A stretch of 64,000 nucleotides of DNA from the IMG/VR virus record IMGVR_UViG_3300020036_009184; one strand, 5' to 3'. The stretch's first letter is position 1. Every line of letters starts with the position of its first letter. Under the pieces are notes generated by a model. That model ran no database searches and was not told the origin of the DNA. It was given only the letters and a program-made list of their open reading frames with translations. This DNA is from an uncultured virus (IMG/VR IMGVR_UViG_3300020036_009184) (lineage: Duplodnaviria; Heunggongvirae; Uroviricota; Caudoviricetes). The translations under genes and the position numbers were made by a program. Below, piece after piece: positions 1 through 64,000 of the stretch.

Positions 1-789
1 GCAAGTGCCCAAATATCTCCATACGCGAATCCCGCTGTCGAGCGCATCAACAATTTGATGAAGGAAGGCAAGGGTATTAGCGAGGTGGCGAAGTATTTGG
101 AATTGTCCTCGCTGGATCTCACCACAATGCAGCCGATTGAAGCGATTCGTCGGCATTATGCGTTGAGTCAGCCCGGTATTCCGGCTGATTTGATTGATGG
201 CCTGATCGAAAATGATCTAGGCTTTGACCCCTCTGACCCAGAGGTTGAATTAACGAGTGCTCAAAAAGCGAATTTGTGGAAGAAACAGCAAGACGCCGTA
301 TCCTTCCTCAAAGATCAGCAGTTGTCAGCGGATAATCCGCAGGCAGTCCAAGCGGCTCAAGAGCAACAACAGATTGCGCAGCGGAATGTAGCAACCTGGA
401 GCGAAGTAATTCCGACGATGAAATTGGACCAAAAGTTTGAGTTCCAGGTCAACGACCAGGTAATCGAACTCCAATATCAACCTTCTGCCGGGGCGGTGGA
501 ACAGGCGCGTCAGATGGCTATCGCTACGATTGCAGGAAATCCTCTCGCATTTCCAGCCACAAGGGAACAATCCCCGATTATCAAAGACATGATCGACAAA
601 TTTCTGTTGATCACGGACGCTGAAAAGATCAAGGATGCTATTTTCAAACACGCATACGCTACGGCAACCGAAGAGGTGACGCAGCGCTTGAGTGGAAACA
701 AGGCAGCCCTGAATCGTCCACAATCGCAACCGCAACAAATTCCGGGTCAAAATAAGCCATCCGCAAGTTTGGCTGATTATATCCGGTAG
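1..789 (+). CDS. Putative scaffold or capsid assembly protein (5' partial)
   Basis: Frame is open from position 1; Q-rich helical protein directly upstream of the putative major capsid gene. Confidence 0.5.
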   Translation, partial: ASAQISPYANPAVERINNLMKEGKGISEVAKYLELSSLDLTTMQPIEAIRRHYALSQPGIPADLIDGLIENDLGFDPSDPEVELTSAQKANLWKKQQDAVSFLKDQQLSADNPQAVQAAQEQQQIAQRNVATWSEVIPTMKLDQKFEFQVNDQVIELQYQPSAGAVEQARQMAIATIAGNPLAFPATREQSPIIKDMIDKFLLITDAEKIKDAIFKHAYATATEEVTQRLSGNKAALNRPQSQPQQIPGQNKPSASLADYIR

Positions 790-814
790 TAACTAACTTT
801 TAACGACACAAACA

Positions 815-2341
815 ATGTCCTTAACTCCAACCTTGAGCCCTACGACCTTTCCGCAGGGCAATCCGAACAACAACTTCGCGTCAGTGGGTGGTGCCGTAGC
901 CGGCCAACCCGTCCTGACTACGATTTATGACCTGGCTCCGTGGAACGTTCTTCGTTCCGTGTACCAGCGGCACTCCATGGCTCCATCGTTCCGTATGATG
1001 GTCAGTGCTTTCGGCTCTGACTTCCGGCGCGGTGTTGCAGCCCCAACTACCGGTCACTACGAACAGGACTGGAACAATAGCCTGATTGAAGTCGGCTCCA
1101 TCGTTACTGCGGCTTCGGGCGCAGGCGCAAACATGGTGATCGCTCTTTCTGCCGCTTCGATGTTCAACAGTGCTGTCACCGTTTCCGGTTCTGCCCGCAA
1201 AGCATCGTATCCACAGAAAGGCCAACGTATTGTGCTGCCAAATGGCACCATGGCGTTCGTTGTATCCAAAGATGTGACTACTGATCCACACCGTCTCACG
1301 CTTCGTCCTGCAAATGCAGCCGAAAACCTGAACGATTCTGTAACTGCCGGCGAAAAATACTTCGTGGCTGACAATGCCTGGGCTGAGGGTTCTGCCCTTC
1401 CCAAAGGCAAACTGCGTCGGCTGTATAAGTATTCTAATACCTTCCAGATCATCAAGGAAGCGTTTGGTGCATCCGGTTCTGCGATCACTACCGAATTTTA
1501 CCCTATCTGGGATAAAGAAGGTGAAACTATCGTGCAGCCGCTGAAAGCCGACATGATCATGGATTACGAGCGCAGTGTTTCCAACGCTCTCCTTTTTGGT
1601 CAACAGATGGATAACATAACCGAGACGGATACGAAGTTGGAATACGACGTGGCCGTAACCGGTACGGAAGGTCTTATCGCCTTCGCGACGAACAATGGTT
1701 ACACCGACACGTACACTCCCGGCTCGTACACGACTCAGGACTTCTACACGGTATCCCGTATCTACGAACAGGAGCGCATTGGCTCCCGCGAAATCGTTAC
1801 CTGGGATGGTTTCGACATCTTTGCCGAACGTGAGCAGGTCCTGGCTACGCTGTACTCCTACACACTGGAGCCACAGTCGATCCAGTCCTGGATGTCCCAG
1901 TCCGATCCATTCGTCAGCAACGACAACTGGCAGCCGTACGAAGATAAAGACTTCGTGGCCTGGTTGGGCTTTAAAGGCATTCGCGCAGGTGGATACCAGT
2001 ACCTGTTCCAAATGTTGCATGAATTTAACGAAGCAGTCGGCGCAGGTGCCGAGGCTTACGACTACATGAAGTGGTCGATCTTCATGCCACTTGGTAACAC
2101 TGTCGATCAGAAAACGAACCAGCCTCGCGCAAACTTCGGTTACGAATGGCGCCAACTGGGTAACTACAAGCGTGAAGCCGTAGTTGCGAAAATCGGCGGC
2201 GTTGGTGTTGCTGGTTCTGGTGGCTACCTGCCAATCGAATATGCTGCATCGCAGTATGACTACATGGAAATGGGTATCGTATCCGAGATCGCATTCCACG
2301 CTGCTTGCGGCAACCGTATCGTCCGTCAAGTACCTGCGTAA
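815..2341 (+). CDS. Major capsid protein, crAss-like
   Basis: 508 aa; SNTFQIIK, ALLFGQ and GTEGLI segments resemble crAss-like MCPs; high-expression codon bias; followed by a hairpin. Confidence 0.75.
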   Translation: MSLTPTLSPTTFPQGNPNNNFASVGGAVAGQPVLTTIYDLAPWNVLRSVYQRHSMAPSFRMMVSAFGSDFRRGVAAPTTGHYEQDWNNSLIEVGSIVTAASGAGANMVIALSAASMFNSAVTVSGSARKASYPQKGQRIVLPNGTMAFVVSKDVTTDPHRLTLRPANAAENLNDSVTAGEKYFVADNAWAEGSALPKGKLRRLYKYSNTFQIIKEAFGASGSAITTEFYPIWDKEGETIVQPLKADMIMDYERSVSNALLFGQQMDNITETDTKLEYDVAVTGTEGLIAFATNNGYTDTYTPGSYTTQDFYTVSRIYEQERIGSREIVTWDGFDIFAEREQVLATLYSYTLEPQSIQSWMSQSDPFVSNDNWQPYEDKDFVAWLGFKGIRAGGYQYLFQMLHEFNEAVGAGAEAYDYMKWSIFMPLGNTVDQKTNQPRANFGYEWRQLGNYKREAVVAKIGGVGVAGSGGYLPIEYAASQYDYMEMGIVSEIAFHAACGNRIVRQVPA

Positions 2342-2350
2342 AAATTGATT

Positions 2351-2399
2351 TTTGGTGTTCCGGGGTGGTCGGCTTAACAGCCTGCCGCCCCACACCAAA
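2351..2399 (+). terminator. Stem-loop after the capsid gene
   Basis: GGGGTGGTCGGC...GCCTGCCGCCCC enclosed by TTTGGTG/CACCAAA; no clear U-tract. Confidence 0.45.
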
Positions 2400-2431
2400 T
2401 ACACTCATAATTCACACCAAATTTTCTAAAG

Positions 2432-3685
2432 ATGCTAATTCTTACTGGCGACTTAGGGGGTAAATCATACGATCAGCAGCAGATTCCTGCTCTTGAACTT
2501 ATGGCTGCCCTGGGTGTCCCCTCGCCCGGGAAGTACAACGAGTTTCGATTGATGAAAGGGCTGATCAAAATTGACAGCGAAGGACAGGAACATTATTCTG
2601 TCCGAATCTTCACACCAATCTTCAAAATCCAAATGCGTGACGGTGGTATGCTGCAGGTGCAGTATGCCGAAAACCGTACCGGGAACAAAGACAATTACAA
2701 GTACGCTCCGGATCGGATGCGGGAGTTTTCCAGCACAATGCTGATTTTTCACAAAGACCGAATGAACCTTGAAAAGTTTGTGTGGTTTTGGTTGAATCCA
2801 GCAAATGCGAACTGCCCGTACAGAAATCCATCCAAAGCACCAGTTTATTACTTCCACGATGCCGAAGCAGAAGCGACCAAAAAAATGGCTGCATCCGCAA
2901 GTCGCCGGGATGTAATGGACGAAATTCTTTCCATGGACGAGGACGGTCTTCGTATCATGGCAAAAGGATTGAAATACCGTGTCAATGGCGGCGACCGTTA
3001 TGTTCCGCGTGTAAACGAATCCGGACCAAAAGAACTTCGTTCCAACATGGTTGAAATGTTGATGTCCGATGGCGCCGCATTTGTTGACGCATGGAAGTCC
3101 GGCAGCGGCACCCTGAAAGGTATGCTGCGGCACGCGCTTGATGCCGGCCTGATAATCCAGGAAACCCAAAACTGGGGATCCTACTACAAATGGGGAAGCG
3201 GTACGCATGAGAGCGTAACCATCACTCAAGTACGCACCGGTGACGATCCATTTTCCGCGCTCGTACTGGCCTTCACGCAAAACTATGCCGACCTCAGCCC
3301 TATCTTACAGGCTGAACTGAATGGTTTGCGGGAAACGACAATGAACCTGGAAGTGGACAAAACCCAGTACAAACTGGATAAGCCAGCCGAAGTAACGCTC
3401 AAATACATCCAGTCTCTGGGTGCTGAGGGTATCTTTGACATGGCGCTGTCCAACGACGTGGTAGCGATTAATCGCGCTGACGGCCAGGTTTATCTGGTGC
3501 AAGATGGCGATCTGTCTGGCGATCCATTATTCGGTGCGACCGACAAAAAAGCATGGCGGGCTGAACTGATTGAATTTATGGACAGCCGCGATCCACGCGC
3601 AAAAGCAGTGAAAAACACTTTGGCAAACGCCGTATTCCACGCCGTAAAGGCAAAACGGCCGGTTGCTGAGGAAGAAATAGTTTAA
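2432..3685 (+). CDS. Virion-module hypothetical protein
   Basis: 417-aa ORF directly after the MCP. Confidence 0.6.
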   Translation: MLILTGDLGGKSYDQQQIPALELMAALGVPSPGKYNEFRLMKGLIKIDSEGQEHYSVRIFTPIFKIQMRDGGMLQVQYAENRTGNKDNYKYAPDRMREFSSTMLIFHKDRMNLEKFVWFWLNPANANCPYRNPSKAPVYYFHDAEAEATKKMAASASRRDVMDEILSMDEDGLRIMAKGLKYRVNGGDRYVPRVNESGPKELRSNMVEMLMSDGAAFVDAWKSGSGTLKGMLRHALDAGLIIQETQNWGSYYKWGSGTHESVTITQVRTGDDPFSALVLAFTQNYADLSPILQAELNGLRETTMNLEVDKTQYKLDKPAEVTLKYIQSLGAEGIFDMALSNDVVAINRADGQVYLVQDGDLSGDPLFGATDKKAWRAELIEFMDSRDPRAKAVKNTLANAVFHAVKAKRPVAEEEIV

Positions 3686-3703
3686 CCCAACAATACGAAT
3701 AAG

Positions 3704-4621
3704 ATGCTCATTTCTGCCAGTTTTGAGGCCCGTAAAGGCAATGCCAACGATGGCAAAATTTATGTCAGTTTTGCAGACGATGAAGGTACGGGTGGCACTG
3801 TCACTTGCGCTTTCGAAATAACGAATCCTGCGGGCGTCGTTATCTGCACGCTTGCGGAAACTGAAATATCCTTTGCTCCCGGTGGCGACGGAGAAAATTC
3901 TGTGGATATTCCGCTGGATTCTCTTGGTGCTTACATGGAAGGCGATTACACTTTCCAGTTTGTAGTCACCGGCATCCTCTCCCCGATTGATAGAACGGAC
4001 ATCTATTCGTATGTGGCGTATAACGCTCCCGACCACCTTTCCAGCGATACAATTGCATGGACAACGAATCTGGATTGTAATACCGAAGAAATTACAGCGG
4101 AGGATGTAACGGTGTACCCGACCGAAGATTTCACTCGCAACTCACGCCTATTGACGGTGACACCGCCAGTAGTCTCCGGAGCGAGCCCGACAGCTTCGAC
4201 GAGTGCTACCGTTACAGCCCCTGTAACATATACGAATGTGCCATACCAGGTAACATTGGATGTGGTGTATTCGTATAATCAGATTGATGTTGACGAGGTG
4301 CTGACCTTTTTCAGTTTCGGATCTACCAATTTATACATCAGCATTGATGTGGATTGCGATCCGAATATGTGCTCAACAGTCAAATGCCTGGCTTCCAAAT
4401 TCGACAAACTAGAGGCAAAAGCAACTCGCCTGGGTGGATGGTTTAACCTTTCTCCGCAAGATAAAGGCGATTTTGAGTACGCATCTACCCTTACGCTGCT
4501 GGCCATGCAACTTCGCACTTGTGGCGAGAACGATATGGCAAAAGTGTATATTGACAAAGCCAAGGTATTGCTGAATTGCGACTGTGGCTGTTCTGAAACC
4601 ACTACACCTCAACCGCTGTGA
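3704..4621 (+). CDS. Putative structural protein with Cys-rich C-terminus
   Basis: Thr/Val-rich beta-type sequence ending in LNCDCGCS; position in virion module. Confidence 0.55.
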   Translation: MLISASFEARKGNANDGKIYVSFADDEGTGGTVTCAFEITNPAGVVICTLAETEISFAPGGDGENSVDIPLDSLGAYMEGDYTFQFVVTGILSPIDRTDIYSYVAYNAPDHLSSDTIAWTTNLDCNTEEITAEDVTVYPTEDFTRNSRLLTVTPPVVSGASPTASTSATVTAPVTYTNVPYQVTLDVVYSYNQIDVDEVLTFFSFGSTNLYISIDVDCDPNMCSTVKCLASKFDKLEAKATRLGGWFNLSPQDKGDFEYASTLTLLAMQLRTCGENDMAKVYIDKAKVLLNCDCGCSETTTPQPL

Positions 4622-5313
4622 TCAACGTAGAACAGGTATATCAATCCATGCGCGATCTTTCTTCGAAAGGGAAAGGTGGATACGCAGACAGTGACGAGTT
4701 CAACAAAAACTCGAAACGGGCTGAACTATTGCTGTTGCAATATTACTGTTCCGTTTTTGAGAAAACTGGACTGGTCCCGGATGCGATATATCCGTTCCTG
4801 AAAGAGCCGGCGCCGGTAGTATTGGATAATAATGGCCGTATCGCCATACCGTCCGATATGATTCATCGGGTGTTTGTCAAGTACGTTACCGCTACCAATG
4901 GTCCGAGCGGACCCGTTCTGACCGAATACCAGACTCAGTACCTGGAGAAGTTGGAAGAGATGGCGACACTAGATAGCCCTATCCGGAAGCCGAACTTTGA
5001 AAATGGTATCATCGCTTACGCCTTCGGGCCAAACAGCACGCTCCAGATATACCCAAAAACATTGACAGGATATGTCAAAATCCAGTATTTCCGCGCTCCT
5101 ACGTATGCTGTCCGGGGTTGGACGCTGGATGTTACGAATGACGAGCAAGATTACGATGCTGGCACCTCTACACAGTATGAGTGGCCACCACAGGAAGAAA
5201 ACAATATCCTGGACCTGATTATGCTGTCTCAGGGCATAACCATGCGGGATAGCCAGATCATTCAGTGGGCAAGTTCACACCAATCACTCACCCCTAATAT
5301 TCCAATCGTATGA
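4618..5313 (+). CDS. Putative tail tubular/ring protein
   Basis: 231 aa; DEFN...AEL N-terminus and LQIYP...IQYFRAP motif typical of head-tail ring proteins; overlaps its neighbours. Confidence 0.6.
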   Translation: MINVEQVYQSMRDLSSKGKGGYADSDEFNKNSKRAELLLLQYYCSVFEKTGLVPDAIYPFLKEPAPVVLDNNGRIAIPSDMIHRVFVKYVTATNGPSGPVLTEYQTQYLEKLEEMATLDSPIRKPNFENGIIAYAFGPNSTLQIYPKTLTGYVKIQYFRAPTYAVRGWTLDVTNDEQDYDAGTSTQYEWPPQEENNILDLIMLSQGITMRDSQIIQWASSHQSLTPNIPIV

Positions 5314-5978
5314 CCAAAGGAGTCTTGATAGAATCCGCATACCTGAGTATTATGGGTGGGGAACTTACCCAGGATGCCAATGTGCGTCGGGAAGACCTGA
5401 ATGCGTACCTGCCTACCGCTGTTGCGCGTGCATGGAAACAGGAGATGTTTGGTGATCGGGCAGAAGCCAGGGCTGAAGTGTCGGTCAACGGATTCGGCTC
5501 TTTTTCGCCATCGCCTGAGTTTTATTCCGAAGTTGTGATTACTCCGGTTAAAAACGATGTTACTTGCGCGTATTCGGCAACGCTACCAAAATTACTGGAC
5601 CTTCCGAATAACTGGAACGTGCTGAATGCCAGGCCGGTAGCGAGTTTTGACATTGATTACATTCGCGTCACATCGCACCGTGACGCTATTGGACTGGAAG
5701 GGCTGGGGCCTGTTTTTTACTGGGTGACAAATACGGCTTCTCGCACAGTGGCAAACTTTGTTGATCTGCCGGTTCCTATCCAGGATATCGTCTTTACTGT
5801 AGCGATTTCCCCGGAAGCGCTGGCCCTCACAGATGAAGTGCCATATCCGCCTTCCGTTTTAAATACCGCGATCAATATGATGGTCGCTTATTTCCGTCAA
5901 CAGCGTAGCGTGCCTGCCGATGCTGAACTGGATGGAAATGATATCAATGATTCACCGATGCCCATGGGCCGTAAATAA
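5310..5978 (+). CDS. Putative ring/structural protein
   Basis: 222 aa, ATGA-coupled within the tail operon. Confidence 0.5.
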   Translation: MTKGVLIESAYLSIMGGELTQDANVRREDLNAYLPTAVARAWKQEMFGDRAEARAEVSVNGFGSFSPSPEFYSEVVITPVKNDVTCAYSATLPKLLDLPNNWNVLNARPVASFDIDYIRVTSHRDAIGLEGLGPVFYWVTNTASRTVANFVDLPVPIQDIVFTVAISPEALALTDEVPYPPSVLNTAINMMVAYFRQQRSVPADAELDGNDINDSPMPMGRK

Positions 5979-5984
5979 AAGATC

Positions 5985-6746
5985 ATGCGTTTTGTAACTC
6001 TGGACTTCATTGTAAGGAATATTTGCGCGGTCCAATTGCAGGACGCCTCCTTCTCCCAATATCCTCGGGTTGCCAGGGCGGTACGCTCGGCAGTCATTCA
6101 GGCGCAGATGAACTTTGTTCCTGCGATGAAGTCTCAACTCATTGAGGTTGACGACAATTACATTGCGCAACTTCCTCCGGATGCGGATACTGTTACAAAA
6201 GTAGGGCTCCTGACAAAATCAGGCCGTATCGTTACGCTAATACGCGACAATGGGTTACGGCGCGATCAATTAGAGCGTTTGGAAGACGAACCGGAATACT
6301 GCGAATGCGAACAGGCGCCCGATGTCGCACTGGAGGTGCCACTGACATCTACCCCTGCCAATGTGTTCCATAACGTCACTTGGAATGCGTACCGGTACGG
6401 CGAAATGTATAGCGTGCCAACATTGCTTGATTATGTCGGCACATGGCGGCATAATGAACAGGTGGGCGTACTTGAAATGGGCGCTGGTACGCTGGTACAG
6501 ACCGGTATCAAGATTTTGGTGGAGTATAAGGCCCTGGGCGATGTCACAATGATACCTATGGAAGCGCAGGAAACTATCGAGGCTTTTGCCATGTACAAAC
6601 TGGACTTTAACCGGGCGCCAGGGAAAGCGCAATTTTCCATGAATGAGTTCCGGCGTCATGCGGCAATGCTGAAACGGCAATATGCTGCCTACGATGGAAT
6701 TTCTCTCCTGAACGCCTTTATGCGGGGCCAAAAATCAACGATATGA
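5985..6746 (+). CDS. Putative ring/structural protein
   Basis: 253 aa; ILVEYK...IP...ETIEAF segment resembles crAss-like ring proteins. Confidence 0.5.
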   Translation: MRFVTLDFIVRNICAVQLQDASFSQYPRVARAVRSAVIQAQMNFVPAMKSQLIEVDDNYIAQLPPDADTVTKVGLLTKSGRIVTLIRDNGLRRDQLERLEDEPEYCECEQAPDVALEVPLTSTPANVFHNVTWNAYRYGEMYSVPTLLDYVGTWRHNEQVGVLEMGAGTLVQTGIKILVEYKALGDVTMIPMEAQETIEAFAMYKLDFNRAPGKAQFSMNEFRRHAAMLKRQYAAYDGISLLNAFMRGQKSTI

Positions 6747-9700
6747 GCAAGACACGTCAGATTTCACCAAACGTATTTGTCGGTGGGCTGAATGTCGATG
6801 CTGATCCACATATCACTCCAAACGAGGATTACATTGATGCAACCGACATCATAAATGGTTACGGTGGCCAGATTGGCGCCATTATGTTCCCGCGTGGCAA
6901 TACAAAGGTGGCATATACGCTCCCGGGTGTCGCAGCGGATAATAAGTGCATTGGATGTATCGAAGACAAGCAAACCCAGTCCGCGATCATTTTTATATAC
7001 AATGCAAACGATGAACACCGTGTACTCTGGTGGAAACCGCTTGATCCTCTAAGTCAAATACGGCTATTGGGCGAAGGCTCTGTATTCAACTTTTCCTCTA
7101 CTCAATTTATTTCCCAGGCGGCAGTTGTCGATGGGAAATTGGTATATTGGGTGGATGGCCAGGTGATACAGGGCGTAATGCGCGGCAATCCTCCCCGGGA
7201 ACTGGATGCGGAAACGGCAGATGTCACGGATAAGGACCGGAAATACGAACTATACGCCGGTATCCCGGGCGAAGATCAGTTCCAAGCGGGTAATGAGTAC
7301 ACGTTCAAGATCACGAATGGTACTGACATATTGATGGAGGTGACGTTTACTGCCGATGGGACGTATGAAAACGATCCATCTGGCGGGTTAGAGTGGTTGA
7401 ATACTGAATTGGCCGGCTCGTCATTGGGCCCGTATTTATCGCTTCACTTCTGCGAATGCAAACTTGAAATTTCGGTATTGACCGAGATGGTTCCAGAAGG
7501 TTATAATATTCTGGAACTGACAATGGTATCTGCCACCAATGGCGACATTGTGCTGGTTGGTATCAACTTTTATCCTACTCCATTACAAGCATTCCATCTT
7601 GACCTGGTAAAGCAGCCGGCGCACTGTGCCCCATCGGCAGAGTTTGTTCGATCCGCGTTGACGCCGCTAAACAACGTTGAAGGCATTTGCGCTCAGTTTA
7701 TCGTTCGATATATTTATCGGACAGGAGCCAGATCAGCATGGTCGCCAGTATCGAATATTGCCCTGAATACGGATCTGTCCGGGGGGATCATTCCGTCGTT
7801 GAACGCTATTGATGTAGATTTCACCGATGAGCGCCTGAGTGATCCGGCTTGGCTCTTTATGATCCGAGCGGTCGAGGTGGCGTTCCGTGATGGGAATACT
7901 AACGAATTTAAACTGATAGACCGGTTCGATGTCTGCGAAATTGGCATCCAGCGGCAAAAAATAACGTTCCTGAACGATAAACTATATCAGAACGTAGAAA
8001 GTGATGATTTGTCGACCGGTGTTGACACACAGGTATTGAAGCCATTCGACAGCGTGCCGCTTATTTCTGGGGCCCTGGCTATCGGTGCTGATAATAACGG
8101 CAATAACCTGCAGTTTTTGGGGCAATAACCTGGAAGGGTATGACTGCCCGGATTGCGTGGACATGACAGTGACGGCAGAAGAGTGGAACGACGAATGCTT
8201 GATCGATATAAAGGGGACGGTTGAAATCATAAACAATGCAGCCTATCCAACAGCGGATCCAGACTATTCGGCTTACCCTCTTGGCGGGTTTGTTGTCTAC
8301 CTGGCCGGCACCAATTACTTTGCTATCTCCAATAATCCGGCAGACGGTTCTGGGGATGGCGCGTTCACGATACCAAAGGTTCCTCGGGGTTTTTACATTC
8401 TTCGCGTAGCGTCGTATAAATGCTCTCTGACGGACGATCTCGGCGTGCGGTACAATCTATCCAATGGACAGGAATATCAGCGCACAAGCGCTCCTGTGGT
8501 CGATTGTGCAGGTTCTGTGGCTGCCGGGCTGAATCAGTTTGAGCGCTTGATTGATACAACGACGATTGTGGGTGATTTTGATCTGGATGTAGAGGTTGGA
8601 TACGGGGCTATTCAAGTCGCCAACATGCACTTCTCAAAGGAGTTCCAGAAAGTGGACAATGGGGATGTGTTTATTAACTACCATGAGGTTTACTATCTTG
8701 ACAACGATGGTCTTGATGCGGATGCGGCAGACCGGATTGCCGCGTTGAATTGTGAAAGGCAAAAATTGATCACTCCAAGTTTTTCTGGCGCTGTAGATTT
8801 ATTCACAGACCATAACGGGTATATTTTCTTTCCGTATACAGATGTGAAATCTGGCGGCGCCTGGAGTCCCGCATCTTTTGTGCCGGATATTACGGGCCCC
8901 ACTCCCTATTCGCCAACATTCCAATTGTATCAGGGGGACTATCTGCAGATGTACAATGACACCCTTGTGGCCGTCGCATCAATAAGCACTACGACAGGCG
9001 GCGGGGGCGTTCGGTTTGTTATCAATACCGATGCTCTTTTCGCCAACAGAAAGCGTGTTTTACAAACAACTGCCATTGACGCAAATAGCACGCCTCTCCC
9101 AAGTGTACTTTTTGTGTTTTCCAGAACGACGCGCACATCGGTTACGGGGATAGATGGTATCGCCCAGATATTGTGTTACGCTCAATACGACAATCAGGAC
9201 AGGGAGGACGACTATCTGATAGCTAATTATGCTGACGATATCTGTTACCTGCACTACCCAGGCAATCCTGTCACGGTTGAAGATTTCCGGATAGTATATC
9301 TGTTGGGAATGAATATTGATCCAAAAGTCGTGAGCGATTACGTGTTTAGTGTTGTCGGCGGCATACCTGCTAATCTTCGCTTTTTGAAGGCGGGCGGTAT
9401 TTACGACTTCGGTATCGTATATGAGGATGAGGCAAACCGGACCTGTGGAGTATCGAAAGGGCCTCGTTTGTTCGTTCCGTTCCATATCAATGGATTGACT
9501 CGTTACCAAGCGAAGTGGAGCATTTCTTCTATCCCCCCTGACTGGGCTCACCACTTCCGTATTGTGCGCACGAAAAATTCCCTGCACCAGTCATACGTGC
9601 AGTGGAACGTAAGTGAGGTAAAGTACGTGCGCATCCCGTCTGATATCGAGGCGCCCATTGATACAACTTATGCAGCCGGAGACTACACCCATCTGCTATT

Positions 9701-11360
9701 CCGTTTGTTTGTGCGCGATCCGGTCAGCACCGATGACTCGCTCACTCTATTTTGGCAGCAAGACGGGCAGGAAGGGTATTACCCTCAACAGGGAGATGTT
9801 GTTCGTTTGATACTGAATGACCAGGGCGAACCGGTAAATACAGCCGACATCCTGTATCAGTCAGAAATTGTCGGCACTTACATCGACGGCGACGGCAAAG
9901 TGTGGGCTATTGTGAATGCCAGTTTTGGGATGCTGGAGATCAAGCCCGACTTCCTGGTGGAATACCTTACGCCGCGCAGAAATGTGGAAGAGGTGTATTA
10001 TGAGGGTGGTGAGGACTGTTACGATGTACTTGATCCTTTCTTCCAGAATCGGCGACATGCTGGCCCTATCCAGGACCAGGTAATTGTCGATGGCGTTACG
10101 ACTGTTCCCGCTCAGGGTATGGTGACTGGTGGTGATACTTACTGGCGCCGGCAATTATTCACCGACACAGCTGCGTATATCACAGAACATGCCAGCCCGA
10201 ACCGCTTGATCAATTCATCGTGCGAAGATATTGGCCGTGCATTTATCTATAATCCCGATGCAGTGCAGTTGCTGTACTATAATCGGGTCCGGTTCTCTGG
10301 CAGTTATCTGCCAAACTCGAAAGTGAACGACTTCCCATCTTTTGGGGCCCTGGATTATCAAGATATGAATCGCCAATGGGGGCAGATCAAATGGATGGGA
10401 TTTGCGAATAACGTACTCTTGGCGGTATGTCAATTCAAGATCCAGCCACTATACGTCAAAAGAGGTCAGATTATGTTCCTGGGCGGCGAAACAGGAGTGG
10501 GCCGTAGTGATGATGTCATAAACATCGCCGATGCCTCACGCAGCAATTATGGCAGCAATAACCCTGAATCGATTGTTGAAGAAAATGGACTCGTTTACGG
10601 GTGGGACGGATACAACGGTGTTGTGTGGCGGTATAGCCAGGCCGGTGTCGATGTGATCACCACGAATATGATCCGATATTTCCGGGATCTGGGCCGGCAG
10701 CGGAGTGAGAATGTGCCAGACTTTGTTTTAGGTGGTTATGACCGAAGACATACCATGTACATCCTGGCCGGACTGCAAACAGAGAAGTTGCCAGCATTTA
10801 CCATTGGATATGACGAGGTGAAAGGCCGATGGGTGTCACGCTACAATTACCAGCCAGAAATGATGGGCCGTGTTGGCCAGGAGTTTGTATCGTTCAAAAA
10901 CGGTGAACTGTGGCGGCACCATATCAACAACAACTTCTGCAACTGGTATGGTGTCCAGTACAAGCCGACTGTTCAATTTATCGTGAACGCGATGCCGGGA
11001 ATGGTAAAACTCTTCTTCTCGCTGCGTATCCTGACGAACCGGGCCTGGAATGCTCCCGCAATTACAACGGGTAGAAACCTGAATTACAATACCGGGATGT
11101 CGTCTCGTTTGAAGTCAAACAAGTTTCAGCGCATCGAGGGCGTGCTGGCTGCGGACTTCCTGCGGGACATGAATGATACGTCGCCTCAGTTCCTGGCGAT
11201 ATCGAATCCGACAACCAGAGCGGCAACCGCTTTGTTGGCCGGCCGTAATCTCCGGGGCGAGTATATGACCATCACTTTGGAGGTGGATAACGGTGCTCTG
11301 GACACCAGATTGACTCGCGTGGACACGTATTACGTGCCAAGTGAGGAAACAAACCCGTAA
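6743..11360 (+). CDS. Tail stabilisation (muzzle/nozzle) protein split into ORFs 6743-8128 and 8085-11360 by one extra base near 8114-8122
   Basis: N-terminal FVGGLNVDADP...NEDYIDA; joining the frames gives GNNLQFLGNNLEGYD; later YDFGIVYED and YGSNNPESI motifs. Confidence 0.7.
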
Positions 11361-11365
11361 AACCT

Positions 11366-11373
11366 TATATTTG
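11366..11373 (+). promoter_or_regulatory. Bacteroidota-type -7 promoter element TATATTTG
   Basis: Matches TAnnTTTG, 20 bp before ATG 11394. Confidence 0.55.
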
Positions 11374-11393
11374 CGTCACAAAATACCTATACC

Positions 11394-12125
11394 ATGCCAG
11401 CAGCAGCACTCGCAGCACTTATTCCTTCCGCTTTCCAGGCCGTTGCCGGGATCACCCAAATGAACCGGGGCAAGAGATTATTGGAAGGTTTGCAGCGCCC
11501 AGAATACGATATTCCAGATGCCGAGAAGCAATCTCTGGCCATCGCCAATGCTGCGTACCAGGACCCTAAGATGCCGGGAGAAAACGTAGCGTATAGCCGC
11601 ATTGGCCAAACGCTGTCGCAATTCTTACGTGCCAGCCGGGATAATGGCAATCCAATGGCCGGTCTGGCAATGGCTCAAGCAAACTCGAACCGGGCATATA
11701 ATGACCTGGCCAGTCAGTCAGCCATGCACCAGGAAGCGGATCGCCGGGACTTGATGAATAACCTGGAGACTTATGCTCAATATCAGGACCAGAAATGGCA
11801 GATGAATAAATACGCCCCGTATGCTGACAAATACCAGGAAGGTCGCCAATTGGTTGGTGGCGGTGCGCAAAATGTAAACACGGCACTGCAAGGACTCTCT
11901 TCTGTGGCCTTACAAGGCCTTATGGGTAAAGTGGCGCCCGTTTCTGCCGGTCAGATCGCCGATGCGCGTACTTCTGCCGCTGCGGCGCAAGGTCAGGATT
12001 CATTTATTTCCTCTGCCGGCAAAATGATCGGTAAAGGCGCAATGGAAACTGTCAATGGTATCGCTCCCGGGATGTCTCCGCAACAACTCATGCAGGCTAT
12101 TTCAAACTTTTATCGTACTCAATAA
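11394..12125 (+). CDS. Putative ejection/internal virion protein
   Basis: Ala/Gly/Gln-rich with hydrophobic N-terminus, directly after tail genes. Confidence 0.55.
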   Translation: MPAAALAALIPSAFQAVAGITQMNRGKRLLEGLQRPEYDIPDAEKQSLAIANAAYQDPKMPGENVAYSRIGQTLSQFLRASRDNGNPMAGLAMAQANSNRAYNDLASQSAMHQEADRRDLMNNLETYAQYQDQKWQMNKYAPYADKYQEGRQLVGGGAQNVNTALQGLSSVALQGLMGKVAPVSAGQIADARTSAAAAQGQDSFISSAGKMIGKGAMETVNGIAPGMSPQQLMQAISNFYRTQ

Positions 12126-13732
12126 TGGCAGTAGTTGGAACTGAAATAGGCCAGGTAAATAACCTGAATCAAGGCGAAGGACTCGCTACTACTTTTGGTG
12201 CCGGTAACAGGGCGCTTGATACTTACGATCAGTTATCAGCAGAAAAGCGTGCTGTTGGTCGGGCAAAAGAGGCCCAAAAACAGGCGCAGATGGATGCGGG
12301 GTTGAAGCGTATGCTTGACTTCAATCCTGATCGCTGGTTCAAACACGAACAGGTGATCAAGAGTGAACTGAACAACTGGCAAGATCAGGGATCTAGGTTA
12401 ATGAGTTCGGGTATCAATCCGTGGACATCGACTGATCCGCAGAGCCTGGACTGGAGAAAAAAACAGATTGAGATTCAAGGGTTGGCGGAAGCAAGCAAAC
12501 AGGTAAAGGATGCCTACGTTTCTGTCCGTGGTAAAATAGATGGTGCCGATCCCGGGAAATACACACCGGCTTCGGTGGTTGATTGGGCTGATTATGCCGA
12601 CACTGATATCAAGGATATTGTTGGTAAGCGGTTATCCCCGCCTCTGCTTATGCAGACTAAACCGATGCTGCAATTGCAGGACCACTTCTCAAAGGTGGTA
12701 TCCGCTGTAAATCAGACGAGAAACGGCAATCCTCTATCTGAGCAAGACAAGTGGGATATTGCAAAGAAATCCATTGACGATCCAAAATCCGGGTCAGATC
12801 TTACCGATTCCTTTGTGGCGATGTTTGCACAGATGGATCAACAGGCAAAAGACGACATTCGCCGCCGTGCTCAAGCCGCTGGCGTGTCCGAAATTGAACA
12901 ACTCGGGAAAGATTATGTGGACCGGTATGCCACTGAGCGCAAACCGTTCCAGTATGGAGACTGGAAGGCCGACGCATTGAAAAGGGTTGAAGTGCCGTAC
13001 AAAGAATGGCAAGGGACTGAAAGTTTCTCCAAAAAGGTAGACAAAGCCGAACTGGAGAAGATCACAAACCGCGTCGCTACCGATATGTTTGTCAATGACG
13101 AACGCGCGTTGCAGGAATACGAAAAGGTTCTGCCTCGCAAGCAAGGCGAGATGGATGGGGTATATCTTGACCGTGCAAAAAAACACCTTGCCCAGTCCCT
13201 GCGCGAAGAAACTGCTACCAACGAACTGGCGGGGCAACGCGAAAGCGGTAAAGCAAAGCAAGACCTGGATGGAAGCCGCGTAAAGTGGCTGGATTTCATC
13301 ATGTCTCCTGATCCCGAGAAATACAAAGAGGCTGCCGGGTACTTATTTGAAACAGGCGATGTAATGGGCAATATGACTGTCGCTGATTCTTCTGTAGAGC
13401 CTGCATCATCCGGCGCGAATATGCTGCCATATCCAGTGCTTCGGGTAAAACTGAAAGGAAACCTGGAACTGAAAGACATAAAAGACCAACTAGGGGCGGT
13501 TGGCGAAGCCGTTACTCGCGTTGATCAGCGCGGCACGGAAACCGAGTTTGACCTGCCAATTACGAATCAAACCGAGAACTACTTGCTGTCCCTGCACGAT
13601 AAAGCGTTCGAGCAAAAGAAGAAATCTCCGTTTGCCGGATCATTCCGGGAGACGAAACCGCTTACCCTATCCCAAATAGCCAAAGGGCAAAAGCCCATTA
13701 TTGCACCAACTACTCAAAAATTTGACTTCTAG
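12125..13732 (+). CDS. Putative ejection/internal virion protein
   Basis: 535-aa helical protein between the small and giant candidate ejection genes. Confidence 0.5.
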   Translation: MAVVGTEIGQVNNLNQGEGLATTFGAGNRALDTYDQLSAEKRAVGRAKEAQKQAQMDAGLKRMLDFNPDRWFKHEQVIKSELNNWQDQGSRLMSSGINPWTSTDPQSLDWRKKQIEIQGLAEASKQVKDAYVSVRGKIDGADPGKYTPASVVDWADYADTDIKDIVGKRLSPPLLMQTKPMLQLQDHFSKVVSAVNQTRNGNPLSEQDKWDIAKKSIDDPKSGSDLTDSFVAMFAQMDQQAKDDIRRRAQAAGVSEIEQLGKDYVDRYATERKPFQYGDWKADALKRVEVPYKEWQGTESFSKKVDKAELEKITNRVATDMFVNDERALQEYEKVLPRKQGEMDGVYLDRAKKHLAQSLREETATNELAGQRESGKAKQDLDGSRVKWLDFIMSPDPEKYKEAAGYLFETGDVMGNMTVADSSVEPASSGANMLPYPVLRVKLKGNLELKDIKDQLGAVGEAVTRVDQRGTETEFDLPITNQTENYLLSLHDKAFEQKKKSPFAGSFRETKPLTLSQIAKGQKPIIAPTTQKFDF

Positions 13733-13734
13733 CC

Positions 13735-16700
13735 ATGCCAGATCCGATAGATGAACTGTACAAAACCCTCAATGGAGAAGGGTTGCTCCAAGGCAAGGCT
13801 GCTGATCCTGCGCAATTCCGCACGAATATGGCCAATCCTGAGTCTCGCAAGAAACTCTACGACTTCGTGGCCAAAGCGAAGCCGGATTTGGCTGATATGG
13901 ATTTTGCGAGTTTTGACAAGACCTTCGCCCCGGAGCCAGTAGATGGTTCAAAAAAAAAAGTTGGTGGCGAGTTGCCTACAACTTCTTCTTCGTCTCCGAA
14001 TGCAGATGCCCCAACTGCGGAAGCCGTATCCGTCTCTGAGACTCCAATAGCGGGCGGCGCTCCAAACTCCTTACTGAAAGAATACGGTTCCATGACAGGC
14101 CCCAAGCCTTCATCGGAGCCTTCTCGTTTTGAAGCGCCGGCGCAACTGACCGGCAAAGAAGACCCTCTTGCTGTTGGCGGTATATTCAGGTCACAAATAG
14201 AGGCTGGATATGGAGCAAAAGACCGTACCGCCGATAAGTATCCGTGGCGTAAAGGCGCCCGCGATTTGGAGAAAATCACGTTGTATGGTCAGAAGGCGCT
14301 GGACCAGTCAGTTGCTGCCGAAAAACAGATCGGTGAACGCCTGGGTAAAGATTGGCAGGCGAAGATGACGGCATACGCTCCGATCATTGGCCAGATGAAT
14401 GATAATTCCCGGGACTGGTCGCCGGAAGATCAAAAGAAATACAGCGAAGCCTTATCCTTCTGGTCAGCCCTTAAATCGGACCCGGCATACCCTGTCTGGC
14501 AGAATGGACAAAATGCTGTGCAAAAAGCGCAACAAGAGTTCAATTCCTACGCCGACAAGAATCCGGAGTATGCCAAATTTATGGCAAAAAGCAAGGAAGC
14601 CACCAATGCCGCCGACAATAGCGCATTCAATTCCTGGCAGAACTGGGCGGGTCAAAAACTTACACAGATAGTTTCCGGCGTTGCATCGCTCCCTCGTACT
14701 GTTATTGGTACGGTCGCAAACACGCCAGCATCTGGCCCTGGCGGTATCTTGAGCCAATTAAAAGGAACGGCTGTAAATAAGTGGGCGCAGGAGATGGGAG
14801 ATTGGGCGGATGGCGCGATGGAATATGCAGCCCAAACACATCCGACAGGATCTGGCACCAAGCGGCCATTATGGGAAAAAGTAGCCGACTTCCAGGGTGT
14901 CGGTGTCGTAGTCGATGACCAAGGCCAGCCCGTAAAAGCATATAAAGACAATGTAGAGGTTCCGATGGACGATAAGTTTGTCCGGGACTTCACCGCTTCC
15001 AATGCGGGAGCAAAGGCAGAGAACAAATTTACCGGTATCAAGAACGGCTCGATGAAACTGGCCGATGTTGTTTCGGACCTATATCTCATGCGATACTTAG
15101 GTGGCGGAACAATGGCCGGCACGACTGCGGTGGCATTTGGATTACAACACCAGAATGCCTACCAAACCGCGATAAAGGACTTGAAATTGACCGGAGATGA
15201 AGCCAGCACGTATGCCATGGTATCAGCCGGATTATCCGCTGTTATCGAGGCGACGGTGGGTAATATCGAAACGGCGCCATTAAAACTGGCTACCGCGAAA
15301 GCGCTCGGGATGAAAGAAGCGAAATCTTTGGTCGGGAAAGCATCTATTTACGATGTGGCCAAAGCGGCATGGAAACCGTATCTGCGGGAAATCGGGATGG
15401 AGAACGCGGAGGAATTGCTGGATACTGCAATGCAGACGATGAACAATCAGATGTTCAACTCCATGACCGGCTCCAAATTGGATACACAGGTGCGCCCCGA
15501 AGATATTGCCGAAACAATTGTGATGACAACGCTGGCCACTGCTATTGCTGGCGGTGGTGATGCTCTGCGTAATGGGAAGGGCGAATTGTATGACAATGCG
15601 CTGCAGGCTGCGGTATTAAATCCGGAAGCCTACAATAAGGTTCTCGCTCAACTGGAGCAGGGCGGTGTTATTTCAACCGACCAGGTAGCGTCGCAACAGG
15701 AGCGTATTGCACGTTTGGCAGACATCAATGCCAGACTCCCGGAAACAATGGATGAAGAACAGCGGCGCGAGATTATAGCGCTGGAGGATCGTCGTAGCGA
15801 AATTATTAATGCTGCGGCGGGTACTCCATCCGAAGCGCAGCAAAAAGCGGCGAAACAGGCCGTTACGTCCATTGATACAAAGATCGCTTCGGCTATTCAA
15901 AAGCCGGCAGAAGAAACAGCGGCAGACGCGCCAGCAGAGACGCCAATCACCGAGGATGTGATCATGGCCGAAGATCCAGTTGTTGCAGAAAACGCAACGG
16001 TCGAAACGCCTGCGGTAGCAATCGAACCCCAGGCAATAGAGCCGGTAGCACAACCAGAGCCAGATGTACGCGAAGATCGTACAACTGATCCGTTGATACA
16101 ACAATTCAATGGTGATCGGGTAGAGGCTGTGGCTATTGAAGATAATCCATTTGACACTTATCCGACACAAGATCGGATAGGTGAGGCTCGATTGGTTACG
16201 CAGGAGGAAAGAGTGGCCGAAAACGTGCCCAATCTTGCTGAGGTTGCCCCAGGACGCGATGTAACAATAGCGCAGGCGCAATCTGCCTTCCAAGGCGATG
16301 TGGCTAGCCAGGCGCTTGTAGATGACGCTACGAACCTTGCGCTCAACTCTATGTTCCCGGCACAACGTAAAGCAATCGAATCTAATCCAGGCGCCTTGGC
16401 CTCGCTGCAAAACTTCATCGAGGATAATCTGAATGACGAATCTTTTGCCGATATGCCTATCCGCGATGCGGTCGAGTCTATGGCAAATGAGTTTGTGCAG
16501 AATTTCACTGGCGATAAGCCGGAAACAAGATTGAGCCGGCGCCTTGAACCGGTTACGGTGCAGGATCGGATCGCCCTTGCTTTTGCAGAAGGGGTAAAGG
16601 TTCGCCCACAAGACTTGGCCGGTGATATAGCCGACATTAAAGGCAAAAACGGTATTCGAGTGCAATACACGTCCCGGAATGGTACGCCACTTGATCTGCT

Positions 16701-19700
16701 TGCCCAGGATATCCGGGAAGCGATGGGTGATGATTCTGAAATGGTTGGTATGCAGGATCAGGATGTCAGGAATGAGATTCTGGCATTTATCAATGATAAT
16801 CCGAACGGTCCCGGCAACTACATGCGCGATACGATTGCGAAGCGGGAGCAAACGGACATGACGGCTCAGGAGGGCGATGTTGTTGAAGATGCCGACGTAC
16901 AGGCTGCGGTAGAGGTACAGTCAAAATTATCGGAAGCGGAAGAGTCGGAATTGGCAGCATTTATCGCGTCGTATAATGGCGATATGGATCAACTGCTGAA
17001 CGATTGGGAGAATTGGGATCCATTTTATCCCGCATCTCCCTCTATGGAGCGAATCAATGAACTATCACCAAACATCATATCTGTTTTAGATGAAAAACTC
17101 AATAACATCAGAACTGACCAGGGAACTGGCAAAACTGTTTCAGGTAGCGAGGCGGCGGTACTCGAAAACCAACCAAGCAACAACGGACCCATCGAGGTCG
17201 GGAGCAAGAGCGTCGATGAAGGGAGCCAGAAAACGCCTGATCAGCCGCGAAAGAATGAACTAGACCGGTTGCCGGAAGATGGCCCGGAAGTACTACCTAC
17301 GCCGGTTGTCGCTATTGAAAAGGATGGTGTAGTCGTGACGAACGCCACTGCATTTGCCGATCTTCTGTCCGATGCTGGTGGTGAATATGATCCAGCGAGG
17401 AACGCCTGGGTGTTCCCGGCCGATCAAGCCGATGTGGTCAATGAAATACTGAGCCGGCGCCGTACCGGTGGCGATCCTTTTGTCGATATTTCTGCCCGTA
17501 TTGCGGAGTCATCCGGAATATCCGGACAAGTGGCGGCAATATTGACAACGCCAGGGGCTACACTGAAACGGGCCCGGACCAAACAAAAACTGAAAGCGGC
17601 TACTTCTTTCGAAGATCGCCTGGCCATTGCGCAAGCGCAGCACAATATCAGTCGTGCCAGGGATGAACGGACCAATCGCCGTGCATTGAAGCGATTGAAG
17701 GCTGCATTCCCGAATATTGAGGTAATTACCGATATTGAAACGATTGATAAAGTCAAACGCCAACTTGGCATCACCAAGCCTACGCCAGGCTTTAACTATG
17801 AAGGAAAAGTCTATGTTGATCCTCGTTATGCCAGACCGACAACCGCCATACACGAATATGGTCACGTATGGAACACATGGCTTAAAGAAAACGACCCTGA
17901 GATGTATCAGCGGGGCCTTGAATTGGCACGCCAGAGCGATCAGTTTGAAGCAGTTAAAAGCAACCCTGATTATGCCTACCTCCAAACGGAAGAGGGGCAG
18001 TTGGATGAGGTTGTAGCCACCGCTATTGGTGAGCGGGGGGCATTACTTGGCGATACTAATATTGTGCTGAAATTCCGGCGCTGGCTGTCCGATATATGGT
18101 CGGCTGTACAGCGTGCTTTTGGGTATCAGCCAAGGTTTATGACGCTGCAAGAGTTTGGCGATCACCACGCGGCAATCATGCTGTCTGGTAACGAGGTTAT
18201 GCCCGAGACTTCACGCCGGATCAAACAACTGGAAGATCAACGCGACTCTTTCGGCGAAGGTGGCGATAAAGCAATGGTTGATCGATACAATGCTGCCGTA
18301 CAACTGGAGCAACGTGGTGCCAGTGATGAAGAGGTATTCCTGGCTACTGGGTGGGTCCGGGCTGACGATGGAAAATGGAGATGGGGCATTGACTCTAAAA
18401 CATTCTCCATGAAAGTGGACGAGCAATCGGATATCCCAGAAGATGCTACCCTGGCTGATATTGTAGACTGGCCGGCACTTTGGGAGGCGTATCCGAATAT
18501 TGCCGCATTCCCGGTGTCAAAGATTGCAGAAGATGTCCGGGACCCTTCTATCATTCATAAAATCCAGGAACTGATCATCCAGTCTACCGGTGTCAAAATG
18601 GATAAAAAAGCGACCGAGAATCCGACGCTACAAGAAAAGGCGCCGGAAGAGATGGTTGTTTTGGGTGAAAGCGATGTAAAATCCACTCCGAAATTACAGG
18701 TCGCTACCAATGCCAGTGATTACGCTGCGCGGATGGAGACGGCCAGGGAATTGATTGGCATTGAGATAGGGAAGGATGGGCTGCGCGATATGGAGAATAA
18801 GATCAAGCGCATCTCGGGGGATCTGAATCTGGACATGAATCATGTTCGCCGGATATGGGAAAGCGAGACGACGAAAGCGGGTCTTGGGCGACTTGTTTTG
18901 GATAAAAACGACCTGAATCAGCCTGAACGGAAGATCAAGGATATTTTGCGTCAGGATGCTAAAATCAAGAGTGATCGTCGGAAGAGATTTTTGAAACGCA
19001 AATTCAATACCACGAAATCCTTACCAGAAGAGATTTTTGAGATTGATGAAAAGCGATTGGGCGCCGCAGCCAGCCAATTGAAGGCCGCTGCTTATTTACA
19101 GGCCGATCTGGAGACTGAGATGGAGAAGGAATATACAAAGCCTACGGAAGCACATTGGCGGCATGTGGATAATGTGATGCGCGGCGAAGGGGACTGGTCT
19201 ACGTTGCCAGAGGGCATCCGTAATGCAGCAATGGCGATGCGAAAAGCCCAGGACAATGTATCGCGCGAACTTATCCGGGCTGGTGTAATGGATGGCGAGG
19301 TCGTCTTGACTGTGCTCCAAAATTCCGGCGTAAAGACTGATAAAGCCGAACTAGAAGACTGGAATGGCGTAAATGTATATGAGGCTGTTGGGAAACTACC
19401 ATTTGAGCGTTCGCCTGCCGAGAATGCAGCGATAGATGACTTTTTGAAGTCAAACGAGAATACCATTGGTAACTACTTTTATCGCAGTTACCAGATACAT
19501 GACGATCCACAAAACTGGAAAAATAGGGTCGATCCCAGGACGATGGCCGAGGCGCGTCGGGCATTGCTGGATATGTATAAAAAAGAAATGGAGGCCGTTG
19601 ACCAGGCCAGAACTGATAAGGAGAGCGATCTAACAGCGAAGATTGATGCTATCCAAAGCGATATAGATTCGATTTTGGATGGCTTACAGGGAGAAATCGA

Positions 19701-22020
19701 AGCAGCCGAGCAAAAAGTGAAGGATTTGGAGGCGAAGCAAAAAACTGCTATCGAGAACACTGGCACGCGGAATAAAACTATTGATAAGAGCCTGGGTGCC
19801 GCAGCAAAAGCATTCAGAGCGCTGGAAAAACGTGCCCGGGAGGGTAAAAGATTTGCCGCTGATGACATCGAGGCATTGGCGGTCCTGGATGATCCTGATT
19901 TCCAGAATCTTTCGGTTGCGGCAAAAATGATTGTCCGTAGACGCCGTGACATCATGGATTTGCGGGAACGTATCGAGAACGTGCAGAACTACAAAGAAGG
20001 CTATATGGAGCAGTTGCAGCGCGATATGCAAAATGTAGACGGCAAGATTTACGAGATACTTGAAAAGGACGAGAATCCAAGTTCTCAGGTATCCCGGTCA
20101 AAACTCGGGGCGAAGGATTTGAATATCCTGAAAAAACGGAAGGATATACCCCAGGCGATCAGGGATTTGATGGGCGAATACCACGATCCCCGGGTGAACT
20201 TTGCGAAGTCCATGTTGCGGTCTGTAACATTGCTGGAGAACCAGAAATTCCTAAGCGCGTTGAAGGAGAACTTTGCAGGCACCTATTTTTTGCCACCAAC
20301 AGAGTCTCGCGTTGGATTCGTAGAAATATCTTCCAAGGGCAGCGAAACGATGTCTCCGCTGAACGGGTGGAAAACAACGCCAGAGATACTCTATGCCCTG
20401 AATAACTACTTTGGGGCAAAACAAAGAAGTGACGATTTGACCTCGCAAGTGTTTGACAAGTACATGAAAGTTGTTGCTGGAGTGAAATACGGCAAAACGA
20501 TACTGTCTATTGACACCCATGCACGCAACTTCTTTGGCAACACCGCATTCCTGATAAATAATGCCTACAATCCGTTTGAAAAGAAGGCGCTGTTGGCATT
20601 TAAGGACGTGTGGACGGATATTAAAGATGGAGACGCCAGGGATTACCTGGTAAAACTGACAAAATTACGGGTGATCGGCAACAGCTCGCATTTGGGCAGC
20701 CTGCGTGACCTGGTTGCGGATATGAATGTAAGTGAAGCGGATAGGTATTTCCAGAATCCCGTTGATTCGGCGGCTAAGAAAGCAAGAAAGGTTATCGAGG
20801 AAACATACGGTGCGGAAGATGACTTCTTCAAAATAATAGCGTTTGAGACGGAGAAGGCCCGTTATGCAAATGCTTGGTATGGTCGTCCTTTTAATGAACT
20901 GAGCATGGCTCAACAGGAAGCGGTAGAGCAAAATGCCGCAAAACTGGTCCGCGACCTCATGCCTACCTATTCAATGATCCCGGAAATTGTAAAAGACTTG
21001 AATCGATTGCCGCTGGTTGCAACCTTTGTGGCTTTTAGTTCGGAGATGTTTCGCGTAACCTGGAACCAATACCAGCAGATTGGCCGAGACTTGTCTGATC
21101 CCCGTACTCGGGGTATTGGAATGAAGCGACTGATTGGCGCCGCAATTATGCAGGGCGCAATGACAGCGGGATTAACTGCCATTGGATATCTTCGTTCCGG
21201 GATTGACTGGGAGGAAGATAAGGCAGCGCGTCGTTTCATGCTACCTTGGCAGAAGTTCGGAGCGATTGTTTATGACGATTACGAGCCAGGGAGCCAGTTG
21301 CGCTTTATTAACTCGTCATATACAAACCCGTATGCCTACCAAACAAAGCCACTGGCGGCATTATTCCTAAATTGGGGCAAGACCTGGGAGGATAAGTTTG
21401 GAGAGGCGGTATGGACACTGGCAGAACCGTTTTTATCTTCGGAATTGACAGCAAATACGCTGGGTCAGTTGAAGTACAATACAAATGAACGGACCGGATT
21501 GCATATCTACAATCCTGGGATGGGAATGATAAAGGACTGGTGGAGCGTTGTCAAGTTCTTGGGATGGAACCTACAGCCCGGCATCTCAAAAAAAGTGATA
21601 GATACGATTGGCGCGGTAAAAGGAGAGTCTATGGGTGGGCGCCCTGTAAAAACGGTTGAAGATATTGTACTTGGAACCGTGGGATTACAAGTAGAGCGAA
21701 TGGATATGCAAAAGTCCGTGAGGTCACAATTTGGTCGGCATAAGAAGGGCAAGCAATACGCTCGGGAGTATTTTTCGCACAGTCAAAGGGATTATCCAAA
21801 TGATCCAGAAGGATTGAAGCAACTATTTGATACTGCAACGATTCAGTACAACGACGTGCTGAAAGATACCCGTACCTCAGTAGATGCTGCCCGAGTGATA
21901 GGACTTACCGATCCACAGATATTCTCGTTATTGAAAGATCAGGGCTTTTCCGAAACCGAACGCGCCGCAATTATGACGGGAACTGAAATTATCCCTAAAT
22001 TTGAGGGCTATAATAAATAA
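13735..22020 (+). CDS. Giant polyvalent virion/ejection protein with zincin-like HExxH and LPD23-like region
   Basis: 2761 aa; TAIHEYGHVW motif; ATGWVRADDGKWR...LWEAYP segment; coiled-coil region. Confidence 0.7.
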   Translation: MPDPIDELYKTLNGEGLLQGKAADPAQFRTNMANPESRKKLYDFVAKAKPDLADMDFASFDKTFAPEPVDGSKKKVGGELPTTSSSSPNADAPTAEAVSVSETPIAGGAPNSLLKEYGSMTGPKPSSEPSRFEAPAQLTGKEDPLAVGGIFRSQIEAGYGAKDRTADKYPWRKGARDLEKITLYGQKALDQSVAAEKQIGERLGKDWQAKMTAYAPIIGQMNDNSRDWSPEDQKKYSEALSFWSALKSDPAYPVWQNGQNAVQKAQQEFNSYADKNPEYAKFMAKSKEATNAADNSAFNSWQNWAGQKLTQIVSGVASLPRTVIGTVANTPASGPGGILSQLKGTAVNKWAQEMGDWADGAMEYAAQTHPTGSGTKRPLWEKVADFQGVGVVVDDQGQPVKAYKDNVEVPMDDKFVRDFTASNAGAKAENKFTGIKNGSMKLADVVSDLYLMRYLGGGTMAGTTAVAFGLQHQNAYQTAIKDLKLTGDEASTYAMVSAGLSAVIEATVGNIETAPLKLATAKALGMKEAKSLVGKASIYDVAKAAWKPYLREIGMENAEELLDTAMQTMNNQMFNSMTGSKLDTQVRPEDIAETIVMTTLATAIAGGGDALRNGKGELYDNALQAAVLNPEAYNKVLAQLEQGGVISTDQVASQQERIARLADINARLPETMDEEQRREIIALEDRRSEIINAAAGTPSEAQQKAAKQAVTSIDTKIASAIQKPAEETAADAPAETPITEDVIMAEDPVVAENATVETPAVAIEPQAIEPVAQPEPDVREDRTTDPLIQQFNGDRVEAVAIEDNPFDTYPTQDRIGEARLVTQEERVAENVPNLAEVAPGRDVTIAQAQSAFQGDVASQALVDDATNLALNSMFPAQRKAIESNPGALASLQNFIEDNLNDESFADMPIRDAVESMANEFVQNFTGDKPETRLSRRLEPVTVQDRIALAFAEGVKVRPQDLAGDIADIKGKNGIRVQYTSRNGTPLDLLAQDIREAMGDDSEMVGMQDQDVRNEILAFINDNPNGPGNYMRDTIAKREQTDMTAQEGDVVEDADVQAAVEVQSKLSEAEESELAAFIASYNGDMDQLLNDWENWDPFYPASPSMERINELSPNIISVLDEKLNNIRTDQGTGKTVSGSEAAVLENQPSNNGPIEVGSKSVDEGSQKTPDQPRKNELDRLPEDGPEVLPTPVVAIEKDGVVVTNATAFADLLSDAGGEYDPARNAWVFPADQADVVNEILSRRRTGGDPFVDISARIAESSGISGQVAAILTTPGATLKRARTKQKLKAATSFEDRLAIAQAQHNISRARDERTNRRALKRLKAAFPNIEVITDIETIDKVKRQLGITKPTPGFNYEGKVYVDPRYARPTTAIHEYGHVWNTWLKENDPEMYQRGLELARQSDQFEAVKSNPDYAYLQTEEGQLDEVVATAIGERGALLGDTNIVLKFRRWLSDIWSAVQRAFGYQPRFMTLQEFGDHHAAIMLSGNEVMPETSRRIKQLEDQRDSFGEGGDKAMVDRYNAAVQLEQRGASDEEVFLATGWVRADDGKWRWGIDSKTFSMKVDEQSDIPEDATLADIVDWPALWEAYPNIAAFPVSKIAEDVRDPSIIHKIQELIIQSTGVKMDKKATENPTLQEKAPEEMVVLGESDVKSTPKLQVATNASDYAARMETARELIGIEIGKDGLRDMENKIKRISGDLNLDMNHVRRIWESETTKAGLGRLVLDKNDLNQPERKIKDILRQDAKIKSDRRKRFLKRKFNTTKSLPEEIFEIDEKRLGAAASQLKAAAYLQADLETEMEKEYTKPTEAHWRHVDNVMRGEGDWSTLPEGIRNAAMAMRKAQDNVSRELIRAGVMDGEVVLTVLQNSGVKTDKAELEDWNGVNVYEAVGKLPFERSPAENAAIDDFLKSNENTIGNYFYRSYQIHDDPQNWKNRVDPRTMAEARRALLDMYKKEMEAVDQARTDKESDLTAKIDAIQSDIDSILDGLQGEIEAAEQKVKDLEAKQKTAIENTGTRNKTIDKSLGAAAKAFRALEKRAREGKRFAADDIEALAVLDDPDFQNLSVAAKMIVRRRRDIMDLRERIENVQNYKEGYMEQLQRDMQNVDGKIYEILEKDENPSSQVSRSKLGAKDLNILKKRKDIPQAIRDLMGEYHDPRVNFAKSMLRSVTLLENQKFLSALKENFAGTYFLPPTESRVGFVEISSKGSETMSPLNGWKTTPEILYALNNYFGAKQRSDDLTSQVFDKYMKVVAGVKYGKTILSIDTHARNFFGNTAFLINNAYNPFEKKALLAFKDVWTDIKDGDARDYLVKLTKLRVIGNSSHLGSLRDLVADMNVSEADRYFQNPVDSAAKKARKVIEETYGAEDDFFKIIAFETEKARYANAWYGRPFNELSMAQQEAVEQNAAKLVRDLMPTYSMIPEIVKDLNRLPLVATFVAFSSEMFRVTWNQYQQIGRDLSDPRTRGIGMKRLIGAAIMQGAMTAGLTAIGYLRSGIDWEEDKAARRFMLPWQKFGAIVYDDYEPGSQLRFINSSYTNPYAYQTKPLAALFLNWGKTWEDKFGEAVWTLAEPFLSSELTANTLGQLKYNTNERTGLHIYNPGMGMIKDWWSVVKFLGWNLQPGISKKVIDTIGAVKGESMGGRPVKTVEDIVLGTVGLQVERMDMQKSVRSQFGRHKKGKQYAREYFSHSQRDYPNDPEGLKQLFDTATIQYNDVLKDTRTSVDAARVIGLTDPQIFSLLKDQGFSETERAAIMTGTEIIPKFEGYNK

Positions 22021-22036
22021 ATCAAACCCTAATCTC

Positions 22037-22354
22037 ATGCTTGAAGCAAGTGTATATCTGAAATTACTGACTTTTGCCCAAAATTTAGCAACCCGGCATT
22101 TTAAACTATTTGTGATTTTTGGTCTTGTAATCTATGCTGTAATTTTGAACCTTCAAATTGCCGATGTTCGGACCCAGAATGCCGGTTTGTTTGATTTGTT
22201 ACAGAAGTACAAAGATCGCATGATCGAGATGAAGGATGAGCACAATGATGAGAACGCTGCGCGACTGCGCGAGATTCTGGACATCTGGAAGGCTGCTTAC
22301 GAACACGAACGAATGATCAATGAAAACAATCGTAAAATTCAACGACTAAAGTAA
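22037..22354 (+). CDS. Small membrane protein with coiled coil (holin/spanin candidate)
   Basis: One TM segment LFVIFGLVIYAVIL; near the amidase. Confidence 0.4.
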   Translation: MLEASVYLKLLTFAQNLATRHFKLFVIFGLVIYAVILNLQIADVRTQNAGLFDLLQKYKDRMIEMKDEHNDENAARLREILDIWKAAYEHERMINENNRKIQRLK

Positions 22355-22358
22355 CACC

Positions 22359-22640
22359 ATGAAATACATCATCATTCTTTTATCTTTTTCAGCAGTAACC
22401 GCCGCGTGCGGATTGCTTGGGCTTCGTTTCGATTATAACGGTGGCCATGCCCGTATAGAGAAATACGATACCGATCTGAATGCTATCACTGCCCAGGCAG
22501 ATAGTAGTTCTGCGGTCGTAGATTCTGCGCTTTGGAGAACTAAAGGTTACGTCCAGGTCGTGTCCATCGAGGCGCAATTCCAGACAGAAGCGGTAAACAC
22601 GCTGGTACGCAAAAGAAAAAATAGCGCTCCAATACGCTGA
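22359..22640 (+). CDS. Small exported or lipoprotein-like protein
   Basis: MKYIIILLSFSAVTAAC signal-like N-terminus. Confidence 0.45.
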   Translation: MKYIIILLSFSAVTAACGLLGLRFDYNGGHARIEKYDTDLNAITAQADSSSAVVDSALWRTKGYVQVVSIEAQFQTEAVNTLVRKRKNSAPIR

Positions 22641-22711
22641 TTACTATAAGGAAAAACATTACACGAAAATATATTCGTAGGCCGCGCATTGATATATACA
22701 CTGCGCGTACA

Positions 22712-22719
22712 TATCTTTG
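22712..22719 (+). promoter_or_regulatory. Bacteroidota-type -7 element TATCTTTG
   Basis: Intergenic consensus match. Confidence 0.5.
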
Positions 22720-22886
22720 TGGTGTAATAAATATCACCATGACGATACAGTTTCTTACCTGCCGGAATAACATCATTTTATTCCAACCCAAATACGTTCC
22801 GTCCACAGTAGCGGATCGGTGCAATTTTTGGCGTTACTGCCCATCTGACAACTGGAAGCCTATTTCAACGTTTTATCTGTAATGCT

Positions 22887-23750
22887 ATGGATATCGAACT
22901 TCTCGAAAAGGCTGTAAATGATGAAGCGCTTGGCATTGCTGATCAGGGTGTGCTCCTGCACTTCTTCTTTAAGGGGCCACAAAAAAAGGCTGACCTCCCG
23001 GTTATCCTGGCTCTGCATGTCAACGAACTGATTCAGGGTGGATATCTGACTGCCGATGCCGACCACTACTTCATCCCAGGAATGGGACCGGATGAGTCGA
23101 ATCTGAAAGATATCTGGACGGCATTCCACAAGGGGTATCCTGGAACAAAAGGTAATGTCAATACCGATTTCACTTTTTTTAAGACAAAATACGCCAAAGG
23201 GAAGTGGAAGATTATCCTCCGCAATCTGCCTGGCCATCTACAACGGCAAAAAGAGCAACGCAAAGATTTGGAGGCGGCTATTCTGATACAGGAAACGCAT
23301 GGGAATAAATACCACAAGATGTATATCCCACCATGGAAAATGCTGCGTACCTATCTTGGGAACAAAGCGGGTTGGCTTGACGAGTATGTAATACCCGACC
23401 AGTACAAGGTATCGAAAGAGCCGCGCATCGGCGCCGAAAATGGTCACGAAGAATTTGATGTGGAATACCGTCGATACTACTTCTGGTCACTCTCAGAGGG
23501 CAAGAAGTTTGTAGACAACGTTCAGGTCATCGAGACACAGATACTGTCTGAAAAAGAGTATTTGGACGTCGTACATGGCAAAGAAGCGCCGTTCAAAGAC
23601 TTTGAATTGTACTGTACTTTACAACAATTGAAAATGCGGTTGGCTGAATGGCAAATGAAATACTTCGGTGAAGTATATTTGAGGCAGAAATACAGCAAGT
23701 TCTGGGATTACCTGTGTTTCGAATTCCGTCGTGAGTATAAATCACAATAA
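22887..23750 (+). CDS. Hypothetical protein
   Basis: 287-aa ORF. Confidence 0.6.
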   Translation: MDIELLEKAVNDEALGIADQGVLLHFFFKGPQKKADLPVILALHVNELIQGGYLTADADHYFIPGMGPDESNLKDIWTAFHKGYPGTKGNVNTDFTFFKTKYAKGKWKIILRNLPGHLQRQKEQRKDLEAAILIQETHGNKYHKMYIPPWKMLRTYLGNKAGWLDEYVIPDQYKVSKEPRIGAENGHEEFDVEYRRYYFWSLSEGKKFVDNVQVIETQILSEKEYLDVVHGKEAPFKDFELYCTLQQLKMRLAEWQMKYFGEVYLRQKYSKFWDYLCFEFRREYKSQ

Positions 23751-23751
23751 C

Positions 23752-24276
23752 ATGAAATTCACCAACTACATCAAAAAACTGCCGGTAAAAGGTCTTGGCT
23801 GGCCGCTCCGACTATTGTCGGACGTTGACAACATTACCGTTCACCATTCTGCCGAGCCAGGTAATATCGGGCCGGATAACTTTGCCCGGTACCACACCTT
23901 ATCGAAGTATAAGGGCGGTAAAGGGTATCCGGCAATTGCCTATCACCTTGTTATTATGCCGGATGGTGAGATTCGTCAGTGCCTGAAATTGGCGGCATAT
24001 TCGAGTCATAACGGGTTTAACAACAAAAAGGCGGTTGGTGTATGTTTATGTGGGAATTTCGAGGAAACGGAACCTACGGATGAGCAACTGGTAGCCCTGG
24101 ATGATGCGATTGAGTTGTTGAAGGCCCAGATACCGACAATTAAGTATCTGAATGGCCATTGCGAATACCCAAAACCAGTCGGGCGTACCTTATGCCCTGG
24201 TAAAAACCTGTCCATGGTCCCGCTCCGGGAAAAGCATGGACTGATCAGCAATCCAAAGGCTGATATTATTCACTGA
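23752..24276 (+). CDS. N-acetylmuramoyl-L-alanine amidase (Amidase_2 type endolysin)
   Basis: ITVHHSA, IAYHLVI, VGVCLCGNF, GHCE and LCPG zinc-amidase motifs. Confidence 0.9.
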   Translation: MKFTNYIKKLPVKGLGWPLRLLSDVDNITVHHSAEPGNIGPDNFARYHTLSKYKGGKGYPAIAYHLVIMPDGEIRQCLKLAAYSSHNGFNNKKAVGVCLCGNFEETEPTDEQLVALDDAIELLKAQIPTIKYLNGHCEYPKPVGRTLCPGKNLSMVPLREKHGLISNPKADIIH

Positions 24277-24305
24277 GAGATCTGTTCTTTTTTATAGAAT
24301 GAGCC

Positions 24306-24338
24306 TGGCCTGGGAAAACGTTCTCGGGCCAGTTTTTT
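24306..24338 (+). terminator. Rho-independent terminator
   Basis: CTGGCCTGGGAA-loop-TTCTCGGGCCAG followed by T6. Confidence 0.75.
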
Positions 24339-24359
24339 CACCATCATACACTGCGCACC

Positions 24360-26282
24360 ATGCTAGACTACGCACTTCGGCTCTACGACCAGGGCATTAT
24401 CACCGTTCCCGTAAAAGCAGATAAAAGACCGACAGTAAACTGGGGATCCTGGTATAAGCAGGCGCCGGAACGGGTCGTATTTGAAACGGCGTGGCGTAAT
24501 AGTCCCGGCGTTGGTCTTGCGGTACTCTGCGGCCGCATAGAACTGCTGGAGGCGGACGTAAAGAACGATCCGACACACGACATTCATACGCGGCTGTATC
24601 AAGCCCTAAAAGACAATCTGGACGCCGAGGTGTTCAATTCCCTGTATATCCAAAAGTCTCCCAGTGGCGGGTATCACTTCTGGTATAAGGTCCTGGAAGG
24701 GGAAGAGCATGGCAACTATCCTGATCTGGCCCGGATTGAGTATTCGGAGATGGACCGGTTTGAACTTGATCTGCCGGCCGGCGCCAGCAATATAGGCGTC
24801 ATCGTAGAAACTCGCGGCTATGGTGGTTATGCCCTTATCGCTCCGAGCCCGAATTACGAGGTCATGCAGGGATCGATTGAGAATCTTCCCACTCTTAGTT
24901 CCGAAGATCACGAACTGGTGCTTATGGTTGGACGTATGTTCAACCAGTTTGAACCACAAGAGATTGTGTATCAGGACAAGCAGGTGCAGCCTACATTTGG
25001 CAGCCGGCGCCCAGGCGATATCTACAACGAGCAAATGGGGCCCACCGAATTACTATCATTGGTAGAGCGGTATGGTTTCCGGCGCCTGCGGCAATTGGGT
25101 GAGAATATCTTCCTTGGACGACCAGGGGCAAAGAATCCGCACAAGCACGATGCGAAGATCAATATGCGGCTGAACTGCTTCGTGAATTTTTCTTCGTCCG
25201 TAGGTATGTTTGCCCCGATGAAGGGGTATAGTCCGTTTTACGTGTACGCGAATCTTGTCCACAATGGCGACTTCAAAGAAGCCACAAAGGACCTGGCCGG
25301 GAAAGGATTTTCGGATAAGCCGACAATTGCTTCAACGATCTGGCAACCGGTAATCCAGGCCGAAGCCCCGGAAGTGACTATGGATGAAGATGCGTTGTTC
25401 TTGGCATCGTTGGAGAAGGATCGGTTCTCGATTGAGAAACGGCCGAATATTCAGTTCAACTTCTTCTTCGTATCCTCTACCGGTTTTTATCAACCAGTCG
25501 GATTTCCTGGCGCCCTTATTACAATTCAGGGAGCTGCAAAATCCAGGAAAACAACCTTGCTTGGATTGATTATCGCCTCAGTTCTTGCGGAGCGTCGGGT
25601 CCTGAATGCCGTCTATAATGGCGGGGGCAGGGTATTGTGGATTGATACTGAGCAAGGCGAAATGTACTTTTGGGAAACAATGTGGCGGGTACATGTGCAG
25701 TCAAGGCTTACTCAAGACGAAAAAGATCGACTGTACTCATATTGCTGGGCGGATAAAGACCCATCGGAACGGGTGAGTAATTTGAAACGATTGATACGGA
25801 TATTGCAGCCTGCCGTTGTTATTCTGGACGGAATTGTTGACTTCATGTACGATATCAATAGCATTCCCGAGACACAGGCACTCATACAGGTCCTGAGAGG
25901 CATTACGAGCCAGGGTATTACAGTATTCCCGATTATTCACGAAAACCCCAATGGAGGGGCAAATAGCAAGGCCAGGGGGCATATAGGGACCTGGCTGGCG
26001 AATAAGTCCGACTGCGTAATTGGCGCCAAGGGCGATATTGACGACGAGGCGAGAATCGGGGTTCGGAATGTCATGTCTCGGGGGCCGAAGTTTAAGCACT
26101 TTGATTTGTTTGCTGGGAAAGATGGTATTCTTATGGAAGACAGTATGCCGAATTACGACTTTACCATTGGCAAGCCAGAGCGGGTAAAAAAGGAAGACGA
26201 GACTGTTGCGATTGAAATAACACAGTCGCCAGATGTTTTTAGCCACAATCGCGCTAACTTTGCGGAAGAAGATATTTTCTAA
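24360..26282 (+). CDS. Bifunctional primase-polymerase fused to a RecA/AAA_25-type helicase
   Basis: Prim-Pol motifs VPVKADKRP, EADVK, SPSGGYHFW, ETRGYGGY..IAPS; Walker A-like GAAKSRKT, WIDTEQ, ILDG, IIHEN, RGHIG. Confidence 0.85.
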   Translation: MLDYALRLYDQGIITVPVKADKRPTVNWGSWYKQAPERVVFETAWRNSPGVGLAVLCGRIELLEADVKNDPTHDIHTRLYQALKDNLDAEVFNSLYIQKSPSGGYHFWYKVLEGEEHGNYPDLARIEYSEMDRFELDLPAGASNIGVIVETRGYGGYALIAPSPNYEVMQGSIENLPTLSSEDHELVLMVGRMFNQFEPQEIVYQDKQVQPTFGSRRPGDIYNEQMGPTELLSLVERYGFRRLRQLGENIFLGRPGAKNPHKHDAKINMRLNCFVNFSSSVGMFAPMKGYSPFYVYANLVHNGDFKEATKDLAGKGFSDKPTIASTIWQPVIQAEAPEVTMDEDALFLASLEKDRFSIEKRPNIQFNFFFVSSTGFYQPVGFPGALITIQGAAKSRKTTLLGLIIASVLAERRVLNAVYNGGGRVLWIDTEQGEMYFWETMWRVHVQSRLTQDEKDRLYSYCWADKDPSERVSNLKRLIRILQPAVVILDGIVDFMYDINSIPETQALIQVLRGITSQGITVFPIIHENPNGGANSKARGHIGTWLANKSDCVIGAKGDIDDEARIGVRNVMSRGPKFKHFDLFAGKDGILMEDSMPNYDFTIGKPERVKKEDETVAIEITQSPDVFSHNRANFAEEDIF

Positions 26283-26302
26283 CATAACTCAACACCTTTA
26301 TC

Positions 26303-26665
26303 ATGGCAGAAAAAACTGGCATTAAAGAAACGACCGACTTTGCGGAATTTGTCGTGGCACTCGTCAAGGCAATCCGCGATTTCAAAAGCCGTGGCATCAA
26401 GCCCACTCCCGTAAACCTCATTCGCTCCATCGGCGACTTCCTCCCGGCTATCCTGGAAGCGGAAGATGCTTTCACCGGTATCGAATTGATTCCTGGCGAG
26501 TGGAAGGACCTCAGCAAAGAAGAGGCGGCCAAAATCATGGGCCTGTTCAACGATGGCGTGGACCTGAAAGACAAACTCACCGAAGCGGAAGTCGAAGAAG
26601 TTTTCGGTGCTACCGTTCTATGGTTTATCGCAGTTCGCAACTTGATCCAAAAGAATGCGGCGTAA
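26303..26665 (+). CDS. Hypothetical protein
   Basis: 120-aa ORF followed by a terminator. Confidence 0.6.
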   Translation: MAEKTGIKETTDFAEFVVALVKAIRDFKSRGIKPTPVNLIRSIGDFLPAILEAEDAFTGIELIPGEWKDLSKEEAAKIMGLFNDGVDLKDKLTEAEVEEVFGATVLWFIAVRNLIQKNAA

Positions 26666-26690
26666 AACCTGTATAAGTCCTGAGAATCAG

Positions 26691-26727
26691 TTGGTTGATC
26701 GGTTATTCCGGTCAGCCAATTTTTTTT
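26691..26727 (+). terminator. Rho-independent terminator
   Basis: TTGGTTGATCGG-loop-CCGGTCAGCCAA followed by T8. Confidence 0.75.
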
Positions 26728-26760
26728 GTTAATAGTGTTGCGTATTTGCAAGTTAGCCCG

Positions 26761-26768
26761 TACATTTG
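26761..26768 (+). promoter_or_regulatory. Bacteroidota-type -7 element TACATTTG
   Basis: Between a terminator and ATG 26806. Confidence 0.5.
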
Positions 26769-26805
26769 TGTTTCAAAATATATTTCATCACTAAAAATCA
26801 ACACC

Positions 26806-27039
26806 ATGTCGGAAGAATTGTCAACCGCAATTGTTGTTTCGGATAAAGAGCCGAACACGCCAGGTACTCTCCACTCCATTGAAGACTTCCCGCTTACTGC
26901 TGTCACAAAGGCAAAGGGTATTGCTGGTTCACCTCAGATGCGCTACACCTCAGAGGTGAATGGCGCCGAAGTCTACGTGATTACTGGCGTAGATGTTGCT
27001 GTTTATGTTGTTCCACCTTCAATGCTGGAAGACTTATGA
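26806..27039 (+). CDS. Hypothetical protein
   Basis: ATG preceded by A/C-rich leader; ATGA overlap with the next gene. Confidence 0.5.
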   Translation: MSEELSTAIVVSDKEPNTPGTLHSIEDFPLTAVTKAKGIAGSPQMRYTSEVNGAEVYVITGVDVAVYVVPPSMLEDL

Positions 27040-27650
27040 AAGAGCGACCAATTTTATTCTCAGGCCCGATGGTTCGAGCTATTCTTGAGGGCCGGAAAAC
27101 ACAGACGCGCCGGGTGGTAAAAGACCTTGTATTCACGCCAGATTTTATTGAGTTAGGCAATGGGGCGCGGGCGAAATATTATGGCAATGAAAGCCATTTT
27201 AAACGAGGTGCGTCGATTGACTTTCAGCCGTATGGCAAAATTGGAGACCGTTTATGGGTGCGCGAAACGTGGAAACATAAAGGTCATTCTTTCCCTATTG
27301 GTCATCCATACGAATATCGCGCTACTGCCGAATCGGATGGAACGCCAACAGAGGGACCTTGGAAGCCGTCAATTTTTATGCCCCGAGATGCTTGCCGTAT
27401 CATGCTTGAAATTACGGATGTGCGCGTAGAGCGGTTGCAGGACATTTCTGAAAAAGATGCTATCTCAGAAGGTATTGAATCTGTGGGCGAAAATTGGAGG
27501 TGTTATGCAACCAGATCCAAAAACGCAGTATATCCGAAGGATAAGCCAATTTACTCTTATTTGACCCTGTGGGCGTCAATAAATGGATGGGATTCCCTGA
27601 ACGCTAATCCGTATGTTTGGGTAATACAGTTTAAAATTATTGAGCCATGA
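27036..27650 (+). CDS. Phage ASCH/PUA-like protein
   Basis: KERPILFSGPMVRAILEGRKTQTRR, GDRLWVRETW, WKPSIFMPR, VERLQDISE, NPYVWVI. Confidence 0.8.
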   Translation: MKERPILFSGPMVRAILEGRKTQTRRVVKDLVFTPDFIELGNGARAKYYGNESHFKRGASIDFQPYGKIGDRLWVRETWKHKGHSFPIGHPYEYRATAESDGTPTEGPWKPSIFMPRDACRIMLEITDVRVERLQDISEKDAISEGIESVGENWRCYATRSKNAVYPKDKPIYSYLTLWASINGWDSLNANPYVWVIQFKIIEP

Positions 27651-27916
27651 ATCTAATTGCAGGGATACTCAATGTTGACAGATACAAATGGTGCTACATT
27701 GGACAATTTGGGAAAGATGAAGAGTGGATACATGGAAAAGTCGATACCATTATGAATGGCGGCGACATTGTATCGCCGAAACAAATTATTGATACTCATT
27801 TGGAGAACGATCTAGGAAACCGACTTTTTGTATATTCAGATGAAAGCGTAAAAGCGTCTTTTCTGGCTGAGGCTAAAGAGAAGCGATTATTCGATCCCTA
27901 TAACCCCACACGATGA
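27647..27916 (+). CDS. Hypothetical protein
   Basis: ATGA-coupled on both sides. Confidence 0.5.
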   Translation: MNLIAGILNVDRYKWCYIGQFGKDEEWIHGKVDTIMNGGDIVSPKQIIDTHLENDLGNRLFVYSDESVKASFLAEAKEKRLFDPYNPTR

Positions 27917-28557
27917 ACCACAAAGCAAAAATACTTGAATGGGAAACCATTGGCCGGGCCCTGGCCGGATTACAGGAAAAAGAGCGATGGGATGACCTGC
28001 TACTAATTGCTGCGGCGTGCTTCACCGGATGCCGGCCTGGGGACTGGACCAAGTTTACCTGGAACATCTTTCTGGATGCCAACGGTAAGGCCAAAAAGGA
28101 GACTATGATCGTGGAAAAGAAGCAATTGAACATGGCCAAGTCTCGGGCTGAGAAAAATGGTACCAAGTTTAAGGTAAAAGAACGGCAATTGTTTTTGGTG
28201 CCGCAATTCCGAAGCATACTCGAATTGTGCTGGAATGGTAAAAAACAACCGTATTTGACCACGTATATGTTCCGGGGCAGTTCCGGCCCTCAGAATACGA
28301 GTGGCGGCATATCTACATTTACGGCAAATACGCGGCTTAAACGCCTCGCTGTTGAATTTGGGCTCGATAGTGACATCACCAACTACTATTTCCGTAAAAC
28401 TGCCGCACGACGCATATATGACAGCCAGGAGGATCATACGACCGGCCTTCGGATGGCCCAGATATTTATGAATCACACATCACCGACCTCGACCGCGCAT
28501 TATATCGGATTGACCGAAGATGAAGCGCGGAAGTCGTTTGAAATGCTCACCTTTTAA
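27913..28557 (+). CDS. Tyrosine recombinase (catalytic domain only)
   Basis: TGCRPGD (Arg), YYFRKT (HxxR position), MNHTSPTSTAHYIG (His, catalytic Tyr). Confidence 0.85.
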   Translation: MNHKAKILEWETIGRALAGLQEKERWDDLLLIAAACFTGCRPGDWTKFTWNIFLDANGKAKKETMIVEKKQLNMAKSRAEKNGTKFKVKERQLFLVPQFRSILELCWNGKKQPYLTTYMFRGSSGPQNTSGGISTFTANTRLKRLAVEFGLDSDITNYYFRKTAARRIYDSQEDHTTGLRMAQIFMNHTSPTSTAHYIGLTEDEARKSFEMLTF

Positions 28558-28570
28558 ACTACACCACACA

Positions 28571-29029
28571 ATGAAGAAAAACGACGCATTACAAACCCCT
28601 GAATGGGTTTACAGAAGTCTCGGGACTTTTGATCTTGATCCGTGCGCTGGCCCGACATCGCAGATCGCAACCGAGAACTATCGGCTGCATGACGGACAAG
28701 ATGGTTTAAGCCTGGAATGGAGCGGATTTGTGTGGTGTAATCCGCCATTCAGTCAAAAAGAGATTTGGGCAGAAAAAATGACCGATCATGGCAATGGTAT
28801 CTTGATCTTACCAGAGCGCGGATCGGCTCCCTGGTTTGGACCGCTTGCTAAAAGATGTGGATGCTATTTTGTGATGGGCAAAAAAATCAACTTCATCGGC
28901 GGGCCTTCTAGTAACAATCTTGGGAGTGTTCTTTTCCCGTTTGGATCGTTAGCGGTTGAACGAATTGAAAAATCTGGCTTGCCTGGGCATTTTGTCGATG
29001 TCAGGTATTATCGCCCACGTTATACATAA
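28571..29029 (+). CDS. Phage N6-adenine DNA methyltransferase
   Basis: QTPEW, FDLDPCA, VWCNPPFS motifs. Confidence 0.85.
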   Translation: MKKNDALQTPEWVYRSLGTFDLDPCAGPTSQIATENYRLHDGQDGLSLEWSGFVWCNPPFSQKEIWAEKMTDHGNGILILPERGSAPWFGPLAKRCGCYFVMGKKINFIGGPSSNNLGSVLFPFGSLAVERIEKSGLPGHFVDVRYYRPRYT

Positions 29030-29033
29030 AGCC

Positions 29034-29489
29034 ATGCAACTACCACACCCAATATACGACATGGGCCAGTTTCTACTGGAGATACACGTCGCGGAGATGA
29101 AAGTAATGCTTGCTCAGATTGGCTCCCGGGCTGATCTGAGTGATGCTACAAAGCAGCGAATGGCCTATTTCCAAGCATTGGCCGACCGATTTGAGTCTGT
29201 GATACCGGTATTAAAAAACTGGTGCGCATCTGCTCAGAAAATACACAATGATCCAAAGGCGGATAAATACAGTTATGGCCAGATCCGGCAACTGCTTGGT
29301 GGTACGGATGACTTTGAACTGGAATACGGTACCGGTCATTTGCTGGCTGAATTATCGAATGCAATTACTGAACTGGCCGAAAAGCCAGACTCTCCGGCTC
29401 GATCTGCCGGGCTGCATATTATGGGCTCGGCATACACCTATTTTTACTCACTCTTTATGTACTTTCACAATGTCCATCCATATACCTAA
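29034..29489 (+). CDS. Hypothetical protein
   Basis: ORF in operon. Confidence 0.5.
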   Translation: MQLPHPIYDMGQFLLEIHVAEMKVMLAQIGSRADLSDATKQRMAYFQALADRFESVIPVLKNWCASAQKIHNDPKADKYSYGQIRQLLGGTDDFELEYGTGHLLAELSNAITELAEKPDSPARSAGLHIMGSAYTYFYSLFMYFHNVHPYT

Positions 29490-29991
29490 AAATCGTCTCC
29501 AGGCAATACGGAGCGCTGCGATAGACGGAACGATGTGCGATTCCCAGACTGAGCGCGATATGTACAATGCCTTTCTCCGGATGGGTGTTGACTTCGAGTT
29601 TCAGAAAGAGATCATCCTGGCCGGTCCGACAATACCCAAGGTAGCATCCAAAAAAGAGATACTGCTGCAGCCGTTGTTTGCTGATCGCTGTGCGGAGTCC
29701 GTAACAATGACGGTAGATTTCGTGTTGAAGCGGACGAACCCGAAAGTGCGCGGGCTTGTCTATAATGGCGAAATGACGTACTATTGTGACGCCAAAGGCA
29801 GTAAAGAGCACTCAAAAACAGTCAGCCGGCTCAAGTACGACTTGTTGAAACATAAGTTATACCGGGAAGGATTGTCGCACTGTTCACGGGTAATCTTCAT
29901 CGAGGCGACCGAAGTAAAACGCCTTCTCAATTATGCAGCCTACGATCCGAAAGGATTCTGGGAAATTTTTGACCAAATAAAAGAACGCTGA
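29470..29991 (+). CDS. Putative PD-(D/E)xK nuclease (DUF1064-like)
   Basis: IDG..CDSQTE..Y, FEFQ, VDF, DAKG motifs. Confidence 0.6.
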   Translation: MSIHIPKNRLQAIRSAAIDGTMCDSQTERDMYNAFLRMGVDFEFQKEIILAGPTIPKVASKKEILLQPLFADRCAESVTMTVDFVLKRTNPKVRGLVYNGEMTYYCDAKGSKEHSKTVSRLKYDLLKHKLYREGLSHCSRVIFIEATEVKRLLNYAAYDPKGFWEIFDQIKER

Positions 29992-29993
29992 CT

Positions 29994-30239
29994 ATGGCAC
30001 TGCGACAAGATTTCATTAAAGAATGCAAAACAGAACTCGGAAAACGGGACGGCGTATGGCGGAGCGTCAAAGAAAAAGATGGTGTGCGCAGATTTCTGGA
30101 CAACGAGCAACAGCGCCGATACGATCTATTGGTTAAGATGCGCGAGATGCTGTCCGCCATGACCGATGCCGAGGTAAACAAGTTCGTTCAAAAATCCGAA
30201 GAGGCTGAAAAGCCTGGCATAGAATTATCACTTTTTTAA
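29994..30239 (+). CDS. Hypothetical protein
   Basis: 81-aa ORF ending in LSLF. Confidence 0.5.
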   Translation: MALRQDFIKECKTELGKRDGVWRSVKEKDGVRRFLDNEQQRRYDLLVKMREMLSAMTDAEVNKFVQKSEEAEKPGIELSLF

Positions 30240-30248
30240 CTTTCATAT

Positions 30249-30713
30249 ATGAAACGTATAACATCCCGGGAATTAGCTCTTCCCATTTCTGAAAAAACCG
30301 GCGTCTGCGAGGCGGATGTCCGGGCTGTATTGCTGGCACTGGATGACCTGGTTGGCGAACTGGTTGTCGCCGGCGAGCGCGTTGAGGTATCCGGCCTGGG
30401 TACTTTTCACCTGAAAATCCGTGAAAAAACGCGCAAGAATATCCCTGGCGTTGGTCCTCGAATGATTCCTACTCGATACGATGTGGAATTTTCCCCGAGC
30501 AAAGGTCTGGAGCGCCGATACGCTGGCCTGCCGCCATTAACATCGGAAGATGGCGATGTTGACCCAGTGTCGCCAGAAGTTGGCCCAGAAGTGATTGAGG
30601 TGGATAATACGGGTACGCTGCCGATCCTGACTCAAAGCCTGAAAGATCAGATGGGCATTTTCAAGGGTAGCCTGTCGAAGTTTGCAGACGAAAAGCCGAA
30701 AAAAGGGAAATAA
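30249..30713 (+). CDS. HU/IHF-family DNA-binding protein with acidic C-terminal extension
   Basis: GERVEVSGLGTFHLKIR...IP....VEFSPSKGL. Confidence 0.85.
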   Translation: MKRITSRELALPISEKTGVCEADVRAVLLALDDLVGELVVAGERVEVSGLGTFHLKIREKTRKNIPGVGPRMIPTRYDVEFSPSKGLERRYAGLPPLTSEDGDVDPVSPEVGPEVIEVDNTGTLPILTQSLKDQMGIFKGSLSKFADEKPKKGK

Positions 30714-30762
30714 TAGTACCTTTGCAAAAGAAACGCTGTCTAGCCATAGTGTCTTTGCTCAT

Positions 30763-30794
30763 GCCCGAAGTGCTCCATCGCTTCGGGTTTTTTT
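30763..30794. terminator. Terminator between convergent genes
   Basis: CCCGAAG...CTTCGGG followed by T8. Confidence 0.7.
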
Positions 30795-32808
30795 ATTTCT
30801 TCAATCTCGGACTTGTTTTCGGAAATAGGATTTTATTGATCGGGCCTTTCTTCTCACGGATAATGCGACCTGACTTCATCACGATAACCTGCGGCGTTTC
30901 GGTGACGGTAATAGTCTTGCCATCGAGTTTTATTTTGGCAGTCGATCCGTCTACGGTCCGCATCCAGGTATATGCTATGGTCTGGTTGCCTTTTTTGAAT
31001 CGCATCAGCATAACGTTACCGCCTGGGGAAGCATCGCCGATGTAGGTATAGCCATCCAGACTTTTGGCCAGGGCTGCTACGGCGTGATAGGCTGGTTTTG
31101 GAGAGTAGGGTACTGGTTCGCCGCGACCGTAGAGTAATCCAGAGTTTTGGTATAAACCACCGTTTGAGGCGCCTGGCTCATTAATCCCATTGAACATCAT
31201 AACCTGCTCGATACCGGCCCGGATCCCCATTAGGTAATTGCGCACCAGCCATTCTGCCTGCAACTGCTCACTATTTTTATTGCCGTATGGAACAGCCCAT
31301 TGCCACGAAGGGCCACGGCTATCGAAGCCCATTTCTGTCCACCAGCACTCCTGACCGAGCGAATGCGCGTAATTCACGAAACTTACTACATCAATCCAGC
31401 CCTTGTCTACGTCAGCCGGGGTGCCTGCGGTCCATGTCGGAGGATGTCGCCCTGCTTGACTCCCAACGTTGGTATAATAATGTATATTTGCTACGTCCCA
31501 GGCCAAGGTTTTGTCTGGGCGATTTAGCCTACACCATGACACCATTCGTTTATAGTACGAAAGGTCTGGCGCTGTAATGCCAGGCATGAGTAGTTTTATG
31601 CCACACCCATAAATGCCTACACCGCGCCCCAATGTACCTCCGTGCCCATCATAGCACGCACTCAGGAATGCGGCGAAGGCTTCTGGTTGCCAGTAAATGC
31701 TTTGACGCCACCACTTATCCGCCTCGTTCCAAGGTTCTATATACTTCAACAGACCAAGCCCGGATTTCTTCTCATTGACTGGAGCGTTGTTATAGGCTGG
31801 TACATCGCTCACCTTTAGCATATTATCCGGCCAAACAGTAGTCCCGTACCTGGCGGCATATTGAAACATGAATCTGGCATATTCGATATAACTGGCCGGA
31901 TCTAGCGGATCGGCGCCGGGCTTCATTGGCGGGCTATCTGGGTCGTATCCGTCTACGGCCATGGATGGCGGCATATTTATGTTACCACCGAGCGAGTCAA
32001 CGATGCCTTGCTTTGGGGTGTAATACGGAACCGACTCACCATCGTAGTCGCTGACGAATGACATTTGCGGTTGGTTCTGTTTATTGAGAAACCATGCGGG
32101 CGTCTGGTTTACTGCCGGGATTATATCGATTCCCGCTTTTTTGGCGGCAGTCAGATAGTCGTCGTATCCCATTACCCCGGGCGATATGGCGCCGGCAAGC
32201 GGTTGAGGCGAGAAGCCCTCGGGGGCCCAAGTCCAGGACGAGGATTGGAAATCACGCTTCTTGGTAAATACTCCTTTCAGTAGGTCAAATGGGACCCAGT
32301 GGAACCCGTTAAGATTCACCCTGGCGCCCACTCCGGTCAATCCTGTAGTTGTCGGAGGTACTGGAACTATTACGGTATCCTGTGGCGTATCTCCGACCTT
32401 CTTGCCGAATAGCAGAATTTCCGGAATACTATTATTCCCCTGCAATCCATCCAAAACAAAACGTATCGAATTGACTTTTACATTCACTTTTTCCTCGCCC
32501 CACACCAGGTATTGATGGAGGAAGATTGTAGTAAGTGGGGTCGTGGAATTGTCGGCATACAGGATAAGTTTCGGCTGTCCGCTTCCGTCTAACCAGCGAA
32601 TCTTGTTGATTTCGTATTGGCCGTCAAACGATAGTATAAACTCTCCGCTTTGTAAACTCCAGCCCTGAAAGAAAGAACTCCCAGGGTTGTTGTCAAATGA
32701 CTGTTCGGCAGTGCTCAATCCTCTTGTTGTTTGAAGGGAAAATGCCGATGTCGGTATTTGCTGGGCGAATAAGATCGCCGGAAAAAAAAGAATGAGTAGT
32801 CGTAGCAT
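30793..32808 (-). CDS. Secreted clan GH-A-like glycoside hydrolase with N-terminal beta-sandwich domain
   Basis: Signal peptide ending FAQ; IEPWNEAD (acid/base), NIHYY, WWTEMG (nucleophile), KPAY motifs. Confidence 0.7.
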   Translation of the reverse strand: MLRLLILFFPAILFAQQIPTSAFSLQTTRGLSTAEQSFDNNPGSSFFQGWSLQSGEFILSFDGQYEINKIRWLDGSGQPKLILYADNSTTPLTTIFLHQYLVWGEEKVNVKVNSIRFVLDGLQGNNSIPEILLFGKKVGDTPQDTVIVPVPPTTTGLTGVGARVNLNGFHWVPFDLLKGVFTKKRDFQSSSWTWAPEGFSPQPLAGAISPGVMGYDDYLTAAKKAGIDIIPAVNQTPAWFLNKQNQPQMSFVSDYDGESVPYYTPKQGIVDSLGGNINMPPSMAVDGYDPDSPPMKPGADPLDPASYIEYARFMFQYAARYGTTVWPDNMLKVSDVPAYNNAPVNEKKSGLGLLKYIEPWNEADKWWRQSIYWQPEAFAAFLSACYDGHGGTLGRGVGIYGCGIKLLMPGITAPDLSYYKRMVSWCRLNRPDKTLAWDVANIHYYTNVGSQAGRHPPTWTAGTPADVDKGWIDVVSFVNYAHSLGQECWWTEMGFDSRGPSWQWAVPYGNKNSEQLQAEWLVRNYLMGIRAGIEQVMMFNGINEPGASNGGLYQNSGLLYGRGEPVPYSPKPAYHAVAALAKSLDGYTYIGDASPGGNVMLMRFKKGNQTIAYTWMRTVDGSTAKIKLDGKTITVTETPQVIVMKSGRIIREKKGPINKILFPKTSPRLKK

Positions 32809-32879
32809 GGGTTGATTTTATTTAAAAGCCGGCTTGCCATTACGGGGCCGGCGATTATGAGATGTGTTTAACAACGTTT

Positions 32880-33755
32880 TTATCTTCCGAGCATCTTTTT
32901 GATGGCTGCGTTTTCTTTTTGCGATTCAGCCAGCATTTGCTCGTATTTTACCGTTCGCAGGTTGATGATATTGAGAATACTATCCACCTGTGCCGGAGTC
33001 AATTGTATGCTTTTTGATGGAACTACAGCGTATGGGTATTGACTTGAAATAAAAGCCTTGTCCTTATCACTGATCGTTGTTCCGCCAGGTATCGCCGTAT
33101 TATTACATGTCCATCGAGCAGGGATGGCATAGTGCATGATGGATACGGGATCGTACATCGAGGCGATCACATTGGCCGGATTGTGGTAATCTAGGATGTT
33201 GAACCTTGTCGTCGCCTCATTCCAACCGTTTTGGTTTCGGGTATCTGTTAGAACATTTGTCTGATTCCAGCAAATACCGCCCGCCTGTTGGTGCTCATGA
33301 AGAAGCCCAGTAGCGTGACCAACTTCATGCCATGCTACCTGCAATCCTGGATATCCCAGATTCATCGTTGGTGAACCCTGAGCGATAAGATTACAGTCGA
33401 TTCCAATATGGGACCATGCCGAGCCAATATTGAACGCTACCCGAATATTGGTGGCGCCAGAAACAGGATACTCAAATTTCAGGTTTGCGTATTTGGCCCA
33501 CTCCGCGAATGCTGCCTTGGCAATATCGCGCTGCGCCGTGGTGCCGCCGATGAATCCGATTTTGATTACCTGGCCAGTTTGCCAAAATCGCCCTTTCATA
33601 CCCACCGCTCGTTTGAGCGCCGGAAGTGGGGCGATGGGCGTGCAATACCATGCCTGGATTGTGTCAGATTGAGTTGGTGTGACCGGGGCAATCGGCTTTG
33701 GCGCGTCTTTGCAGAAGCAAAAACAAAGAATGAGTATTGGGAGGATGTATTTCAT
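32880..33755 (-). CDS. Astacin-like (M12A) zinc metalloprotease, probably exported
   Basis: HEVGHATGLLHEHQ, SIMHY Met-turn, WSHIG; hydrophobic N-terminus with Cys. Confidence 0.85.
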   Translation of the reverse strand: MKYILPILILCFCFCKDAPKPIAPVTPTQSDTIQAWYCTPIAPLPALKRAVGMKGRFWQTGQVIKIGFIGGTTAQRDIAKAAFAEWAKYANLKFEYPVSGATNIRVAFNIGSAWSHIGIDCNLIAQGSPTMNLGYPGLQVAWHEVGHATGLLHEHQQAGGICWNQTNVLTDTRNQNGWNEATTRFNILDYHNPANVIASMYDPVSIMHYAIPARWTCNNTAIPGGTTISDKDKAFISSQYPYAVVPSKSIQLTPAQVDSILNIINLRTVKYEQMLAESQKENAAIKKMLGR

Positions 33756-33788
33756 GGTTACATTGATATGTGAAAAGATTTGCAAATG

Positions 33789-34022
33789 TCACCTTTTTTT
33801 CGTCATGTCAATGCTTTTCACCACACCTTTTGGGTAAAATGATGGATCATGCTCTTCCTCGTTGGTGATCATAGCCCAGGACTTATCCAGGTTATCAAAA
33901 GCATAGTTCTCTGCCTGAGATGCGTCTTCGGCCTTTATTTCGAGTACGCCGTCTTTATCCCATTCCGTGTTGTCGATCAGGTGGCGGTGGGATTGCCCGA
34001 GGGTGATGTAGTAGTTTGGCAT
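33789..34022 (-). CDS. Hypothetical protein
   Basis: 77 aa, YYITLGQSHRH N-terminus. Confidence 0.6.
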   Translation of the reverse strand: MPNYYITLGQSHRHLIDNTEWDKDGVLEIKAEDASQAENYAFDNLDKSWAMITNEEEHDPSFYPKGVVKSIDMTKKR

Positions 34023-34043
34023 GTTGTTGGTTTTTAAATATTC

Positions 34044-34103
34044 GGATAACTGTTGTTTGCCGCTTATTGGCTAAACGCCAACACGTCAAACTTTGAGTTA
34101 GCC
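34044..34103. repeat. attC-like palindromic site 3
   Basis: GGATAAC...GTTTG.CG...TTGGC TAAAC GCCAA...CG.CAAAC...GTTAGCC; contains the stop codon of the C5 MTase gene. Confidence 0.6.
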
Positions 34104-34820
34104 AAAATTGGAAATAAACTTAAATATTCTGAACGCAAGTTGAGGTACAATGGCATTTCCTAACTGTTTCACTCTAATTTTGTCCAGTTTTCGGGGTACC
34201 CCATAAACCACTCGCACCAAGTCGGGTTCAGCCAACCATTTTTCTTGTTCTCCAATATTTGCATTTGTACGGTCAACATCATTGGTACTGTCCCCTTTTG
34301 ATGTGACGGGGCATATACATGATTGTGCGTCCCGTCGCCAGCCGTCAATGTTCGCAATGATCCATACCCTTTTCCTTTGGTGTTTTGCGTCGACGGCACA
34401 AGCAGGTAAAACAAACGCTTCTGCCTCGTAGCCTTCGCCTTCCAAGTCAGCGAGTATATTGTCGAGTTCCATGCTGACGATTCCATAAACATTTTCAGCA
34501 ACAACGAATCTTGGCCTGACTTCCTTAACAACTCTAAACATTTCACCCCAGAGCGAACGGTCGTCATTTGTCCCATTTCGCTTTCCGGCCGTTGAGAAAG
34601 GCTGGCAAGGAAAGCCGCCTGTAATAATGTCAACTTGTCCGCTGTATTTTGTTCCGTCAAATTCTTTAATATCTCCATATCCCTTTGTTTGTGGAAAGTT
34701 TTTTGCAAGGACTTTTTGGCAATCAGTGTCTATTTCAACCCATGCAACCGTTTCCCATCCCATCCATCGGGCTGCTAATGAAAAACCGCCAATACCTTCA
34801 AAAAGTCCTAAATGATTCAT
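34098..34820 (-). CDS. C5-cytosine DNA methyltransferase, alpha-type subunit lacking motif IX
   Basis: LFEGIGG, GGFPCQPFS, AENV, QRKRVWI, LGNAIVP motifs. Confidence 0.92.
   Translation of the reverse strand: MNHLGLFEGIGGFSLAARWMGWETVAWVEIDTDCQKVLAKNFPQTKGYGDIKEFDGTKYSGQVDIITGGFPCQPFSTAGKRNGTNDDRSLWGEMFRVVKEVRPRFVVAENVYGIVSMELDNILADLEGEGYEAEAFVLPACAVDAKHQRKRVWIIANIDGWRRDAQSCICPVTSKGDSTNDVDRTNANIGEQEKWLAEPDLVRVVYGVPRKLDKIRVKQLGNAIVPQLAFRIFKFISNFG
34169..34708 (-). CDS. Overlapping alternative-frame ORF, probable beta subunit of the C5 MTase (true start uncertain)
   Basis: Ends in LNPTWCEWFMGYPENWT (motif IX-like), which is absent from the main frame. Confidence 0.6.
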   Translation of the reverse strand: MQKTFHKQRDMEILKNLTEQNTADKLTLLQAAFLASLSQRPESEMGQMTTVRSGVKCLELLRKSGQDSLLLKMFMESSAWNSTIYSLTWKAKATRQKRLFYLLVPSTQNTKGKGYGSLRTLTAGDGTHNHVYAPSHQKGTVPMMLTVQMQILENKKNGWLNPTWCEWFMGYPENWTKLE

Positions 34821-34834
34821 GTTTTATATTTTTC

Positions 34835-34899
34835 GGCTAACCCCGCTTTCCCGCCCATGCTTTCTAAGCGAGCGCACAGCGGGAAAGCATCAGTTATGC
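34835..34899. repeat. attC-like palindromic site 2
   Basis: GGCTAAC CCC GCTTTCCCGC N24 GCGGGAAAGC ATCA GTTATGC. Confidence 0.75.
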
Positions 34900-34905
34900 G
34901 GAATA

Positions 34906-35781
34906 TTAACCGAGCGAACGTATAATAGCCCACTCATTTTCTGATAGTTCCCATTGCATAGTAAAAACCTTTTCTGCTGCTGCCTTTTCTGCTGCCGCCT
35001 TTTCTGCTGCCGCCTTTTCTGCTGCCGCCTTTTCTGCTGCCGCCTTTTCTGCTGCCGCCTTTTCTGCTATTAGGAACCCGCTGCCAAAGATTGTTTTTCC
35101 GTGTGTTTTTTGTGAAGCCAAGCGCCGGCAATGCTTCGCGCTTTTTTTGTCTATTTTTATAGAAACGCCTCTTTCAACCATAAACGAAATGCCCGACACG
35201 GTAACAACATGGTCTGGGTATTCATATTTTGGAAGCGCATCCTTGTAGGATGCCTCCAATTTTTTGAATTTTTCGTACAGTCCAGCATCTCCAATTATTT
35301 TAGCATCTCCGAACATATTACTCAAAAATGAGGTTTTTACGACCGCCCCGTTTTCATAGGTAATGTTTCCGCCGACCACGATGTGTGTGCAATCAATGTC
35401 GCTGCCAAACAATGTGAGGTGTGGAGCGAAAAGAAAAAAAGGCACATTGTTGGCAATATAGAAACGGCAAATTTTGCTGATTATCGAAAACGGCGGGTTG
35501 TCAATTACAACGTGGTCTGGCTGGTATTCGATGGCCTCAAAGTCTCCGCCAGGGAAAAACGGACGAATGATTTTTTTGCCGGACAAATCGCAGTTTTCGT
35601 TTACATAATCCAGAACCAAATCAAAAACGGCCTTTGGTGTGTAGCAGTCGTCGGTCGTTTTCTTTGCCTCGAATTTTTCAACAAAAGCATCGTAGTCAGT
35701 AAAAAGGGTTTTCCTTTTACTGACTTTTTTATAGGCGAGCCGGATCGTCTCTCCTCCAAATAAATCAACTTCTTTGTACAT
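34906..35781 (-). CDS. Putative amino (N6A/N4C) DNA methyltransferase with AEKAA repeat tail
   Basis: DDCYTP, IRPF, VVIDNPPFS motifs. Confidence 0.75.
   Translation of the reverse strand: MYKEVDLFGGETIRLAYKKVSKRKTLFTDYDAFVEKFEAKKTTDDCYTPKAVFDLVLDYVNENCDLSGKKIIRPFFPGGDFEAIEYQPDHVVIDNPPFSIISKICRFYIANNVPFFLFAPHLTLFGSDIDCTHIVVGGNITYENGAVVKTSFLSNMFGDAKIIGDAGLYEKFKKLEASYKDALPKYEYPDHVVTVSGISFMVERGVSIKIDKKSAKHCRRLASQKTHGKTIFGSGFLIAEKAAAEKAAAEKAAAEKAAAEKAAAEKAAAEKVFTMQWELSENEWAIIRSLG
34968..35068. repeat. 15-bp tandem repeat, about 6.6 copies, encoding AEKAA
   Basis: (CCTTTTCTGCTGCCG)n. Confidence 0.95.
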
Positions 35782-35800
35782 TATTAAATATTAAAAATCC

Positions 35801-35864
35801 GCATAACCCCGCTTTCCCGCCAATATTCCCTAAGCGGTCAAAAGCGGGAAAGCACCAGTTATAC
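35801..35864. repeat. attC-like palindromic site 1
   Basis: GCATAAC CCC GCTTTCCCGC N23 GCGGGAAAGC ACCA GTTATAC; contains the stop codon of the upstream ORF. Confidence 0.75.
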
Positions 35865-36044
35865 CGGCGAAAACGAGAAGTGCGCTACTCCGGCGCCCAT
35901 GGCGGATTGAGTCAGTGTGAGTGGTAAGGCTGGAGTCTTTTTTTGTGCAACACAAACGCATGAATCGCCATGGTACCCACATTCCTCACAGATGAACTCA
36001 GGGGTGGAGTCTACATTGGGTGGAGCAATCTTGTTCTTTGCCAT
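35859..36044 (-). CDS. Small Cys-rich hypothetical protein ending inside attC-like site 1
   Basis: CEECG...CVC; TAA lies within GTATAAC. Confidence 0.45.
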   Translation of the reverse strand: MAKNKIAPPNVDSTPEFICEECGYHGDSCVCVAQKKTPALPLTLTQSAMGAGVAHFSFSPV

Positions 36045-36048
36045 TTTT

Positions 36049-36246
36049 TTAACCTTTTTCATGAATTTCAGAAAGTTTTTCATCCAGGCTTTTCCCGTCC
36101 TGGAATGTGTGATCGTTTTTGAAGACCCCTTTTCTGGTGAGTCCCAAAACAAGATCATCTTCGGTTATTTTACCAGGAGGCAATTCGTCTTTTACCTCTG
36201 CCACTTGCCTCATTCGGCGATAGAGTTCTTCCTGTTTGTCGGTCAT
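36049..36246 (-). CDS. Hypothetical protein
   Basis: 65 aa, coupled to its neighbour. Confidence 0.45.
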   Translation of the reverse strand: MTDKQEELYRRMRQVAEVKDELPPGKITEDDLVLGLTRKGVFKNDHTFQDGKSLDEKLSEIHEKG

Positions 36247-36572
36247 TTTTTTTCAGGCGTTGATTGGTTTTCCATAAAATCTATGACTATAGCGCTTCCG
36301 GCGCCATTCCCAAGATTATGAGTATTGAATAATGGAGTTACTTCGACCTTTGCTGTAAATGACGGCCAACAACGAATATCGATTTTTGTGCAAAGTCCCT
36401 CTATGTTGTCGATCAGAACTTTTGCTGCACGCATTTCTGTGCATTCGACATCCATGCGCTTTTCCTTGAACCATTCAATCAATGCTCGTACTGCTTTACA
36501 ATGCTCCTCCATTTCGAGCAGAATCTTATTGTGCTCAAAATCTACGCTGGCTTCCATTCGGTGTATGTCCAT
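36243..36572 (-). CDS. Hypothetical protein
   Basis: 109-aa ORF in operon. Confidence 0.5.
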   Translation of the reverse strand: MDIHRMEASVDFEHNKILLEMEEHCKAVRALIEWFKEKRMDVECTEMRAAKVLIDNIEGLCTKIDIRCWPSFTAKVEVTPLFNTHNLGNGAGSAIVIDFMENQSTPEKK

Positions 36573-36573
36573 G

Positions 36574-37191
36574 CTATTTCGGCTTTTCCGGGCTCAATGG
36601 TGCAGGCGCCGACCAGCGAATCGAATATCCGTTCGGCCGTTTCAGGTACGCCGCAGTAATTCCTTCTTTTGCCAGGGATAGGTATAGGGCTCCCTGTGTC
36701 GTCTCCCATGCTTCGTCGTAGGCCGGATTATCGTTTTTAGCAGGTACGCCGTATAATTGAAGAGTGATGCCAGGGCCAATAAGTTCGACAGTACGCACAA
36801 ATAAACGCTCTCCTGCGCACTTTTCGCAGAAGATGAAGGTAACACCCCAGGAGACTTGTAGTGTGTCCTTACCGGTGCTCTGGTAGCGTAACATAGGGGT
36901 GTTGGTGCTGTCGAAAATAGCGAAGGTCTGGAAGTTCTGCTGGCCAACGATTTGGGATACCAATGGCGCCGGCTGTTTTGGAGCGATGGTGTCTTTCTGG
37001 GCGGTGGCGGTGAGGGAGGTGAAAAGGCTGAGAATAAAAATAATGTGCTTCATGTGTGAGTTGAATTTTGATGTTAATTTTGGTACTTGCCCTGTTCCAT
37101 TACAAGCAGGGCATGGATCGTCGGTCGGTGTTATGCCGACTATTTTATAGCCTGTTCCCAGGCAGGCGGCGCAAGCTTTGGTGTCGCTCAT
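36574..37191 (-). CDS. Exported protein (internal start 37053, signal ending TAQ) preceded in frame by a DnaJ-type zinc finger
   Basis: CAACLGTG/CPACNGTG followed by MKHIIFILSLFTSLTATAQ. Confidence 0.55.
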   Translation of the reverse strand: MSDTKACAACLGTGYKIVGITPTDDPCPACNGTGQVPKLTSKFNSHMKHIIFILSLFTSLTATAQKDTIAPKQPAPLVSQIVGQQNFQTFAIFDSTNTPMLRYQSTGKDTLQVSWGVTFIFCEKCAGERLFVRTVELIGPGITLQLYGVPAKNDNPAYDEAWETTQGALYLSLAKEGITAAYLKRPNGYSIRWSAPAPLSPEKPK

Positions 37192-37514
37192 TGGATGCCG
37201 TATGGTTTACGATGCCCGCGAACATCGTCCGCGAGATCCGGCGTGAATGAAAAGAAGTATTTCTGCTTGTAAATGGATCTGCGCTCGATGTAGGCGCCGA
37301 TGATGGTGCCGTGCGGGATACCCAGTTCTTTCGCCGCCATGGTTGCGGTCCGGTAATCCCCGATGGGTTTACGGTCAGCATCAAAAACATAGATGCGGCG
37401 ATAGCGCTTATCCTCCGGCGCTTTAGTGCGGGCGATCAGATACCGTTCTTCACGGCTCAGATTTTCTTTGCACCAGTCTATGATCTGCTGGCGATCTTCA
37501 AATTTGTATGGCAT
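37188..37514 (-). CDS. NUMOD1-like DNA-binding domain protein
   Basis: IYVFDADRKPIGDYRTATMAAKELGI. Confidence 0.6.
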   Translation of the reverse strand: MPYKFEDRQQIIDWCKENLSREERYLIARTKAPEDKRYRRIYVFDADRKPIGDYRTATMAAKELGIPHGTIIGAYIERRSIYKQKYFFSFTPDLADDVRGHRKPYGIQ

Positions 37515-37532
37515 GGTTGAATAATTATGGGG

Positions 37533-37540
37533 CAAAGATA
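37533..37540 (-). promoter_or_regulatory. Bacteroidota-type -7 element TATCTTTG
   Basis: CAAAGATA on + strand, about 20 bp before ATG 37514. Confidence 0.6.
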
Positions 37541-37592
37541 TTTACGATCGGTGATATTTCAAAACATTTTTAGAAAAATATTTCATACAAAT

Positions 37593-37755
37593 AAAAAACC
37601 CCGATCACCATTGCGGTGACCAGGGCTTTTATCTTGCTGGTGTTTGAGATACCAACGGTTTTTCCGCATATTTTGGCAACCTGCGAAAAAAAGCGGTGCG
37701 AGGTTTGGAAATGTCTGGCGGACATGACTACTTTCGCACCTATAAAATCATAACA
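37593..37755 (-). ncRNA. Putative antisense RNA with three hairpins and a terminator
   Basis: TAAATTTG at 37760-37767 (-), three stem-loops, terminator at 37593-37630. Confidence 0.55.
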
Positions 37756-38187
37756 ATGGCAAATTTAAGGGCAAATCCCTCCAAACATCAAATTCCAGCG
37801 AATTTATTATTTTACCTCGGCGGCACTCGGGAGATTCTTGATGCAGCGCGGCTACTTGTTTTTGTTAACAGGTACATGAAAGGCGTGTTCCGAATTGGAA
37901 ATCCGGAAGACATCGCTTTGGTTGACAAGTACTTCCCCTCAGAGGATCTTGACCTGCATTTCAATACACTTGTCGGCGCTGAGGTTTTTGTCGTGGACAA
38001 AGAAAGGGAGTTGATATTTGTACCCAATCTTCTTGAAGAGTTCTATGACGAGGATGCCCAGCAAGAAATTATTGAAAAGAAGGCGTTCTGTTCTGTAAAA
38101 ATGGTTCCGCACGATGCTGTTCTGGAAAAGAAGAATTGGCAGATTCATACTTCTGGCTTTATAAAAGGAGTATTGTTCCTTGCATGA
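37756..38187 (+). CDS. Hypothetical protein
   Basis: ATG 37756, ATGA-coupled to the next gene. Confidence 0.55.
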   Translation: MANLRANPSKHQIPANLLFYLGGTREILDAARLLVFVNRYMKGVFRIGNPEDIALVDKYFPSEDLDLHFNTLVGAEVFVVDKERELIFVPNLLEEFYDEDAQQEIIEKKAFCSVKMVPHDAVLEKKNWQIHTSGFIKGVLFLA

Positions 38188-39041
38188 GGGGTGACGGATC
38201 GACATTGATACGGATACCGAGGAAGTTGCTTGTTCAGGTACAGATGAATAAGGATTGGCGCCTGCCATTCCGAATGTTCCTTTGTATTCGTGAGTTCTTG
38301 GGGAATAAGTTCTACGTAAACGATCCGATACACATCCGAATACTTATGGATGTGTGCGATTTTTCCGATTACCAGATTCGAAATTACACGAAAACACTCG
38401 TCGATGCGGGCTTTATGCGACGTGACAAGAAGGGTAATTTCTATTGCTATAAAATGTCGAAGATTTGTCCGTCTCCGAAAAGGGATAATGGCAAGCATCG
38501 GATGTCAAGCCATCGGGACTTTAATATTGCGACAATTCTTGATAACAATAAATTTAAAAAATTTCTGCGCGGGCATCCAGTAATGGCCGTCGCAGACACT
38601 CGCGAGAGAAGTCGGCGGGGAAAGAAAAACGCAGCGTGCTATTCGGGGCAACCAATCCAAGGGAATGGGAACCGGTCTTATGTATTTGTTCATAATGGCC
38701 GTACCATTTTTCAAAAAGAGTGTCTTAACTTAACCTTAGCGCAAGGCGTTTCCCTTTCCAATCTCATGCTCTTCACGGGAATGTCAAAATCAACCATGTC
38801 GAAATGGCGAAAGGAAGGCCAGGAGGCCGGATATGAGGTGTGGGATGCTTACCAGCCGATCAACAAAGCCTTTGAGAATATGCCGCTATGGAAACTGCAG
38901 CAGTATTTGGTTGAAAATAATCTGACAGACGAATTGGATCCGAATCTTTTGAAGACTGTAATGATTTACGGTAAGCCAAAAGTGATGATGCAAGTGCCTT
39001 CTCAGATAGTCATGCACGAAGGAATTTTTTATTATGCCTGA
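38184..39041 (+). CDS. Basic protein with two HTH-like segments, possible replication initiator
   Basis: YTKTLVDAGFMRR wHTH-like segment and SLSNL..TGMSKSTMSKWRK HTH; function inferred from context. Confidence 0.45.
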   Translation: MRGDGSTLIRIPRKLLVQVQMNKDWRLPFRMFLCIREFLGNKFYVNDPIHIRILMDVCDFSDYQIRNYTKTLVDAGFMRRDKKGNFYCYKMSKICPSPKRDNGKHRMSSHRDFNIATILDNNKFKKFLRGHPVMAVADTRERSRRGKKNAACYSGQPIQGNGNRSYVFVHNGRTIFQKECLNLTLAQGVSLSNLMLFTGMSKSTMSKWRKEGQEAGYEVWDAYQPINKAFENMPLWKLQQYLVENNLTDELDPNLLKTVMIYGKPKVMMQVPSQIVMHEGIFYYA

Positions 39042-39249
39042 TAAAAAACGTGGAACCATTATCCAAGGGATGATAGTATGTGTGTGTGGGCATACGTGTG
39101 CATACGCATGGGTGCACGGGTACATGCGCACATACCTGCACATGCATGCGGGGACGGGGACGGGAATGATTATTTAGGAATTATTTTAATCTATTTTTTG
39201 CTCAAAAATTAAAAGATAACAACTTCCTTGAAATATGTCGGAAGTGTAG

Positions 39250-39257
39250 TATCTTTG
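39250..39257 (+). promoter_or_regulatory. Bacteroidota-type -7 element TATCTTTG
   Basis: 28 bp upstream of ATG 39286. Confidence 0.6.
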
Positions 39258-39285
39258 CTGCCATAATTTTGAATACCAAAATCGT

Positions 39286-39624
39286 ATGGCAACAGCAATG
39301 ACGCCGGCCGTCCGGCTAAAGACGGAAATGGAAAAGAGTCGCAACTTTTTTGCGCTTGCTCACGTTATCCTGGCAAGTACCGATGAGGCCAGTATTTTTG
39401 GTCTGCTTCTGGATAACCACAAGTGGGCGCCGGAAGGGATGTCGAATGCGGAGATCGAGGCAGAATTGGGGCTCAAGCAGTCCTGGATCAGCAATGCCCT
39501 GGTGAAACTGCGGAAGAAAGGAGTGGTAGGTCATCGCCGGGAAGGACAGAAAGTTTATAACTTCGTGTCGGAGCGTGCCTACAAAGCAGTAAGCGAATTT
39601 AACGCCGGATCATTGGCGTTTTAA
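39286..39624 (+). CDS. ArsR-family winged-helix regulator
   Basis: EIEAELGLKQSWISNALVKLRKKGVVGHRREGQKVY. Confidence 0.8.
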   Translation: MATAMTPAVRLKTEMEKSRNFFALAHVILASTDEASIFGLLLDNHKWAPEGMSNAEIEAELGLKQSWISNALVKLRKKGVVGHRREGQKVYNFVSERAYKAVSEFNAGSLAF

Positions 39625-39667
39625 TAAGAGCCGAAGTGGTGTTCGGTAGTTTAAATGGTGAAATGTT

Positions 39668-39708
39668 AAAGCCGGCTCAGGATAACTCCTGGCCGGCTTC
39701 TTTTTTTT
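39668..39708. terminator. Rho-independent terminator
   Basis: AAGCCGGC.CAGGA-loop-TCCTGGCCGGCTT followed by a T-run. Confidence 0.8.
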
Positions 39709-39729
39709 GGTGTTCCTTCCTTTCCTTGA

Positions 39730-40212
39730 CTACGGATATCGCTTCAACGTTACCGCGTAGGTCATCATCATTCGTCTGGCCGTACTATTTGGGGTGACGA
39801 GGAATAATCGTGCCCGGCTGGAAGTAAGGTCGCCAGTGATGCGATATTGTGTCCTGCCTGCACCATCGAGCGTAGCGGTTGTTACCGGATACCACATCAC
39901 CTGGTCACTAGTAAGTGACTTCTTGGCCGTGTTTGCTTGCTGGAGGATAGCGGAGCCAGTAGTCGCACCCGAGATGCTGTCGCAACGAATGATCGCGTCA
40001 ATCTTCCAAAGTTTGTACTCGTTGACAAACAGGTTGACGATAACGGTATCCAGGTTTACCAGCGTATCGCGGGAGTAGATCGTGGAAGCGCCAGTATTCA
40101 ACTGGTTCGTCACAACGAAGTATCCGGATACCGAAGGCGGGCTGGACTGGCCCTGGGACTGGGTAAGAGAAAGGCAAAATGCCAGAAGGAACAAAATGTG
40201 TTTCATGTACAT
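39730..40212 (-). CDS. Exported beta-rich protein
   Basis: Signal peptide MKHILFLLAFCLSLTQSQGQ. Confidence 0.6.
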   Translation of the reverse strand: MYMKHILFLLAFCLSLTQSQGQSSPPSVSGYFVVTNQLNTGASTIYSRDTLVNLDTVIVNLFVNEYKLWKIDAIIRCDSISGATTGSAILQQANTAKKSLTSDQVMWYPVTTATLDGAGRTQYRITGDLTSSRARLFLVTPNSTARRMMMTYAVTLKRYP

Positions 40213-40329
40213 GAAGTTTGTGAAAAAAAATAGGATCCTTGTACACCTTCCATGTAGCAGCTCCGAGTAGAGCGTGAAAAATCAGACAGTATATCGTCGC
40301 GTACTTCATTTTGAGTGCATTTCAGAGTA

Positions 40330-40337
40330 CAAAGATA
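40330..40337 (-). promoter_or_regulatory. Bacteroidota-type -7 element TATCTTTG
   Basis: Intergenic CAAAGATA on + strand. Confidence 0.5.
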
Positions 40338-40411
40338 AGCGATGAACGGTGTATTTCTACATTCCGTCCATCGCTCGGTTATTTTTCACTGTAAACAAAT
40401 TGTTTTTTAGG

Positions 40412-40699
40412 CTATTTTTCCATTTCAATTATCCGGGCCTTACCTCGTTGCTCTTTGGCGACAAGTTTTAGGTCCGGGTATAGTTTAAAAATAACTGTGT
40501 CATCAATGGGGTTCTCGCTTTTGAAATTGTAGCGCTCCCCGTTTACAAATGTCAGTGGAACGGACTTTCCATGGATGAACGCATCCATCTGAACGGAGTC
40601 CATTTTTTCTGAGTAGTAATAGTATTCGTATTGCTCGACTTTTGGTGTGCTGCAGGCGATTACGAATAAAAGAGTGAGGGGTAGGATTAGTTTATTCAT
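40412..40699 (-). CDS. Putative lipoprotein
   Basis: MNKLILPLTLLFVIA-CS lipobox. Confidence 0.6.
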   Translation of the reverse strand: MNKLILPLTLLFVIACSTPKVEQYEYYYYSEKMDSVQMDAFIHGKSVPLTFVNGERYNFKSENPIDDTVIFKLYPDLKLVAKEQRGKARIIEMEK

Positions 40700-41024
40700 G
40701 GGTAAATGACTTGAGTAGTTTTTCAAAAAAGAGTAGCCCTTTACTGACAGTTTCTGGATCGGCTTCTAGTCTTTCTGATATCTCTAGAAGGGCTTTAAGG
40801 TGCTCTGGAATTTCGTATGGACGTATCCAGTAGGTAGGTTCAATCTTTTGGTGGGTAATGGTTGACTGCCAGCCAGAAGGGTGGTATATGGCTTGCGTAA
40901 AACCTATTCCAGGGACAAAGGCAATTGCCGGCGCGTGCGGATCAGGCAAGTCAATGGAGCAGTTAATAAGTTGCAATAGCGTCCCATGCTCCAAACTGTC
41001 TGAATGCGGTGGTATTTTATTCAT
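40692..41024 (-). CDS. Hypothetical protein
   Basis: 110 aa in operon. Confidence 0.5.
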   Translation of the reverse strand: MNKIPPHSDSLEHGTLLQLINCSIDLPDPHAPAIAFVPGIGFTQAIYHPSGWQSTITHQKIEPTYWIRPYEIPEHLKALLEISERLEADPETVSKGLLFFEKLLKSFTHE

Positions 41025-42327
41025 TGCTGGTGTCGGTTGTAACGGTTAAAGTAATGCCGTCTTCTTTCAGGTCAGCGGCAATAGTAGATGCTATCGCCTG
41101 AATATCCGGCGTGCTCTTGTCCACTTCGCTCAGCGTCAGCGGCATGAGCAGGTGTAGTTCCTCCGGCGTCTCATCTGCGCTATTCTCGCCATTGGACTGG
41201 TACGGCATCAGGAGTATTGCCTGTGCTGCTGTTCCGAAGTGGAAACGGATGAACGGTTCGGTGGCAATGTGATCGAGCACTGCATTGAGGCGAAGAATGC
41301 TGACTCCAATGGCCAGGCTTTTGCTCACGATGTCGTCATGCAGAAATACCATCTCGGTCCCTGACTTCCCGTTGTCCCAGTCTTTGGCGGTGATCGTGAT
41401 GAACTTGTCGCGTTTGGACAAGCGGATCTCGGCCTGTTGCATGACTTTGTTGGCGATTACGCCAGTCCTGGACAGCACATCTTTGAGTGCGCTGGATGGT
41501 ACAAAAAGCGTTTGGTCGTGGTGAGTTCGGATAACAGCGTTGTAATCCGGGAACTTCGCATCCATTTTGACAAACGCGAAGTTCGCAGCGCCTTGATCGA
41601 TATGGATGTGGGTGTCGGATAGCCAGACACGGATCGGATCATCGGTCAAAAACTTGTGCAGGTACTTGACTGCGTCTGCCGGCCACAAGATGTGCTCTTG
41701 ACCTTCCAGGTTGTTGGATACGGAACTTTCATCGGGTTCGATGGCGAAGTCGTTGCACCAGGCTTTTGCCAGTTGTGTTCCGTCTGTGGCGACAAATTCT
41801 GCGGCGCCTGCTGGCCCAATGTTTTGGTAGACGGCGGTCATTGCTGGACGCAGATCGTCTTTGGAGCAACAATATGCCACCTTCCCCATCATTTGGGCCC
41901 ATTTCAAAGGACGGCAGTGGTAGTAGCAATCCTCTTCGTCAGGGGTTGGGATATTCGGGTACTCTTCCGGTGTGCTGGAAAGTGAAAACTCGTACTTCCC
42001 GGCAGGTAATTGCAGCGATATTGTCTGAAATTCGTCTGTTTCAACCGTTATGGTCTGAAAACTGTCGGCGTTGGCCAGGAGTTTTGCCAGGGTTGCGGCA
42101 TCGACCAGGATTGTGCAGTTGTCGGTCGGATCATCCTGAACTACCGGCACCTGTACGGTGGCGAAGCATTCCAGGTTTGTGGCGGTGATGTTCATGATGT
42201 TCTCGGCGACCAGTATACGGAGGTCGGACAAACATGGGATGATCGGGTTTTTGGGGATCAGTGGCAGGATTCGCTTGATTTGATCTAGCGTTTCTTTGCG
42301 AGGGATAGTGAATGTCATGGTGTTCAA
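41017..42327 (-). CDS. dnaN: DNA polymerase III beta sliding clamp
   Basis: KNPIIPCL, ITATNLE, EYP.IP, DDLRPAMT, VATDG, KFPDYNAVI, LLMP motifs. Confidence 0.92.
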   Translation of the reverse strand: MNTMTFTIPRKETLDQIKRILPLIPKNPIIPCLSDLRILVAENIMNITATNLECFATVQVPVVQDDPTDNCTILVDAATLAKLLANADSFQTITVETDEFQTISLQLPAGKYEFSLSSTPEEYPNIPTPDEEDCYYHCRPLKWAQMMGKVAYCCSKDDLRPAMTAVYQNIGPAGAAEFVATDGTQLAKAWCNDFAIEPDESSVSNNLEGQEHILWPADAVKYLHKFLTDDPIRVWLSDTHIHIDQGAANFAFVKMDAKFPDYNAVIRTHHDQTLFVPSSALKDVLSRTGVIANKVMQQAEIRLSKRDKFITITAKDWDNGKSGTEMVFLHDDIVSKSLAIGVSILRLNAVLDHIATEPFIRFHFGTAAQAILLMPYQSNGENSADETPEELHLLMPLTLSEVDKSTPDIQAIASTIAADLKEDGITLTVTTDTSNE

Positions 42328-42839
42328 AGTTTTAGTAATTCTAAAGGAATGATGCGTCGTACTATTTCAGCAGTTTGTAGTTGGCTTTGTTTCCGAGCAG
42401 CAGCATCAGCAGCAGCAGCATAAGCAGCAGCATAAGCATCAGCAGCAGCATAAGCATCAGCAGCAGCATAAGCAGCATAAGCAGCAGCAGCATAAGCATA
42501 AGCATCAGCAGCAGCAGCAGCATAAGCAGCATAAGCATAAGCAGCAGCAGCAGCAAGTTCTTCATCGGTTGCCTCGCCTCGTCCGTATGCTTGAGCAACT
42601 TCTAGTGCTTTAATACTGCGAGGATCTTTCATCAGATGTTTCACAGTGGCTGCGCATTCAGCCTTTGCCGCTGTCATTGTGCGCTTGTCGATACCTGCTC
42701 GTTTTGCAAGCCAAAGCATCCAATCTCCGCGTTGGCATTCAGCCCATATTTCGGGCAGCGTTTTGCCGTCAGCCCATTCACGCGCTACTTTGCAGGCGTC
42801 AAGTGCATTTAATTTGATTTTAATTTCTTGTGCGTTCAT
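42324..42839 (-). CDS. Phage protein (Imm5-like) with Ala/Tyr/Asp low-complexity tract
   Basis: CQRGDWMLWLA...DPRSIKALEVA...GEATDEEL then A/Y repeats. Confidence 0.65.
   Translation of the reverse strand: MNAQEIKIKLNALDACKVAREWADGKTLPEIWAECQRGDWMLWLAKRAGIDKRTMTAAKAECAATVKHLMKDPRSIKALEVAQAYGRGEATDEELAAAAAYAYAAYAAAAADAYAYAAAAYAAYAAADAYAAADAYAAAYAAAADAAARKQSQLQTAEIVRRIIPLELLKL
42397..42554. repeat. GCA/TAA-based degenerate microsatellite within CDS
   Basis: (gcagcagcataa)-type units. Confidence 0.9.
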
Positions 42840-42893
42840 TGTGGTGTTCAAAGTTGAATAGTGATACAAAGGATGGTGAATATCCACCACCAG

Positions 42894-43109
42894 TTATTTG
42901 AAATTAGTCGGAGCATCTTGTAGGTCGATTTTAAGGGGCGTTGTAGACAGGATGGTGATTACTGGGGTATGTACTTGATTGCAGGTACATACGGCGTTTT
43001 GGGACGGATTTATGACCTCTGGGCCGCGCATTCCGAAGAATACTTGCGGGATATTCTCATCGGGAAGGTTTACGGCGTCGTGTACGGGGCAGAACCTATT
43101 ATTGCGCAT
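42894..43109 (-). CDS. Small Cys-containing hypothetical protein
   Basis: CPVH...CTC; ATG after ACAATAACACT leader. Confidence 0.45.
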   Translation of the reverse strand: MRNNRFCPVHDAVNLPDENIPQVFFGMRGPEVINPSQNAVCTCNQVHTPVITILSTTPLKIDLQDAPTNFK

Positions 43110-43113
43110 AGTG

Positions 43114-43314
43114 TTATTGTTCAAGGTTGTTTTTGTCGATGTATTCTTGGGTGTTCCACCGATTGAGGTCCAGGTCTTCGTCGGTGTACTCGCGTTTGCC
43201 GCTTTTTTGAGATTTGATTTCTGCGATTTCGGCATTAATTTCTTTTACAGCATCCCAATCGCAGTCATTGAAGGCGATATCTTTGAGTTTGAGTAATTCG
43301 CTTAGTCTGTTCAT
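43114..43314 (-). CDS. Hypothetical protein
   Basis: MNRLSELL start. Confidence 0.45.
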   Translation of the reverse strand: MNRLSELLKLKDIAFNDCDWDAVKEINAEIAEIKSQKSGKREYTDEDLDLNRWNTQEYIDKNNLEQ

Positions 43315-43372
43315 GGTGAGTTGAGTGGTTATCCGGCCCGAGTATTCGCCCAGGCCGGATATGGTGAGTAGA

Positions 43373-44389
43373 TCAAAAAGGTAGGTCGTCCAGGTCCGAT
43401 GCCGAGGACCCCGCTTGCACAAATTCGCCGGCAGTATTGAAGCATCGATTATCCAGGTCGGTGATAATGAATTGCTGGAGCGCCAAGTCTTTGGCCAGTT
43501 TTGCGGCTTCCACATAATCAGATGGCACTCCGCGTGCTTTCATCTTGGCGAATCCCTGCTTTACCAGATCAAAAAACGCAGTATCAGTTTTCTTCTCATT
43601 CAAAAGGGCAGAATAGTTGGCGGCTACCCATTTGATACATAGAGTGGCTACACTTCCCTCTGTCGCTGGAGCGCTTTGAGCCGCCTGTTGTTGTGTCTGC
43701 GGCACCGAATTGATGGTTGTCGGGATCCCAGGTGCCGGCGTGGCATTCGTCGTATCGTTTCCGAAGTGTTTCGCCAGCAACAGAATTTCGTTGTGCCAGA
43801 AGTCGGAGACAGTCTGGAAGTCTCGGACTCCCTGCGCATTGGTGGTCGCCTTGGGCACTCCCTCAAATTCGCCGTCTTCTTTGGTCCCTACCCAAGGGAA
43901 TTTGGTTGGCAGTTGTGGCCCTTCTTTCCCGGCATACAGTTTGGCGCGCATGACGTAATCCTCGGACTTCATCTTTTTGGAATACACGCTGATACGCACC
44001 TTTTTGTCCCATCCTGGGCTTTTCAGTGCGCCGGCCAGTTGGTTCACGATGTCGGACACGATTGGGCTGGACCAGTGAGATGACAGGGTGAGGCAAAAGT
44101 CTTTGATTTCGCCATCAACCTGGTCTTTGGCTTTGAAAAGCATTTTGTATTCATACCGGGCACGGACCCTCCCCACTGCTTCCCGCCATACAGGGGTAAG
44201 TACATTGGTGAGGTATCCGGTGAAGTCCCGGTGTTCTGGCCCGTCTTTTCCCTGTTTGATGATGCAGGTCTTGGCGCCTTTTTCTTCGCCGATGAGTTTG
44301 AGATTGAGGTAGACGAATTTACCGCCTGATCCTCCGCCTGTGTCATCGAAATTTTGGTGATCTTGAATGTCGTTTTGGTAGTTGCTCAT
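43373..44389 (-). CDS. Putative ssDNA-binding/annealing protein
   Basis: C-terminal DLDDLPF tail, Gln/Pro linker, near the beta clamp gene. Confidence 0.55.
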   Translation of the reverse strand: MSNYQNDIQDHQNFDDTGGGSGGKFVYLNLKLIGEEKGAKTCIIKQGKDGPEHRDFTGYLTNVLTPVWREAVGRVRARYEYKMLFKAKDQVDGEIKDFCLTLSSHWSSPIVSDIVNQLAGALKSPGWDKKVRISVYSKKMKSEDYVMRAKLYAGKEGPQLPTKFPWVGTKEDGEFEGVPKATTNAQGVRDFQTVSDFWHNEILLLAKHFGNDTTNATPAPGIPTTINSVPQTQQQAAQSAPATEGSVATLCIKWVAANYSALLNEKKTDTAFFDLVKQGFAKMKARGVPSDYVEAAKLAKDLALQQFIITDLDNRCFNTAGEFVQAGSSASDLDDLPF

Positions 44390-44422
44390 GTCGTAGAGTG
44401 GTTGAACTGTGAATTAATGATA

Positions 44423-44430
44423 CAAAGATA
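44423..44430 (-). promoter_or_regulatory. Bacteroidota-type -7 element TATCTTTG
   Basis: 33 bp upstream of ATG 44389. Confidence 0.55.
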
Positions 44431-44465
44431 CCGCATTGTAGACATATTTCTATGTGCTACATAAG

Positions 44466-45104
44466 TTATTTTTTGAAGTTCTCTTTCAGGTATCCAAACA
44501 GGTTCGGGTGAATAATTCTGGCTTCTTTCTCGGTGATCTGTACGCAGCGGTCGTGCAGCATGGCTTCACCGATACGGATGCTGTGTATTTGCTCGGCGTT
44601 TGGCTCTACTCCGTGTCCTGCGGTGTAGCATTCGTAGGTATTGAACCATATTCCGGCCAAAGATTGTGGCCTGACGGCGGTTACGTTGCCTGTGCTGGAG
44701 TTCGGGTATGCTGCCTCTTTGTACGGGGCTTTCTCGGGCGAATATTCAAGCCAAAATTCGAGTTTGCCGGCATATTCGTCGGGAATTACCACTTGTTGTA
44801 CAAAATCCTGCCAATGTTTCCACCCATGCAGGGCGCGCATCAGTTTCGTGCCGGTTTTGAACATTTCTGGGCTATGTTGCCTGATCCATCGATTTTCCAA
44901 AGATATGAGCGGCATATTGAACGATGCTGGTGTACTGTACATGGCAAACGCCCATCGAGCATATTTTGTGGCAGGCCCGTTTGGTTGTCCAGGGCAATGA
45001 GTGACGGCAGCAATGCGGCCTGTTTTGATCTCTTGATAAAATTCGAGGTGAGGAAATATCTCCGACAATGGCCGGATAGGTATTTCTATTTTTGTGGTGT
45101 GCAT
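44466..45104 (-). CDS. Hypothetical protein
   Basis: 212-aa ORF. Confidence 0.55.
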   Translation of the reverse strand: MHTTKIEIPIRPLSEIFPHLEFYQEIKTGRIAAVTHCPGQPNGPATKYARWAFAMYSTPASFNMPLISLENRWIRQHSPEMFKTGTKLMRALHGWKHWQDFVQQVVIPDEYAGKLEFWLEYSPEKAPYKEAAYPNSSTGNVTAVRPQSLAGIWFNTYECYTAGHGVEPNAEQIHSIRIGEAMLHDRCVQITEKEARIIHPNLFGYLKENFKK

Positions 45105-45125
45105 GATGAAAGATTTTGAGTGTGA

Positions 45126-45815
45126 CTATTCTTCGCCAACGTATTCGTATTGGTTATTGATAAGTTTGTACATATCGGATGTGCCAGGGTGTCGGTCGAA
45201 ATAGATGTCGTACGCTTCTTTTGATTGACTTTTTGGCATAAAGGACTCTATTGCTTGACCAGCCTTGTATTTGAGCCGTCCGGTATTTGATCCGCTATCT
45301 TCATCGGCGTATTCAAGCAGTATTTCGACGTAAGGGAACATGGCGGACAGTTTGGCGATAATCGGAAGTGGGCTGCTCCATGCTGTTTGGAAAAAGATAG
45401 TGTTTTCGTCGCCTCTTTTGTCATCTGACTCGTAGGCGTTCCATTTTGTACCCCAATGCTCTATGGCCCATTTGTACCAGGTGGGATGTCCGTGTTCTTT
45501 GATGTTTTGCTGATACTTGATCGCAAGTGTTACGGCCTCTGTTTGTCGTTCAATGCTCATTTCAGCAAAACGGGACTGTAATTCGGTATTGGTAAAAAAT
45601 GATCGTTCTGTTCCGGCGCCAAATAGTAGGCTAAAAGCGGTTTCCCCGAGAGATCCAGATTCTATATTTAGGCTTTCTGGCATAGGGATAATATTGTTGA
45701 AGTCTATTTTCCGTGTATAGCCTTCTATATCGGTATGCTGTATGGCATCGAGTACGGTGTTGACTTGTTCGGTGGTACCAATGATGGTGATTTTATTCTG
45801 AATATGATTTGGCAT
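45126..45815 (-). CDS. DUF1281/YubB ferredoxin-like fold protein
   Basis: MPNH..N, DFN.IIPMP, WY.W...WGTKWNA, FQTAWS.P. Confidence 0.8.
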   Translation of the reverse strand: MPNHIQNKITIIGTTEQVNTVLDAIQHTDIEGYTRKIDFNNIIPMPESLNIESGSLGETAFSLLFGAGTERSFFTNTELQSRFAEMSIERQTEAVTLAIKYQQNIKEHGHPTWYKWAIEHWGTKWNAYESDDKRGDENTIFFQTAWSSPLPIIAKLSAMFPYVEILLEYADEDSGSNTGRLKYKAGQAIESFMPKSQSKEAYDIYFDRHPGTSDMYKLINNQYEYVGEE

Positions 45816-45888
45816 GGTGAAAAGATTTTGAGCCGTCCACTTCTCAATCAGTGGGTAGGCTATTGGTGAATTATTTGAGTGGAAGGTT

Positions 45889-46260
45889 TTATTTTGGAAA
45901 TGCTTTGCCCATTACATCTGTCTGTAATTGCTGTATCAGGAAATCAGAACCTTCTGCCTTTTTTGTTTCAGCAAATTCCTCCATGCTTTTTCTGAGCGAT
46001 GCTTTCAGATCATAAAATGTTCTAAAAACCGGCTCTGGTACGGTGAAAAACCTTGTTTTGTCGTCCGAATCGGTGTAGTTTCCGAATTGGCATCTCATTG
46101 CTTGCCAGTCATACTCTTCTATTGAGCCTGGCATGGACTCAAGCAGGTGGATCAGAAAAGAATGGAAGACAAAACCTGTATTCCCGCAGAATGCGAACCG
46201 GGCATCGAACTTAGTCCGTTCTGTCAAGTCCAGTATTTGTATTTGGAATTTCTGTTCCAT
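45889..46260 (-). CDS. Hypothetical protein
   Basis: 123-aa ORF. Confidence 0.5.
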   Translation of the reverse strand: MEQKFQIQILDLTERTKFDARFAFCGNTGFVFHSFLIHLLESMPGSIEEYDWQAMRCQFGNYTDSDDKTRFFTVPEPVFRTFYDLKASLRKSMEEFAETKKAEGSDFLIQQLQTDVMGKAFPK

Positions 46261-46465
46261 CTTGTGTGAAGAGTTTGGTGAGTGATAAGACGGTTTTTTG
46301 GATCTCTTGCCGTCGATACCGGGAAGAGGTACGCATAGCGTGGAAGTTCTTATATCCCAGGCTTTCGGCCAGGATAGTTTCGGTTACTTCATGCGTTTCC
46401 AGTACGGCCAGGTATGCGGCCTGTACTTCGGTATCAATGTTCGGTTTTACTCTGGGTATCTTCAT
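46211..46465 (-). CDS. Small HTH-like protein
   Basis: VTETILAESLGYKN. Confidence 0.45.
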   Translation of the reverse strand: MKIPRVKPNIDTEVQAAYLAVLETHEVTETILAESLGYKNFHAMRTSSRYRRQEIQKTVLSLTKLFTQDGTEIPNTNTGLDRTD

Positions 46466-46950
46466 GGTGTTTCTTCTTTGTATTCGGCAATAAGATCATG
46501 CGGGCAGTCTGTATTCAATCCCCAATATCTCCCGTTTGGTAGCCATGAGGCGTTTTGAAGTCCGCCTTGCACATATCCGCCAAAGCCTCTTCCTGTTGTC
46601 GTCCTCCATTCGACGTGTGCAATTTGTCCGTTACGAGTAAGATATTTCTTGCCTAATTCCAGTACAATTTCTGTGTTCGAGCCGTCCACTTCTGAATGTT
46701 CGGGTTCTGGTACGGGGGTAGGCGCCGGTGCGTGTTCGGCGTATTGTTGCAAGGATTGAATGAGTGCCGGAATATTGGAAAGCGGTACTTCGATTTCAAA
46801 ATCAATCACTTTCCCGGCTTTGTCAAGGGGTTTGATGCTCAAAACCTCCCCAATATCAAGGAATGACAGGCCGGAAATAAGTTTTGGCCGCTTTTTTGAG
46901 CCTGCGAACGGATCTGCTGCGCCTGTGAATTTTAACAATATTTCTTTCAT
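46462..46950 (-). CDS. Hypothetical protein
   Basis: LELGKKYLTRNG...SW..NG...DLIAE small phage domain. Confidence 0.55.
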   Translation of the reverse strand: MKEILLKFTGAADPFAGSKKRPKLISGLSFLDIGEVLSIKPLDKAGKVIDFEIEVPLSNIPALIQSLQQYAEHAPAPTPVPEPEHSEVDGSNTEIVLELGKKYLTRNGQIAHVEWRTTTGRGFGGYVQGGLQNASWLPNGRYWGLNTDCPHDLIAEYKEETP

Positions 46951-46981
46951 GTTGATAAAGTGTTGATAAGTGGGTGGTGTA

Positions 46982-47557
46982 TTATTGAGCGGGTGAAAAA
47001 TCAGATGAGGAAGGAAAGTTAAAAGCGTTATAATTCAGGTTATACCCCAATACGCGGCAAACTGTTTCGGGTTTGGTGTCTGTAATGTTGCAGTCTGACA
47101 TCCTAACGAATGCGCCCGTCTCCAGTCCTTCGGTGACTCCGGCTTTCAAGATGTCGTTTTTGCTCATTTCGTCGCTGGTTCCTTCGTTTTCGTCTGCTAT
47201 TTCAATTTCGTCCTCATCAATCAGTAAATAGTGGATGTCTTTACCTGTAAGACTGATAACTGATTGCAGTATGCCGTCTGTGATTACCGCGATAAACTGC
47301 GGGCCGTCCGGCGCTGGCTTCTCGGCCTGGACTTGCCGGTATTCTTCGATTGCTCGAATGGCTGCCCAAAGTTCATTATATACTTCGCTGGCTTTCCCGC
47401 AGATGATGTCGGAAGATATAGCGCCGGAATTGCCGATTTTTTGACATACTCCGTACCCGCCTACACGGCTGTCTCTGTGGCGAAGGATATAATTTTTGCC
47501 TGTGAGTTCGGCGTATCGTGTTACGGCTGATTCGAGTTGTTTTACTGTGGTGCGCAT
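46982..47557 (-). CDS. Hypothetical protein
   Basis: ATG after ACCAACACC leader. Confidence 0.5.
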   Translation of the reverse strand: MRTTVKQLESAVTRYAELTGKNYILRHRDSRVGGYGVCQKIGNSGAISSDIICGKASEVYNELWAAIRAIEEYRQVQAEKPAPDGPQFIAVITDGILQSVISLTGKDIHYLLIDEDEIEIADENEGTSDEMSKNDILKAGVTEGLETGAFVRMSDCNITDTKPETVCRVLGYNLNYNAFNFPSSSDFSPAQ

Positions 47558-47583
47558 GGTGTTGGTAGTGAGTAGGTGAAAAA

Positions 47584-47883
47584 TTAAAGGTTGTGGCACA
47601 TTTCAATTAAACGCATGGTAGGGTAATGCTGTCCGGTTTCGGCGCAAAAAAAGTCGTCCATTGGCAGTGCAAAATGCCAGATTTTGAACTTTAAGCGCTC
47701 CCACTTATCGAGTTGGGCTTCTATCCTGCGTTTTTTGTCGTGCCACTTTAAGCGCTTATCGAGGTCTGACGGTCTTTCGCCTGCGCCTTTATACTCCAAA
47801 TTGCGCTGAAATACACTGATTTTGGTCATAAGGTCGTGCGCTTTTCGCATATACTTAACGGTTTGATCTACATTTCCAGTCAT
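47584..47883 (-). CDS. Hypothetical protein
   Basis: Likely start MTGNV. Confidence 0.45.
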   Translation of the reverse strand: MTGNVDQTVKYMRKAHDLMTKISVFQRNLEYKGAGERPSDLDKRLKWHDKKRRIEAQLDKWERLKFKIWHFALPMDDFFCAETGQHYPTMRLIEMCHNL

Positions 47884-47914
47884 GGTGGTAGTGTTGAATG
47901 GTTGAAAAAATGAG

Positions 47915-48202
47915 TTATCCAAATTTGTACGGGACTGGTTTGACTTTGTTGATAGCGTCCAGGTAGTCACCCCATTTCCGATTTTGACCTCTGGAAACAA
48001 CCATGTCGCACCTGTATTGCGTGCATGGGTCTGGGTCATTGGGGCCGAATGAGCCTAAATGTCTAAATTCGCCAACTAATACCGTTCCGCCAACTTTTTC
48101 TATGTTGGCCGTCACTTCGTTAACAATGCGGCGAAGTTCTGTTTGAAGATCAGTTTTTACAAAACGATCATCTACTATTTGAGTAAAAAAAAGTTGTCTC
48201 AT
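47915..48202 (-). CDS. Hypothetical protein
   Basis: Likely start MRQLFF. Confidence 0.45.
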   Translation of the reverse strand: MRQLFFTQIVDDRFVKTDLQTELRRIVNEVTANIEKVGGTVLVGEFRHLGSFGPNDPDPCTQYRCDMVVSRGQNRKWGDYLDAINKVKPVPYKFG

Positions 48203-48349
48203 GTTTTTCAAAAAAAAGTTTTCGAGCCGTCCATTTTTGGCTCTGTGACTTAAAAATAGGGGTGCTGGCGGCATTATCTATATTTTGGCAGCCGTACACC
48301 CCGTTTTTGCTGTGGTGCGTTTAAAAATGGTTTTTTGGGGCAATCTCAT

Positions 48350-48613
48350 TTAATCGGCTGCGGCGATTGCTGCGCGTTCTACCGGTGTGCGGAAATATCC
48401 GCGTTTACAGGAATAGGACACGACAAACACGTTTCCGGCTGCATCAGCCACTACTGCGCGGCTCTTGTGCTCTTGGTCGGTGTAACGCGCTGCGGACTTC
48501 TCGAAGCCTACACACGCTGCGGCTTCGGTCGAATAGGTTTGCAGGGTGTCGGGTGTCTGCGCGTGCACCAATGCTGCCCACGTCAAAAAGAGGATAAAAA
48601 ATGTGTGTTTCAT
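48350..48613 (-). CDS. Small exported protein
   Basis: Signal peptide ending VHA-Q. Confidence 0.55.
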   Translation of the reverse strand: MKHTFFILFLTWAALVHAQTPDTLQTYSTEAAACVGFEKSAARYTDQEHKSRAVVADAAGNVFVVSYSCKRGYFRTPVERAAIAAAD

Positions 48614-48652
48614 TGTGAAACGGTTGAAAAGTGAGAAAATACAGGGGGTGCG

Positions 48653-49189
48653 TTATGGATTAAAAAAAAGTTGTGTTCCGTCCTTCCATTTTGTTGTTGT
48701 CCACAAGACGCCGTCTTCCTCTGGGCCTACTGCCGCTTTTGCTTTGGCTTCATCGGTGCCAACGTAGTGCGTTTGTGTGTTTGGCTGGTCTGCATCGCTC
48801 CCGTCCCAATTTCGGTAGTTATGGGATTGAACTACAAAAGTAACGGGCTGCGCGTTGTGTATCGCTTCTTCGATGGGTACGCCGTCAACCATTAAAGCGG
48901 GTTGTAAGGTAATGTCGGGGCAAAAACCAATTGTGTATTTGTGGATGGTGTCCAACAAAAAGAACATGAGCGGCGTATTTTTCGACATTTCCAGCCATTC
49001 GGCGTTCCTTACTATCCCTTTTTCGCGGTGTCCCTCAATTCTCCCGGTAGAACAATCGAGCCGAACAACATCGGGGTATTTTTGCAAAAAGTCCGGCATG
49101 AGGTCGCGTATAGTTTGGAGAATAAGCGGACGAGCGTATGCTGCCGCCTGATCTGCGATTTGTTGAAACTGCGGTGAATGGTAGTACAT
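48653..49189 (-). CDS. Hypothetical protein
   Basis: 178-aa ORF. Confidence 0.55.
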   Translation of the reverse strand: MYYHSPQFQQIADQAAAYARPLILQTIRDLMPDFLQKYPDVVRLDCSTGRIEGHREKGIVRNAEWLEMSKNTPLMFFLLDTIHKYTIGFCPDITLQPALMVDGVPIEEAIHNAQPVTFVVQSHNYRNWDGSDADQPNTQTHYVGTDEAKAKAAVGPEEDGVLWTTTKWKDGTQLFFNP

Positions 49190-49191
49190 GG

Positions 49192-49518
49192 TTATGTATT
49201 TTTAAAGTAACGGGGTTTTGTGTCGTGTAGGAAGCGAAAGAAAATAGATATTGTAGTCATTGGGAAAACCTGGAAGTCTGGGCCCAAATGTTTTTGCAGT
49301 TCTTCGCTGTGTGCGCTGGTATCGCCTGAAAAGGTGACGATTTTAGGCTTGTCCGTTGGTATCAGTGCGCCGTTAATGGGCCAAAACTTGAATTTCAACC
49401 CTATTTTTTTGGTCGCCCAAATAGATACGGTAGCGTCTAAATGCGGTGCGGCTTCCGCGTATGGCCTTCCGTGCCAAAATTTATTATAAACGATGTGGAT
49501 TTGTTCTGGGTGTGGCAT
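49192..49518 (-). CDS. Hypothetical protein
   Basis: 108-aa ORF. Confidence 0.5.
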   Translation of the reverse strand: MPHPEQIHIVYNKFWHGRPYAEAAPHLDATVSIWATKKIGLKFKFWPINGALIPTDKPKIVTFSGDTSAHSEELQKHLGPDFQVFPMTTISIFFRFLHDTKPRYFKNT

Positions 49519-49523
49519 GGTGC

Positions 49524-50000
49524 TTAGTAGGTTGTGCCGTTGGCGGTGTTTATTCTTTCAATTGTCTCCCGGTGGTCTGCCCTTGTGGTATTTACCCAAA
49601 AGGTATTATCCTTTTGTATTTCGGTCTGCATTTCGCTATCCCACACTTTTGAGACGCGCGTTATCACAAAATTTTCGAGTTTGAAAGCAATATAAAACAC
49701 TTCTTTTTTTGGTGTGACTTGTGTCGGTTCAAAGTGCTTTTCAATGGCTTTCAGGGCTTCATGTTGGCGAAGTACGGTAAAACCTGAACCACGTCGGTAT
49801 TGCAATTCTTCGGCCTGGCTATCGTATTTGTACGACCATTGGCGTGTGCCTCCCGGCTCAACAATTTCGAGTGCTGAATTTGTCCACCACCATTTTAAGC
49901 GGCAACCTTTCGAGTTTGTGACGGGCAAAAACTTTGTGGCGTACATGCGTACTCCATCGGCTGGGGTAATGACGAAATGAATGTAGTGAGGCGTTGGCAT
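49524..50000 (-). CDS. Hypothetical protein
   Basis: TKFLPVTNSKGCRLK motif of small phage proteins. Confidence 0.5.
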   Translation of the reverse strand: MPTPHYIHFVITPADGVRMYATKFLPVTNSKGCRLKWWWTNSALEIVEPGGTRQWSYKYDSQAEELQYRRGSGFTVLRQHEALKAIEKHFEPTQVTPKKEVFYIAFKLENFVITRVSKVWDSEMQTEIQKDNTFWVNTTRADHRETIERINTANGTTY

Positions 50001-50096
50001 GGCGAAAAAGTTTGTGGTGTGTGGTAAAAAGTGTTGTGCCTGTCTCATCAGTACCGGGCGGCAAACGGTAGACGGGGACAAATGCCCCGTTTCGAC

Positions 50097-50252
50097 TTAT
50101 TGTTTTATTTCTTGAATTTCTACAACTGTTCGCGGTTCTCCTTGGTGTTTCTGGATTGCCCATTGTTCGGCCTCATCGTATGAAGCAAAAAAGAGTGTTG
50201 CTATTATGCGAATGCCTTTTGGCCCAAAGTAGGTAATTTCGTACTTCTTCAT
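50097..50252 (-). CDS. Small hypothetical protein
   Basis: MKKYEITY..., ATGA-coupled. Confidence 0.45.
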   Translation of the reverse strand: MKKYEITYFGPKGIRIIATLFFASYDEAEQWAIQKHQGEPRTVVEIQEIKQ

Positions 50253-50530
50253 TTTTTCGGCGTTGTGTTGTGAACGGCGCAATGTTGGCCGGAAGTTTTG
50301 ACAGTTCTTTTGCAGGGTGCGCCGGATTTGGTCGGTTCTCCGCATCTGGGCGTATCGGGGTTGTGGACATTGCAAAACGTTGCCGGTGTTACGGCGTGGT
50401 GCTTGCACTGTGTCCCCGCTTTTGTAGTGGCTGTACACATTGGGCGGGTATCAACTTTTGACGTGTCGCGTGTTTGTGCCTGTAATGCGGAACAAAACAG
50501 GATAAAGATGAAAATCAAGGAATTTTTCAT
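50249..50530 (-). CDS. Exported protein with two C-x3-TK-xG-x2-C...C-x2-H repeats (DUF5763-like)
   Basis: Signal ending LQA-Q; CTATTKAGTQC...FCNVH and CGEPTKSGAPC...HCAVH. Confidence 0.65.
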   Translation of the reverse strand: MKNSLIFIFILFCSALQAQTRDTSKVDTRPMCTATTKAGTQCKHHAVTPATFCNVHNPDTPRCGEPTKSGAPCKRTVKTSGQHCAVHNTTPKK

Positions 50531-50564
50531 GTTGTGGCGTTGTATAGTGGTGAATGGTGGAAAA

Positions 50565-50813
50565 TTAGTCTTCTTCTTCGGCGAAAAGAGCCAAAAAACT
50601 GTCTACTTTTTGTTGTAGGCTTTCATGCTCGTTTTCTATCTTTTTCAATCGTTCTTGGTAATACATGAGCGCTTCAATAAATGCGGCTTGCTCTGTTTTT
50701 GCGCGCATTGCAATATTCATGCCCTGCGTTTCATCGTATAGCCAAAAACCGTCTGCGCATTCATGTAAGGAAAGTGTTTTATTCTCGAAAACTTGTTTTA
50801 TTACTTTGCTCAC
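50565..50813 (-). CDS. Hypothetical coiled-coil protein
   Basis: DGFWLYDETQGMNIAMRAKTE. Confidence 0.5.
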   Translation of the reverse strand: MSKVIKQVFENKTLSLHECADGFWLYDETQGMNIAMRAKTEQAAFIEALMYYQERLKKIENEHESLQQKVDSFLALFAEEED

Positions 50814-50818
50814 GGCGT

Positions 50819-51445
50819 TTAATTTTGGCGGTAGATGTAGTATGTAGTCCCAAGCACGGTTTGCTCGTCCTCGTCTCCATCGTAACGGCTCAACGAATGA
50901 CCGCGTCCGTCTTGTTTTGCGTCTAATTTCCATGCATATTTATCGAAGTAGTTCCGGTACATTTCGGGGATTTCTGGCAGTATGCACTCGTCTATGTAGT
51001 TGTCCAGATCATCGTTCCACTTGTCGTCGGCTTCGCTATCGGTGCAGACAAGGTATTCTTCGCTGCCGTATTCCAAAACGCAATTGTCATAACTGGAAAC
51101 CTCAATTTCCTGGGCTTCTTCAAAATCAATTTGAAGGTGTAAGGCGAGGGCTACAATTTTCTCCATATCTGCACCAAAGCGCTCTGTGGCAAATTCCTCA
51201 AGGTCTTCGGGCAACTCTTCTTTAGCGAGTTTTTCAAGGTTAATAACCCACTCAACGTCGGACATTGCAATACTGTAGCCTTCGGCATCTATTACGCGGT
51301 TGGGAAATTCGCCGGTAATCGGTAGCCAGTCGGTAACAGTGTCGCCGTCTTCAATTCTGGCCCGGTCGCGCTCCTCATTTATTTCAATGTCATAGTGAGT
51401 GCCTACTATGGAGTATTCAGCGTTTTTATCAAATTCGTGTGTCAT
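50819..51445 (-). CDS. Acidic hypothetical protein with N-terminal VTDWLP domain
   Basis: 208 aa; C-terminal DGRGHSLSRYDG.E...YYIYRQN. Confidence 0.65.
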   Translation of the reverse strand: MTHEFDKNAEYSIVGTHYDIEINEERDRARIEDGDTVTDWLPITGEFPNRVIDAEGYSIAMSDVEWVINLEKLAKEELPEDLEEFATERFGADMEKIVALALHLQIDFEEAQEIEVSSYDNCVLEYGSEEYLVCTDSEADDKWNDDLDNYIDECILPEIPEMYRNYFDKYAWKLDAKQDGRGHSLSRYDGDEDEQTVLGTTYYIYRQN

Positions 51446-51490
51446 TGTGGAGGTATGGTTAATATGTGAAAATGTTGAGGAGGTGAAAAT

Positions 51491-52009
51491 TCAATTGATG
51501 CGCATAACAAGTTCTATTGGTATGTTGTGGCCGTCTGGATCAATAACAGGGTGAAAAGAGTCATCTTCGCAGTCTGCGTCATCATTTTCAACCATTTCAA
51601 TCGGTAGCCAGTCGGTAACGGTGGCTGTTGGTTCGTTGCCGTTAATGCGTAGCCGTGCGCTTTCTCCGTCTGGCGATAGTTCGACCTCGTATCCACACGC
51701 ATTTGAATAGGCATAGGTGCCGTGACAAACAAAATTCAACAGACTATCCTCGTGTATCATAAAATCCGCGCCGGTAATAATTTGACAATCAGCCGGGGCA
51801 AAATCAAGGCTTTCCAGCGTTTCAAGATCGGCGAAGCGTTTGCCGTTCACAATGTAGTTGCCATCCTCATCGGTGCGCACTTCGCTACCTGTTAAGGCGC
51901 TATCGGGTGAAATACGCAAAATGCCGCGTGTACTATTCAGGAAACAGGGGCCAACAATAAGGCTGCCGGGGTTGTGTTGATCGTTTAAGTTGAAAAAGTG
52001 CAAATACAT
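51491..52009 (-). CDS. Hypothetical protein with C-terminal VTDWLP domain
   Basis: 172 aa. Confidence 0.6.
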   Translation of the reverse strand: MYLHFFNLNDQHNPGSLIVGPCFLNSTRGILRISPDSALTGSEVRTDEDGNYIVNGKRFADLETLESLDFAPADCQIITGADFMIHEDSLLNFVCHGTYAYSNACGYEVELSPDGESARLRINGNEPTATVTDWLPIEMVENDDADCEDDSFHPVIDPDGHNIPIELVMRIN

Positions 52010-52038
52010 GGTATTGGTGTGTTGAATGGGTGAATGTA

Positions 52039-52743
52039 TCAGATCATGCCATTATCGGCGAATGAGTAGTAAGAGTCAACGGTCAAAATGATGTGGTCTA
52101 AAAGTTTGACCTGCATAATATCGCCCGCGTCTTTTATCTGTTTGGTAGTTCGGTTATCTGCGGCGGACGGTGTAAGGTTGCCGGATGGGTGATTGTGGCA
52201 CAATACCATGCCGGACGCATTGCAAAGGACGGCATGAGCGAACAGGTGGCGAAGATCAACGACTGTACCGTCTAACCCGCCTCTGGACAATTCAACCCAA
52301 GCAATGGGCTTATTTTGTTTATTGACATAGCACACGCCGAAACACTCCAAAACCTCAATTGTGGCGTTATCCCAAAAATTGCGGCAAATGTTCGCGGCGC
52401 CTTCGCTGTTCGATATATTGCCATAGGAAGGGAAGGATTCATTTACAACCGACTGCATGAGCGTTGCGCGGTACATTGGCTCGTTCGTAGCGAATGGAAC
52501 ACAAGCGGAAATGGGGATTGCATAGCCGTTGGAATCAATGACCGAATCTGTCAACCATCCGCCGTTATCGTCGTCTACATGTGTAGGTGTAACAGGCAGC
52601 CATTCGGTAACGTGTTCACCATCAAGCAAACGGGCTTTTGTACGCTCGTCATTGAACTGGATAGGGTAATGAATACCCAATGAAGAAACAGAATAAACAG
52701 CGTTCGGGGTGAATGTTGCGGCTGTGTCGGTGGTGGTGTTCAT
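52039..52743 (-). CDS. radC: RadC/JAB domain protein with N-terminal VTEWLP domain
   Basis: E-x-F, GGLDGTVVD, HNHPSGN..PS.AD, LLDHIIL, YYSFADNG. Confidence 0.9.
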   Translation of the reverse strand: MNTTTDTAATFTPNAVYSVSSLGIHYPIQFNDERTKARLLDGEHVTEWLPVTPTHVDDDNGGWLTDSVIDSNGYAIPISACVPFATNEPMYRATLMQSVVNESFPSYGNISNSEGAANICRNFWDNATIEVLECFGVCYVNKQNKPIAWVELSRGGLDGTVVDLRHLFAHAVLCNASGMVLCHNHPSGNLTPSAADNRTTKQIKDAGDIMQVKLLDHIILTVDSYYSFADNGMI

Positions 52744-52801
52744 TGTAATGTAGTTGTGAAGTGTGGTGTAATGCGTTCCACGTGGAACAATGAAGGAAGG
52801 T

Positions 52802-53134
52802 TTATTTTGCGGGGATCAGGTCATTAAGCCAAATCCCATATTTGCGCCGTGTGGCTGTCAGTAGCAGGGAATAGTAAGAACCAAGTTTTAAATGATCGGC
52901 GTGTATGGCTTCATATTGTTCTGTATCAAGTGTTTTTCTTACTCTACCTTTCCCGCCATAGGAAACCAATAGATTGTTTTGCCTAATTTTATAGGCTTCG
53001 TCTACCCTGCTGGAAAGTTGTTTGTAATAGGGGTAAAACTGCGTTATAAAATACTTTGTAAGTGTTTCAACATCTGGCAAGGTGGCTTCGTGTGCCTCGA
53101 CATAAAACGGCGTAGGTTCAAAAAACAGTCTCAT
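52802..53134 (-). CDS. Hypothetical protein, first gene of the leftward block
   Basis: 110 aa, downstream of a promoter motif. Confidence 0.5.
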   Translation of the reverse strand: MRLFFEPTPFYVEAHEATLPDVETLTKYFITQFYPYYKQLSSRVDEAYKIRQNNLLVSYGGKGRVRKTLDTEQYEAIHADHLKLGSYYSLLLTATRRKYGIWLNDLIPAK

Positions 53135-53192
53135 TGTAATGACGTAGTAAGTGGTGAAATGTGTTGCGGTTGCTTACCCGCTTTTGATAGTA

Positions 53193-53200
53193 CAAATATA
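53193..53200 (-). promoter_or_regulatory. Bacteroidota-type -7 element TATATTTG heading the leftward block
   Basis: CAAATATA on + strand. Confidence 0.6.
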
Positions 53201-53843
53201 GGTGCATTGCCTATTCACTTCCAAATGTTTTTGCAATTATTTTCACAAATAAAATGTTAATGGCAATAACTCGCTGATTGTAAGGTTTTTATGACAATAC
53301 AAATAGAGGTTTGCCGGGTTCGCTAAAGCCTTTTTTACCTCTTCATTCGGCAATGACAGTAAAGAATAAAGGAAAGACAATAGAGAGACAACAACAGGGC
53401 AACCACAACAACACACTGGAACAGATACCACGATAACAACAGGCAGCAAAGAGGTAACACAATAGGCATACCATAACAACACCGGCAGCGATAGAACACA
53501 ACAGGAACGGCGGCAATGATCTGGAATGAAGGAAACAACAACAGGCCGGAACGATAACGGCAGCAATAGATCGGGCTGGGCGCTGGGATAGATCGGAATG
53601 ATAACCGGAATAGATACGGCGGTGAATACCGGCGCAATGGATACCATAACAATGACAACAGCAAACACGGTGACGGCATACGGTAACAGGTACGGCAATA
53701 GCAATACCACAACGGCGGACGGCAGCGACATACGGCGATAGGTAGCGCGATAGCAGGGACGGCGATAGATACGGCGGCGGCATTGGTGTTGGTGCGGCGA
53801 ATGCTGCCAATGCAGGGACGGCGGACGCTACGAACGATGACTA

Positions 53844-53890
53844 TATAAGGCTACCTGATATAAGGCTACCTGATATAAGGCTACCTGATA
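53844..53890. repeat. 15-bp perfect tandem repeat x3
   Basis: (TATAAGGCTACCTGA)3. Confidence 0.95.
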
Positions 53891-54357
53891 ACTCCTGTCT
53901 GCCGACCATCTGCAAGGGTGCAAACAAGGCAGGTTGAGCCGCTTTAGAATAAGATATTCCCGACCATTGCCTTGCTCTTGGTGCTGTATTCGATTCTAAG
54001 GCGGTTAAAAGGCAGGTTTTCGGCTTTTCCCTCTTGCTTTGCAGGTATAACAGGCTGACTATCAACGCCAATATGGTATAACTTGTAAACCTAACACGTT
54101 TGCAAGTTGGTATTTTAGGCCAATATCAGGCCAAAAACAGGGAAAATGTAGGACAAAAAACGGTGAAAAAATGGCGTTTAGGGGTGGGGGGATCGCCGAT
54201 TTCGTTTCCCTTTTGCTCGACCGACCCCTCCGTTCTATATCATCTACCGTACTGGTACAGTGATACGATATTTTTAAAACCCTCCAAAATCAGTCTCCGA
54301 CCAATATTTTTGAAAATAAATTTATAGTATTGTTTGGAAATATGTTTATGGTATATA

Positions 54358-54365
54358 TATCTTTG
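54358..54365 (+). promoter_or_regulatory. Bacteroidota-type -7 element TATCTTTG heading the rightward block
   Basis: Consensus match in AT-rich context. Confidence 0.6.
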
Positions 54366-54369
54366 CCGC

Positions 54370-54456
54370 ATCTTACACCGGATGACGCTGCGGATTTAGT
54401 TCCGGATATCATGGCGGGGGCCGGTATTTAATGCCGAATCAGGTGTAAGATTTTTT
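54370..54456 (+). ncRNA. Putative small structured RNA or leader
   Basis: ATCTTACACC/GGTGTAAGAT 10-bp closing stem just after the promoter, followed by a T-run. Confidence 0.45.
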
Positions 54457-54478
54457 CACCGTACTAATTCCAATACTC

Positions 54479-54745
54479 ATGACACCACAAACAAAATCTT
54501 TTGACAGTGCGTATCCTCAATCCAATGGAAATACCGTGACAGGCGGTTTTACAAAGCGCGAGATTATGGCCAAGGATATTTTATCTGCGATAATCATTAA
54601 GACGGGTTCGATTAATATTGAGGACGCGGAAATGGCAATGCTTGTTCGGTCGGCGGTAAACACTGCTAACTATTTGATTTTGTATTTGAATGCTAATCCT
54701 GCTCCTGACATTCCGCAACTCACGCTTTCTCAGACACCGACCTAA
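54479..54745 (+). CDS. Hypothetical protein
   Basis: AYP...GFTKREIMA motif common in phage proteins. Confidence 0.6.
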   Translation: MTPQTKSFDSAYPQSNGNTVTGGFTKREIMAKDILSAIIIKTGSINIEDAEMAMLVRSAVNTANYLILYLNANPAPDIPQLTLSQTPT

Positions 54746-54750
54746 TACCC

Positions 54751-55140
54751 ATGCCTACACCACTAGTCCGCACCTCTTTTTCCGAATCAAATTTCTATGT
54801 CATCGAGACACATCGTTTCGATGGCCCGGTTGATGACTTTATGTCATTGCTCTACGAGGTGAAACGTGAGATAGATGCCTACTACGAAAAGCGGATGACT
54901 CGCATTGCCTGGGATGGTTATTTCATTGATGGATTGCTGGATTCTAACACCTTCACCAATCTCCGTGGCAAGTTCAAGGTTGATCGCCGTGGCCGTTTCG
55001 GATTCAAGTCTGCTGACCGGAATAATTTTGCAGTCATAGTCCAGGGCTGTTTGTTTCGGTTTTCCCGGATAAAGCGCTATGATGGTAAAATGGCTATCCT
55101 CTTTCCTGGCCTTCCTGTACTCATCCGTTATAACAACTAA
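54751..55140 (+). CDS. Hypothetical protein (shares C-terminal motif with next gene)
   Basis: Ends ILFPGLPVLIRYNN. Confidence 0.55.
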   Translation: MPTPLVRTSFSESNFYVIETHRFDGPVDDFMSLLYEVKREIDAYYEKRMTRIAWDGYFIDGLLDSNTFTNLRGKFKVDRRGRFGFKSADRNNFAVIVQGCLFRFSRIKRYDGKMAILFPGLPVLIRYNN

Positions 55141-55144
55141 TTTT

Positions 55145-55576
55145 ATGAAAAACGCAGAAACACCACCAGTCCGCCGTCCTTATTCCGAAACCGTTGCGAA
55201 GGTTATCACCGTGCCTCCTATCGAAACTGTCTCCGATCTTGTTGCATTGCTCAAAGAGGTGCTGGCTACGGTATCCTGGCATGAGGAGCAGGTTGGGGTT
55301 GGTTTATCGTGGCAGAATTGGTGTATTCCTTGCTTGATGTCATCGCTTACTGCGAGTAAGATTGACGCCTCGGTTACGGAGTGGTTTTCTGCTACGGAGT
55401 TATCCCGGGGTGATGTTGATGGCGCCGACTTTCATTTTATTGCTTTGGGCAAGTACGATGTTGTGGTGGATGGTATGGAGTTTCGTATTCGGGTTGTGGG
55501 TGCGGTGTATGAGAGTATTGGAATTATGTTCCCCGGCCTTCCTATCCTGATTCAGTATAATGAGCGGCCGTTTTAG
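55145..55576 (+). CDS. Hypothetical protein (shares C-terminal motif with previous gene)
   Basis: Ends IMFPGLPILIQYNERPF. Confidence 0.55.
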   Translation: MKNAETPPVRRPYSETVAKVITVPPIETVSDLVALLKEVLATVSWHEEQVGVGLSWQNWCIPCLMSSLTASKIDASVTEWFSATELSRGDVDGADFHFIALGKYDVVVDGMEFRIRVVGAVYESIGIMFPGLPILIQYNERPF

Positions 55577-55941
55577 AGATCGTCGCTCCTGCGCAGTATT
55601 TTGGGCCTTAAATCGAATTATAGATGGATATTCCGACATTGACAATAAGACCATTGGTGAAGCGGGTTGATATTATCGCTTTTTTCAAGGATGTGCTACC
55701 TGGTGCGGGAGTTACGGGGTATTGTGAGGTAATGGTGAAGCGGAGTTTGTATCGGAATATCCGCCTTTGTTTTGGGAGGTTGTTTGGTGGTGCTATTGTG
55801 AGTGAGCAGGATAGGTTCTGGTGTAAGATTGGTGGGGTGAGTTATCTTGTTGTGGCCTTTCATGGTGGACATAGAGATGTTGTGGTGTTGGGACATTCTG
55901 TCTTTATTGAAATGGAGAAAGTAGTTTTGAAGAAAAAAAAT

Positions 55942-56091
55942 GGGAATGAAGCACATTAGGATGTGCCCTGTATGAAAGTCGATAGTTGTCGCCATATTGT
56001 TTATCGAGAACGATATTTTGGGCAACATTCCTGGGGAACAGGATTTAGGCAGGCCGTCAGATGGTAGCCGGTTCGATTCCGGTCATTTCCA
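55942..56091 (+). ncRNA. tRNA-like RNA (150 nt) with a 100-nt insert in place of the anticodon arm
   Basis: Acceptor GGGAATG/CATTTCC-A, D-arm GCAC..GTGC, T-arm GCCGG TTCGATT CCGGT. Confidence 0.65.
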
Positions 56092-56130
56092 CAAATAGGT
56101 CCAACGCATAGAGTTTTTGTTGGACTGGTA

Positions 56131-56273
56131 GCGATGGTGGCGGAATGGCAGACGCGCTGTAAGTACCCTAAAAGAAACGCATAGAATGGGGGAACTCGGT
56201 AGACATACTGCAAGCGTGAGCAGTAGGACTTTGTAAGTTTAAATCTTTGCAGGTTCGAATCCTGCCCATCGTA
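56131..56273 (+). ncRNA. tRNA-like RNA (143 nt) with a roughly 93-nt insert
   Basis: Acceptor GCGATGG/CCATCGT-A, Leu-type D-arm TGGCGGAATGGCAGACGC, T-arm GCAGG TTCGAAT CCTGC. Confidence 0.7.
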
Positions 56274-56476
56274 CATCCATAAAAGAGTACACTGAGAGTA
56301 TGTTTGAGTCCTAGATGCTACCGAATAACCTGGTCGGTCGGGAAACGCGGGAAGGATGTTGATGGCAAATGGTAGGTGTACGTTGAACAAGAGCCGGTAA
56401 CGGCATAGAACGCCTTGGTGTTTTTATCTTAGGTTGACCAAGGCACTTTTAAGAATCAATTCAATTATCATAAATT

Positions 56477-56734
56477 ATGGCACAACAAGTATTTGCGTTT
56501 TCAAAAACGATTCCGGTTAAGACTACGACTGGCTGTATCGAGGTATTGCTGTCAAAGCAACGCGACGATGAAGGCGATAATTATGTGCAGATTCTGGCGT
56601 GGCACAAGAATGCTGACGGTGAGTTCTTTTCGCAGGAAGAGTCTGTGATTATTGACGAGTTTATGATTCCGTGTTTTATCATGGACTTTTCCGAGGGTAG
56701 TGCTCAACGATTTGTTCAGGAGTTTCAATTTTGA
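56477..56734 (+). CDS. Hypothetical protein
   Basis: 85 aa. Confidence 0.55.
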   Translation: MAQQVFAFSKTIPVKTTTGCIEVLLSKQRDDEGDNYVQILAWHKNADGEFFSQEESVIIDEFMIPCFIMDFSEGSAQRFVQEFQF

Positions 56735-57033
56735 TCACGATGAAACGAGTAATCCTTACTATTCCAGCCCGGGCGAGAAAGCCTTACGAGTGCATGGCTG
56801 GCGCTGTTATCAAGTTGCATCTGGAGGGCCTTATTCAGACTGCGGCGCTGACCATTGACGAGTATGATGCTATCGCCGAATTAAAGGCGAATAACTGGAT
56901 GATTGTGCCTGGCCAGGTATATGAGCGCCGGAATACCATTGATGAGGGTCCGCCGCGTAGGTTGTTTACCTTTCTTTGCTTACCTCAGATAGATGCTATC
57001 TGTGTAAAATATAACCTTTATTCAAACAATTGA
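56731..57033 (+). CDS. Hypothetical protein
   Basis: ARARKPYEC...IVPGQVYER motif. Confidence 0.55.
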   Translation: MITMKRVILTIPARARKPYECMAGAVIKLHLEGLIQTAALTIDEYDAIAELKANNWMIVPGQVYERRNTIDEGPPRRLFTFLCLPQIDAICVKYNLYSNN

Positions 57034-57273
57034 GTGATGAAAAAACTTACAAATGCCTTAGTTTTGATTGGCGCGGTGTTCGTCATCATCGCCCTGTTGT
57101 TTTCGGGTATCGCCAGATCGGTGTTTTATAAGGCGCTAGAATCCGGCCAACCTGTGCCACAAAGGTTTGATACGGCACTGTTTTGCAGCAACTCGTTTTT
57201 AGTGATAGGTTTTGGTTGCATCGGACTCGCTCTCCTAGTGGCTGTGTGTTATTCCTTTTCAAATCGAAAATAG
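57034..57273 (+). CDS. Two-TM membrane protein
   Basis: Two hydrophobic segments. Confidence 0.5.
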   Translation: MMKKLTNALVLIGAVFVIIALLFSGIARSVFYKALESGQPVPQRFDTALFCSNSFLVIGFGCIGLALLVAVCYSFSNRK

Positions 57274-57275
57274 TT

Positions 57276-57755
57276 ATGGAACATTGTTCATACGAGTTAT
57301 CTACCCAACTGCGAGATGCAGGTTTTCCACAACCGGAGCCGCAGGCGGGGCAGGTTTGGTATAGCGGTACATTCAAAACGCCATTTATCATTATTTTTGA
57401 TAAAGAGGCGCTGGATAAGAGGTATAGAGAACATGGGTATCACAAAAAAAACAAGGAACGGGGAAACTTTGAAGGCTTTTGTCGGATATCCTCACTGACT
57501 GACGGCAGTGTAGGCGATATAGGGTTGGCGAATTGCGTGTATGCTCCTACGGCATTGGATATACTCAAAGAACTAGGTGGTCAGTACCCTCCGTTCGTTT
57601 ATTACGGCAAAATTGCTGATCTATGGTCGTGTCTGGATAGGGAGCCGCTTATTCTGTCGTCGAATAAAATCATGCAGTCGCCAATTGGGTTTTCTGGCAA
57701 GTCGGCTGTTGTGGCTATTTCGAAATTCTGGCTTCACAAAAATAAAAAATCCTGA
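57276..57755 (+). CDS. Hypothetical protein (paralog of next gene)
   Basis: LRDAGFPQPEP.AGQVWY, CVYAPT. Confidence 0.6.
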   Translation: MEHCSYELSTQLRDAGFPQPEPQAGQVWYSGTFKTPFIIIFDKEALDKRYREHGYHKKNKERGNFEGFCRISSLTDGSVGDIGLANCVYAPTALDILKELGGQYPPFVYYGKIADLWSCLDREPLILSSNKIMQSPIGFSGKSAVVAISKFWLHKNKKS

Positions 57756-57757
57756 TT

Positions 57758-58174
57758 ATGCTCAGTTACAAAAAGTGTATTGAACTCAGGGATAATGGAT
57801 TCCCGCAACCGGAGCCAGCGTTTGGCCAGTTTTGGTATGCTTGGGAAGGTATTACGACCGTTGGTGAGGTATTTGAAACTGAGCAGGGGATACTTGTTGG
57901 CGTACATCCAATGGGCGGTGGATTTCTTGTAGAGCCAATAAACATTTGCGTCTACAGCCCTACTGTTGAAGATATGTTGTCGATGTTGAGCCCTGGTTAT
58001 TGCTTGGAAAGGGTGGTTGGTTCTGGGTGGGCTGTGATTTACTGGAAAGTAAACAAAGAGCGCGTAGTAATACAGATGGGGGGCAGCCCTATTGATGTAT
58101 TGGCAAAAGCATGGGTTAATCGCCGTGATATATTTGAAGATAATGGCCGGCAGGAAGGTGGCGCCGATAAATAG
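57758..58174 (+). CDS. Hypothetical protein (paralog of previous gene)
   Basis: LRDNGFPQPEP.FGQFWY, CVYSPT. Confidence 0.6.
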   Translation: MLSYKKCIELRDNGFPQPEPAFGQFWYAWEGITTVGEVFETEQGILVGVHPMGGGFLVEPINICVYSPTVEDMLSMLSPGYCLERVVGSGWAVIYWKVNKERVVIQMGGSPIDVLAKAWVNRRDIFEDNGRQEGGADK

Positions 58175-58187
58175 CCTGATTGTCGTT

Positions 58188-58256
58188 GGCGCTATGGTGT
58201 AATGGTAGCACGCTCTCTTAAATGAGGGAAGTCCAGATTCGATTTCTGCTGCGCTG
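58188..58256 (+). pseudogene. Degenerate tRNA, anticodon not assignable
   Basis: D-arm GTGTAATGGTAGCAC; stem CTCTC/GAGGG with a 6-nt loop TTAAAT; T-loop TTCGATT; imperfect acceptor stem. Confidence 0.55.
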
Positions 58257-58537
58257 CAATATTTGTTTTTAATGAGGTAAGGTCGTCTTGCTGGTGCTCC
58301 GATTTATCGCAGCCGTCCGTAATGCACTGCGGATTCCGTGCCTGGACGGTGAGATGACCGAAGCCTTAAAAAATGTTCCGATGGGGAAGAAAAGAATGTT
58401 TGAAGTTGGAGAGATAGCCTTACGGGCCAATCGCTCCGTAGAGCCCATGCGGTGGGTGGTATTCACTGTCAATGAAACGTATTTGCCGTTGATAGAAGAG
58501 AATCCTGCCGATTATAAGAAAATTCGTAAAGTAAAAA

Positions 58538-59134
58538 ATGATGATCGTATCTCTCACAGGTAAATTCGCCGCAATATCCCCATCCATGGTCGTTCTTGAC
58601 GTACATGGTGTAGGCTATGCTGTCAATATTCCGCTATCCACCTTCTCAGAGATTGAGGGCCATGCCGAAGGACGGCTGTTGATATACCATCGCTTTTTGC
58701 AAAACGGGGAACAGTCTTTGTACGGTTTTTTTTCAAAAGAAGAGTCGCAAATGTTCGGGCACTTACTCGGAGTATCCGGCGTCGGTGGCTCGACCGCTCT
58801 TCTTATGCTGTCTGGAATGTCCGTGGAAGACCTGCAGCACGCTATCGCAACAGAAAAGGTGGCCGTGCTGGAGAAAATAAAAGGTATTGGCAAAAAGACG
58901 GCGGGGCTTATCGTCCACGAACTGAAAGATAAGTTCCCGAAAACGGAGCGAGGGCCAAATATCGAAATGTTTGTTGCCGATACCGAGTTGCGAGACGCTG
59001 CCGTAGATGGATTGCAGGCTTTGGGCTTCAAAAAAACCGAAGCACTGAAAGTGGTGGAATTTGTTTTGTCAAAAACTCCGGACGCCTGCCTATCCGACTT
59101 GATCCGCTCATCCCTTCAACAAATGTCAAAATGA
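58538..59134 (+). CDS. ruvA: Holliday junction branch migration protein RuvA
   Basis: VVLDVHGVGY, LYGF, LLGVSGVG, IKGIGKKTA..IVHELKDK, AVDGLQALGF. Confidence 0.93.
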   Translation: MMIVSLTGKFAAISPSMVVLDVHGVGYAVNIPLSTFSEIEGHAEGRLLIYHRFLQNGEQSLYGFFSKEESQMFGHLLGVSGVGGSTALLMLSGMSVEDLQHAIATEKVAVLEKIKGIGKKTAGLIVHELKDKFPKTERGPNIEMFVADTELRDAAVDGLQALGFKKTEALKVVEFVLSKTPDACLSDLIRSSLQQMSK

Positions 59135-59207
59135 CCCTCCTGTACTGTTTTCTCGTAGTCTCCACCCTTTTTTGCTTCTTTTACACCCCAAAAACGAATA
59201 CTGAGTC

Positions 59208-59561
59208 ATGAGAAAACTTATTCTGCCTACAGGCGCCGGAAAAACGGATCGACTGATCAAGGCGTCGGCTTCAACCTGGTGTTATATGGTTGTTCATACC
59301 ATTGAAGACGCGGTGCGGGTGAGCCGGCGAGCATTGGAATTAGGCCTGGATATTCCGCACCCTGTCACGTACTGGGAGTTCAAACAAGGTAATTATTACG
59401 CCAAAGGGATCAAAGGTTTTTTGATCGATAATGCGGATATGTTACTACAATACCTATCTACCGTCCCTGTTGTTGGTATTTCGATCAATAATGATTCATT
59501 GTGCGAAATACAATTGACCGAGGATCAACAAAAGGCACTTCAACCTCTTTCAAGTAACTGA
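59208..59561 (+). CDS. Small P-loop-like phage protein
   Basis: GAGKTDRLI...IPHP...LIDNAD. Confidence 0.6.
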   Translation: MRKLILPTGAGKTDRLIKASASTWCYMVVHTIEDAVRVSRRALELGLDIPHPVTYWEFKQGNYYAKGIKGFLIDNADMLLQYLSTVPVVGISINNDSLCEIQLTEDQQKALQPLSSN

Positions 59562-59564
59562 GCC

Positions 59565-59837
59565 ATGAGATATTTTTCAATCTGCCTATGCGTAACCCTG
59601 TCTACCGGTGTGAATATCATCGGTGATATGCTGGTGCAGTCTATGGATGGGAAATACCCGTCTATGTTCAATCTGAAAGCCGTGTGCGCGAAAAAGGCCG
59701 GCACGCCAGAAAATCCAGCGATCAATGTATCGGTTATGGGTATCACTGAAATGACGGAACAGGATTACAATGACTACATCACGCCGATGCCGAATATCGC
59801 ACCCGGCTCTCTTGTTTCACCTTTTTCTCAAAATTAA
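59565..59837 (+). CDS. Hypothetical protein
   Basis: 90 aa. Confidence 0.5.
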   Translation: MRYFSICLCVTLSTGVNIIGDMLVQSMDGKYPSMFNLKAVCAKKAGTPENPAINVSVMGITEMTEQDYNDYITPMPNIAPGSLVSPFSQN

Positions 59838-60271
59838 TGTGGGCAATCTCTATACGACAACCAAATGCCTCCCTTATTGCCAGCGGGAAGAAGAAATACT
59901 TGGAGATGCCCGGGTATGCTTGGCAGCGGGGGCCTATTTTGATACATGCCTCCAAATTTAGGGATAACTCATTGTTTGTTTCGTATGATATTGATAGCGA
60001 AGTGCTGACGCTGCGTAATCAGGTAGCGCCAAAGAAATACCGGGTGCCGTGGGAGTTATACGTCGCAGAAAAATGCGCTCTTTGTGTTGCAGACCTGGTA
60101 AATATCAAAGAGTTTTACGACAAACCTGACCTCATACGTGGCGCGTGTTGTGATTGGTTGCCAAATGCCTGCCTGTGGGAGTTTGAGAATGTTCGATTGG
60201 TAGAGCGGGTAGATGCGAAGTTGACTGGTGGTTTTATTCAAGTAGATGATTCACTCATAAAATACCTGTAA
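59837..60271 (+). CDS. ASCH domain protein
   Basis: AISIRQP.ASLIASGKK, RGPILIHAS, W.FENVR. Confidence 0.8.
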   Translation: MWAISIRQPNASLIASGKKKYLEMPGYAWQRGPILIHASKFRDNSLFVSYDIDSEVLTLRNQVAPKKYRVPWELYVAEKCALCVADLVNIKEFYDKPDLIRGACCDWLPNACLWEFENVRLVERVDAKLTGGFIQVDDSLIKYL

Positions 60272-60275
60272 AATA

Positions 60276-60542
60276 ATGAATATTCGAAATGATTCAGCCG
60301 GTGCGGTATCGCATGAACACATTCTTAGTAAGGGATTTAGGGTTTTTGAAACCATGAAAGGGAATGATATGGGGCAGATGGAGTGGGAGATACCGCAATA
60401 CTCAAATGGAAGTATAGTAATTACTGGTGGGTACTGGAATTGGGTCGTAAAAGATGCCGAGGGACAAGCGCTTTGGGAGGGATGGTGGAACTCAAATGAT
60501 GAGTTTGATGAAGTCATGAACACACTAAATAGCAACCTATAA
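60276..60542 (+). CDS. Hypothetical protein
   Basis: 88 aa, Trp-rich. Confidence 0.5.
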   Translation: MNIRNDSAGAVSHEHILSKGFRVFETMKGNDMGQMEWEIPQYSNGSIVITGGYWNWVVKDAEGQALWEGWWNSNDEFDEVMNTLNSNL

Positions 60543-60838
60543 TGGAAAAGTACAATATCCGTAGTCCGCATCCAGTCCGTATCTCTCAAATGAGAGTTGG
60601 GGACATCGGCTTTATTGGCGGAGGGTCTTGGCATAAAGTAAAGGGGGCCTTTTTTACGGCTTCTGACCGGTTTTTATATCCCGAGGACGAGACGCACGTC
60701 GTTATGGTTAAAAAGACTGTGGATGGCCTATTCTGCGCTCCTATACCCTGGATGGAGAAACTTGTGGCGGAGAATAAAAAGGATCTTGATCAAAATATTC
60801 GCTGGGTACGGTTCGTGCCTGTAAAAACTGAAAAATAA
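60542..60838 (+). CDS. Hypothetical protein
   Basis: 98 aa. Confidence 0.5.
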   Translation: MEKYNIRSPHPVRISQMRVGDIGFIGGGSWHKVKGAFFTASDRFLYPEDETHVVMVKKTVDGLFCAPIPWMEKLVAENKKDLDQNIRWVRFVPVKTEK

Positions 60839-60839
60839 A

Positions 60840-61175
60840 ATGGGCATAAACTTATTTGTCAAAAAAGTTATCGGCAAAACAACGGAAGAATTATGGAATG
60901 GCAAAACTGTGCCTTTTTATGAAACGGAAGCGCTAGAGACATTCGATTCCATCCGTCATTCTGGAGACCGCGAGTTTGTGGTTGAAAATGAGTTTGTGTT
61001 TATGGATGACCAGAACCCTGTTGAAGAGCAAGAATTGGCTCGGCCAAAAGATTTTGCAAAATGCAGGGAGTGGGTAAAAAACACACGGTATCCAGAAGGG
61101 AATAAGAATAGACTGTTAGGAGCATTAGATATGCTTGAAAACGACGAAAGCCTTGTGTTTAAATGGTCTTGGTAA
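60840..61175 (+). CDS. Hypothetical protein
   Basis: MGINL...FKWSW phage-type protein. Confidence 0.55.
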   Translation: MGINLFVKKVIGKTTEELWNGKTVPFYETEALETFDSIRHSGDREFVVENEFVFMDDQNPVEEQELARPKDFAKCREWVKNTRYPEGNKNRLLGALDMLENDESLVFKWSW

Positions 61176-61176
61176 T

Positions 61177-61818
61177 ATGGAGTTTTATTCAGAACCGCCA
61201 ATCGTAACCTGCGATGTCTGCCAGTACCAGTACATGCCGGCAAAGAGTAAGCGCGAGCAATGCTGTCCAAACTGCGCGCATATCGAAAAGTATGGAGAAT
61301 CGATCTTCGCAATGAAAAAGCGGAAGCAAAAAGAACAGCACGAAAAGTGGCGGAAAAAGGCCCAAGAAAAGCGAAAACTCAATCCACCAACACCGCGTCC
61401 GAAAATAGCAATGCGCTCGGAGAAAGGTAAGGTGATCGCCAGGAAGGTGGCGGAAATGAAGGCTGAGGTAAAGATGGAGGCGCTGGATGGAGAATACGCC
61501 GAGTGTAAAGGATGTGGCCGTCATTTTCAGACAATAGATGCCAGCCATAAGGTTCCGCTATCGCAAAGTATAGCCTTGGCGGCGAATCCGGAGAACATTA
61601 CACTACTATGCCGGGATTGTCACATGAAATGGGAAAACGGAACCGTGCCACAAATGATCGAACTGGATTGCTTTGTTGATGACATGCACTACCTGTTCGA
61701 TATGGATCCGGAGCGGTTCTGGAAGATATTCTATCGGTGCACCGATGAATGGGAAAAGTCTCCAACACCCAAACTCGGGCGTATTATATCAAAAATGGAA
61801 GCATTTGAAGGCAAATAG
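61177..61818 (+). CDS. HNH endonuclease with zinc fingers
   Basis: CKGCG, DASHKVP, NITLLCRDCH. Confidence 0.8.
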   Translation: MEFYSEPPIVTCDVCQYQYMPAKSKREQCCPNCAHIEKYGESIFAMKKRKQKEQHEKWRKKAQEKRKLNPPTPRPKIAMRSEKGKVIARKVAEMKAEVKMEALDGEYAECKGCGRHFQTIDASHKVPLSQSIALAANPENITLLCRDCHMKWENGTVPQMIELDCFVDDMHYLFDMDPERFWKIFYRCTDEWEKSPTPKLGRIISKMEAFEGK

Positions 61819-61820
61819 CG

Positions 61821-61828
61821 TATATTTG
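61821..61828 (+). promoter_or_regulatory. Bacteroidota-type -7 element TATATTTG
   Basis: Upstream of the chaperonin gene. Confidence 0.55.
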
Positions 61829-61867
61829 CCCTCTCGAAATATGTTTTGAACATCAAAAATCATTAAA

Positions 61868-63601
61868 ATGAGTAAAATTATTCAATCCCATGCGCTGTTT
61901 GCCGAGGCAATCACCGAAATGCGGGACCTGGTTGCCTCTACAATGGGGCCATTCGGTTCTCCTGTTATGCTGACCAGGCAAAACCAGCCGGCGCTTATCT
62001 TCCGCGATGGCGCCCAGGTCATTCGTTCCTACATGCCCGCCGACGCGATCAAAGGGAATGCTATTGGCCGTCTACGCGATGCTGCCGAAGCAACCCTGAA
62101 AGCCGCTGGCGATGGCACCAGTACGACGACTGTACTACTGGCAACCCTCTACCTCTCCGCGATGGAACAAATTACGGAGTACGAAAAAGCCGGCCAATCT
62201 GTTGTGCGCCGCCTGGTTGCTGACCGTATTGTTGAAATTCTCGGCCAAATGGAGAAATACCTGGTCGAAAACGCAATCCAGGTCATGGATCCGGACGGCA
62301 ATATCGACATGGGGCTTTTGCAAAAAGTTGCAACCATTTCAGCCAACAACGATGCCGCTATCGGGGAAATCGTGGCAAATCTGGTGGCCCAGATTGGCTC
62401 CGATGGTTCGGTGCAAGTCGAATACTCGAAATCCGGCGAACTGGAAACCGAAAAAATCCCCGGCTACGTATTCCCGGGCGGTTTGTATCACCCATACTTC
62501 CTCCAGCAAGGCCAACGCCAGGAAGAGTGGATTGATCCGTATATCGTACTGGTGAACGATTCCTTGGTTGCTATGAGTGATCTGAATGCGATCACAACAC
62601 CTTTCATGGATAATTCCCTAAAACAAAATGAGGGCCGTGGCCTGGTGTTGGTTTGCAGTGACCTGAATGGAGTCGCCCTCGGGACTGCGATCAGCCGGCA
62701 AATGAAGGGTGGTGGCCTTATGCCGCTTATCTGCGTTCGCCCTCCACGCGGCATTGATGTCAACCAGTTCTTTGAGGACTTATCAGCCCTTACCGGGGCA
62801 AAAGTGTTCTCCAAAGACAAGGGAAGCCTGCTGAAAGACTTCAAATGGCAGAAGGATATTGGTACCTGCACTCGTATTATGTCTTCCCTGCAAAAAACGA
62901 CCATCGTTTATAATCAGCCCGAAGGTCCGACCAACAAACCGACACTTTCTGGCCTGCTGGAACGCCTGGCGTCCGAATACAAAGAAGCAGCAGTTGAAGA
63001 TCAGCCAATAATCCGGGAGCGTATCAATCGCCTGAGCGGTTCGGTTGGTATTATCCGCATCCCGGGGCTTACCCAGGCAGCTGTGGTATGGTCTAAAGAA
63101 ATTGTCGAGGACTCGTACCTGGCGGCACAATCCGCGCTGAAATACGGCGTACTTCCCGGCTGCGGCAAAGCGCTCCTGAATGCTTTTGATCACGTTGTTG
63201 ATATGAATGTGGTTATCTCGCAAGAAAATGAGGATCTTATTGCTTCACTGTCAGTGTCCGGCGCTGTAGGCGAACTCATTCGTTCCATTTTTGCCAATGC
63301 GGGCACGAAAAAACATGCCAGTGACTCAATTATCAGCCTTTTGGGTGGTGCGGATTTTGGGGAAACCATCTCCGTTTCCCCCGAATTTGTTTTCTGGAGC
63401 CGCCGCGTTGCTGACGAAATTGCAGTGGCGCCCGGGCAGCCGGTAAACTCCATTGCAAAACTCGAAGAGCACTGTATTGTCGATGCTGTCGATGCCGGTA
63501 TCCTTGATTCCGCACACGGCGTAATCTCTGCTGTTCGTCATACGGCCTCCGAAATTCACCTCTGGATCACAACACGAAACTGGGTCAAAGAAGATGCATA
63601 A
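61868..63601 (+). CDS. groL: Divergent GroEL-like chaperonin
   Basis: STMGPFG, RDG, AGDGTSTTTVL, VATISANND..IG, EDLSALTGA, ERINRLSG, GVLPGCG, GILD. Confidence 0.9.
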   Translation: MSKIIQSHALFAEAITEMRDLVASTMGPFGSPVMLTRQNQPALIFRDGAQVIRSYMPADAIKGNAIGRLRDAAEATLKAAGDGTSTTTVLLATLYLSAMEQITEYEKAGQSVVRRLVADRIVEILGQMEKYLVENAIQVMDPDGNIDMGLLQKVATISANNDAAIGEIVANLVAQIGSDGSVQVEYSKSGELETEKIPGYVFPGGLYHPYFLQQGQRQEEWIDPYIVLVNDSLVAMSDLNAITTPFMDNSLKQNEGRGLVLVCSDLNGVALGTAISRQMKGGGLMPLICVRPPRGIDVNQFFEDLSALTGAKVFSKDKGSLLKDFKWQKDIGTCTRIMSSLQKTTIVYNQPEGPTNKPTLSGLLERLASEYKEAAVEDQPIIRERINRLSGSVGIIRIPGLTQAAVVWSKEIVEDSYLAAQSALKYGVLPGCGKALLNAFDHVVDMNVVISQENEDLIASLSVSGAVGELIRSIFANAGTKKHASDSIISLLGGADFGETISVSPEFVFWSRRVADEIAVAPGQPVNSIAKLEEHCIVDAVDAGILDSAHGVISAVRHTASEIHLWITTRNWVKEDA

Positions 63602-63944
63602 ACTGTCAGATTACAATCTCGTCCCCAAACACCTCTTGGTGCTTCCTCAATTTGATGACCATTCAGGATCAGTGCTGCAGGTGTCTTCCGTGAATAAGGA
63701 ATTGTCCATCGGCCAGGTAGTCAAGCATAATTCCGGCAGGTTTATCCTGTATTTTTACCCACACGCCGCCGATCACAGCGTGCCGCATGTTGTCCCAGAC
63801 GATAAGGTTTTCAATATCAGTTACAAACGCGCTGCCAGCCAATCCATCAAACTGGTTGATGAAAATGGTGACGAAACAGAATACAAGGTGGTGCATGAAG
63901 ACGATATAACCGGATGGTTCACATCATCTGAGATAACAGCATGA
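63594..63944 (+). CDS. GroES-like co-chaperonin
   Basis: LLVLP, GQVV and EYKVVHEDDI motifs; follows GroEL. Confidence 0.65.
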   Translation: MHKLSDYNLVPKHLLVLPQFDDHSGSVLQVSSVNKELSIGQVVKHNSGRFILYFYPHAADHSVPHVVPDDKVFNISYKRAASQSIKLVDENGDETEYKVVHEDDITGWFTSSEITA

Positions 63945-64000
63945 TACCGAATACAAACTATGTCCTGGTGCGACCGATAGGTACACCAGGACATCATCAT
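63941..64000 (+). CDS. 3' partial ORF, possibly a second GroES-like protein
   Basis: MIPNTNYVLVRPI resembles a GroES N-terminus; only 20 aa visible. Confidence 0.35.
   Translation, partial: MIPNTNYVLVRPIGTPGHHH

Follow-up and report, generated by a model that had tools for sequence, protein, structure and literature searches.

Three palindromes in the genome of an uncultured Caudoviricetes phage are probably attC-type recombination sites that fold as single strands, and the genes that they bound, one for a C5 cytosine DNA methyltransferase and one for a probable second methyltransferase, would be mobile cassettes. Alignments of related contigs show units of this kind gained, lost and reordered exactly at a TAAC box, and common to phages that are otherwise unrelated; support for cassette movement is wholly comparative, drawn from site sets, breakpoints and contig alignments. 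Integrase-less cassette arrays (CALINs) have already been reported in phages by Qi et al. 2023 (PMC9892861), and the system described here is a variant of such arrays with mirror-image polarity.

Sites, cassettes and genes in the window

The window is the whole stretch analysed, 64,000 nt of IMG/VR record IMGVR_UViG_3300020036_009184. Its array reads as follows; R1 is the site model described below, and cassette borders follow the family junction rule.

35859-36158, minus strand: upstream ORF of the backbone, 99 aa, no family; it ends in the site 1 TAAC box
35804-35861, minus strand: site 1, TAAC...GTTA, stems 35811-35820/35844-35853; R1 match 35792-35873 minus, 78.7 bits
34894-35858, minus strand: cassette A, 965 nt, site 1 hairpin, leader, gene 2 and TAA
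34906-35781, minus strand: gene 2, 291 aa, phrog_21498, C-terminal (AAEKA)n repeat
34838-34896, minus strand: site 2, stems 34845-34854/34879-34888; R1 match 34826-34908 minus, 87.7 bits
34098-34893, minus strand: cassette B, 796 nt, site 2 hairpin, leader, gene 1 and TAA
34098-34820, minus strand: gene 1, 240 aa, short C5 cytosine DNA methyltransferase
34047-34100, minus strand: site 3, class B; R1 match 34035-34112 minus, 56.9 bits
33789-34022, minus strand: 77-aa ORF, led by site 3

A sequence-only reading had picked out the three palindromes, with an arm shared by sites 1 and 2, and all of this was recovered. Sites 1 and 2 belong to one sequence family and read, on the plus strand, TAAC-CCC-GCTTTCCCGC-loop(23/24)-GCGGGAAAGC-NNCA-GTTA, the GCTTTCCCGC/GCGGGAAAGC stems being verified in both. 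Site 3 has the same layout with a distinct sequence (coding strand TAAC-TCAAA-stem...stem-AACA-GTTA), and the CTAA(G/A)CG centre takes the form CTAAGCG in sites 1 and 2 and CTAAACG in site 3. Folding of both strands as ssDNA, a check that the same reading had proposed, gave z = -2.9 to -3.2 against dinucleotide shuffles for five of the six strands, with a weaker fold (z = -1.6) for the plus strand of site 3. The pattern TAAC-N40-60-GTTA occurs only five times in the 64 kb against 13.5 expected, and sites 1-3 account for three of the five; a chance origin of the palindromes is excluded because of the site-family evidence given below.

Site 1 leads the cassette of gene 2, site 2 leads that of gene 1, and site 3, the resident one, precedes the 77-aa ORF. 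Two stop codons fall within 5' boxes, as had been claimed: that of the upstream ORF in site 1 (35859-35861) and that of gene 1 in site 3 (34098-34100). Because another carrier phage has a weak homologue of the 77-aa ORF beside its sites (G003, 11306-11536), this ORF may be a third, terminal cassette gene.

Gene 1 is firmly a C5 cytosine DNA methyltransferase, matching PF00145 at E 7.5e-46 (157.5 bits, cut-off 22) over the first half of the model only (positions 2-161 of 324) and TIGR00675 at 119.5 bits (cut-off 100.65). Gene 2 has no methylase match in Pfam, and neither a PDB sequence search nor Foldseek returned anything significant. Its motif D94-N95-P96-P97-F98 is invariant across 23 relatives, and the best alignments of its predicted model (pLDDT 70.9) are to class-I SAM methyltransferases at middling Z of 5-7.4; nearly all structural matches are methyltransferases, many of them N6-adenine DNA or RNA enzymes. 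Gene 2 is thus probably an N6-adenine (amino) DNA methyltransferase, so that of the two methyltransferases originally proposed, the first is confirmed by profile matches and the second stands as probable from its motif and predicted fold.

Most of cassette B also occurs elsewhere: a 771-nt contig of public run X2 spans 34083-34845 with one letter different, in a run with no contig on the window backbone.

A covarying family of co-oriented sites

Model R1, built from 66 family sites, recovered sites 1-3 and nothing else in the window, 23 matches at E<=0.001 in five other long phage contigs, where they are grouped 3-6 per array, and 181 sites in 76 metagenome contigs; it gave 0 matches in 124,275 nt of control phage DNA. 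The exact hairpin is present at 37 IMG/VR loci. Many of the metagenome contigs may be copies of few phages; identical segments were removed before counting and near-identical ones retained.

The stems of the family covary. Double changes fill 101 cells, where shuffles give 24.4 and slid controls no more than 42, and are found in nine of the ten stem pairs; paired cells reach 92.1% against 36-45% when slid, percentages inflated by construction because the site sets were partly selected for stems and TAAC/GTTA boxes. TAAC and GTTA are invariant in 66/66 aligned sites, in which the scan required the boxes, and stand at the expected place in 173 of the 181 metagenome R1 matches, while chromosomal site variants retain AAC/GTT only. 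Spacers are 4/3 or 5/4 nt. In the main family, with its perfect 10-bp stems, spacer length is the sole constant asymmetry, the 5' spacer exceeding the 3' one by 1 nt, and among the 32 unique sites with both boxes the 3/4-nt spacer asymmetry is identical in all 32. In one sub-family, judged by eye, the 3' arm of the coding strand has a bulge of 4 nt. Of 182 unique cores, 150 measure 58-60 nt, and the apical loop reads GNNTA, with TA near-invariant. The coding strand folds better in 160 of these cores (mean -1.67 kcal/mol) and is G-rich in 152, and the loop GAA is found on the coding strand of 85 cores against 13 on the other strand.

The genes are as regularly arranged as the sites. No contig (0/76) mixes site strands, in 79 of 83 segments the longer ORF has the same sense as the sites, and in 71 one sense ORF of 55-287 aa fills at least 60% of the segment; in 44 the stop codon falls within the box. 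Among recognisable cargo, DNA methyltransferases are the most frequent, and about 10% of the cargo is recognisable as restriction-evading methyltransferases.

Junctions, cassette ends and exchange of units

Breakpoints of segments at least 95% identical fall at TAAC at 41 5' ends and 23-38 3' ends, giving totals of 64-79 at the TAAC 5' of the hairpin on the coding strand against 0-1 at GTTA. Segment starts peak at the T of TAAC and never fall later, and segment ends never fall before its C. Because the breakpoints lie in the 5' TAAC box and not in GTTA, the mobile unit would run from the hairpin through GTTA, some 20-35 nt of leader and one ORF to TAA, usually the ORF's own stop codon. Cassettes had been drawn from sequence alone at 34050-34840 and 34841-35806; the breakpoints move their borders to 34097/8, 34893/4 and 35858/9. 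The proposed recombination at G|TT survives as G|TTA on the window's plus strand, and its classical polarity does not, the box preceding the hairpin on the coding strand. Two other accounts of the junctions were tried and rejected: assembly chimeras at repeats, which are expected to break at both repeat edges, unlike what was observed, and a junction at the hairpin apex, as in tandem elements with terminal inverted repeats (TIR), given that the arms of every hairpin match even in arrays of mixed stem families.

Whole units differ between related contigs, a comparison that the sequence-only reading had called for. A 784-nt unit is present in L010 and missing from L006, a 1.9-kb unit is present in L028 and missing from L211/L253, and both are bounded by TAAC; between L006 and L010 the order of units is also swapped, and in such contig comparisons each hairpin keeps the gene that follows it. 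Four public wastewater or activated-sludge runs yielded contigs that agree with the window at the sites and part from it exactly at 34100, 34838, 34896, 35803/4 and 35861. One of them, X1, carries the window backbone at full identity and, after the GTTA at 34100, other sequence. These runs were compared as assembled contigs, with 33000-37000 partly without contig cover in X2, X4 and X9. The suggestion that phages acquire and shuffle such cassettes is therefore upheld by gain, loss and order swaps exactly at the 4-base core, with methyltransferases the commonest recognisable cargo. In the window itself, the two cassettes would have been inserted sequentially.

The ends of the units carry a second signal. 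Cassette A ends in GTTATGCGGA/TCCGCATAAC, complementary over 10 bp and flanking 34906-35781, and cassette B in GTTAGCC/GGCTAAC, complementary over 7 bp and flanking 34098-34820, whereas the ends within any one window site agree only in TAAC/GTTA and scattered bases. This contrast, already drawn in the sequence-only reading, extends to the family: the complementary run between the two ends of a cassette averages 3.74 nt against 0.94+-0.15 in permutations, and that within one site 0.77 nt, at null level. Runs of at least 3 are found in 68 of 88 adjacent pairs (null mean 12.9, null maximum 26), and the viral set of 38 pairs gives the same signal.

Part of this evidence could be read as the work of regulatory hairpins of the PeSL type, that is, repeated RNA or transcription elements that become hot spots for homologous recombination or template switching, with mini-circles arising without a site-specific enzyme; we think this unlikely. 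PeSLs likewise are repeated stem-loops between non-essential phage genes in hyperplastic regions, through which those genes are gained, lost and swapped as modules (Arbiol et al. 2010, PMC2839356; see also Comeau et al. 2014, PMC4122927), and T4-type phages are described as shuffling accessory genes and forming mini-circles via promoter and stem-loop cassettes (PMC2839356). Site direction here always follows gene direction, sites stand directly after stop codons that often lie within the box, the apical loop and loop length are conserved, and no recombinase shared by the carriers was found; fixed loop, apical GNNTA, perfect stems and a direction matching transcription would also suit a role at the RNA level. 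However, recombination of the PeSL type predicts breakpoints at both repeat edges, whereas the junctions are one-sided at the 4-base core, and it gives no role to complementary gene-flanking ends that are absent within sites. Rfam holds no family matching the sites. PeSLs, as described in those sources, combine promoter and terminator and recombine by homology; in a sigma-70-type scan, with Bacteroidota promoters and long loops outside its reach, sites 1-3 and their leaders carry no promoter-like or terminator-like pattern, which agrees with the earlier remark that no promoter is visible.

The same one-sided junctions, 4-5 nt 5' of the hairpin and strictly strand-specific, recall single-strand transposition by another class of enzyme, HUH/Y1-type or unknown, which would cut at a four-base motif lying always equally far 5' of a hairpin and insert the unit 3' of TAAC. 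Insertion beside a 4-base target that every unit regenerates also fits this. However, each unit has one hairpin rather than two subterminal ones, and the palindromic AAC...GTT boxes and complementary ends suit a recombinase reading a duplex R-box, so that we hold such transposition to be very improbable.

A proposed cassette mechanism of reversed polarity

Under the attC-type reading, which we favour, units would be cut and joined within the invariant TAAC, which precedes the hairpin by 4-5 nt on the coding strand, and excision between neighbouring sites would yield a circle. In that circle the unit's ends, complementary over 7-12 bp, would pair and extend the stem into a full R-box, and the circle could then enter any other site of the family. 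The chemistry would be tyrosine-recombinase strand exchange on the folded coding strand, like that of the integron integrase on the attC bottom strand. The enzyme would come from the host or a co-resident element and act in trans, since no recombinase is common to the carrier phages, and the payoff would be fast turnover of counter-defence genes, chiefly DNA methyltransferases guarding against restriction.

The searches for this enzyme covered mostly fragmentary contigs. Carriers are unrelated: comparison with the window gave four weak protein matches, no protein family extends to more than four of six genomes, and BLASTP clustering of those six genomes found no recombinase common to them. In IMG/VR the window backbone has no relative on either side of the array, so that an empty site on this backbone was sought in the public runs. 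GenBank phages yielded neither a copy of site 1 nor anything related to the region outside the methylase core. Neither the window nor the 731,420 nt of site-bearing DNA searched yielded an integron integrase (IntI, TIGR02249), and the element lacks both attI and IntI. Of five long carrier contigs, one encodes a PF00589 protein, whose TIGR02249 score is 32 bits. The window's own candidate, the 214-aa protein of 27913-28557, which the sequence-only reading had put forward as a possible recombinase, is not an integron integrase; its family, phrog_216, occurs in 2 of 15 other site-bearing viral contigs and is missing from a site-bearing contig rated 100% complete, so the proposal is not sustained. 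The L028 integrase was found at 2 loci in 731 kb and in IMG/VR only as itself.

Xer-dependent systems such as the pdif modules of Acinetobacter plasmids and the attP of CTX phage employ a tyrosine recombinase supplied in trans that acts on short sites or a folded single strand, with modules bounded by such sites. The cassettes would resemble them in each of these respects: a trans-supplied tyrosine recombinase, a folded strand and site-bounded modules. A more specific reading, which we offer tentatively as a possibility, is a mirror-polarity phage counterpart of the integron, in which unrelated Bacteroidota-type phages would swap hairpin-led cassettes via a dedicated non-IntI tyrosine recombinase acting on the folded coding strand at TAA|C. 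Candidate enzymes would be host or phage Xer-like recombinases, or an integrase carried by rare autonomous units, and the common pool of cargo would hold counter-defence genes, among them DNA methyltransferases and an Acb2/Tad1-like sponge, besides many small uncharacterised genes.

Relation to integrons

The original description of an integron-like array with attC-like folded sites is borne out by the covarying family, its strict co-orientation and its complementary ends. As in attC sites and CALINs, the sites are imperfect palindromes in which AAC...GTT alone is invariant, an unpaired spacer separates box and stem, and structure is maintained by covariation; the sites are co-oriented, each with one small promoterless ORF whose stop codon often lies in the box, a cassette end has its complement in the other end of the cassette and not in the neighbouring half-site, and one strand is better folded and G-rich. 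The coding strand has the traits given for the recombined attC bottom strand in the account of Nivina et al. 2016, and DNA methyltransferases are also among the cargo described for phage CALINs (PMC9892861).

In contrast to a classical integron cassette, the junction lies 5' of the hairpin on the coding strand and the site leads the gene; ORFs lie on the bottom-like strand, and the G|TT crossover after the ORF is not seen. Stems of the main family lack extrahelical bases, and a fixed loop length with a conserved apical GNNTA replaces the variable terminal structure of attC. Perfect stems without the extrahelical bases that integron integrases use, a loop of fixed length with its conserved apex, a polarity opposite to every classical cassette and the failure to find an integron integrase speak against the attC-type reading.

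They bear also on whether the array is ordinary integron debris, a fragment of a host chromosomal CALIN on whose classical attC sites the host integron integrase would act. In general layout the sites follow attC, phage CALINs with methyltransferase cassettes are described in PMC9892861, where IntI1 recombined five of six tested sites, and a true integron integrase occurs in one of 81 genomes of the candidate host bacterial family. However, with ORFs on the bottom-like strand and an ORF-distal junction, the arrangement is the reverse of bacterial cassettes, and R1, a model dominated by one sequence family, finds no family site beside that integrase. In two metagenome-assembled genomes that carry family sites no integron integrase was found. 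Unlike integron sites, those of this family are near-identical across unrelated phage backbones and almost absent from the bacterial genomes scanned: among the matches listed for the exact hairpin (at least 120), two are family members, both on 6-9 kb contigs, the rest being mostly unrelated hairpins, and the chromosomal relatives in one such genome are solitary variants. We therefore consider an origin as integron debris improbable. On Polaribacter phage P12002L, a published case, R1 detected no sites, the model being dominated by one sequence family, and literature searches on attC and integrons in phages, viral CALINs and anti-defence cassettes gave no account of hairpin-led cassettes or of this site family.

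Implications for the turnover of phage genes

The fast turnover of accessory and counter-defence genes in phages is largely unexplained beyond general mosaicism. If the attC-type reading is correct, a site-specific cassette system common to unrelated phages would be a concrete mechanism for such turnover, and one that makes testable predictions of the strand that folds, the point of cutting and the circle that results. The sites flag small unknown phage genes that are being traded, and because about 10% of the cargo consists of restriction-evading methyltransferases, they would offer a guilt-by-association route to new anti-defence genes. Reversed polarity and the lack of IntI would set this phage cassette pool apart from the bacterial pool, a separation that bears on claims that phage-borne attC arrays carry integron cassettes between bacteria. 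Many of the phages that have these sites in common are unrelated wastewater phages.

A palindrome-bounded array in a large phage

The observation of methyltransferase cassettes bounded by palindromes, made in the sequence-only reading, was confirmed, and the coordinates of the three palindromes proved exact. The array comprises, in window coordinates:

34047-34100 (minus-strand sense): site 3
34098-34820 (minus): gene 1, a short C5 cytosine methyltransferase
34838-34896 (minus-strand sense): site 2
34906-35781 (minus): gene 2, a probable amino-methyltransferase
35804-35861 (minus-strand sense): site 1

The window belongs to a large phage that encodes virion structural proteins, an endolysin, a DNA polymerase/primase, a sliding clamp and GroEL, with a minus-strand gene run from ~53.8 kb down to 30.8 kb. 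The chaperonin lies at 61868-63601 (phrog_5725, E 2.5e-70), and a virion protein of 2,761 aa at 13735-22020. The plus-strand sequence of sites 1 and 2 is TAAC-CCC-GCTTTCCCGC-loop-GCGGGAAAGC-NNCA-GTTA; site 3 keeps this plan with different letters. As previously claimed, the flanks of each gene are complementary (10 bp around 34906-35781, 7 bp around 34098-34820), the two ends within any single site agree in the core only, and two stop codons lie inside boxes. All six strands fold better than their shuffles, with z ~ -3 except for the site 3 plus strand (-1.6). TAAC-N40-60-GTTA is rarer in the window than chance (5 seen against 13.5 expected), and three of the five occurrences are sites 1-3. 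Two strong classical terminator-like hairpins with T-runs, at 37594-37630 (minus) and 30763-30788 (plus), are real transcription stops; unlike these, the cassette sites have no T-run.

The relatives of gene 2 form a very large family without a name (7,885 of 7,999 scored candidates at E<=1e-5), in which a DNPPF motif is invariant and none of 120 relatives, among the matches listed, has a Pfam domain. The structures that align with its predicted model (moderate confidence, pLDDT 70.9) are nearly all class-I SAM methyltransferases (Z 5-7.4), among them M.TaqI, Dam enzymes and type I M subunits; neither Foldseek nor a PDB sequence search gave a significant match. An (AAEKA)n tract at the gene 2 C-terminus stems from 15-nt tandem repeats at 34968-35072, partly complementary to a longer 9/12-nt GCA/GCT-rich repeat at 42369-42587 within ORF 42324-42890.

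The palindromes belong to a family

Chance does not account for the palindromes, which are members of a family. The 10+10-base hairpin recurs exactly at 37 IMG/VR loci, and 32 unique sites were left after dropping duplicates, one end-cut locus and five loci without both boxes (TAAC and GTTA). All 32 have a 3-base spacer between TAAC and stem and a 4-base spacer between stem and GTTA, while bases outside the boxes are variable. A simple scan of the IMG/VR loci for TAAC...GTTA enclosing a stem gave 76 candidates against 1.3 in shuffles, and uncovered more stem families built to this plan, relatives of site 3 among them. Across 66 sites aligned on the coding strand, TAAC and GTTA are kept and compensatory double changes occur at 9 of 10 stem pairs. 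Paired cells make up 92.1%, a percentage partly built in because the sites were selected for stems; the diversity of matched arms is not built in by that choice, and double-change cells number 101, compared with 24.4 for shuffled data and no more than 42 with the partner slid.

R1, a covariance model from these 66 sites, recovered the three array sites and no other match in the window, 23 matches (E<=0.001), three to six per cluster, in five further long carrier contigs, and 181 sites on 76 metagenome contigs; it found no site in 124,275 nt around methylase homologues of other phages. In a bacterial genome collection, 2 of the 120 exact-hairpin matches listed are family members, both on 6-9 kb contigs. 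The carrier phages are otherwise unrelated: between the window and those five carriers there are four weak protein matches, and each protein family occurs in at most four of the six genomes.

Array layout is uniform. Site direction is mixed in 0 of the 76 contigs. Of 83 inter-site segments, 79 have their longer ORF on the site-sense strand, 71 are filled to at least 60% by a single ORF (55-287 aa), and in 44 the ORF stops at the TAA supplied by the next box; the viral set agrees with the metagenome set on this pattern. Bases after GTTA are complementary to those before the next site's TAAC, with a mean run over 88 non-identical adjacent pairs of 3.74 nt, against 0.94±0.15 when permuted and 0.77 within sites. 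Runs of at least 3 occurred in 68 of these pairs (null mean 12.9, null maximum 26; 5,000 permutations). The viral set shows it too, with a mean over 38 pairs of 2.24 against 0.92±0.21. The complementarity first noticed in the window generalises strongly beyond it.

Units join at the TAAC box

Breakpoints were counted between all oriented loci pairwise, using segments of at least 150 nt and at least 95% identity, with contig ends left out.

Breakpoints of shared segments by position
TAAC box: 41 5' ends; 23 3' ends, plus 15 where one partner alone has a called site
GTTA box: 0 5' ends; 0-1 3' ends
Elsewhere: 42 5' ends; 34 3' ends

Segment starts peak at the T of TAAC (21 of 44) with none later, and no segment ends before its C. 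Within the viral set, six pairs share the hairpin and downstream sequence but differ upstream, and no pair shows the reverse. Base-by-base comparison identified a 784-nt unit after ...TAAC in locus L010 that is missing from L006, and a 1.9-kb unit in L028 that is missing from L211 and L253; two units that follow the same gene also stand in opposite order in L006 and L010. Homologous exchange inside the repeat and assembly chimeras both predict breakpoints at both edges, which were not seen, and a junction at the loop apex predicts mismatched arms, also not seen. As breakpoints are one-sided and arms matched, the unit consists of hairpin, GTTA, leader, ORF and TAA. By this rule the window units would be 34894-35858 and 34098-34893, with predicted junctions at plus-strand G|TTA (34097/8, 34893/4 and 35858/9). 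The cassette array reading stands, with its borders moved: the junctions fall in the other box from those first drawn.

Contigs from public wastewater/activated-sludge runs agree in part with this junction model. They match the sites and diverge from the window exactly at 34100, 34838, 34896, 35803/4 and 35861. In one run (X1) the backbone (33826-34100 and 35962-37000) is present, identical or nearly so, with other sequence after GTTA at 34100; another (X2) contains the C5 methylase unit (34083-34845, one letter different in 763), and none of its contigs lies on the window backbone. As assembled contigs, these data show presence, not frequencies or circles.

Strand, mechanism and enzyme

According to Nivina et al. 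(2016), integron integrase cuts AAC between its A and C on the bottom strand in folded form, and this recombined strand is purine- and G-rich, with a more stable fold and a terminal loop often containing GAA. Here, those bottom-strand traits are all found on the coding strand. Its 5' AAC box contains the junction. Of 182 unique cores, 160 fold more stably on this strand (mean -1.67 kcal/mol, Wilcoxon p 3e-21), 152 show the G excess, and 85 have GAA in its loop, compared with 13 for the opposite strand. Since junction side and strand traits are independent, yet agree, the most likely mechanism would be strand exchange by a tyrosine recombinase on the coding strand in its folded form; circles would form, and their paired ends would rebuild the R-box. 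Both the enzyme and the circular intermediates are ones we infer. Polarity is the mirror image of bacterial integron cassettes: each site precedes its gene, and the bottom-like strand carries the ORFs.

The 214-aa protein at 27913-28557, earlier named as a candidate enzyme, is not an integron integrase, and none was found in 731,420 nt of site-bearing DNA. PF00589 occurs in one of five long carriers and phrog_216, the family of the 214-aa protein, in 2 of 15; both are missing from a carrier rated 100% complete. The region 27913-29029 contains, after the short tyrosine recombinase-like gene of the 214-aa protein, a third methylase gene, for a Dam-type N6-adenine methyltransferase (PF05869); it lies outside the array and has no family sites.

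In two loci only (L028:1482-2690, plus strand; L237:1490-1990), the end of the array directly adjoins a Bacteroidota-type integrase gene. This tyrosine integrase (Arm-DNA-bind_5, Phage_int_SAM_5 and a catalytic domain) is convergent to the array, and its stop codon falls in the box of the terminal site. The L028 copy is part of the 1.9-kb TAAC-bounded unit, and could be an autonomous member of the cassette system or simply cargo.

Cargo

Among 67 site-adjacent ORFs of the viral loci, 5 encode DNA methyltransferases and 59 have no Pfam match; others encode an Acb2/Tad1 hairpin-domain protein, a caspase-domain protein and a DnaB-like helicase. The 82 metagenome cassette ORFs include 8 DNA methyltransferases (6 N6_N4, 2 C5), 2 HTH, 2 DUF3307, 2 DUF1541 and 1 PAPS reductase, with 67 lacking a Pfam match. 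The Acb2/Tad1 domain (PF24729, E 1.3e-10) is in a 72-aa ORF directly behind a site (L008:1667-1885, minus strand), likely a cyclic-nucleotide sponge against CBASS/Thoeris carried as a cassette. Separately, a 450-671-nt insertion (L205:1075-1745 and L249:2417-2866, relative to L019:1553 and L020:4676, with identical flanking sequence) lies upstream of a DnaB-like helicase region; bounded by repeated ATCG, not TAAC, it could be an intron or homing element.

Comparison with known systems

Qi et al. (2023, PMC9892861) report 3 complete integrons, one In0 and 17 CALINs (attC clusters without integrase) in 10,705 NCBI phage genomes, with some carriers virulent, five methyltransferases among the cassettes and 5 of 6 phage sites recombined by IntI1; a CALIN with methylase cassettes in a phage was therefore already known. 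From the CALINs as described there, the present array differs in its reversed polarity, bulge-free stems, fixed loop with conserved apex, spread over unrelated uncultured phages, and lack of any integrase. No description of these distinguishing features was found in searches of the literature on attC, integrons and CALINs in phages or on phage anti-defence cassettes. The closest phage-native analogue, the PeSL cassettes of T4-type phages, differs in having promoter-terminator repeats that recombine by homology (Arbiol et al. 2010, PMC2839356). The integron-like interpretation was supported, with junctions and polarity corrected.

Candidate hosts

Host identity is only suggested, by sites in Lewinellaceae and by the Bacteroidota-type integrase domains. 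A Lewinellaceae metagenome-assembled genome (G006) has family sites on short contigs and no integron integrase. Its large contigs bear solitary GAAC...GTTC variant sites, antisense to neighbouring genes and with the same apical GCTTAGG (L285:5412-5496, L286:7630-7712 and L287:7496-7579); one adjoins a D12-class N6-adenine methyltransferase and a SNF2/ResIII helicase gene. Of 81 genomes from this bacterial family, one encodes a true integron integrase; R1 detects no site next to it. That integrase (L295:831-4542 in genome G050) scores 428.5 bits on TIGR02249, and the first gene on its cassette side carries, by eye, an SPPY amino-methyltransferase motif.

Follow-up and report, generated by a model that had tools for sequence, protein, structure and literature searches.

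We report two adjacent genes, E1 and E2, in the window, i.e., the whole 64-kb stretch of uncultured viral DNA that was analysed, and we interpret them, with a probability of about 0.55, as genes for two non-decoding tRNA-derived small RNAs of the same kind as RNA1/RNA2 of phage T5 and RNAC/RNAD of phage T4. Each keeps a complete tRNA top half, comprising the acceptor stem, the D arm and the T arm; some 80-90 additional bases take the place of the decoding loop, and neither has a usable anticodon loop. Presumably unable to decode, they would act as tRNA mimics. Judging by covariance scores, E2 is a new member of a large family of phage RNAs with a tRNA-Leu frame, which includes T5 RNA1, and E1 reads as an orphan on a tRNA-Ala-like frame with G3:U70 and A73. 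Phages T4 and T5 have been known for about fifty years to carry tRNA-like stable RNAs, and the same kind of gene would now be present in an unrelated crAss-like phage from wastewater. The pair has alanine marks on one RNA and leucine marks on the other, and AlaRS and LeuRS both ignore the anticodon.

Two tRNA-framed RNAs are encoded in tandem

Both strands of the window were scanned with a frame detector that demanded a T arm with TTCRANN, seven of seven acceptor pairs and a D stem-loop with GG. It reported E1 and E2 only, and nothing in 20 block-shuffled windows (Table 1), confirming the original prediction, where intact acceptor stems, D arms and T arms had been seen in the sequence. The distance between the D and T arms, predicted as 93-100 nt, was measured stem to stem as 100 nt in E1 and 93 nt in E2. 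Both middle regions begin with N-CTGTA, in agreement with the CTGTA expected at the insert start, the hairpins named beforehand were all present in the sequence or the folds, and the hairpin GTCCAAC/GTTGGAC proposed to lie between the two RNAs proved to be real.

Neither RNA was called by ARAGORN at default settings. With the intron option (-i), a check suggested at the outset, ARAGORN modelled both, but with implausible anticodons. At Rfam gathering scores no family matched E1 or E2, and no group I or other intron family was found, in line with the earlier comment that a typical group I intron would not fit into inserts this short. No Rfam family, tmRNA model or group I intron accounts for either RNA.

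Table 1. Positions of E1, E2, their parts and neighbouring features in the window (counted from its first nucleotide).
Feature	Position	Strand	Description and basis
Type II hammerhead ribozyme	50034-50097	-	Rfam
Upstream ORF	55624..55959	+	111 aa; last 18 nt overlap E1 start
E1, tRNA-Ala-framed RNA	55942..56091	+	G1 to A73, genomic tail CAA to 56094; frame detector, MFE cloverleaf, ARAGORN -i
E1 acceptor 5′ strand	55942..55948	+	pairs with 56084-56090, GGGAATG/CATTTCC, 7/7 pairs including G3:U70
E1 D arm	55951..55966	+	GCAC / ATTAGGAT / GTGC; extendable to 6 bp; sequence and fold
E1 closing stem, 5′ strand CCTGT	55967..55971	+	pairs with GCAGG 56049-56053 in the MFE structure
E1 alternative partner of CCTGT, ACAGG	56038-56042	+	ARAGORN -i and splice scan
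E1 77-nt insert	55972..56048	+	three-way junction with hairpin A (55985-56026) and hairpin B (56029-56043); MFE = centroid
E1 variable arm	56054..56066	+	CCGT-CAG-ATGG plus TA; MFE, 4 bp
E1 T arm	56067..56083	+	GCCGG-TTCGATT-CCGGT; sequence, frame detector
Spacer hairpin between E1 and E2	56098..56126	+	9 bp, 11-nt loop; z = -2.53, 5/200 shuffles fold as well
E2, tRNA-Leu-framed RNA	56131..56273	+	G1 to A73, tail CAT to 56276; frame detector, model R1
E2 Leu-type D arm	56140..56155	+	3-bp stem, 10-nt loop; fits every invariant family-alignment column
E2 middle	56156..56248	+	93 nt; U at position 48 = 56248
E2 hairpin TACTGC/GCAGTA	56206-56225	+	one clear hairpin of the middle
E2 motif ACTGCAA	56207-56213	+	35 nt before T stem
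E2 weak anticodon-like arm (UGU)	56225-56241	+	4 pairs; adjoins T arm
E2 T arm	56249..56265	+	GCAGG-TTCGAAT-CCTGC; sequence, family alignment
Interval between E2 and next gene	56274-56476		200 nt, without ORF
Hairpin CCTTGGT/ACCAAGG	near 56412-56441		7 bp, followed by CACTTTT; uncalled by simple terminator scan
Defective or odd tRNA	58187-58257	+	ARAGORN and Rfam tRNA model

Anatomy of E1 and E2

The unconstrained MFE structure of E1, which is also its centroid, is a cloverleaf in which 77 nt, enclosed by the 5-bp stem CCUGU/GCAGG, form a three-way junction with one interrupted hairpin of 15 bp and one small hairpin. Next come the variable arm (4 bp) and the T arm. The whole molecule folds with z = -2.61, only one of 200 shuffles being as stable. 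The original prediction had the anticodon arm replaced by the insert; in E1 this does not hold, as the MFE structure keeps the 5-bp closing stem and the 4-bp variable arm, so that the anticodon loop rather than the whole arm appears to be replaced.

Alanine identity in bacteria is given in Table 1 of PMC9976931 as A73, G2-C71 and G3.U70 (major) together with G4-C69 and G20 (minor), with no anticodon element. Of these, E1 has A73, G2-C71 and G3.U70; it has A-U at 4-69 and A at the D-loop position, i.e., G4-C69 and G20 are absent. The features first described for E1, a length of 150 nt with a D stem, G1-C72, G2-C71, G3-U70 and A73, were all read in the sequence, and A8 is found in place of the usual U8. 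The ends of E1 match the tRNA-Ala(GGC) of a 735-kb uncultured megaphage at 11 of 14 bases at the 5′ end and at 26 of 30 in the T arm plus acceptor (hand count).

The acceptor stem of E2, GCGATGG/CCATCGT, forms 7/7 pairs including a G1-U72 wobble and is followed by A73. Its middle contains no canonical 5-pair anticodon arm. Compared with shuffles, neither the insert (z = 0.09) nor the whole molecule (z = -0.61) of E2 stands out, and the description 'structured insert' is therefore true of E1 only, the insert of E2 being no more stable than shuffled sequence.

Reading the folds, we noted a possible alternation shared by E1 and E2. An ACAG or GCAG further downstream is able to pair with the 5′ CUGU, which leaves 24 nt before the T arm in both RNAs; alternatively, this downstream strand closes a local hairpin with an internal copy of CUG.

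E2 and T5 RNA1 belong to a large family of Leu-framed RNAs

IMG/VR was scanned with a pattern that joins a Leu-type D arm to a T loop over 75-105 nt, which gave at least 117 loci; as the pattern is fixed, the family counts are biased by it. Among the matches listed, 7/7 acceptor pairs form across the insert in 94 of 116 when small shifts are allowed and in 90 of 116 at zero shift, where a perfect 7-bp acceptor stem has a chance of about 0.1% per register. The Leu-frame set among these matches comprises 82 unique sequences, 70 of them with unrelated inserts. Conservation extends beyond the search pattern to T8 G9 G10 C11 and to U48, the latter present in at least 90% of the Leu-frame sequences among the matches listed. 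The family invariants can be written as T8 G9 G10 C11 G12 G13 A14 A15 .. G18 G19. A G A C G, plus U48, and E2 carries all the invariant and nearly invariant columns of the family alignment (A1), U48 included. The discriminator A73 is found in 63 of the 82 sequences among the matches listed and is missing in the other 19.

In the covariation count, the acceptor pairs had been selected for beforehand and the pattern itself dictated two T-stem pairs; the three pattern-free T-stem pairs are paired in 70/70 sequences, with double changes in 34, 10 and 14 sequences. The T-stem covariation score was 0.728, as against 0.188 after shuffling and at most 0.124 with the partners slid. A covariance model (R1), built from 70 IMG/VR Leu-frame sequences with E2 left out, recognised E2 over its full length with 69.8 bits (E 1.3e-15). 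The same model gave 51.6 bits for phage T5 RNA1 and 28.2 bits for the annotated T4 tRNA-Leu. Since R1 was built without E2 and scores both E2 and T5 RNA1 highly, we place the two in one family. E1 obtained 12.4 bits (E 0.31) and has a D arm of another type; on these scores it is not a member of the T5 RNA1 family.

Between lineages the inserts of the Leu-frame RNAs are hypervariable, and in one subfamily the insert is conserved over 6 contigs with one compensatory change. Canonical anticodon arms occur 8 times in 71 Leu-frame sequences, no more often than in shuffled inserts (4.2 +/- 1.9). Removal of a single segment yields a canonical tRNA in 11 of the 71 (5.3 +/- 1.8 in shuffled inserts) and cannot do so in the remaining 60. 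Clear exceptions are two tRNA-Leu(UAA) genes (L004:390-525 and L099:290-441) with inserts of 52 and 68 nt between U34 and A35, at what we take to be the position of the cyanobacterial group I intron. Their anticodon stem and variable arm are normal, and the inserts are far too short for a group I intron.

The design of T5 RNA1, a leucine-tRNA frame with a variable insert of about 75-105 nt (a range bounded by the pattern), is thus very common, with at least 117 matches in IMG/VR and at least 117 in a scan of species genomes with the same pattern. Among the matches listed from the species genomes, 44 of 117 have 7/7 acceptor pairs. We did not adopt this count as evidence for the family, as on our reading many of the matches are tRNA-Leu fragments or duplications beside whole tRNA-Leu genes. 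Three Leu-frame RNAs of about 135 nt (L129, L174 and L235), with 7/7 acceptor pairs and related inserts, lie in cyanobacterial assemblies, one of them a complete chromosome, and the design may therefore not be confined to phages. No paper on the Leu-frame family was found in the mostly non-subscription literature searched.

One IMG/VR contig (L113:1-440) encodes a true permuted two-piece tmRNA (Rfam 55.9 bits; tag GKTVNLFNAPVRQAA according to ARAGORN) located 30 nt upstream of a Leu-frame RNA, which is the same order as alanine-type E1 and leucine-type E2.

Comparison with known tRNA-like RNAs

In GenBank, T5 RNA1 and RNA2 are annotated as 'tRNA-like stable RNA with unknown functions' and T4 rnaC and rnaD as small stable RNAs. 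T5 RNA1 (NC_005859 30501-30644) resembles E2 in its Leu-type D arm, its T arm and the pairing of its acceptor stem over a long insert, and resembles E1 in having a 5-bp stem that closes the insert and a variable arm. It differs from both in that the insert sequences are unrelated, and in that it is part of a large tRNA cluster, whereas E1 and E2 are isolated. T4 RNAC and RNAD (species 1 and 2 RNAs) are, like E1 and E2, two adjacent small stable RNAs; they come from the tRNA region, RNAC has a T arm, and their roles are still given as unknown in PMC3014915. They show no clean frame of 7-bp acceptor stem and D arm by the frame detector; there is no sequence relation to E1 or E2, and R1 matches the T arm of rnaC only (14.2 bits). 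PMC12685909 describes a convergent SNP in rnaD of a T4-like phage evolved on a semi-permissive host, which hints that tRNA-like stable RNAs matter for host-specific growth.

The tRNA-like domain of tmRNA shares with E1 the alanine identity G3:U70 and A73, the non-decoding character and the retention of acceptor and T arm, but E1 has a D stem, is 150 nt long, lacks both a tag frame and pseudoknots, and stays under the Rfam threshold. Lak megaphages carry oversized, insert-bearing tRNA genes that are likewise missed by standard bacterial tRNA finders; these were assigned isotypes and anticodons once their introns were removed, in the account given in PMC6784885, whereas E1 and E2 yield no coherent decoder. 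A further parallel to E2 is provided by minimal tRNA-Leu variants, in which, in the experiments summarised in PMC9976931, a Leu frame with A73 and the D/T-loop contacts was charged without an anticodon arm. Those variants are engineered deletions, whereas E1 and E2 are natural genes with an added domain.

A second insert class in class I tRNA frames

Searching IMG/VR for class I D arms combined with 60-90 additional nt gave at least 120 matches, and among the 120 listed, 69 have 7/7 acceptor pairs. The motif AC[AT]GC[AG]A lies in the insert of 29 of the 68 unique class I frames among these matches, compared to 1.1 in shuffles. Its distance to the T stem downstream is 21-35 nt, except in one case (11 nt), and it follows a covarying hairpin. 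A contiguous anticodon arm is kept in 22 of the 68 insert-bearing frames among the matches listed. The insert of this class (loci L241 onward) is a segment of 40-70 nt in the 5′ strand of the anticodon stem. Its parts are an A-rich linker, a hairpin that covaries and often reads CA-UGUNNG-UG, and ACAGCAA, which is invariant and usually lies some 28 nt ahead of the T stem; examples are L346:54-175, L353:50-170(-), L268:50-165(-) and L260:54-171, and in several cases its removal would restore a normal tRNA. Tandem clusters of three to four different oversized tRNA frames, 118-127 nt long and on one strand, were seen in L079 and L032 (also L107, L095 and L112); the hairpin-ACAGCAA module is common to their inserts, which looks as though a single element had spread across the tRNA cluster. 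We found no paper carrying the AC[AT]GC[AG]A motif in the mostly non-subscription literature searched, and the class is apparently undescribed so far.

The ACTGCAA of E2 falls within the 21-35 nt range. Yet the module model gave E2 3.6 bits only (E 1.9, filters off), and we therefore do not place E2 in the ACAGCAA class. We also considered a preference of such inserts for the frames of synthetases that are blind to the anticodon, and rejected it: class I frames with inserts are at least as common, and G3:U70 is found in just 1 of 68 among the matches listed, so that there is little to read into the pairing of an alanine with a leucine frame.

Homologues and local constraint

In INPHARED, blastn and megablast found no homologues of E1 or E2, the only matches at E<=10 being T-arm-sized and to ordinary tRNAs. 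Patterns for the two RNAs had no match in IMG/VR, JGI metagenomes or species genomes, and blastn-short with both inserts against all loci collected gave no similar sequence. As no insert homologues were found, the insert folds of E1 and E2 are thermodynamic predictions to which covariation does not contribute.

A contig of one sequencing run (X2) is identical to the window over 55981-56291 (0/311 differences), and the next contig differs at 12 of 601 positions; a contig of another run (X8) is identical over 55970-56174. The contrast of 0/311 beside 12/601 is a weak sign of constraint on the E1/E2 region, and the conserved insert with its one compensatory change in the Leu-frame subfamily is another. 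The identical X2 and X8 contigs may simply come from the same strain. Contigs of two RNA runs cover the upstream ORF and none spans E1, which has no bearing on expression either way. A relative in an RNA library departs from the window sequence after 55896. A 175-nt contig from an RNA library joins unlike sequence to E2 from its 6th base (56136-56193, 2 differences in 58 nt); it keeps the D arm of E2 and the first 38 nt of the insert, and its acceptor 5′ strand is different. This pattern suggests that the surroundings of the cassette may be exchanged in a modular fashion.

Possible mode of action

If E1 and E2 are indeed tRNA mimics that do not decode, they would be co-transcribed with the neighbouring plus-strand genes, cut by RNase P at G1 and trimmed at the 3′ end with repair of the CCA, a repair that we propose because the genome reads A73-C-A and not CCA. 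They could then fold into the L-shaped corner of a tRNA. E1 would be chargeable by AlaRS through G2-C71, G3:U70 and A73. E. coli LeuRS is reported in PMC9976931 to charge tRNA-Leu variants without anticodon and variable arms if A73 and the D/T-loop contacts are kept, A15-U48 and G18G19 being essential; E2 would correspondingly be chargeable through A73, A14/A15, G18G19 and U48. From these identity elements, E1 and E2 would probably be charged by AlaRS and LeuRS, respectively. Charging of the entire Leu-frame family is excluded, since 19 of 82 members among the matches listed have no A73. The mimics might engage factors that bind the tRNA body or the acceptor end, such as synthetases, EF-Tu, tRNA-directed host nucleases or aminoacyl-transferases, and the lineage-specific insert could be the effector or a block to ribosomal use. 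Among the readings offered originally, tRNA-scaffolded small RNAs or decoys fits best, as the family of E2 is conserved in its frame, variable in its insert and includes T5 RNA1.

We put forward tentatively a more specific proposal, which we think unlikely as it stands: E1 and E2 might be deliberately made chargeable, anticodon-less mimics that accept alanine and leucine and never decode. They would serve as decoys or sponges for host factors attacking or sensing the tRNA body or acceptor end (tRNA-directed immune nucleases, 3′-end-modifying toxins), or as amino-acid donors for non-ribosomal transfer, with the insert acting as a switch via the mutually exclusive pairings of the 5′ CUGU.

Alternative explanations

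The tRNA frame might be a scaffold only, giving RNase P and 3′-end processing as well as nuclease resistance to an insert that carries the whole function (protein-binding or antisense) in an RNA that is never charged. Engineered tRNA scaffolds stabilise RNAs inserted in them, and inserts that vary so much between lineages while being conserved within one subfamily, together with the missing A73 in 19 of 82 family members among the matches listed, are what such a scaffold would lead one to expect. We nevertheless regard this reading as doubtful: the family keeps bases relevant to LeuRS beyond the needs of folding (A14/A15, U48, and A73 in 63 of the 82 listed), the insert of E2 is not notably structured, and for an antisense function the longest reverse-complement match in the window is 13 nt, compared to 11-12 nt by chance. 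That E1 and E2 are intron-bearing tRNA genes, whose middle is removed by a phage or host activity to give decoding tRNAs, was one of the original readings and is now quite unlikely. It can draw on the ARAGORN -i models of both RNAs, on the 'enigmatic' tRNA introns mentioned for Lak megaphages in PMC6784885, and on the hairpin-AC[AT]GC[AG]A module that marks anticodon-stem inserts of the listed class I frames, with the similar ACTGCAA of E2 and its weak UGU arm next to the T arm. In E1, moreover, two 5-bp stems close a 7-nt loop (with U33 and R37) after removal of 70 or 59 nt, and at least two such stems arise in 3.6% of 500 shuffles. The anticodons that E1 could expose (UUU, GUU, GAU, GAA, GGG, GAG) all conflict, however, with its alanine acceptor identity. 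E2 has no single-segment solution at four or more Watson-Crick pairs and a negligible score with the ACAGCAA module model, no group I, group II or other Rfam intron family matches the insert, and 60 of 71 family members among the matches listed are not made canonical by one deletion. Nor was a joint seen in the contigs assembled from the runs, which are weak material for this purpose.

It is improbable that we are looking at dead genes, i.e., a tRNA-Ala and a tRNA-Leu broken by a small insertion and now drifting. CTG direct repeats do enclose segments of 60 nt (E1) and 51 nt (E2), TA stands at the start of each insert (on our reading of the sequence), the insert of E2 shows no excess of structure, and another defective tRNA lies in the neighbourhood (Table 1). 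But neither E1 nor E2 shows damage in the three frame helices or in the tertiary-contact bases, the same frame is kept with covariation in at least 90 independent phage contigs, and the 0 differences in 311 nt beside 12 in 601 nt run against drift. As for the suggestion that E1 is a minimal tmRNA, we find it very hard to sustain. G3:U70 and A73 are there, tmRNA is the best Rfam match of E1 through the tRNA-like ends only, and in contig L113 a true permuted tmRNA immediately precedes a Leu-frame RNA, in the E1-E2 order; the score, however, is 20.2 bits against a gathering score of 47, ARAGORN -m finds no tmRNA, and E1 has a full D stem and no pseudoknot. There is also no open single-stranded tag frame, as the stop-ended frames of E1 run through strong hairpins (reading of three frames).

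The phage and the neighbourhood of E1 and E2

By its encoded proteins, the window belongs to a crAss-like phage. These proteins include an SU10-type capsid, a crAss muzzle-like protein, a 2761-aa polyvalent virion protein, a primase-polymerase, a beta clamp, RadC, RuvA and a GroEL-like protein. DNA near-identical to the window is contained in wastewater, sludge and freshwater runs of 12 studies. The GroEL-like protein shares 94% identity with one on a 5.3-kb contig of a Saprospiraceae MAG, other relatives reaching at most 50%, and this match hints at a host among the Bacteroidota.

The three proteins adjoining E1 and E2 gave no homologues in an IMG/VR search, and the upstream ORF had none in a set of 5.8 billion proteins. 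In relatives of this ORF from two runs, 13 of the 19 differing sites are at third codon positions (hand count). A promoter and terminator scan gave nothing useful; the phage probably does not infect an E. coli-like host. The ORF-free interval that follows E2 contains a 7-bp hairpin (Table 1).

E1 and E2 do not lie in a large tRNA cluster. The sole tRNA nearby is a defective or odd one, 1.9 kb away and just upstream of the RuvA-like gene. ARAGORN reports it as 'tRNA-???' with a two-base anticodon, and the Rfam tRNA model gives it 31.5 bits; its anticodon loop is 6 nt long (TTAAAT) and would grow to 8 nt with the last pair open, and the acceptor stem contains two mismatches. Elsewhere in the window, between two minus-strand ORFs, a type II hammerhead ribozyme scored 42.8 bits against an Rfam gathering score of 37.
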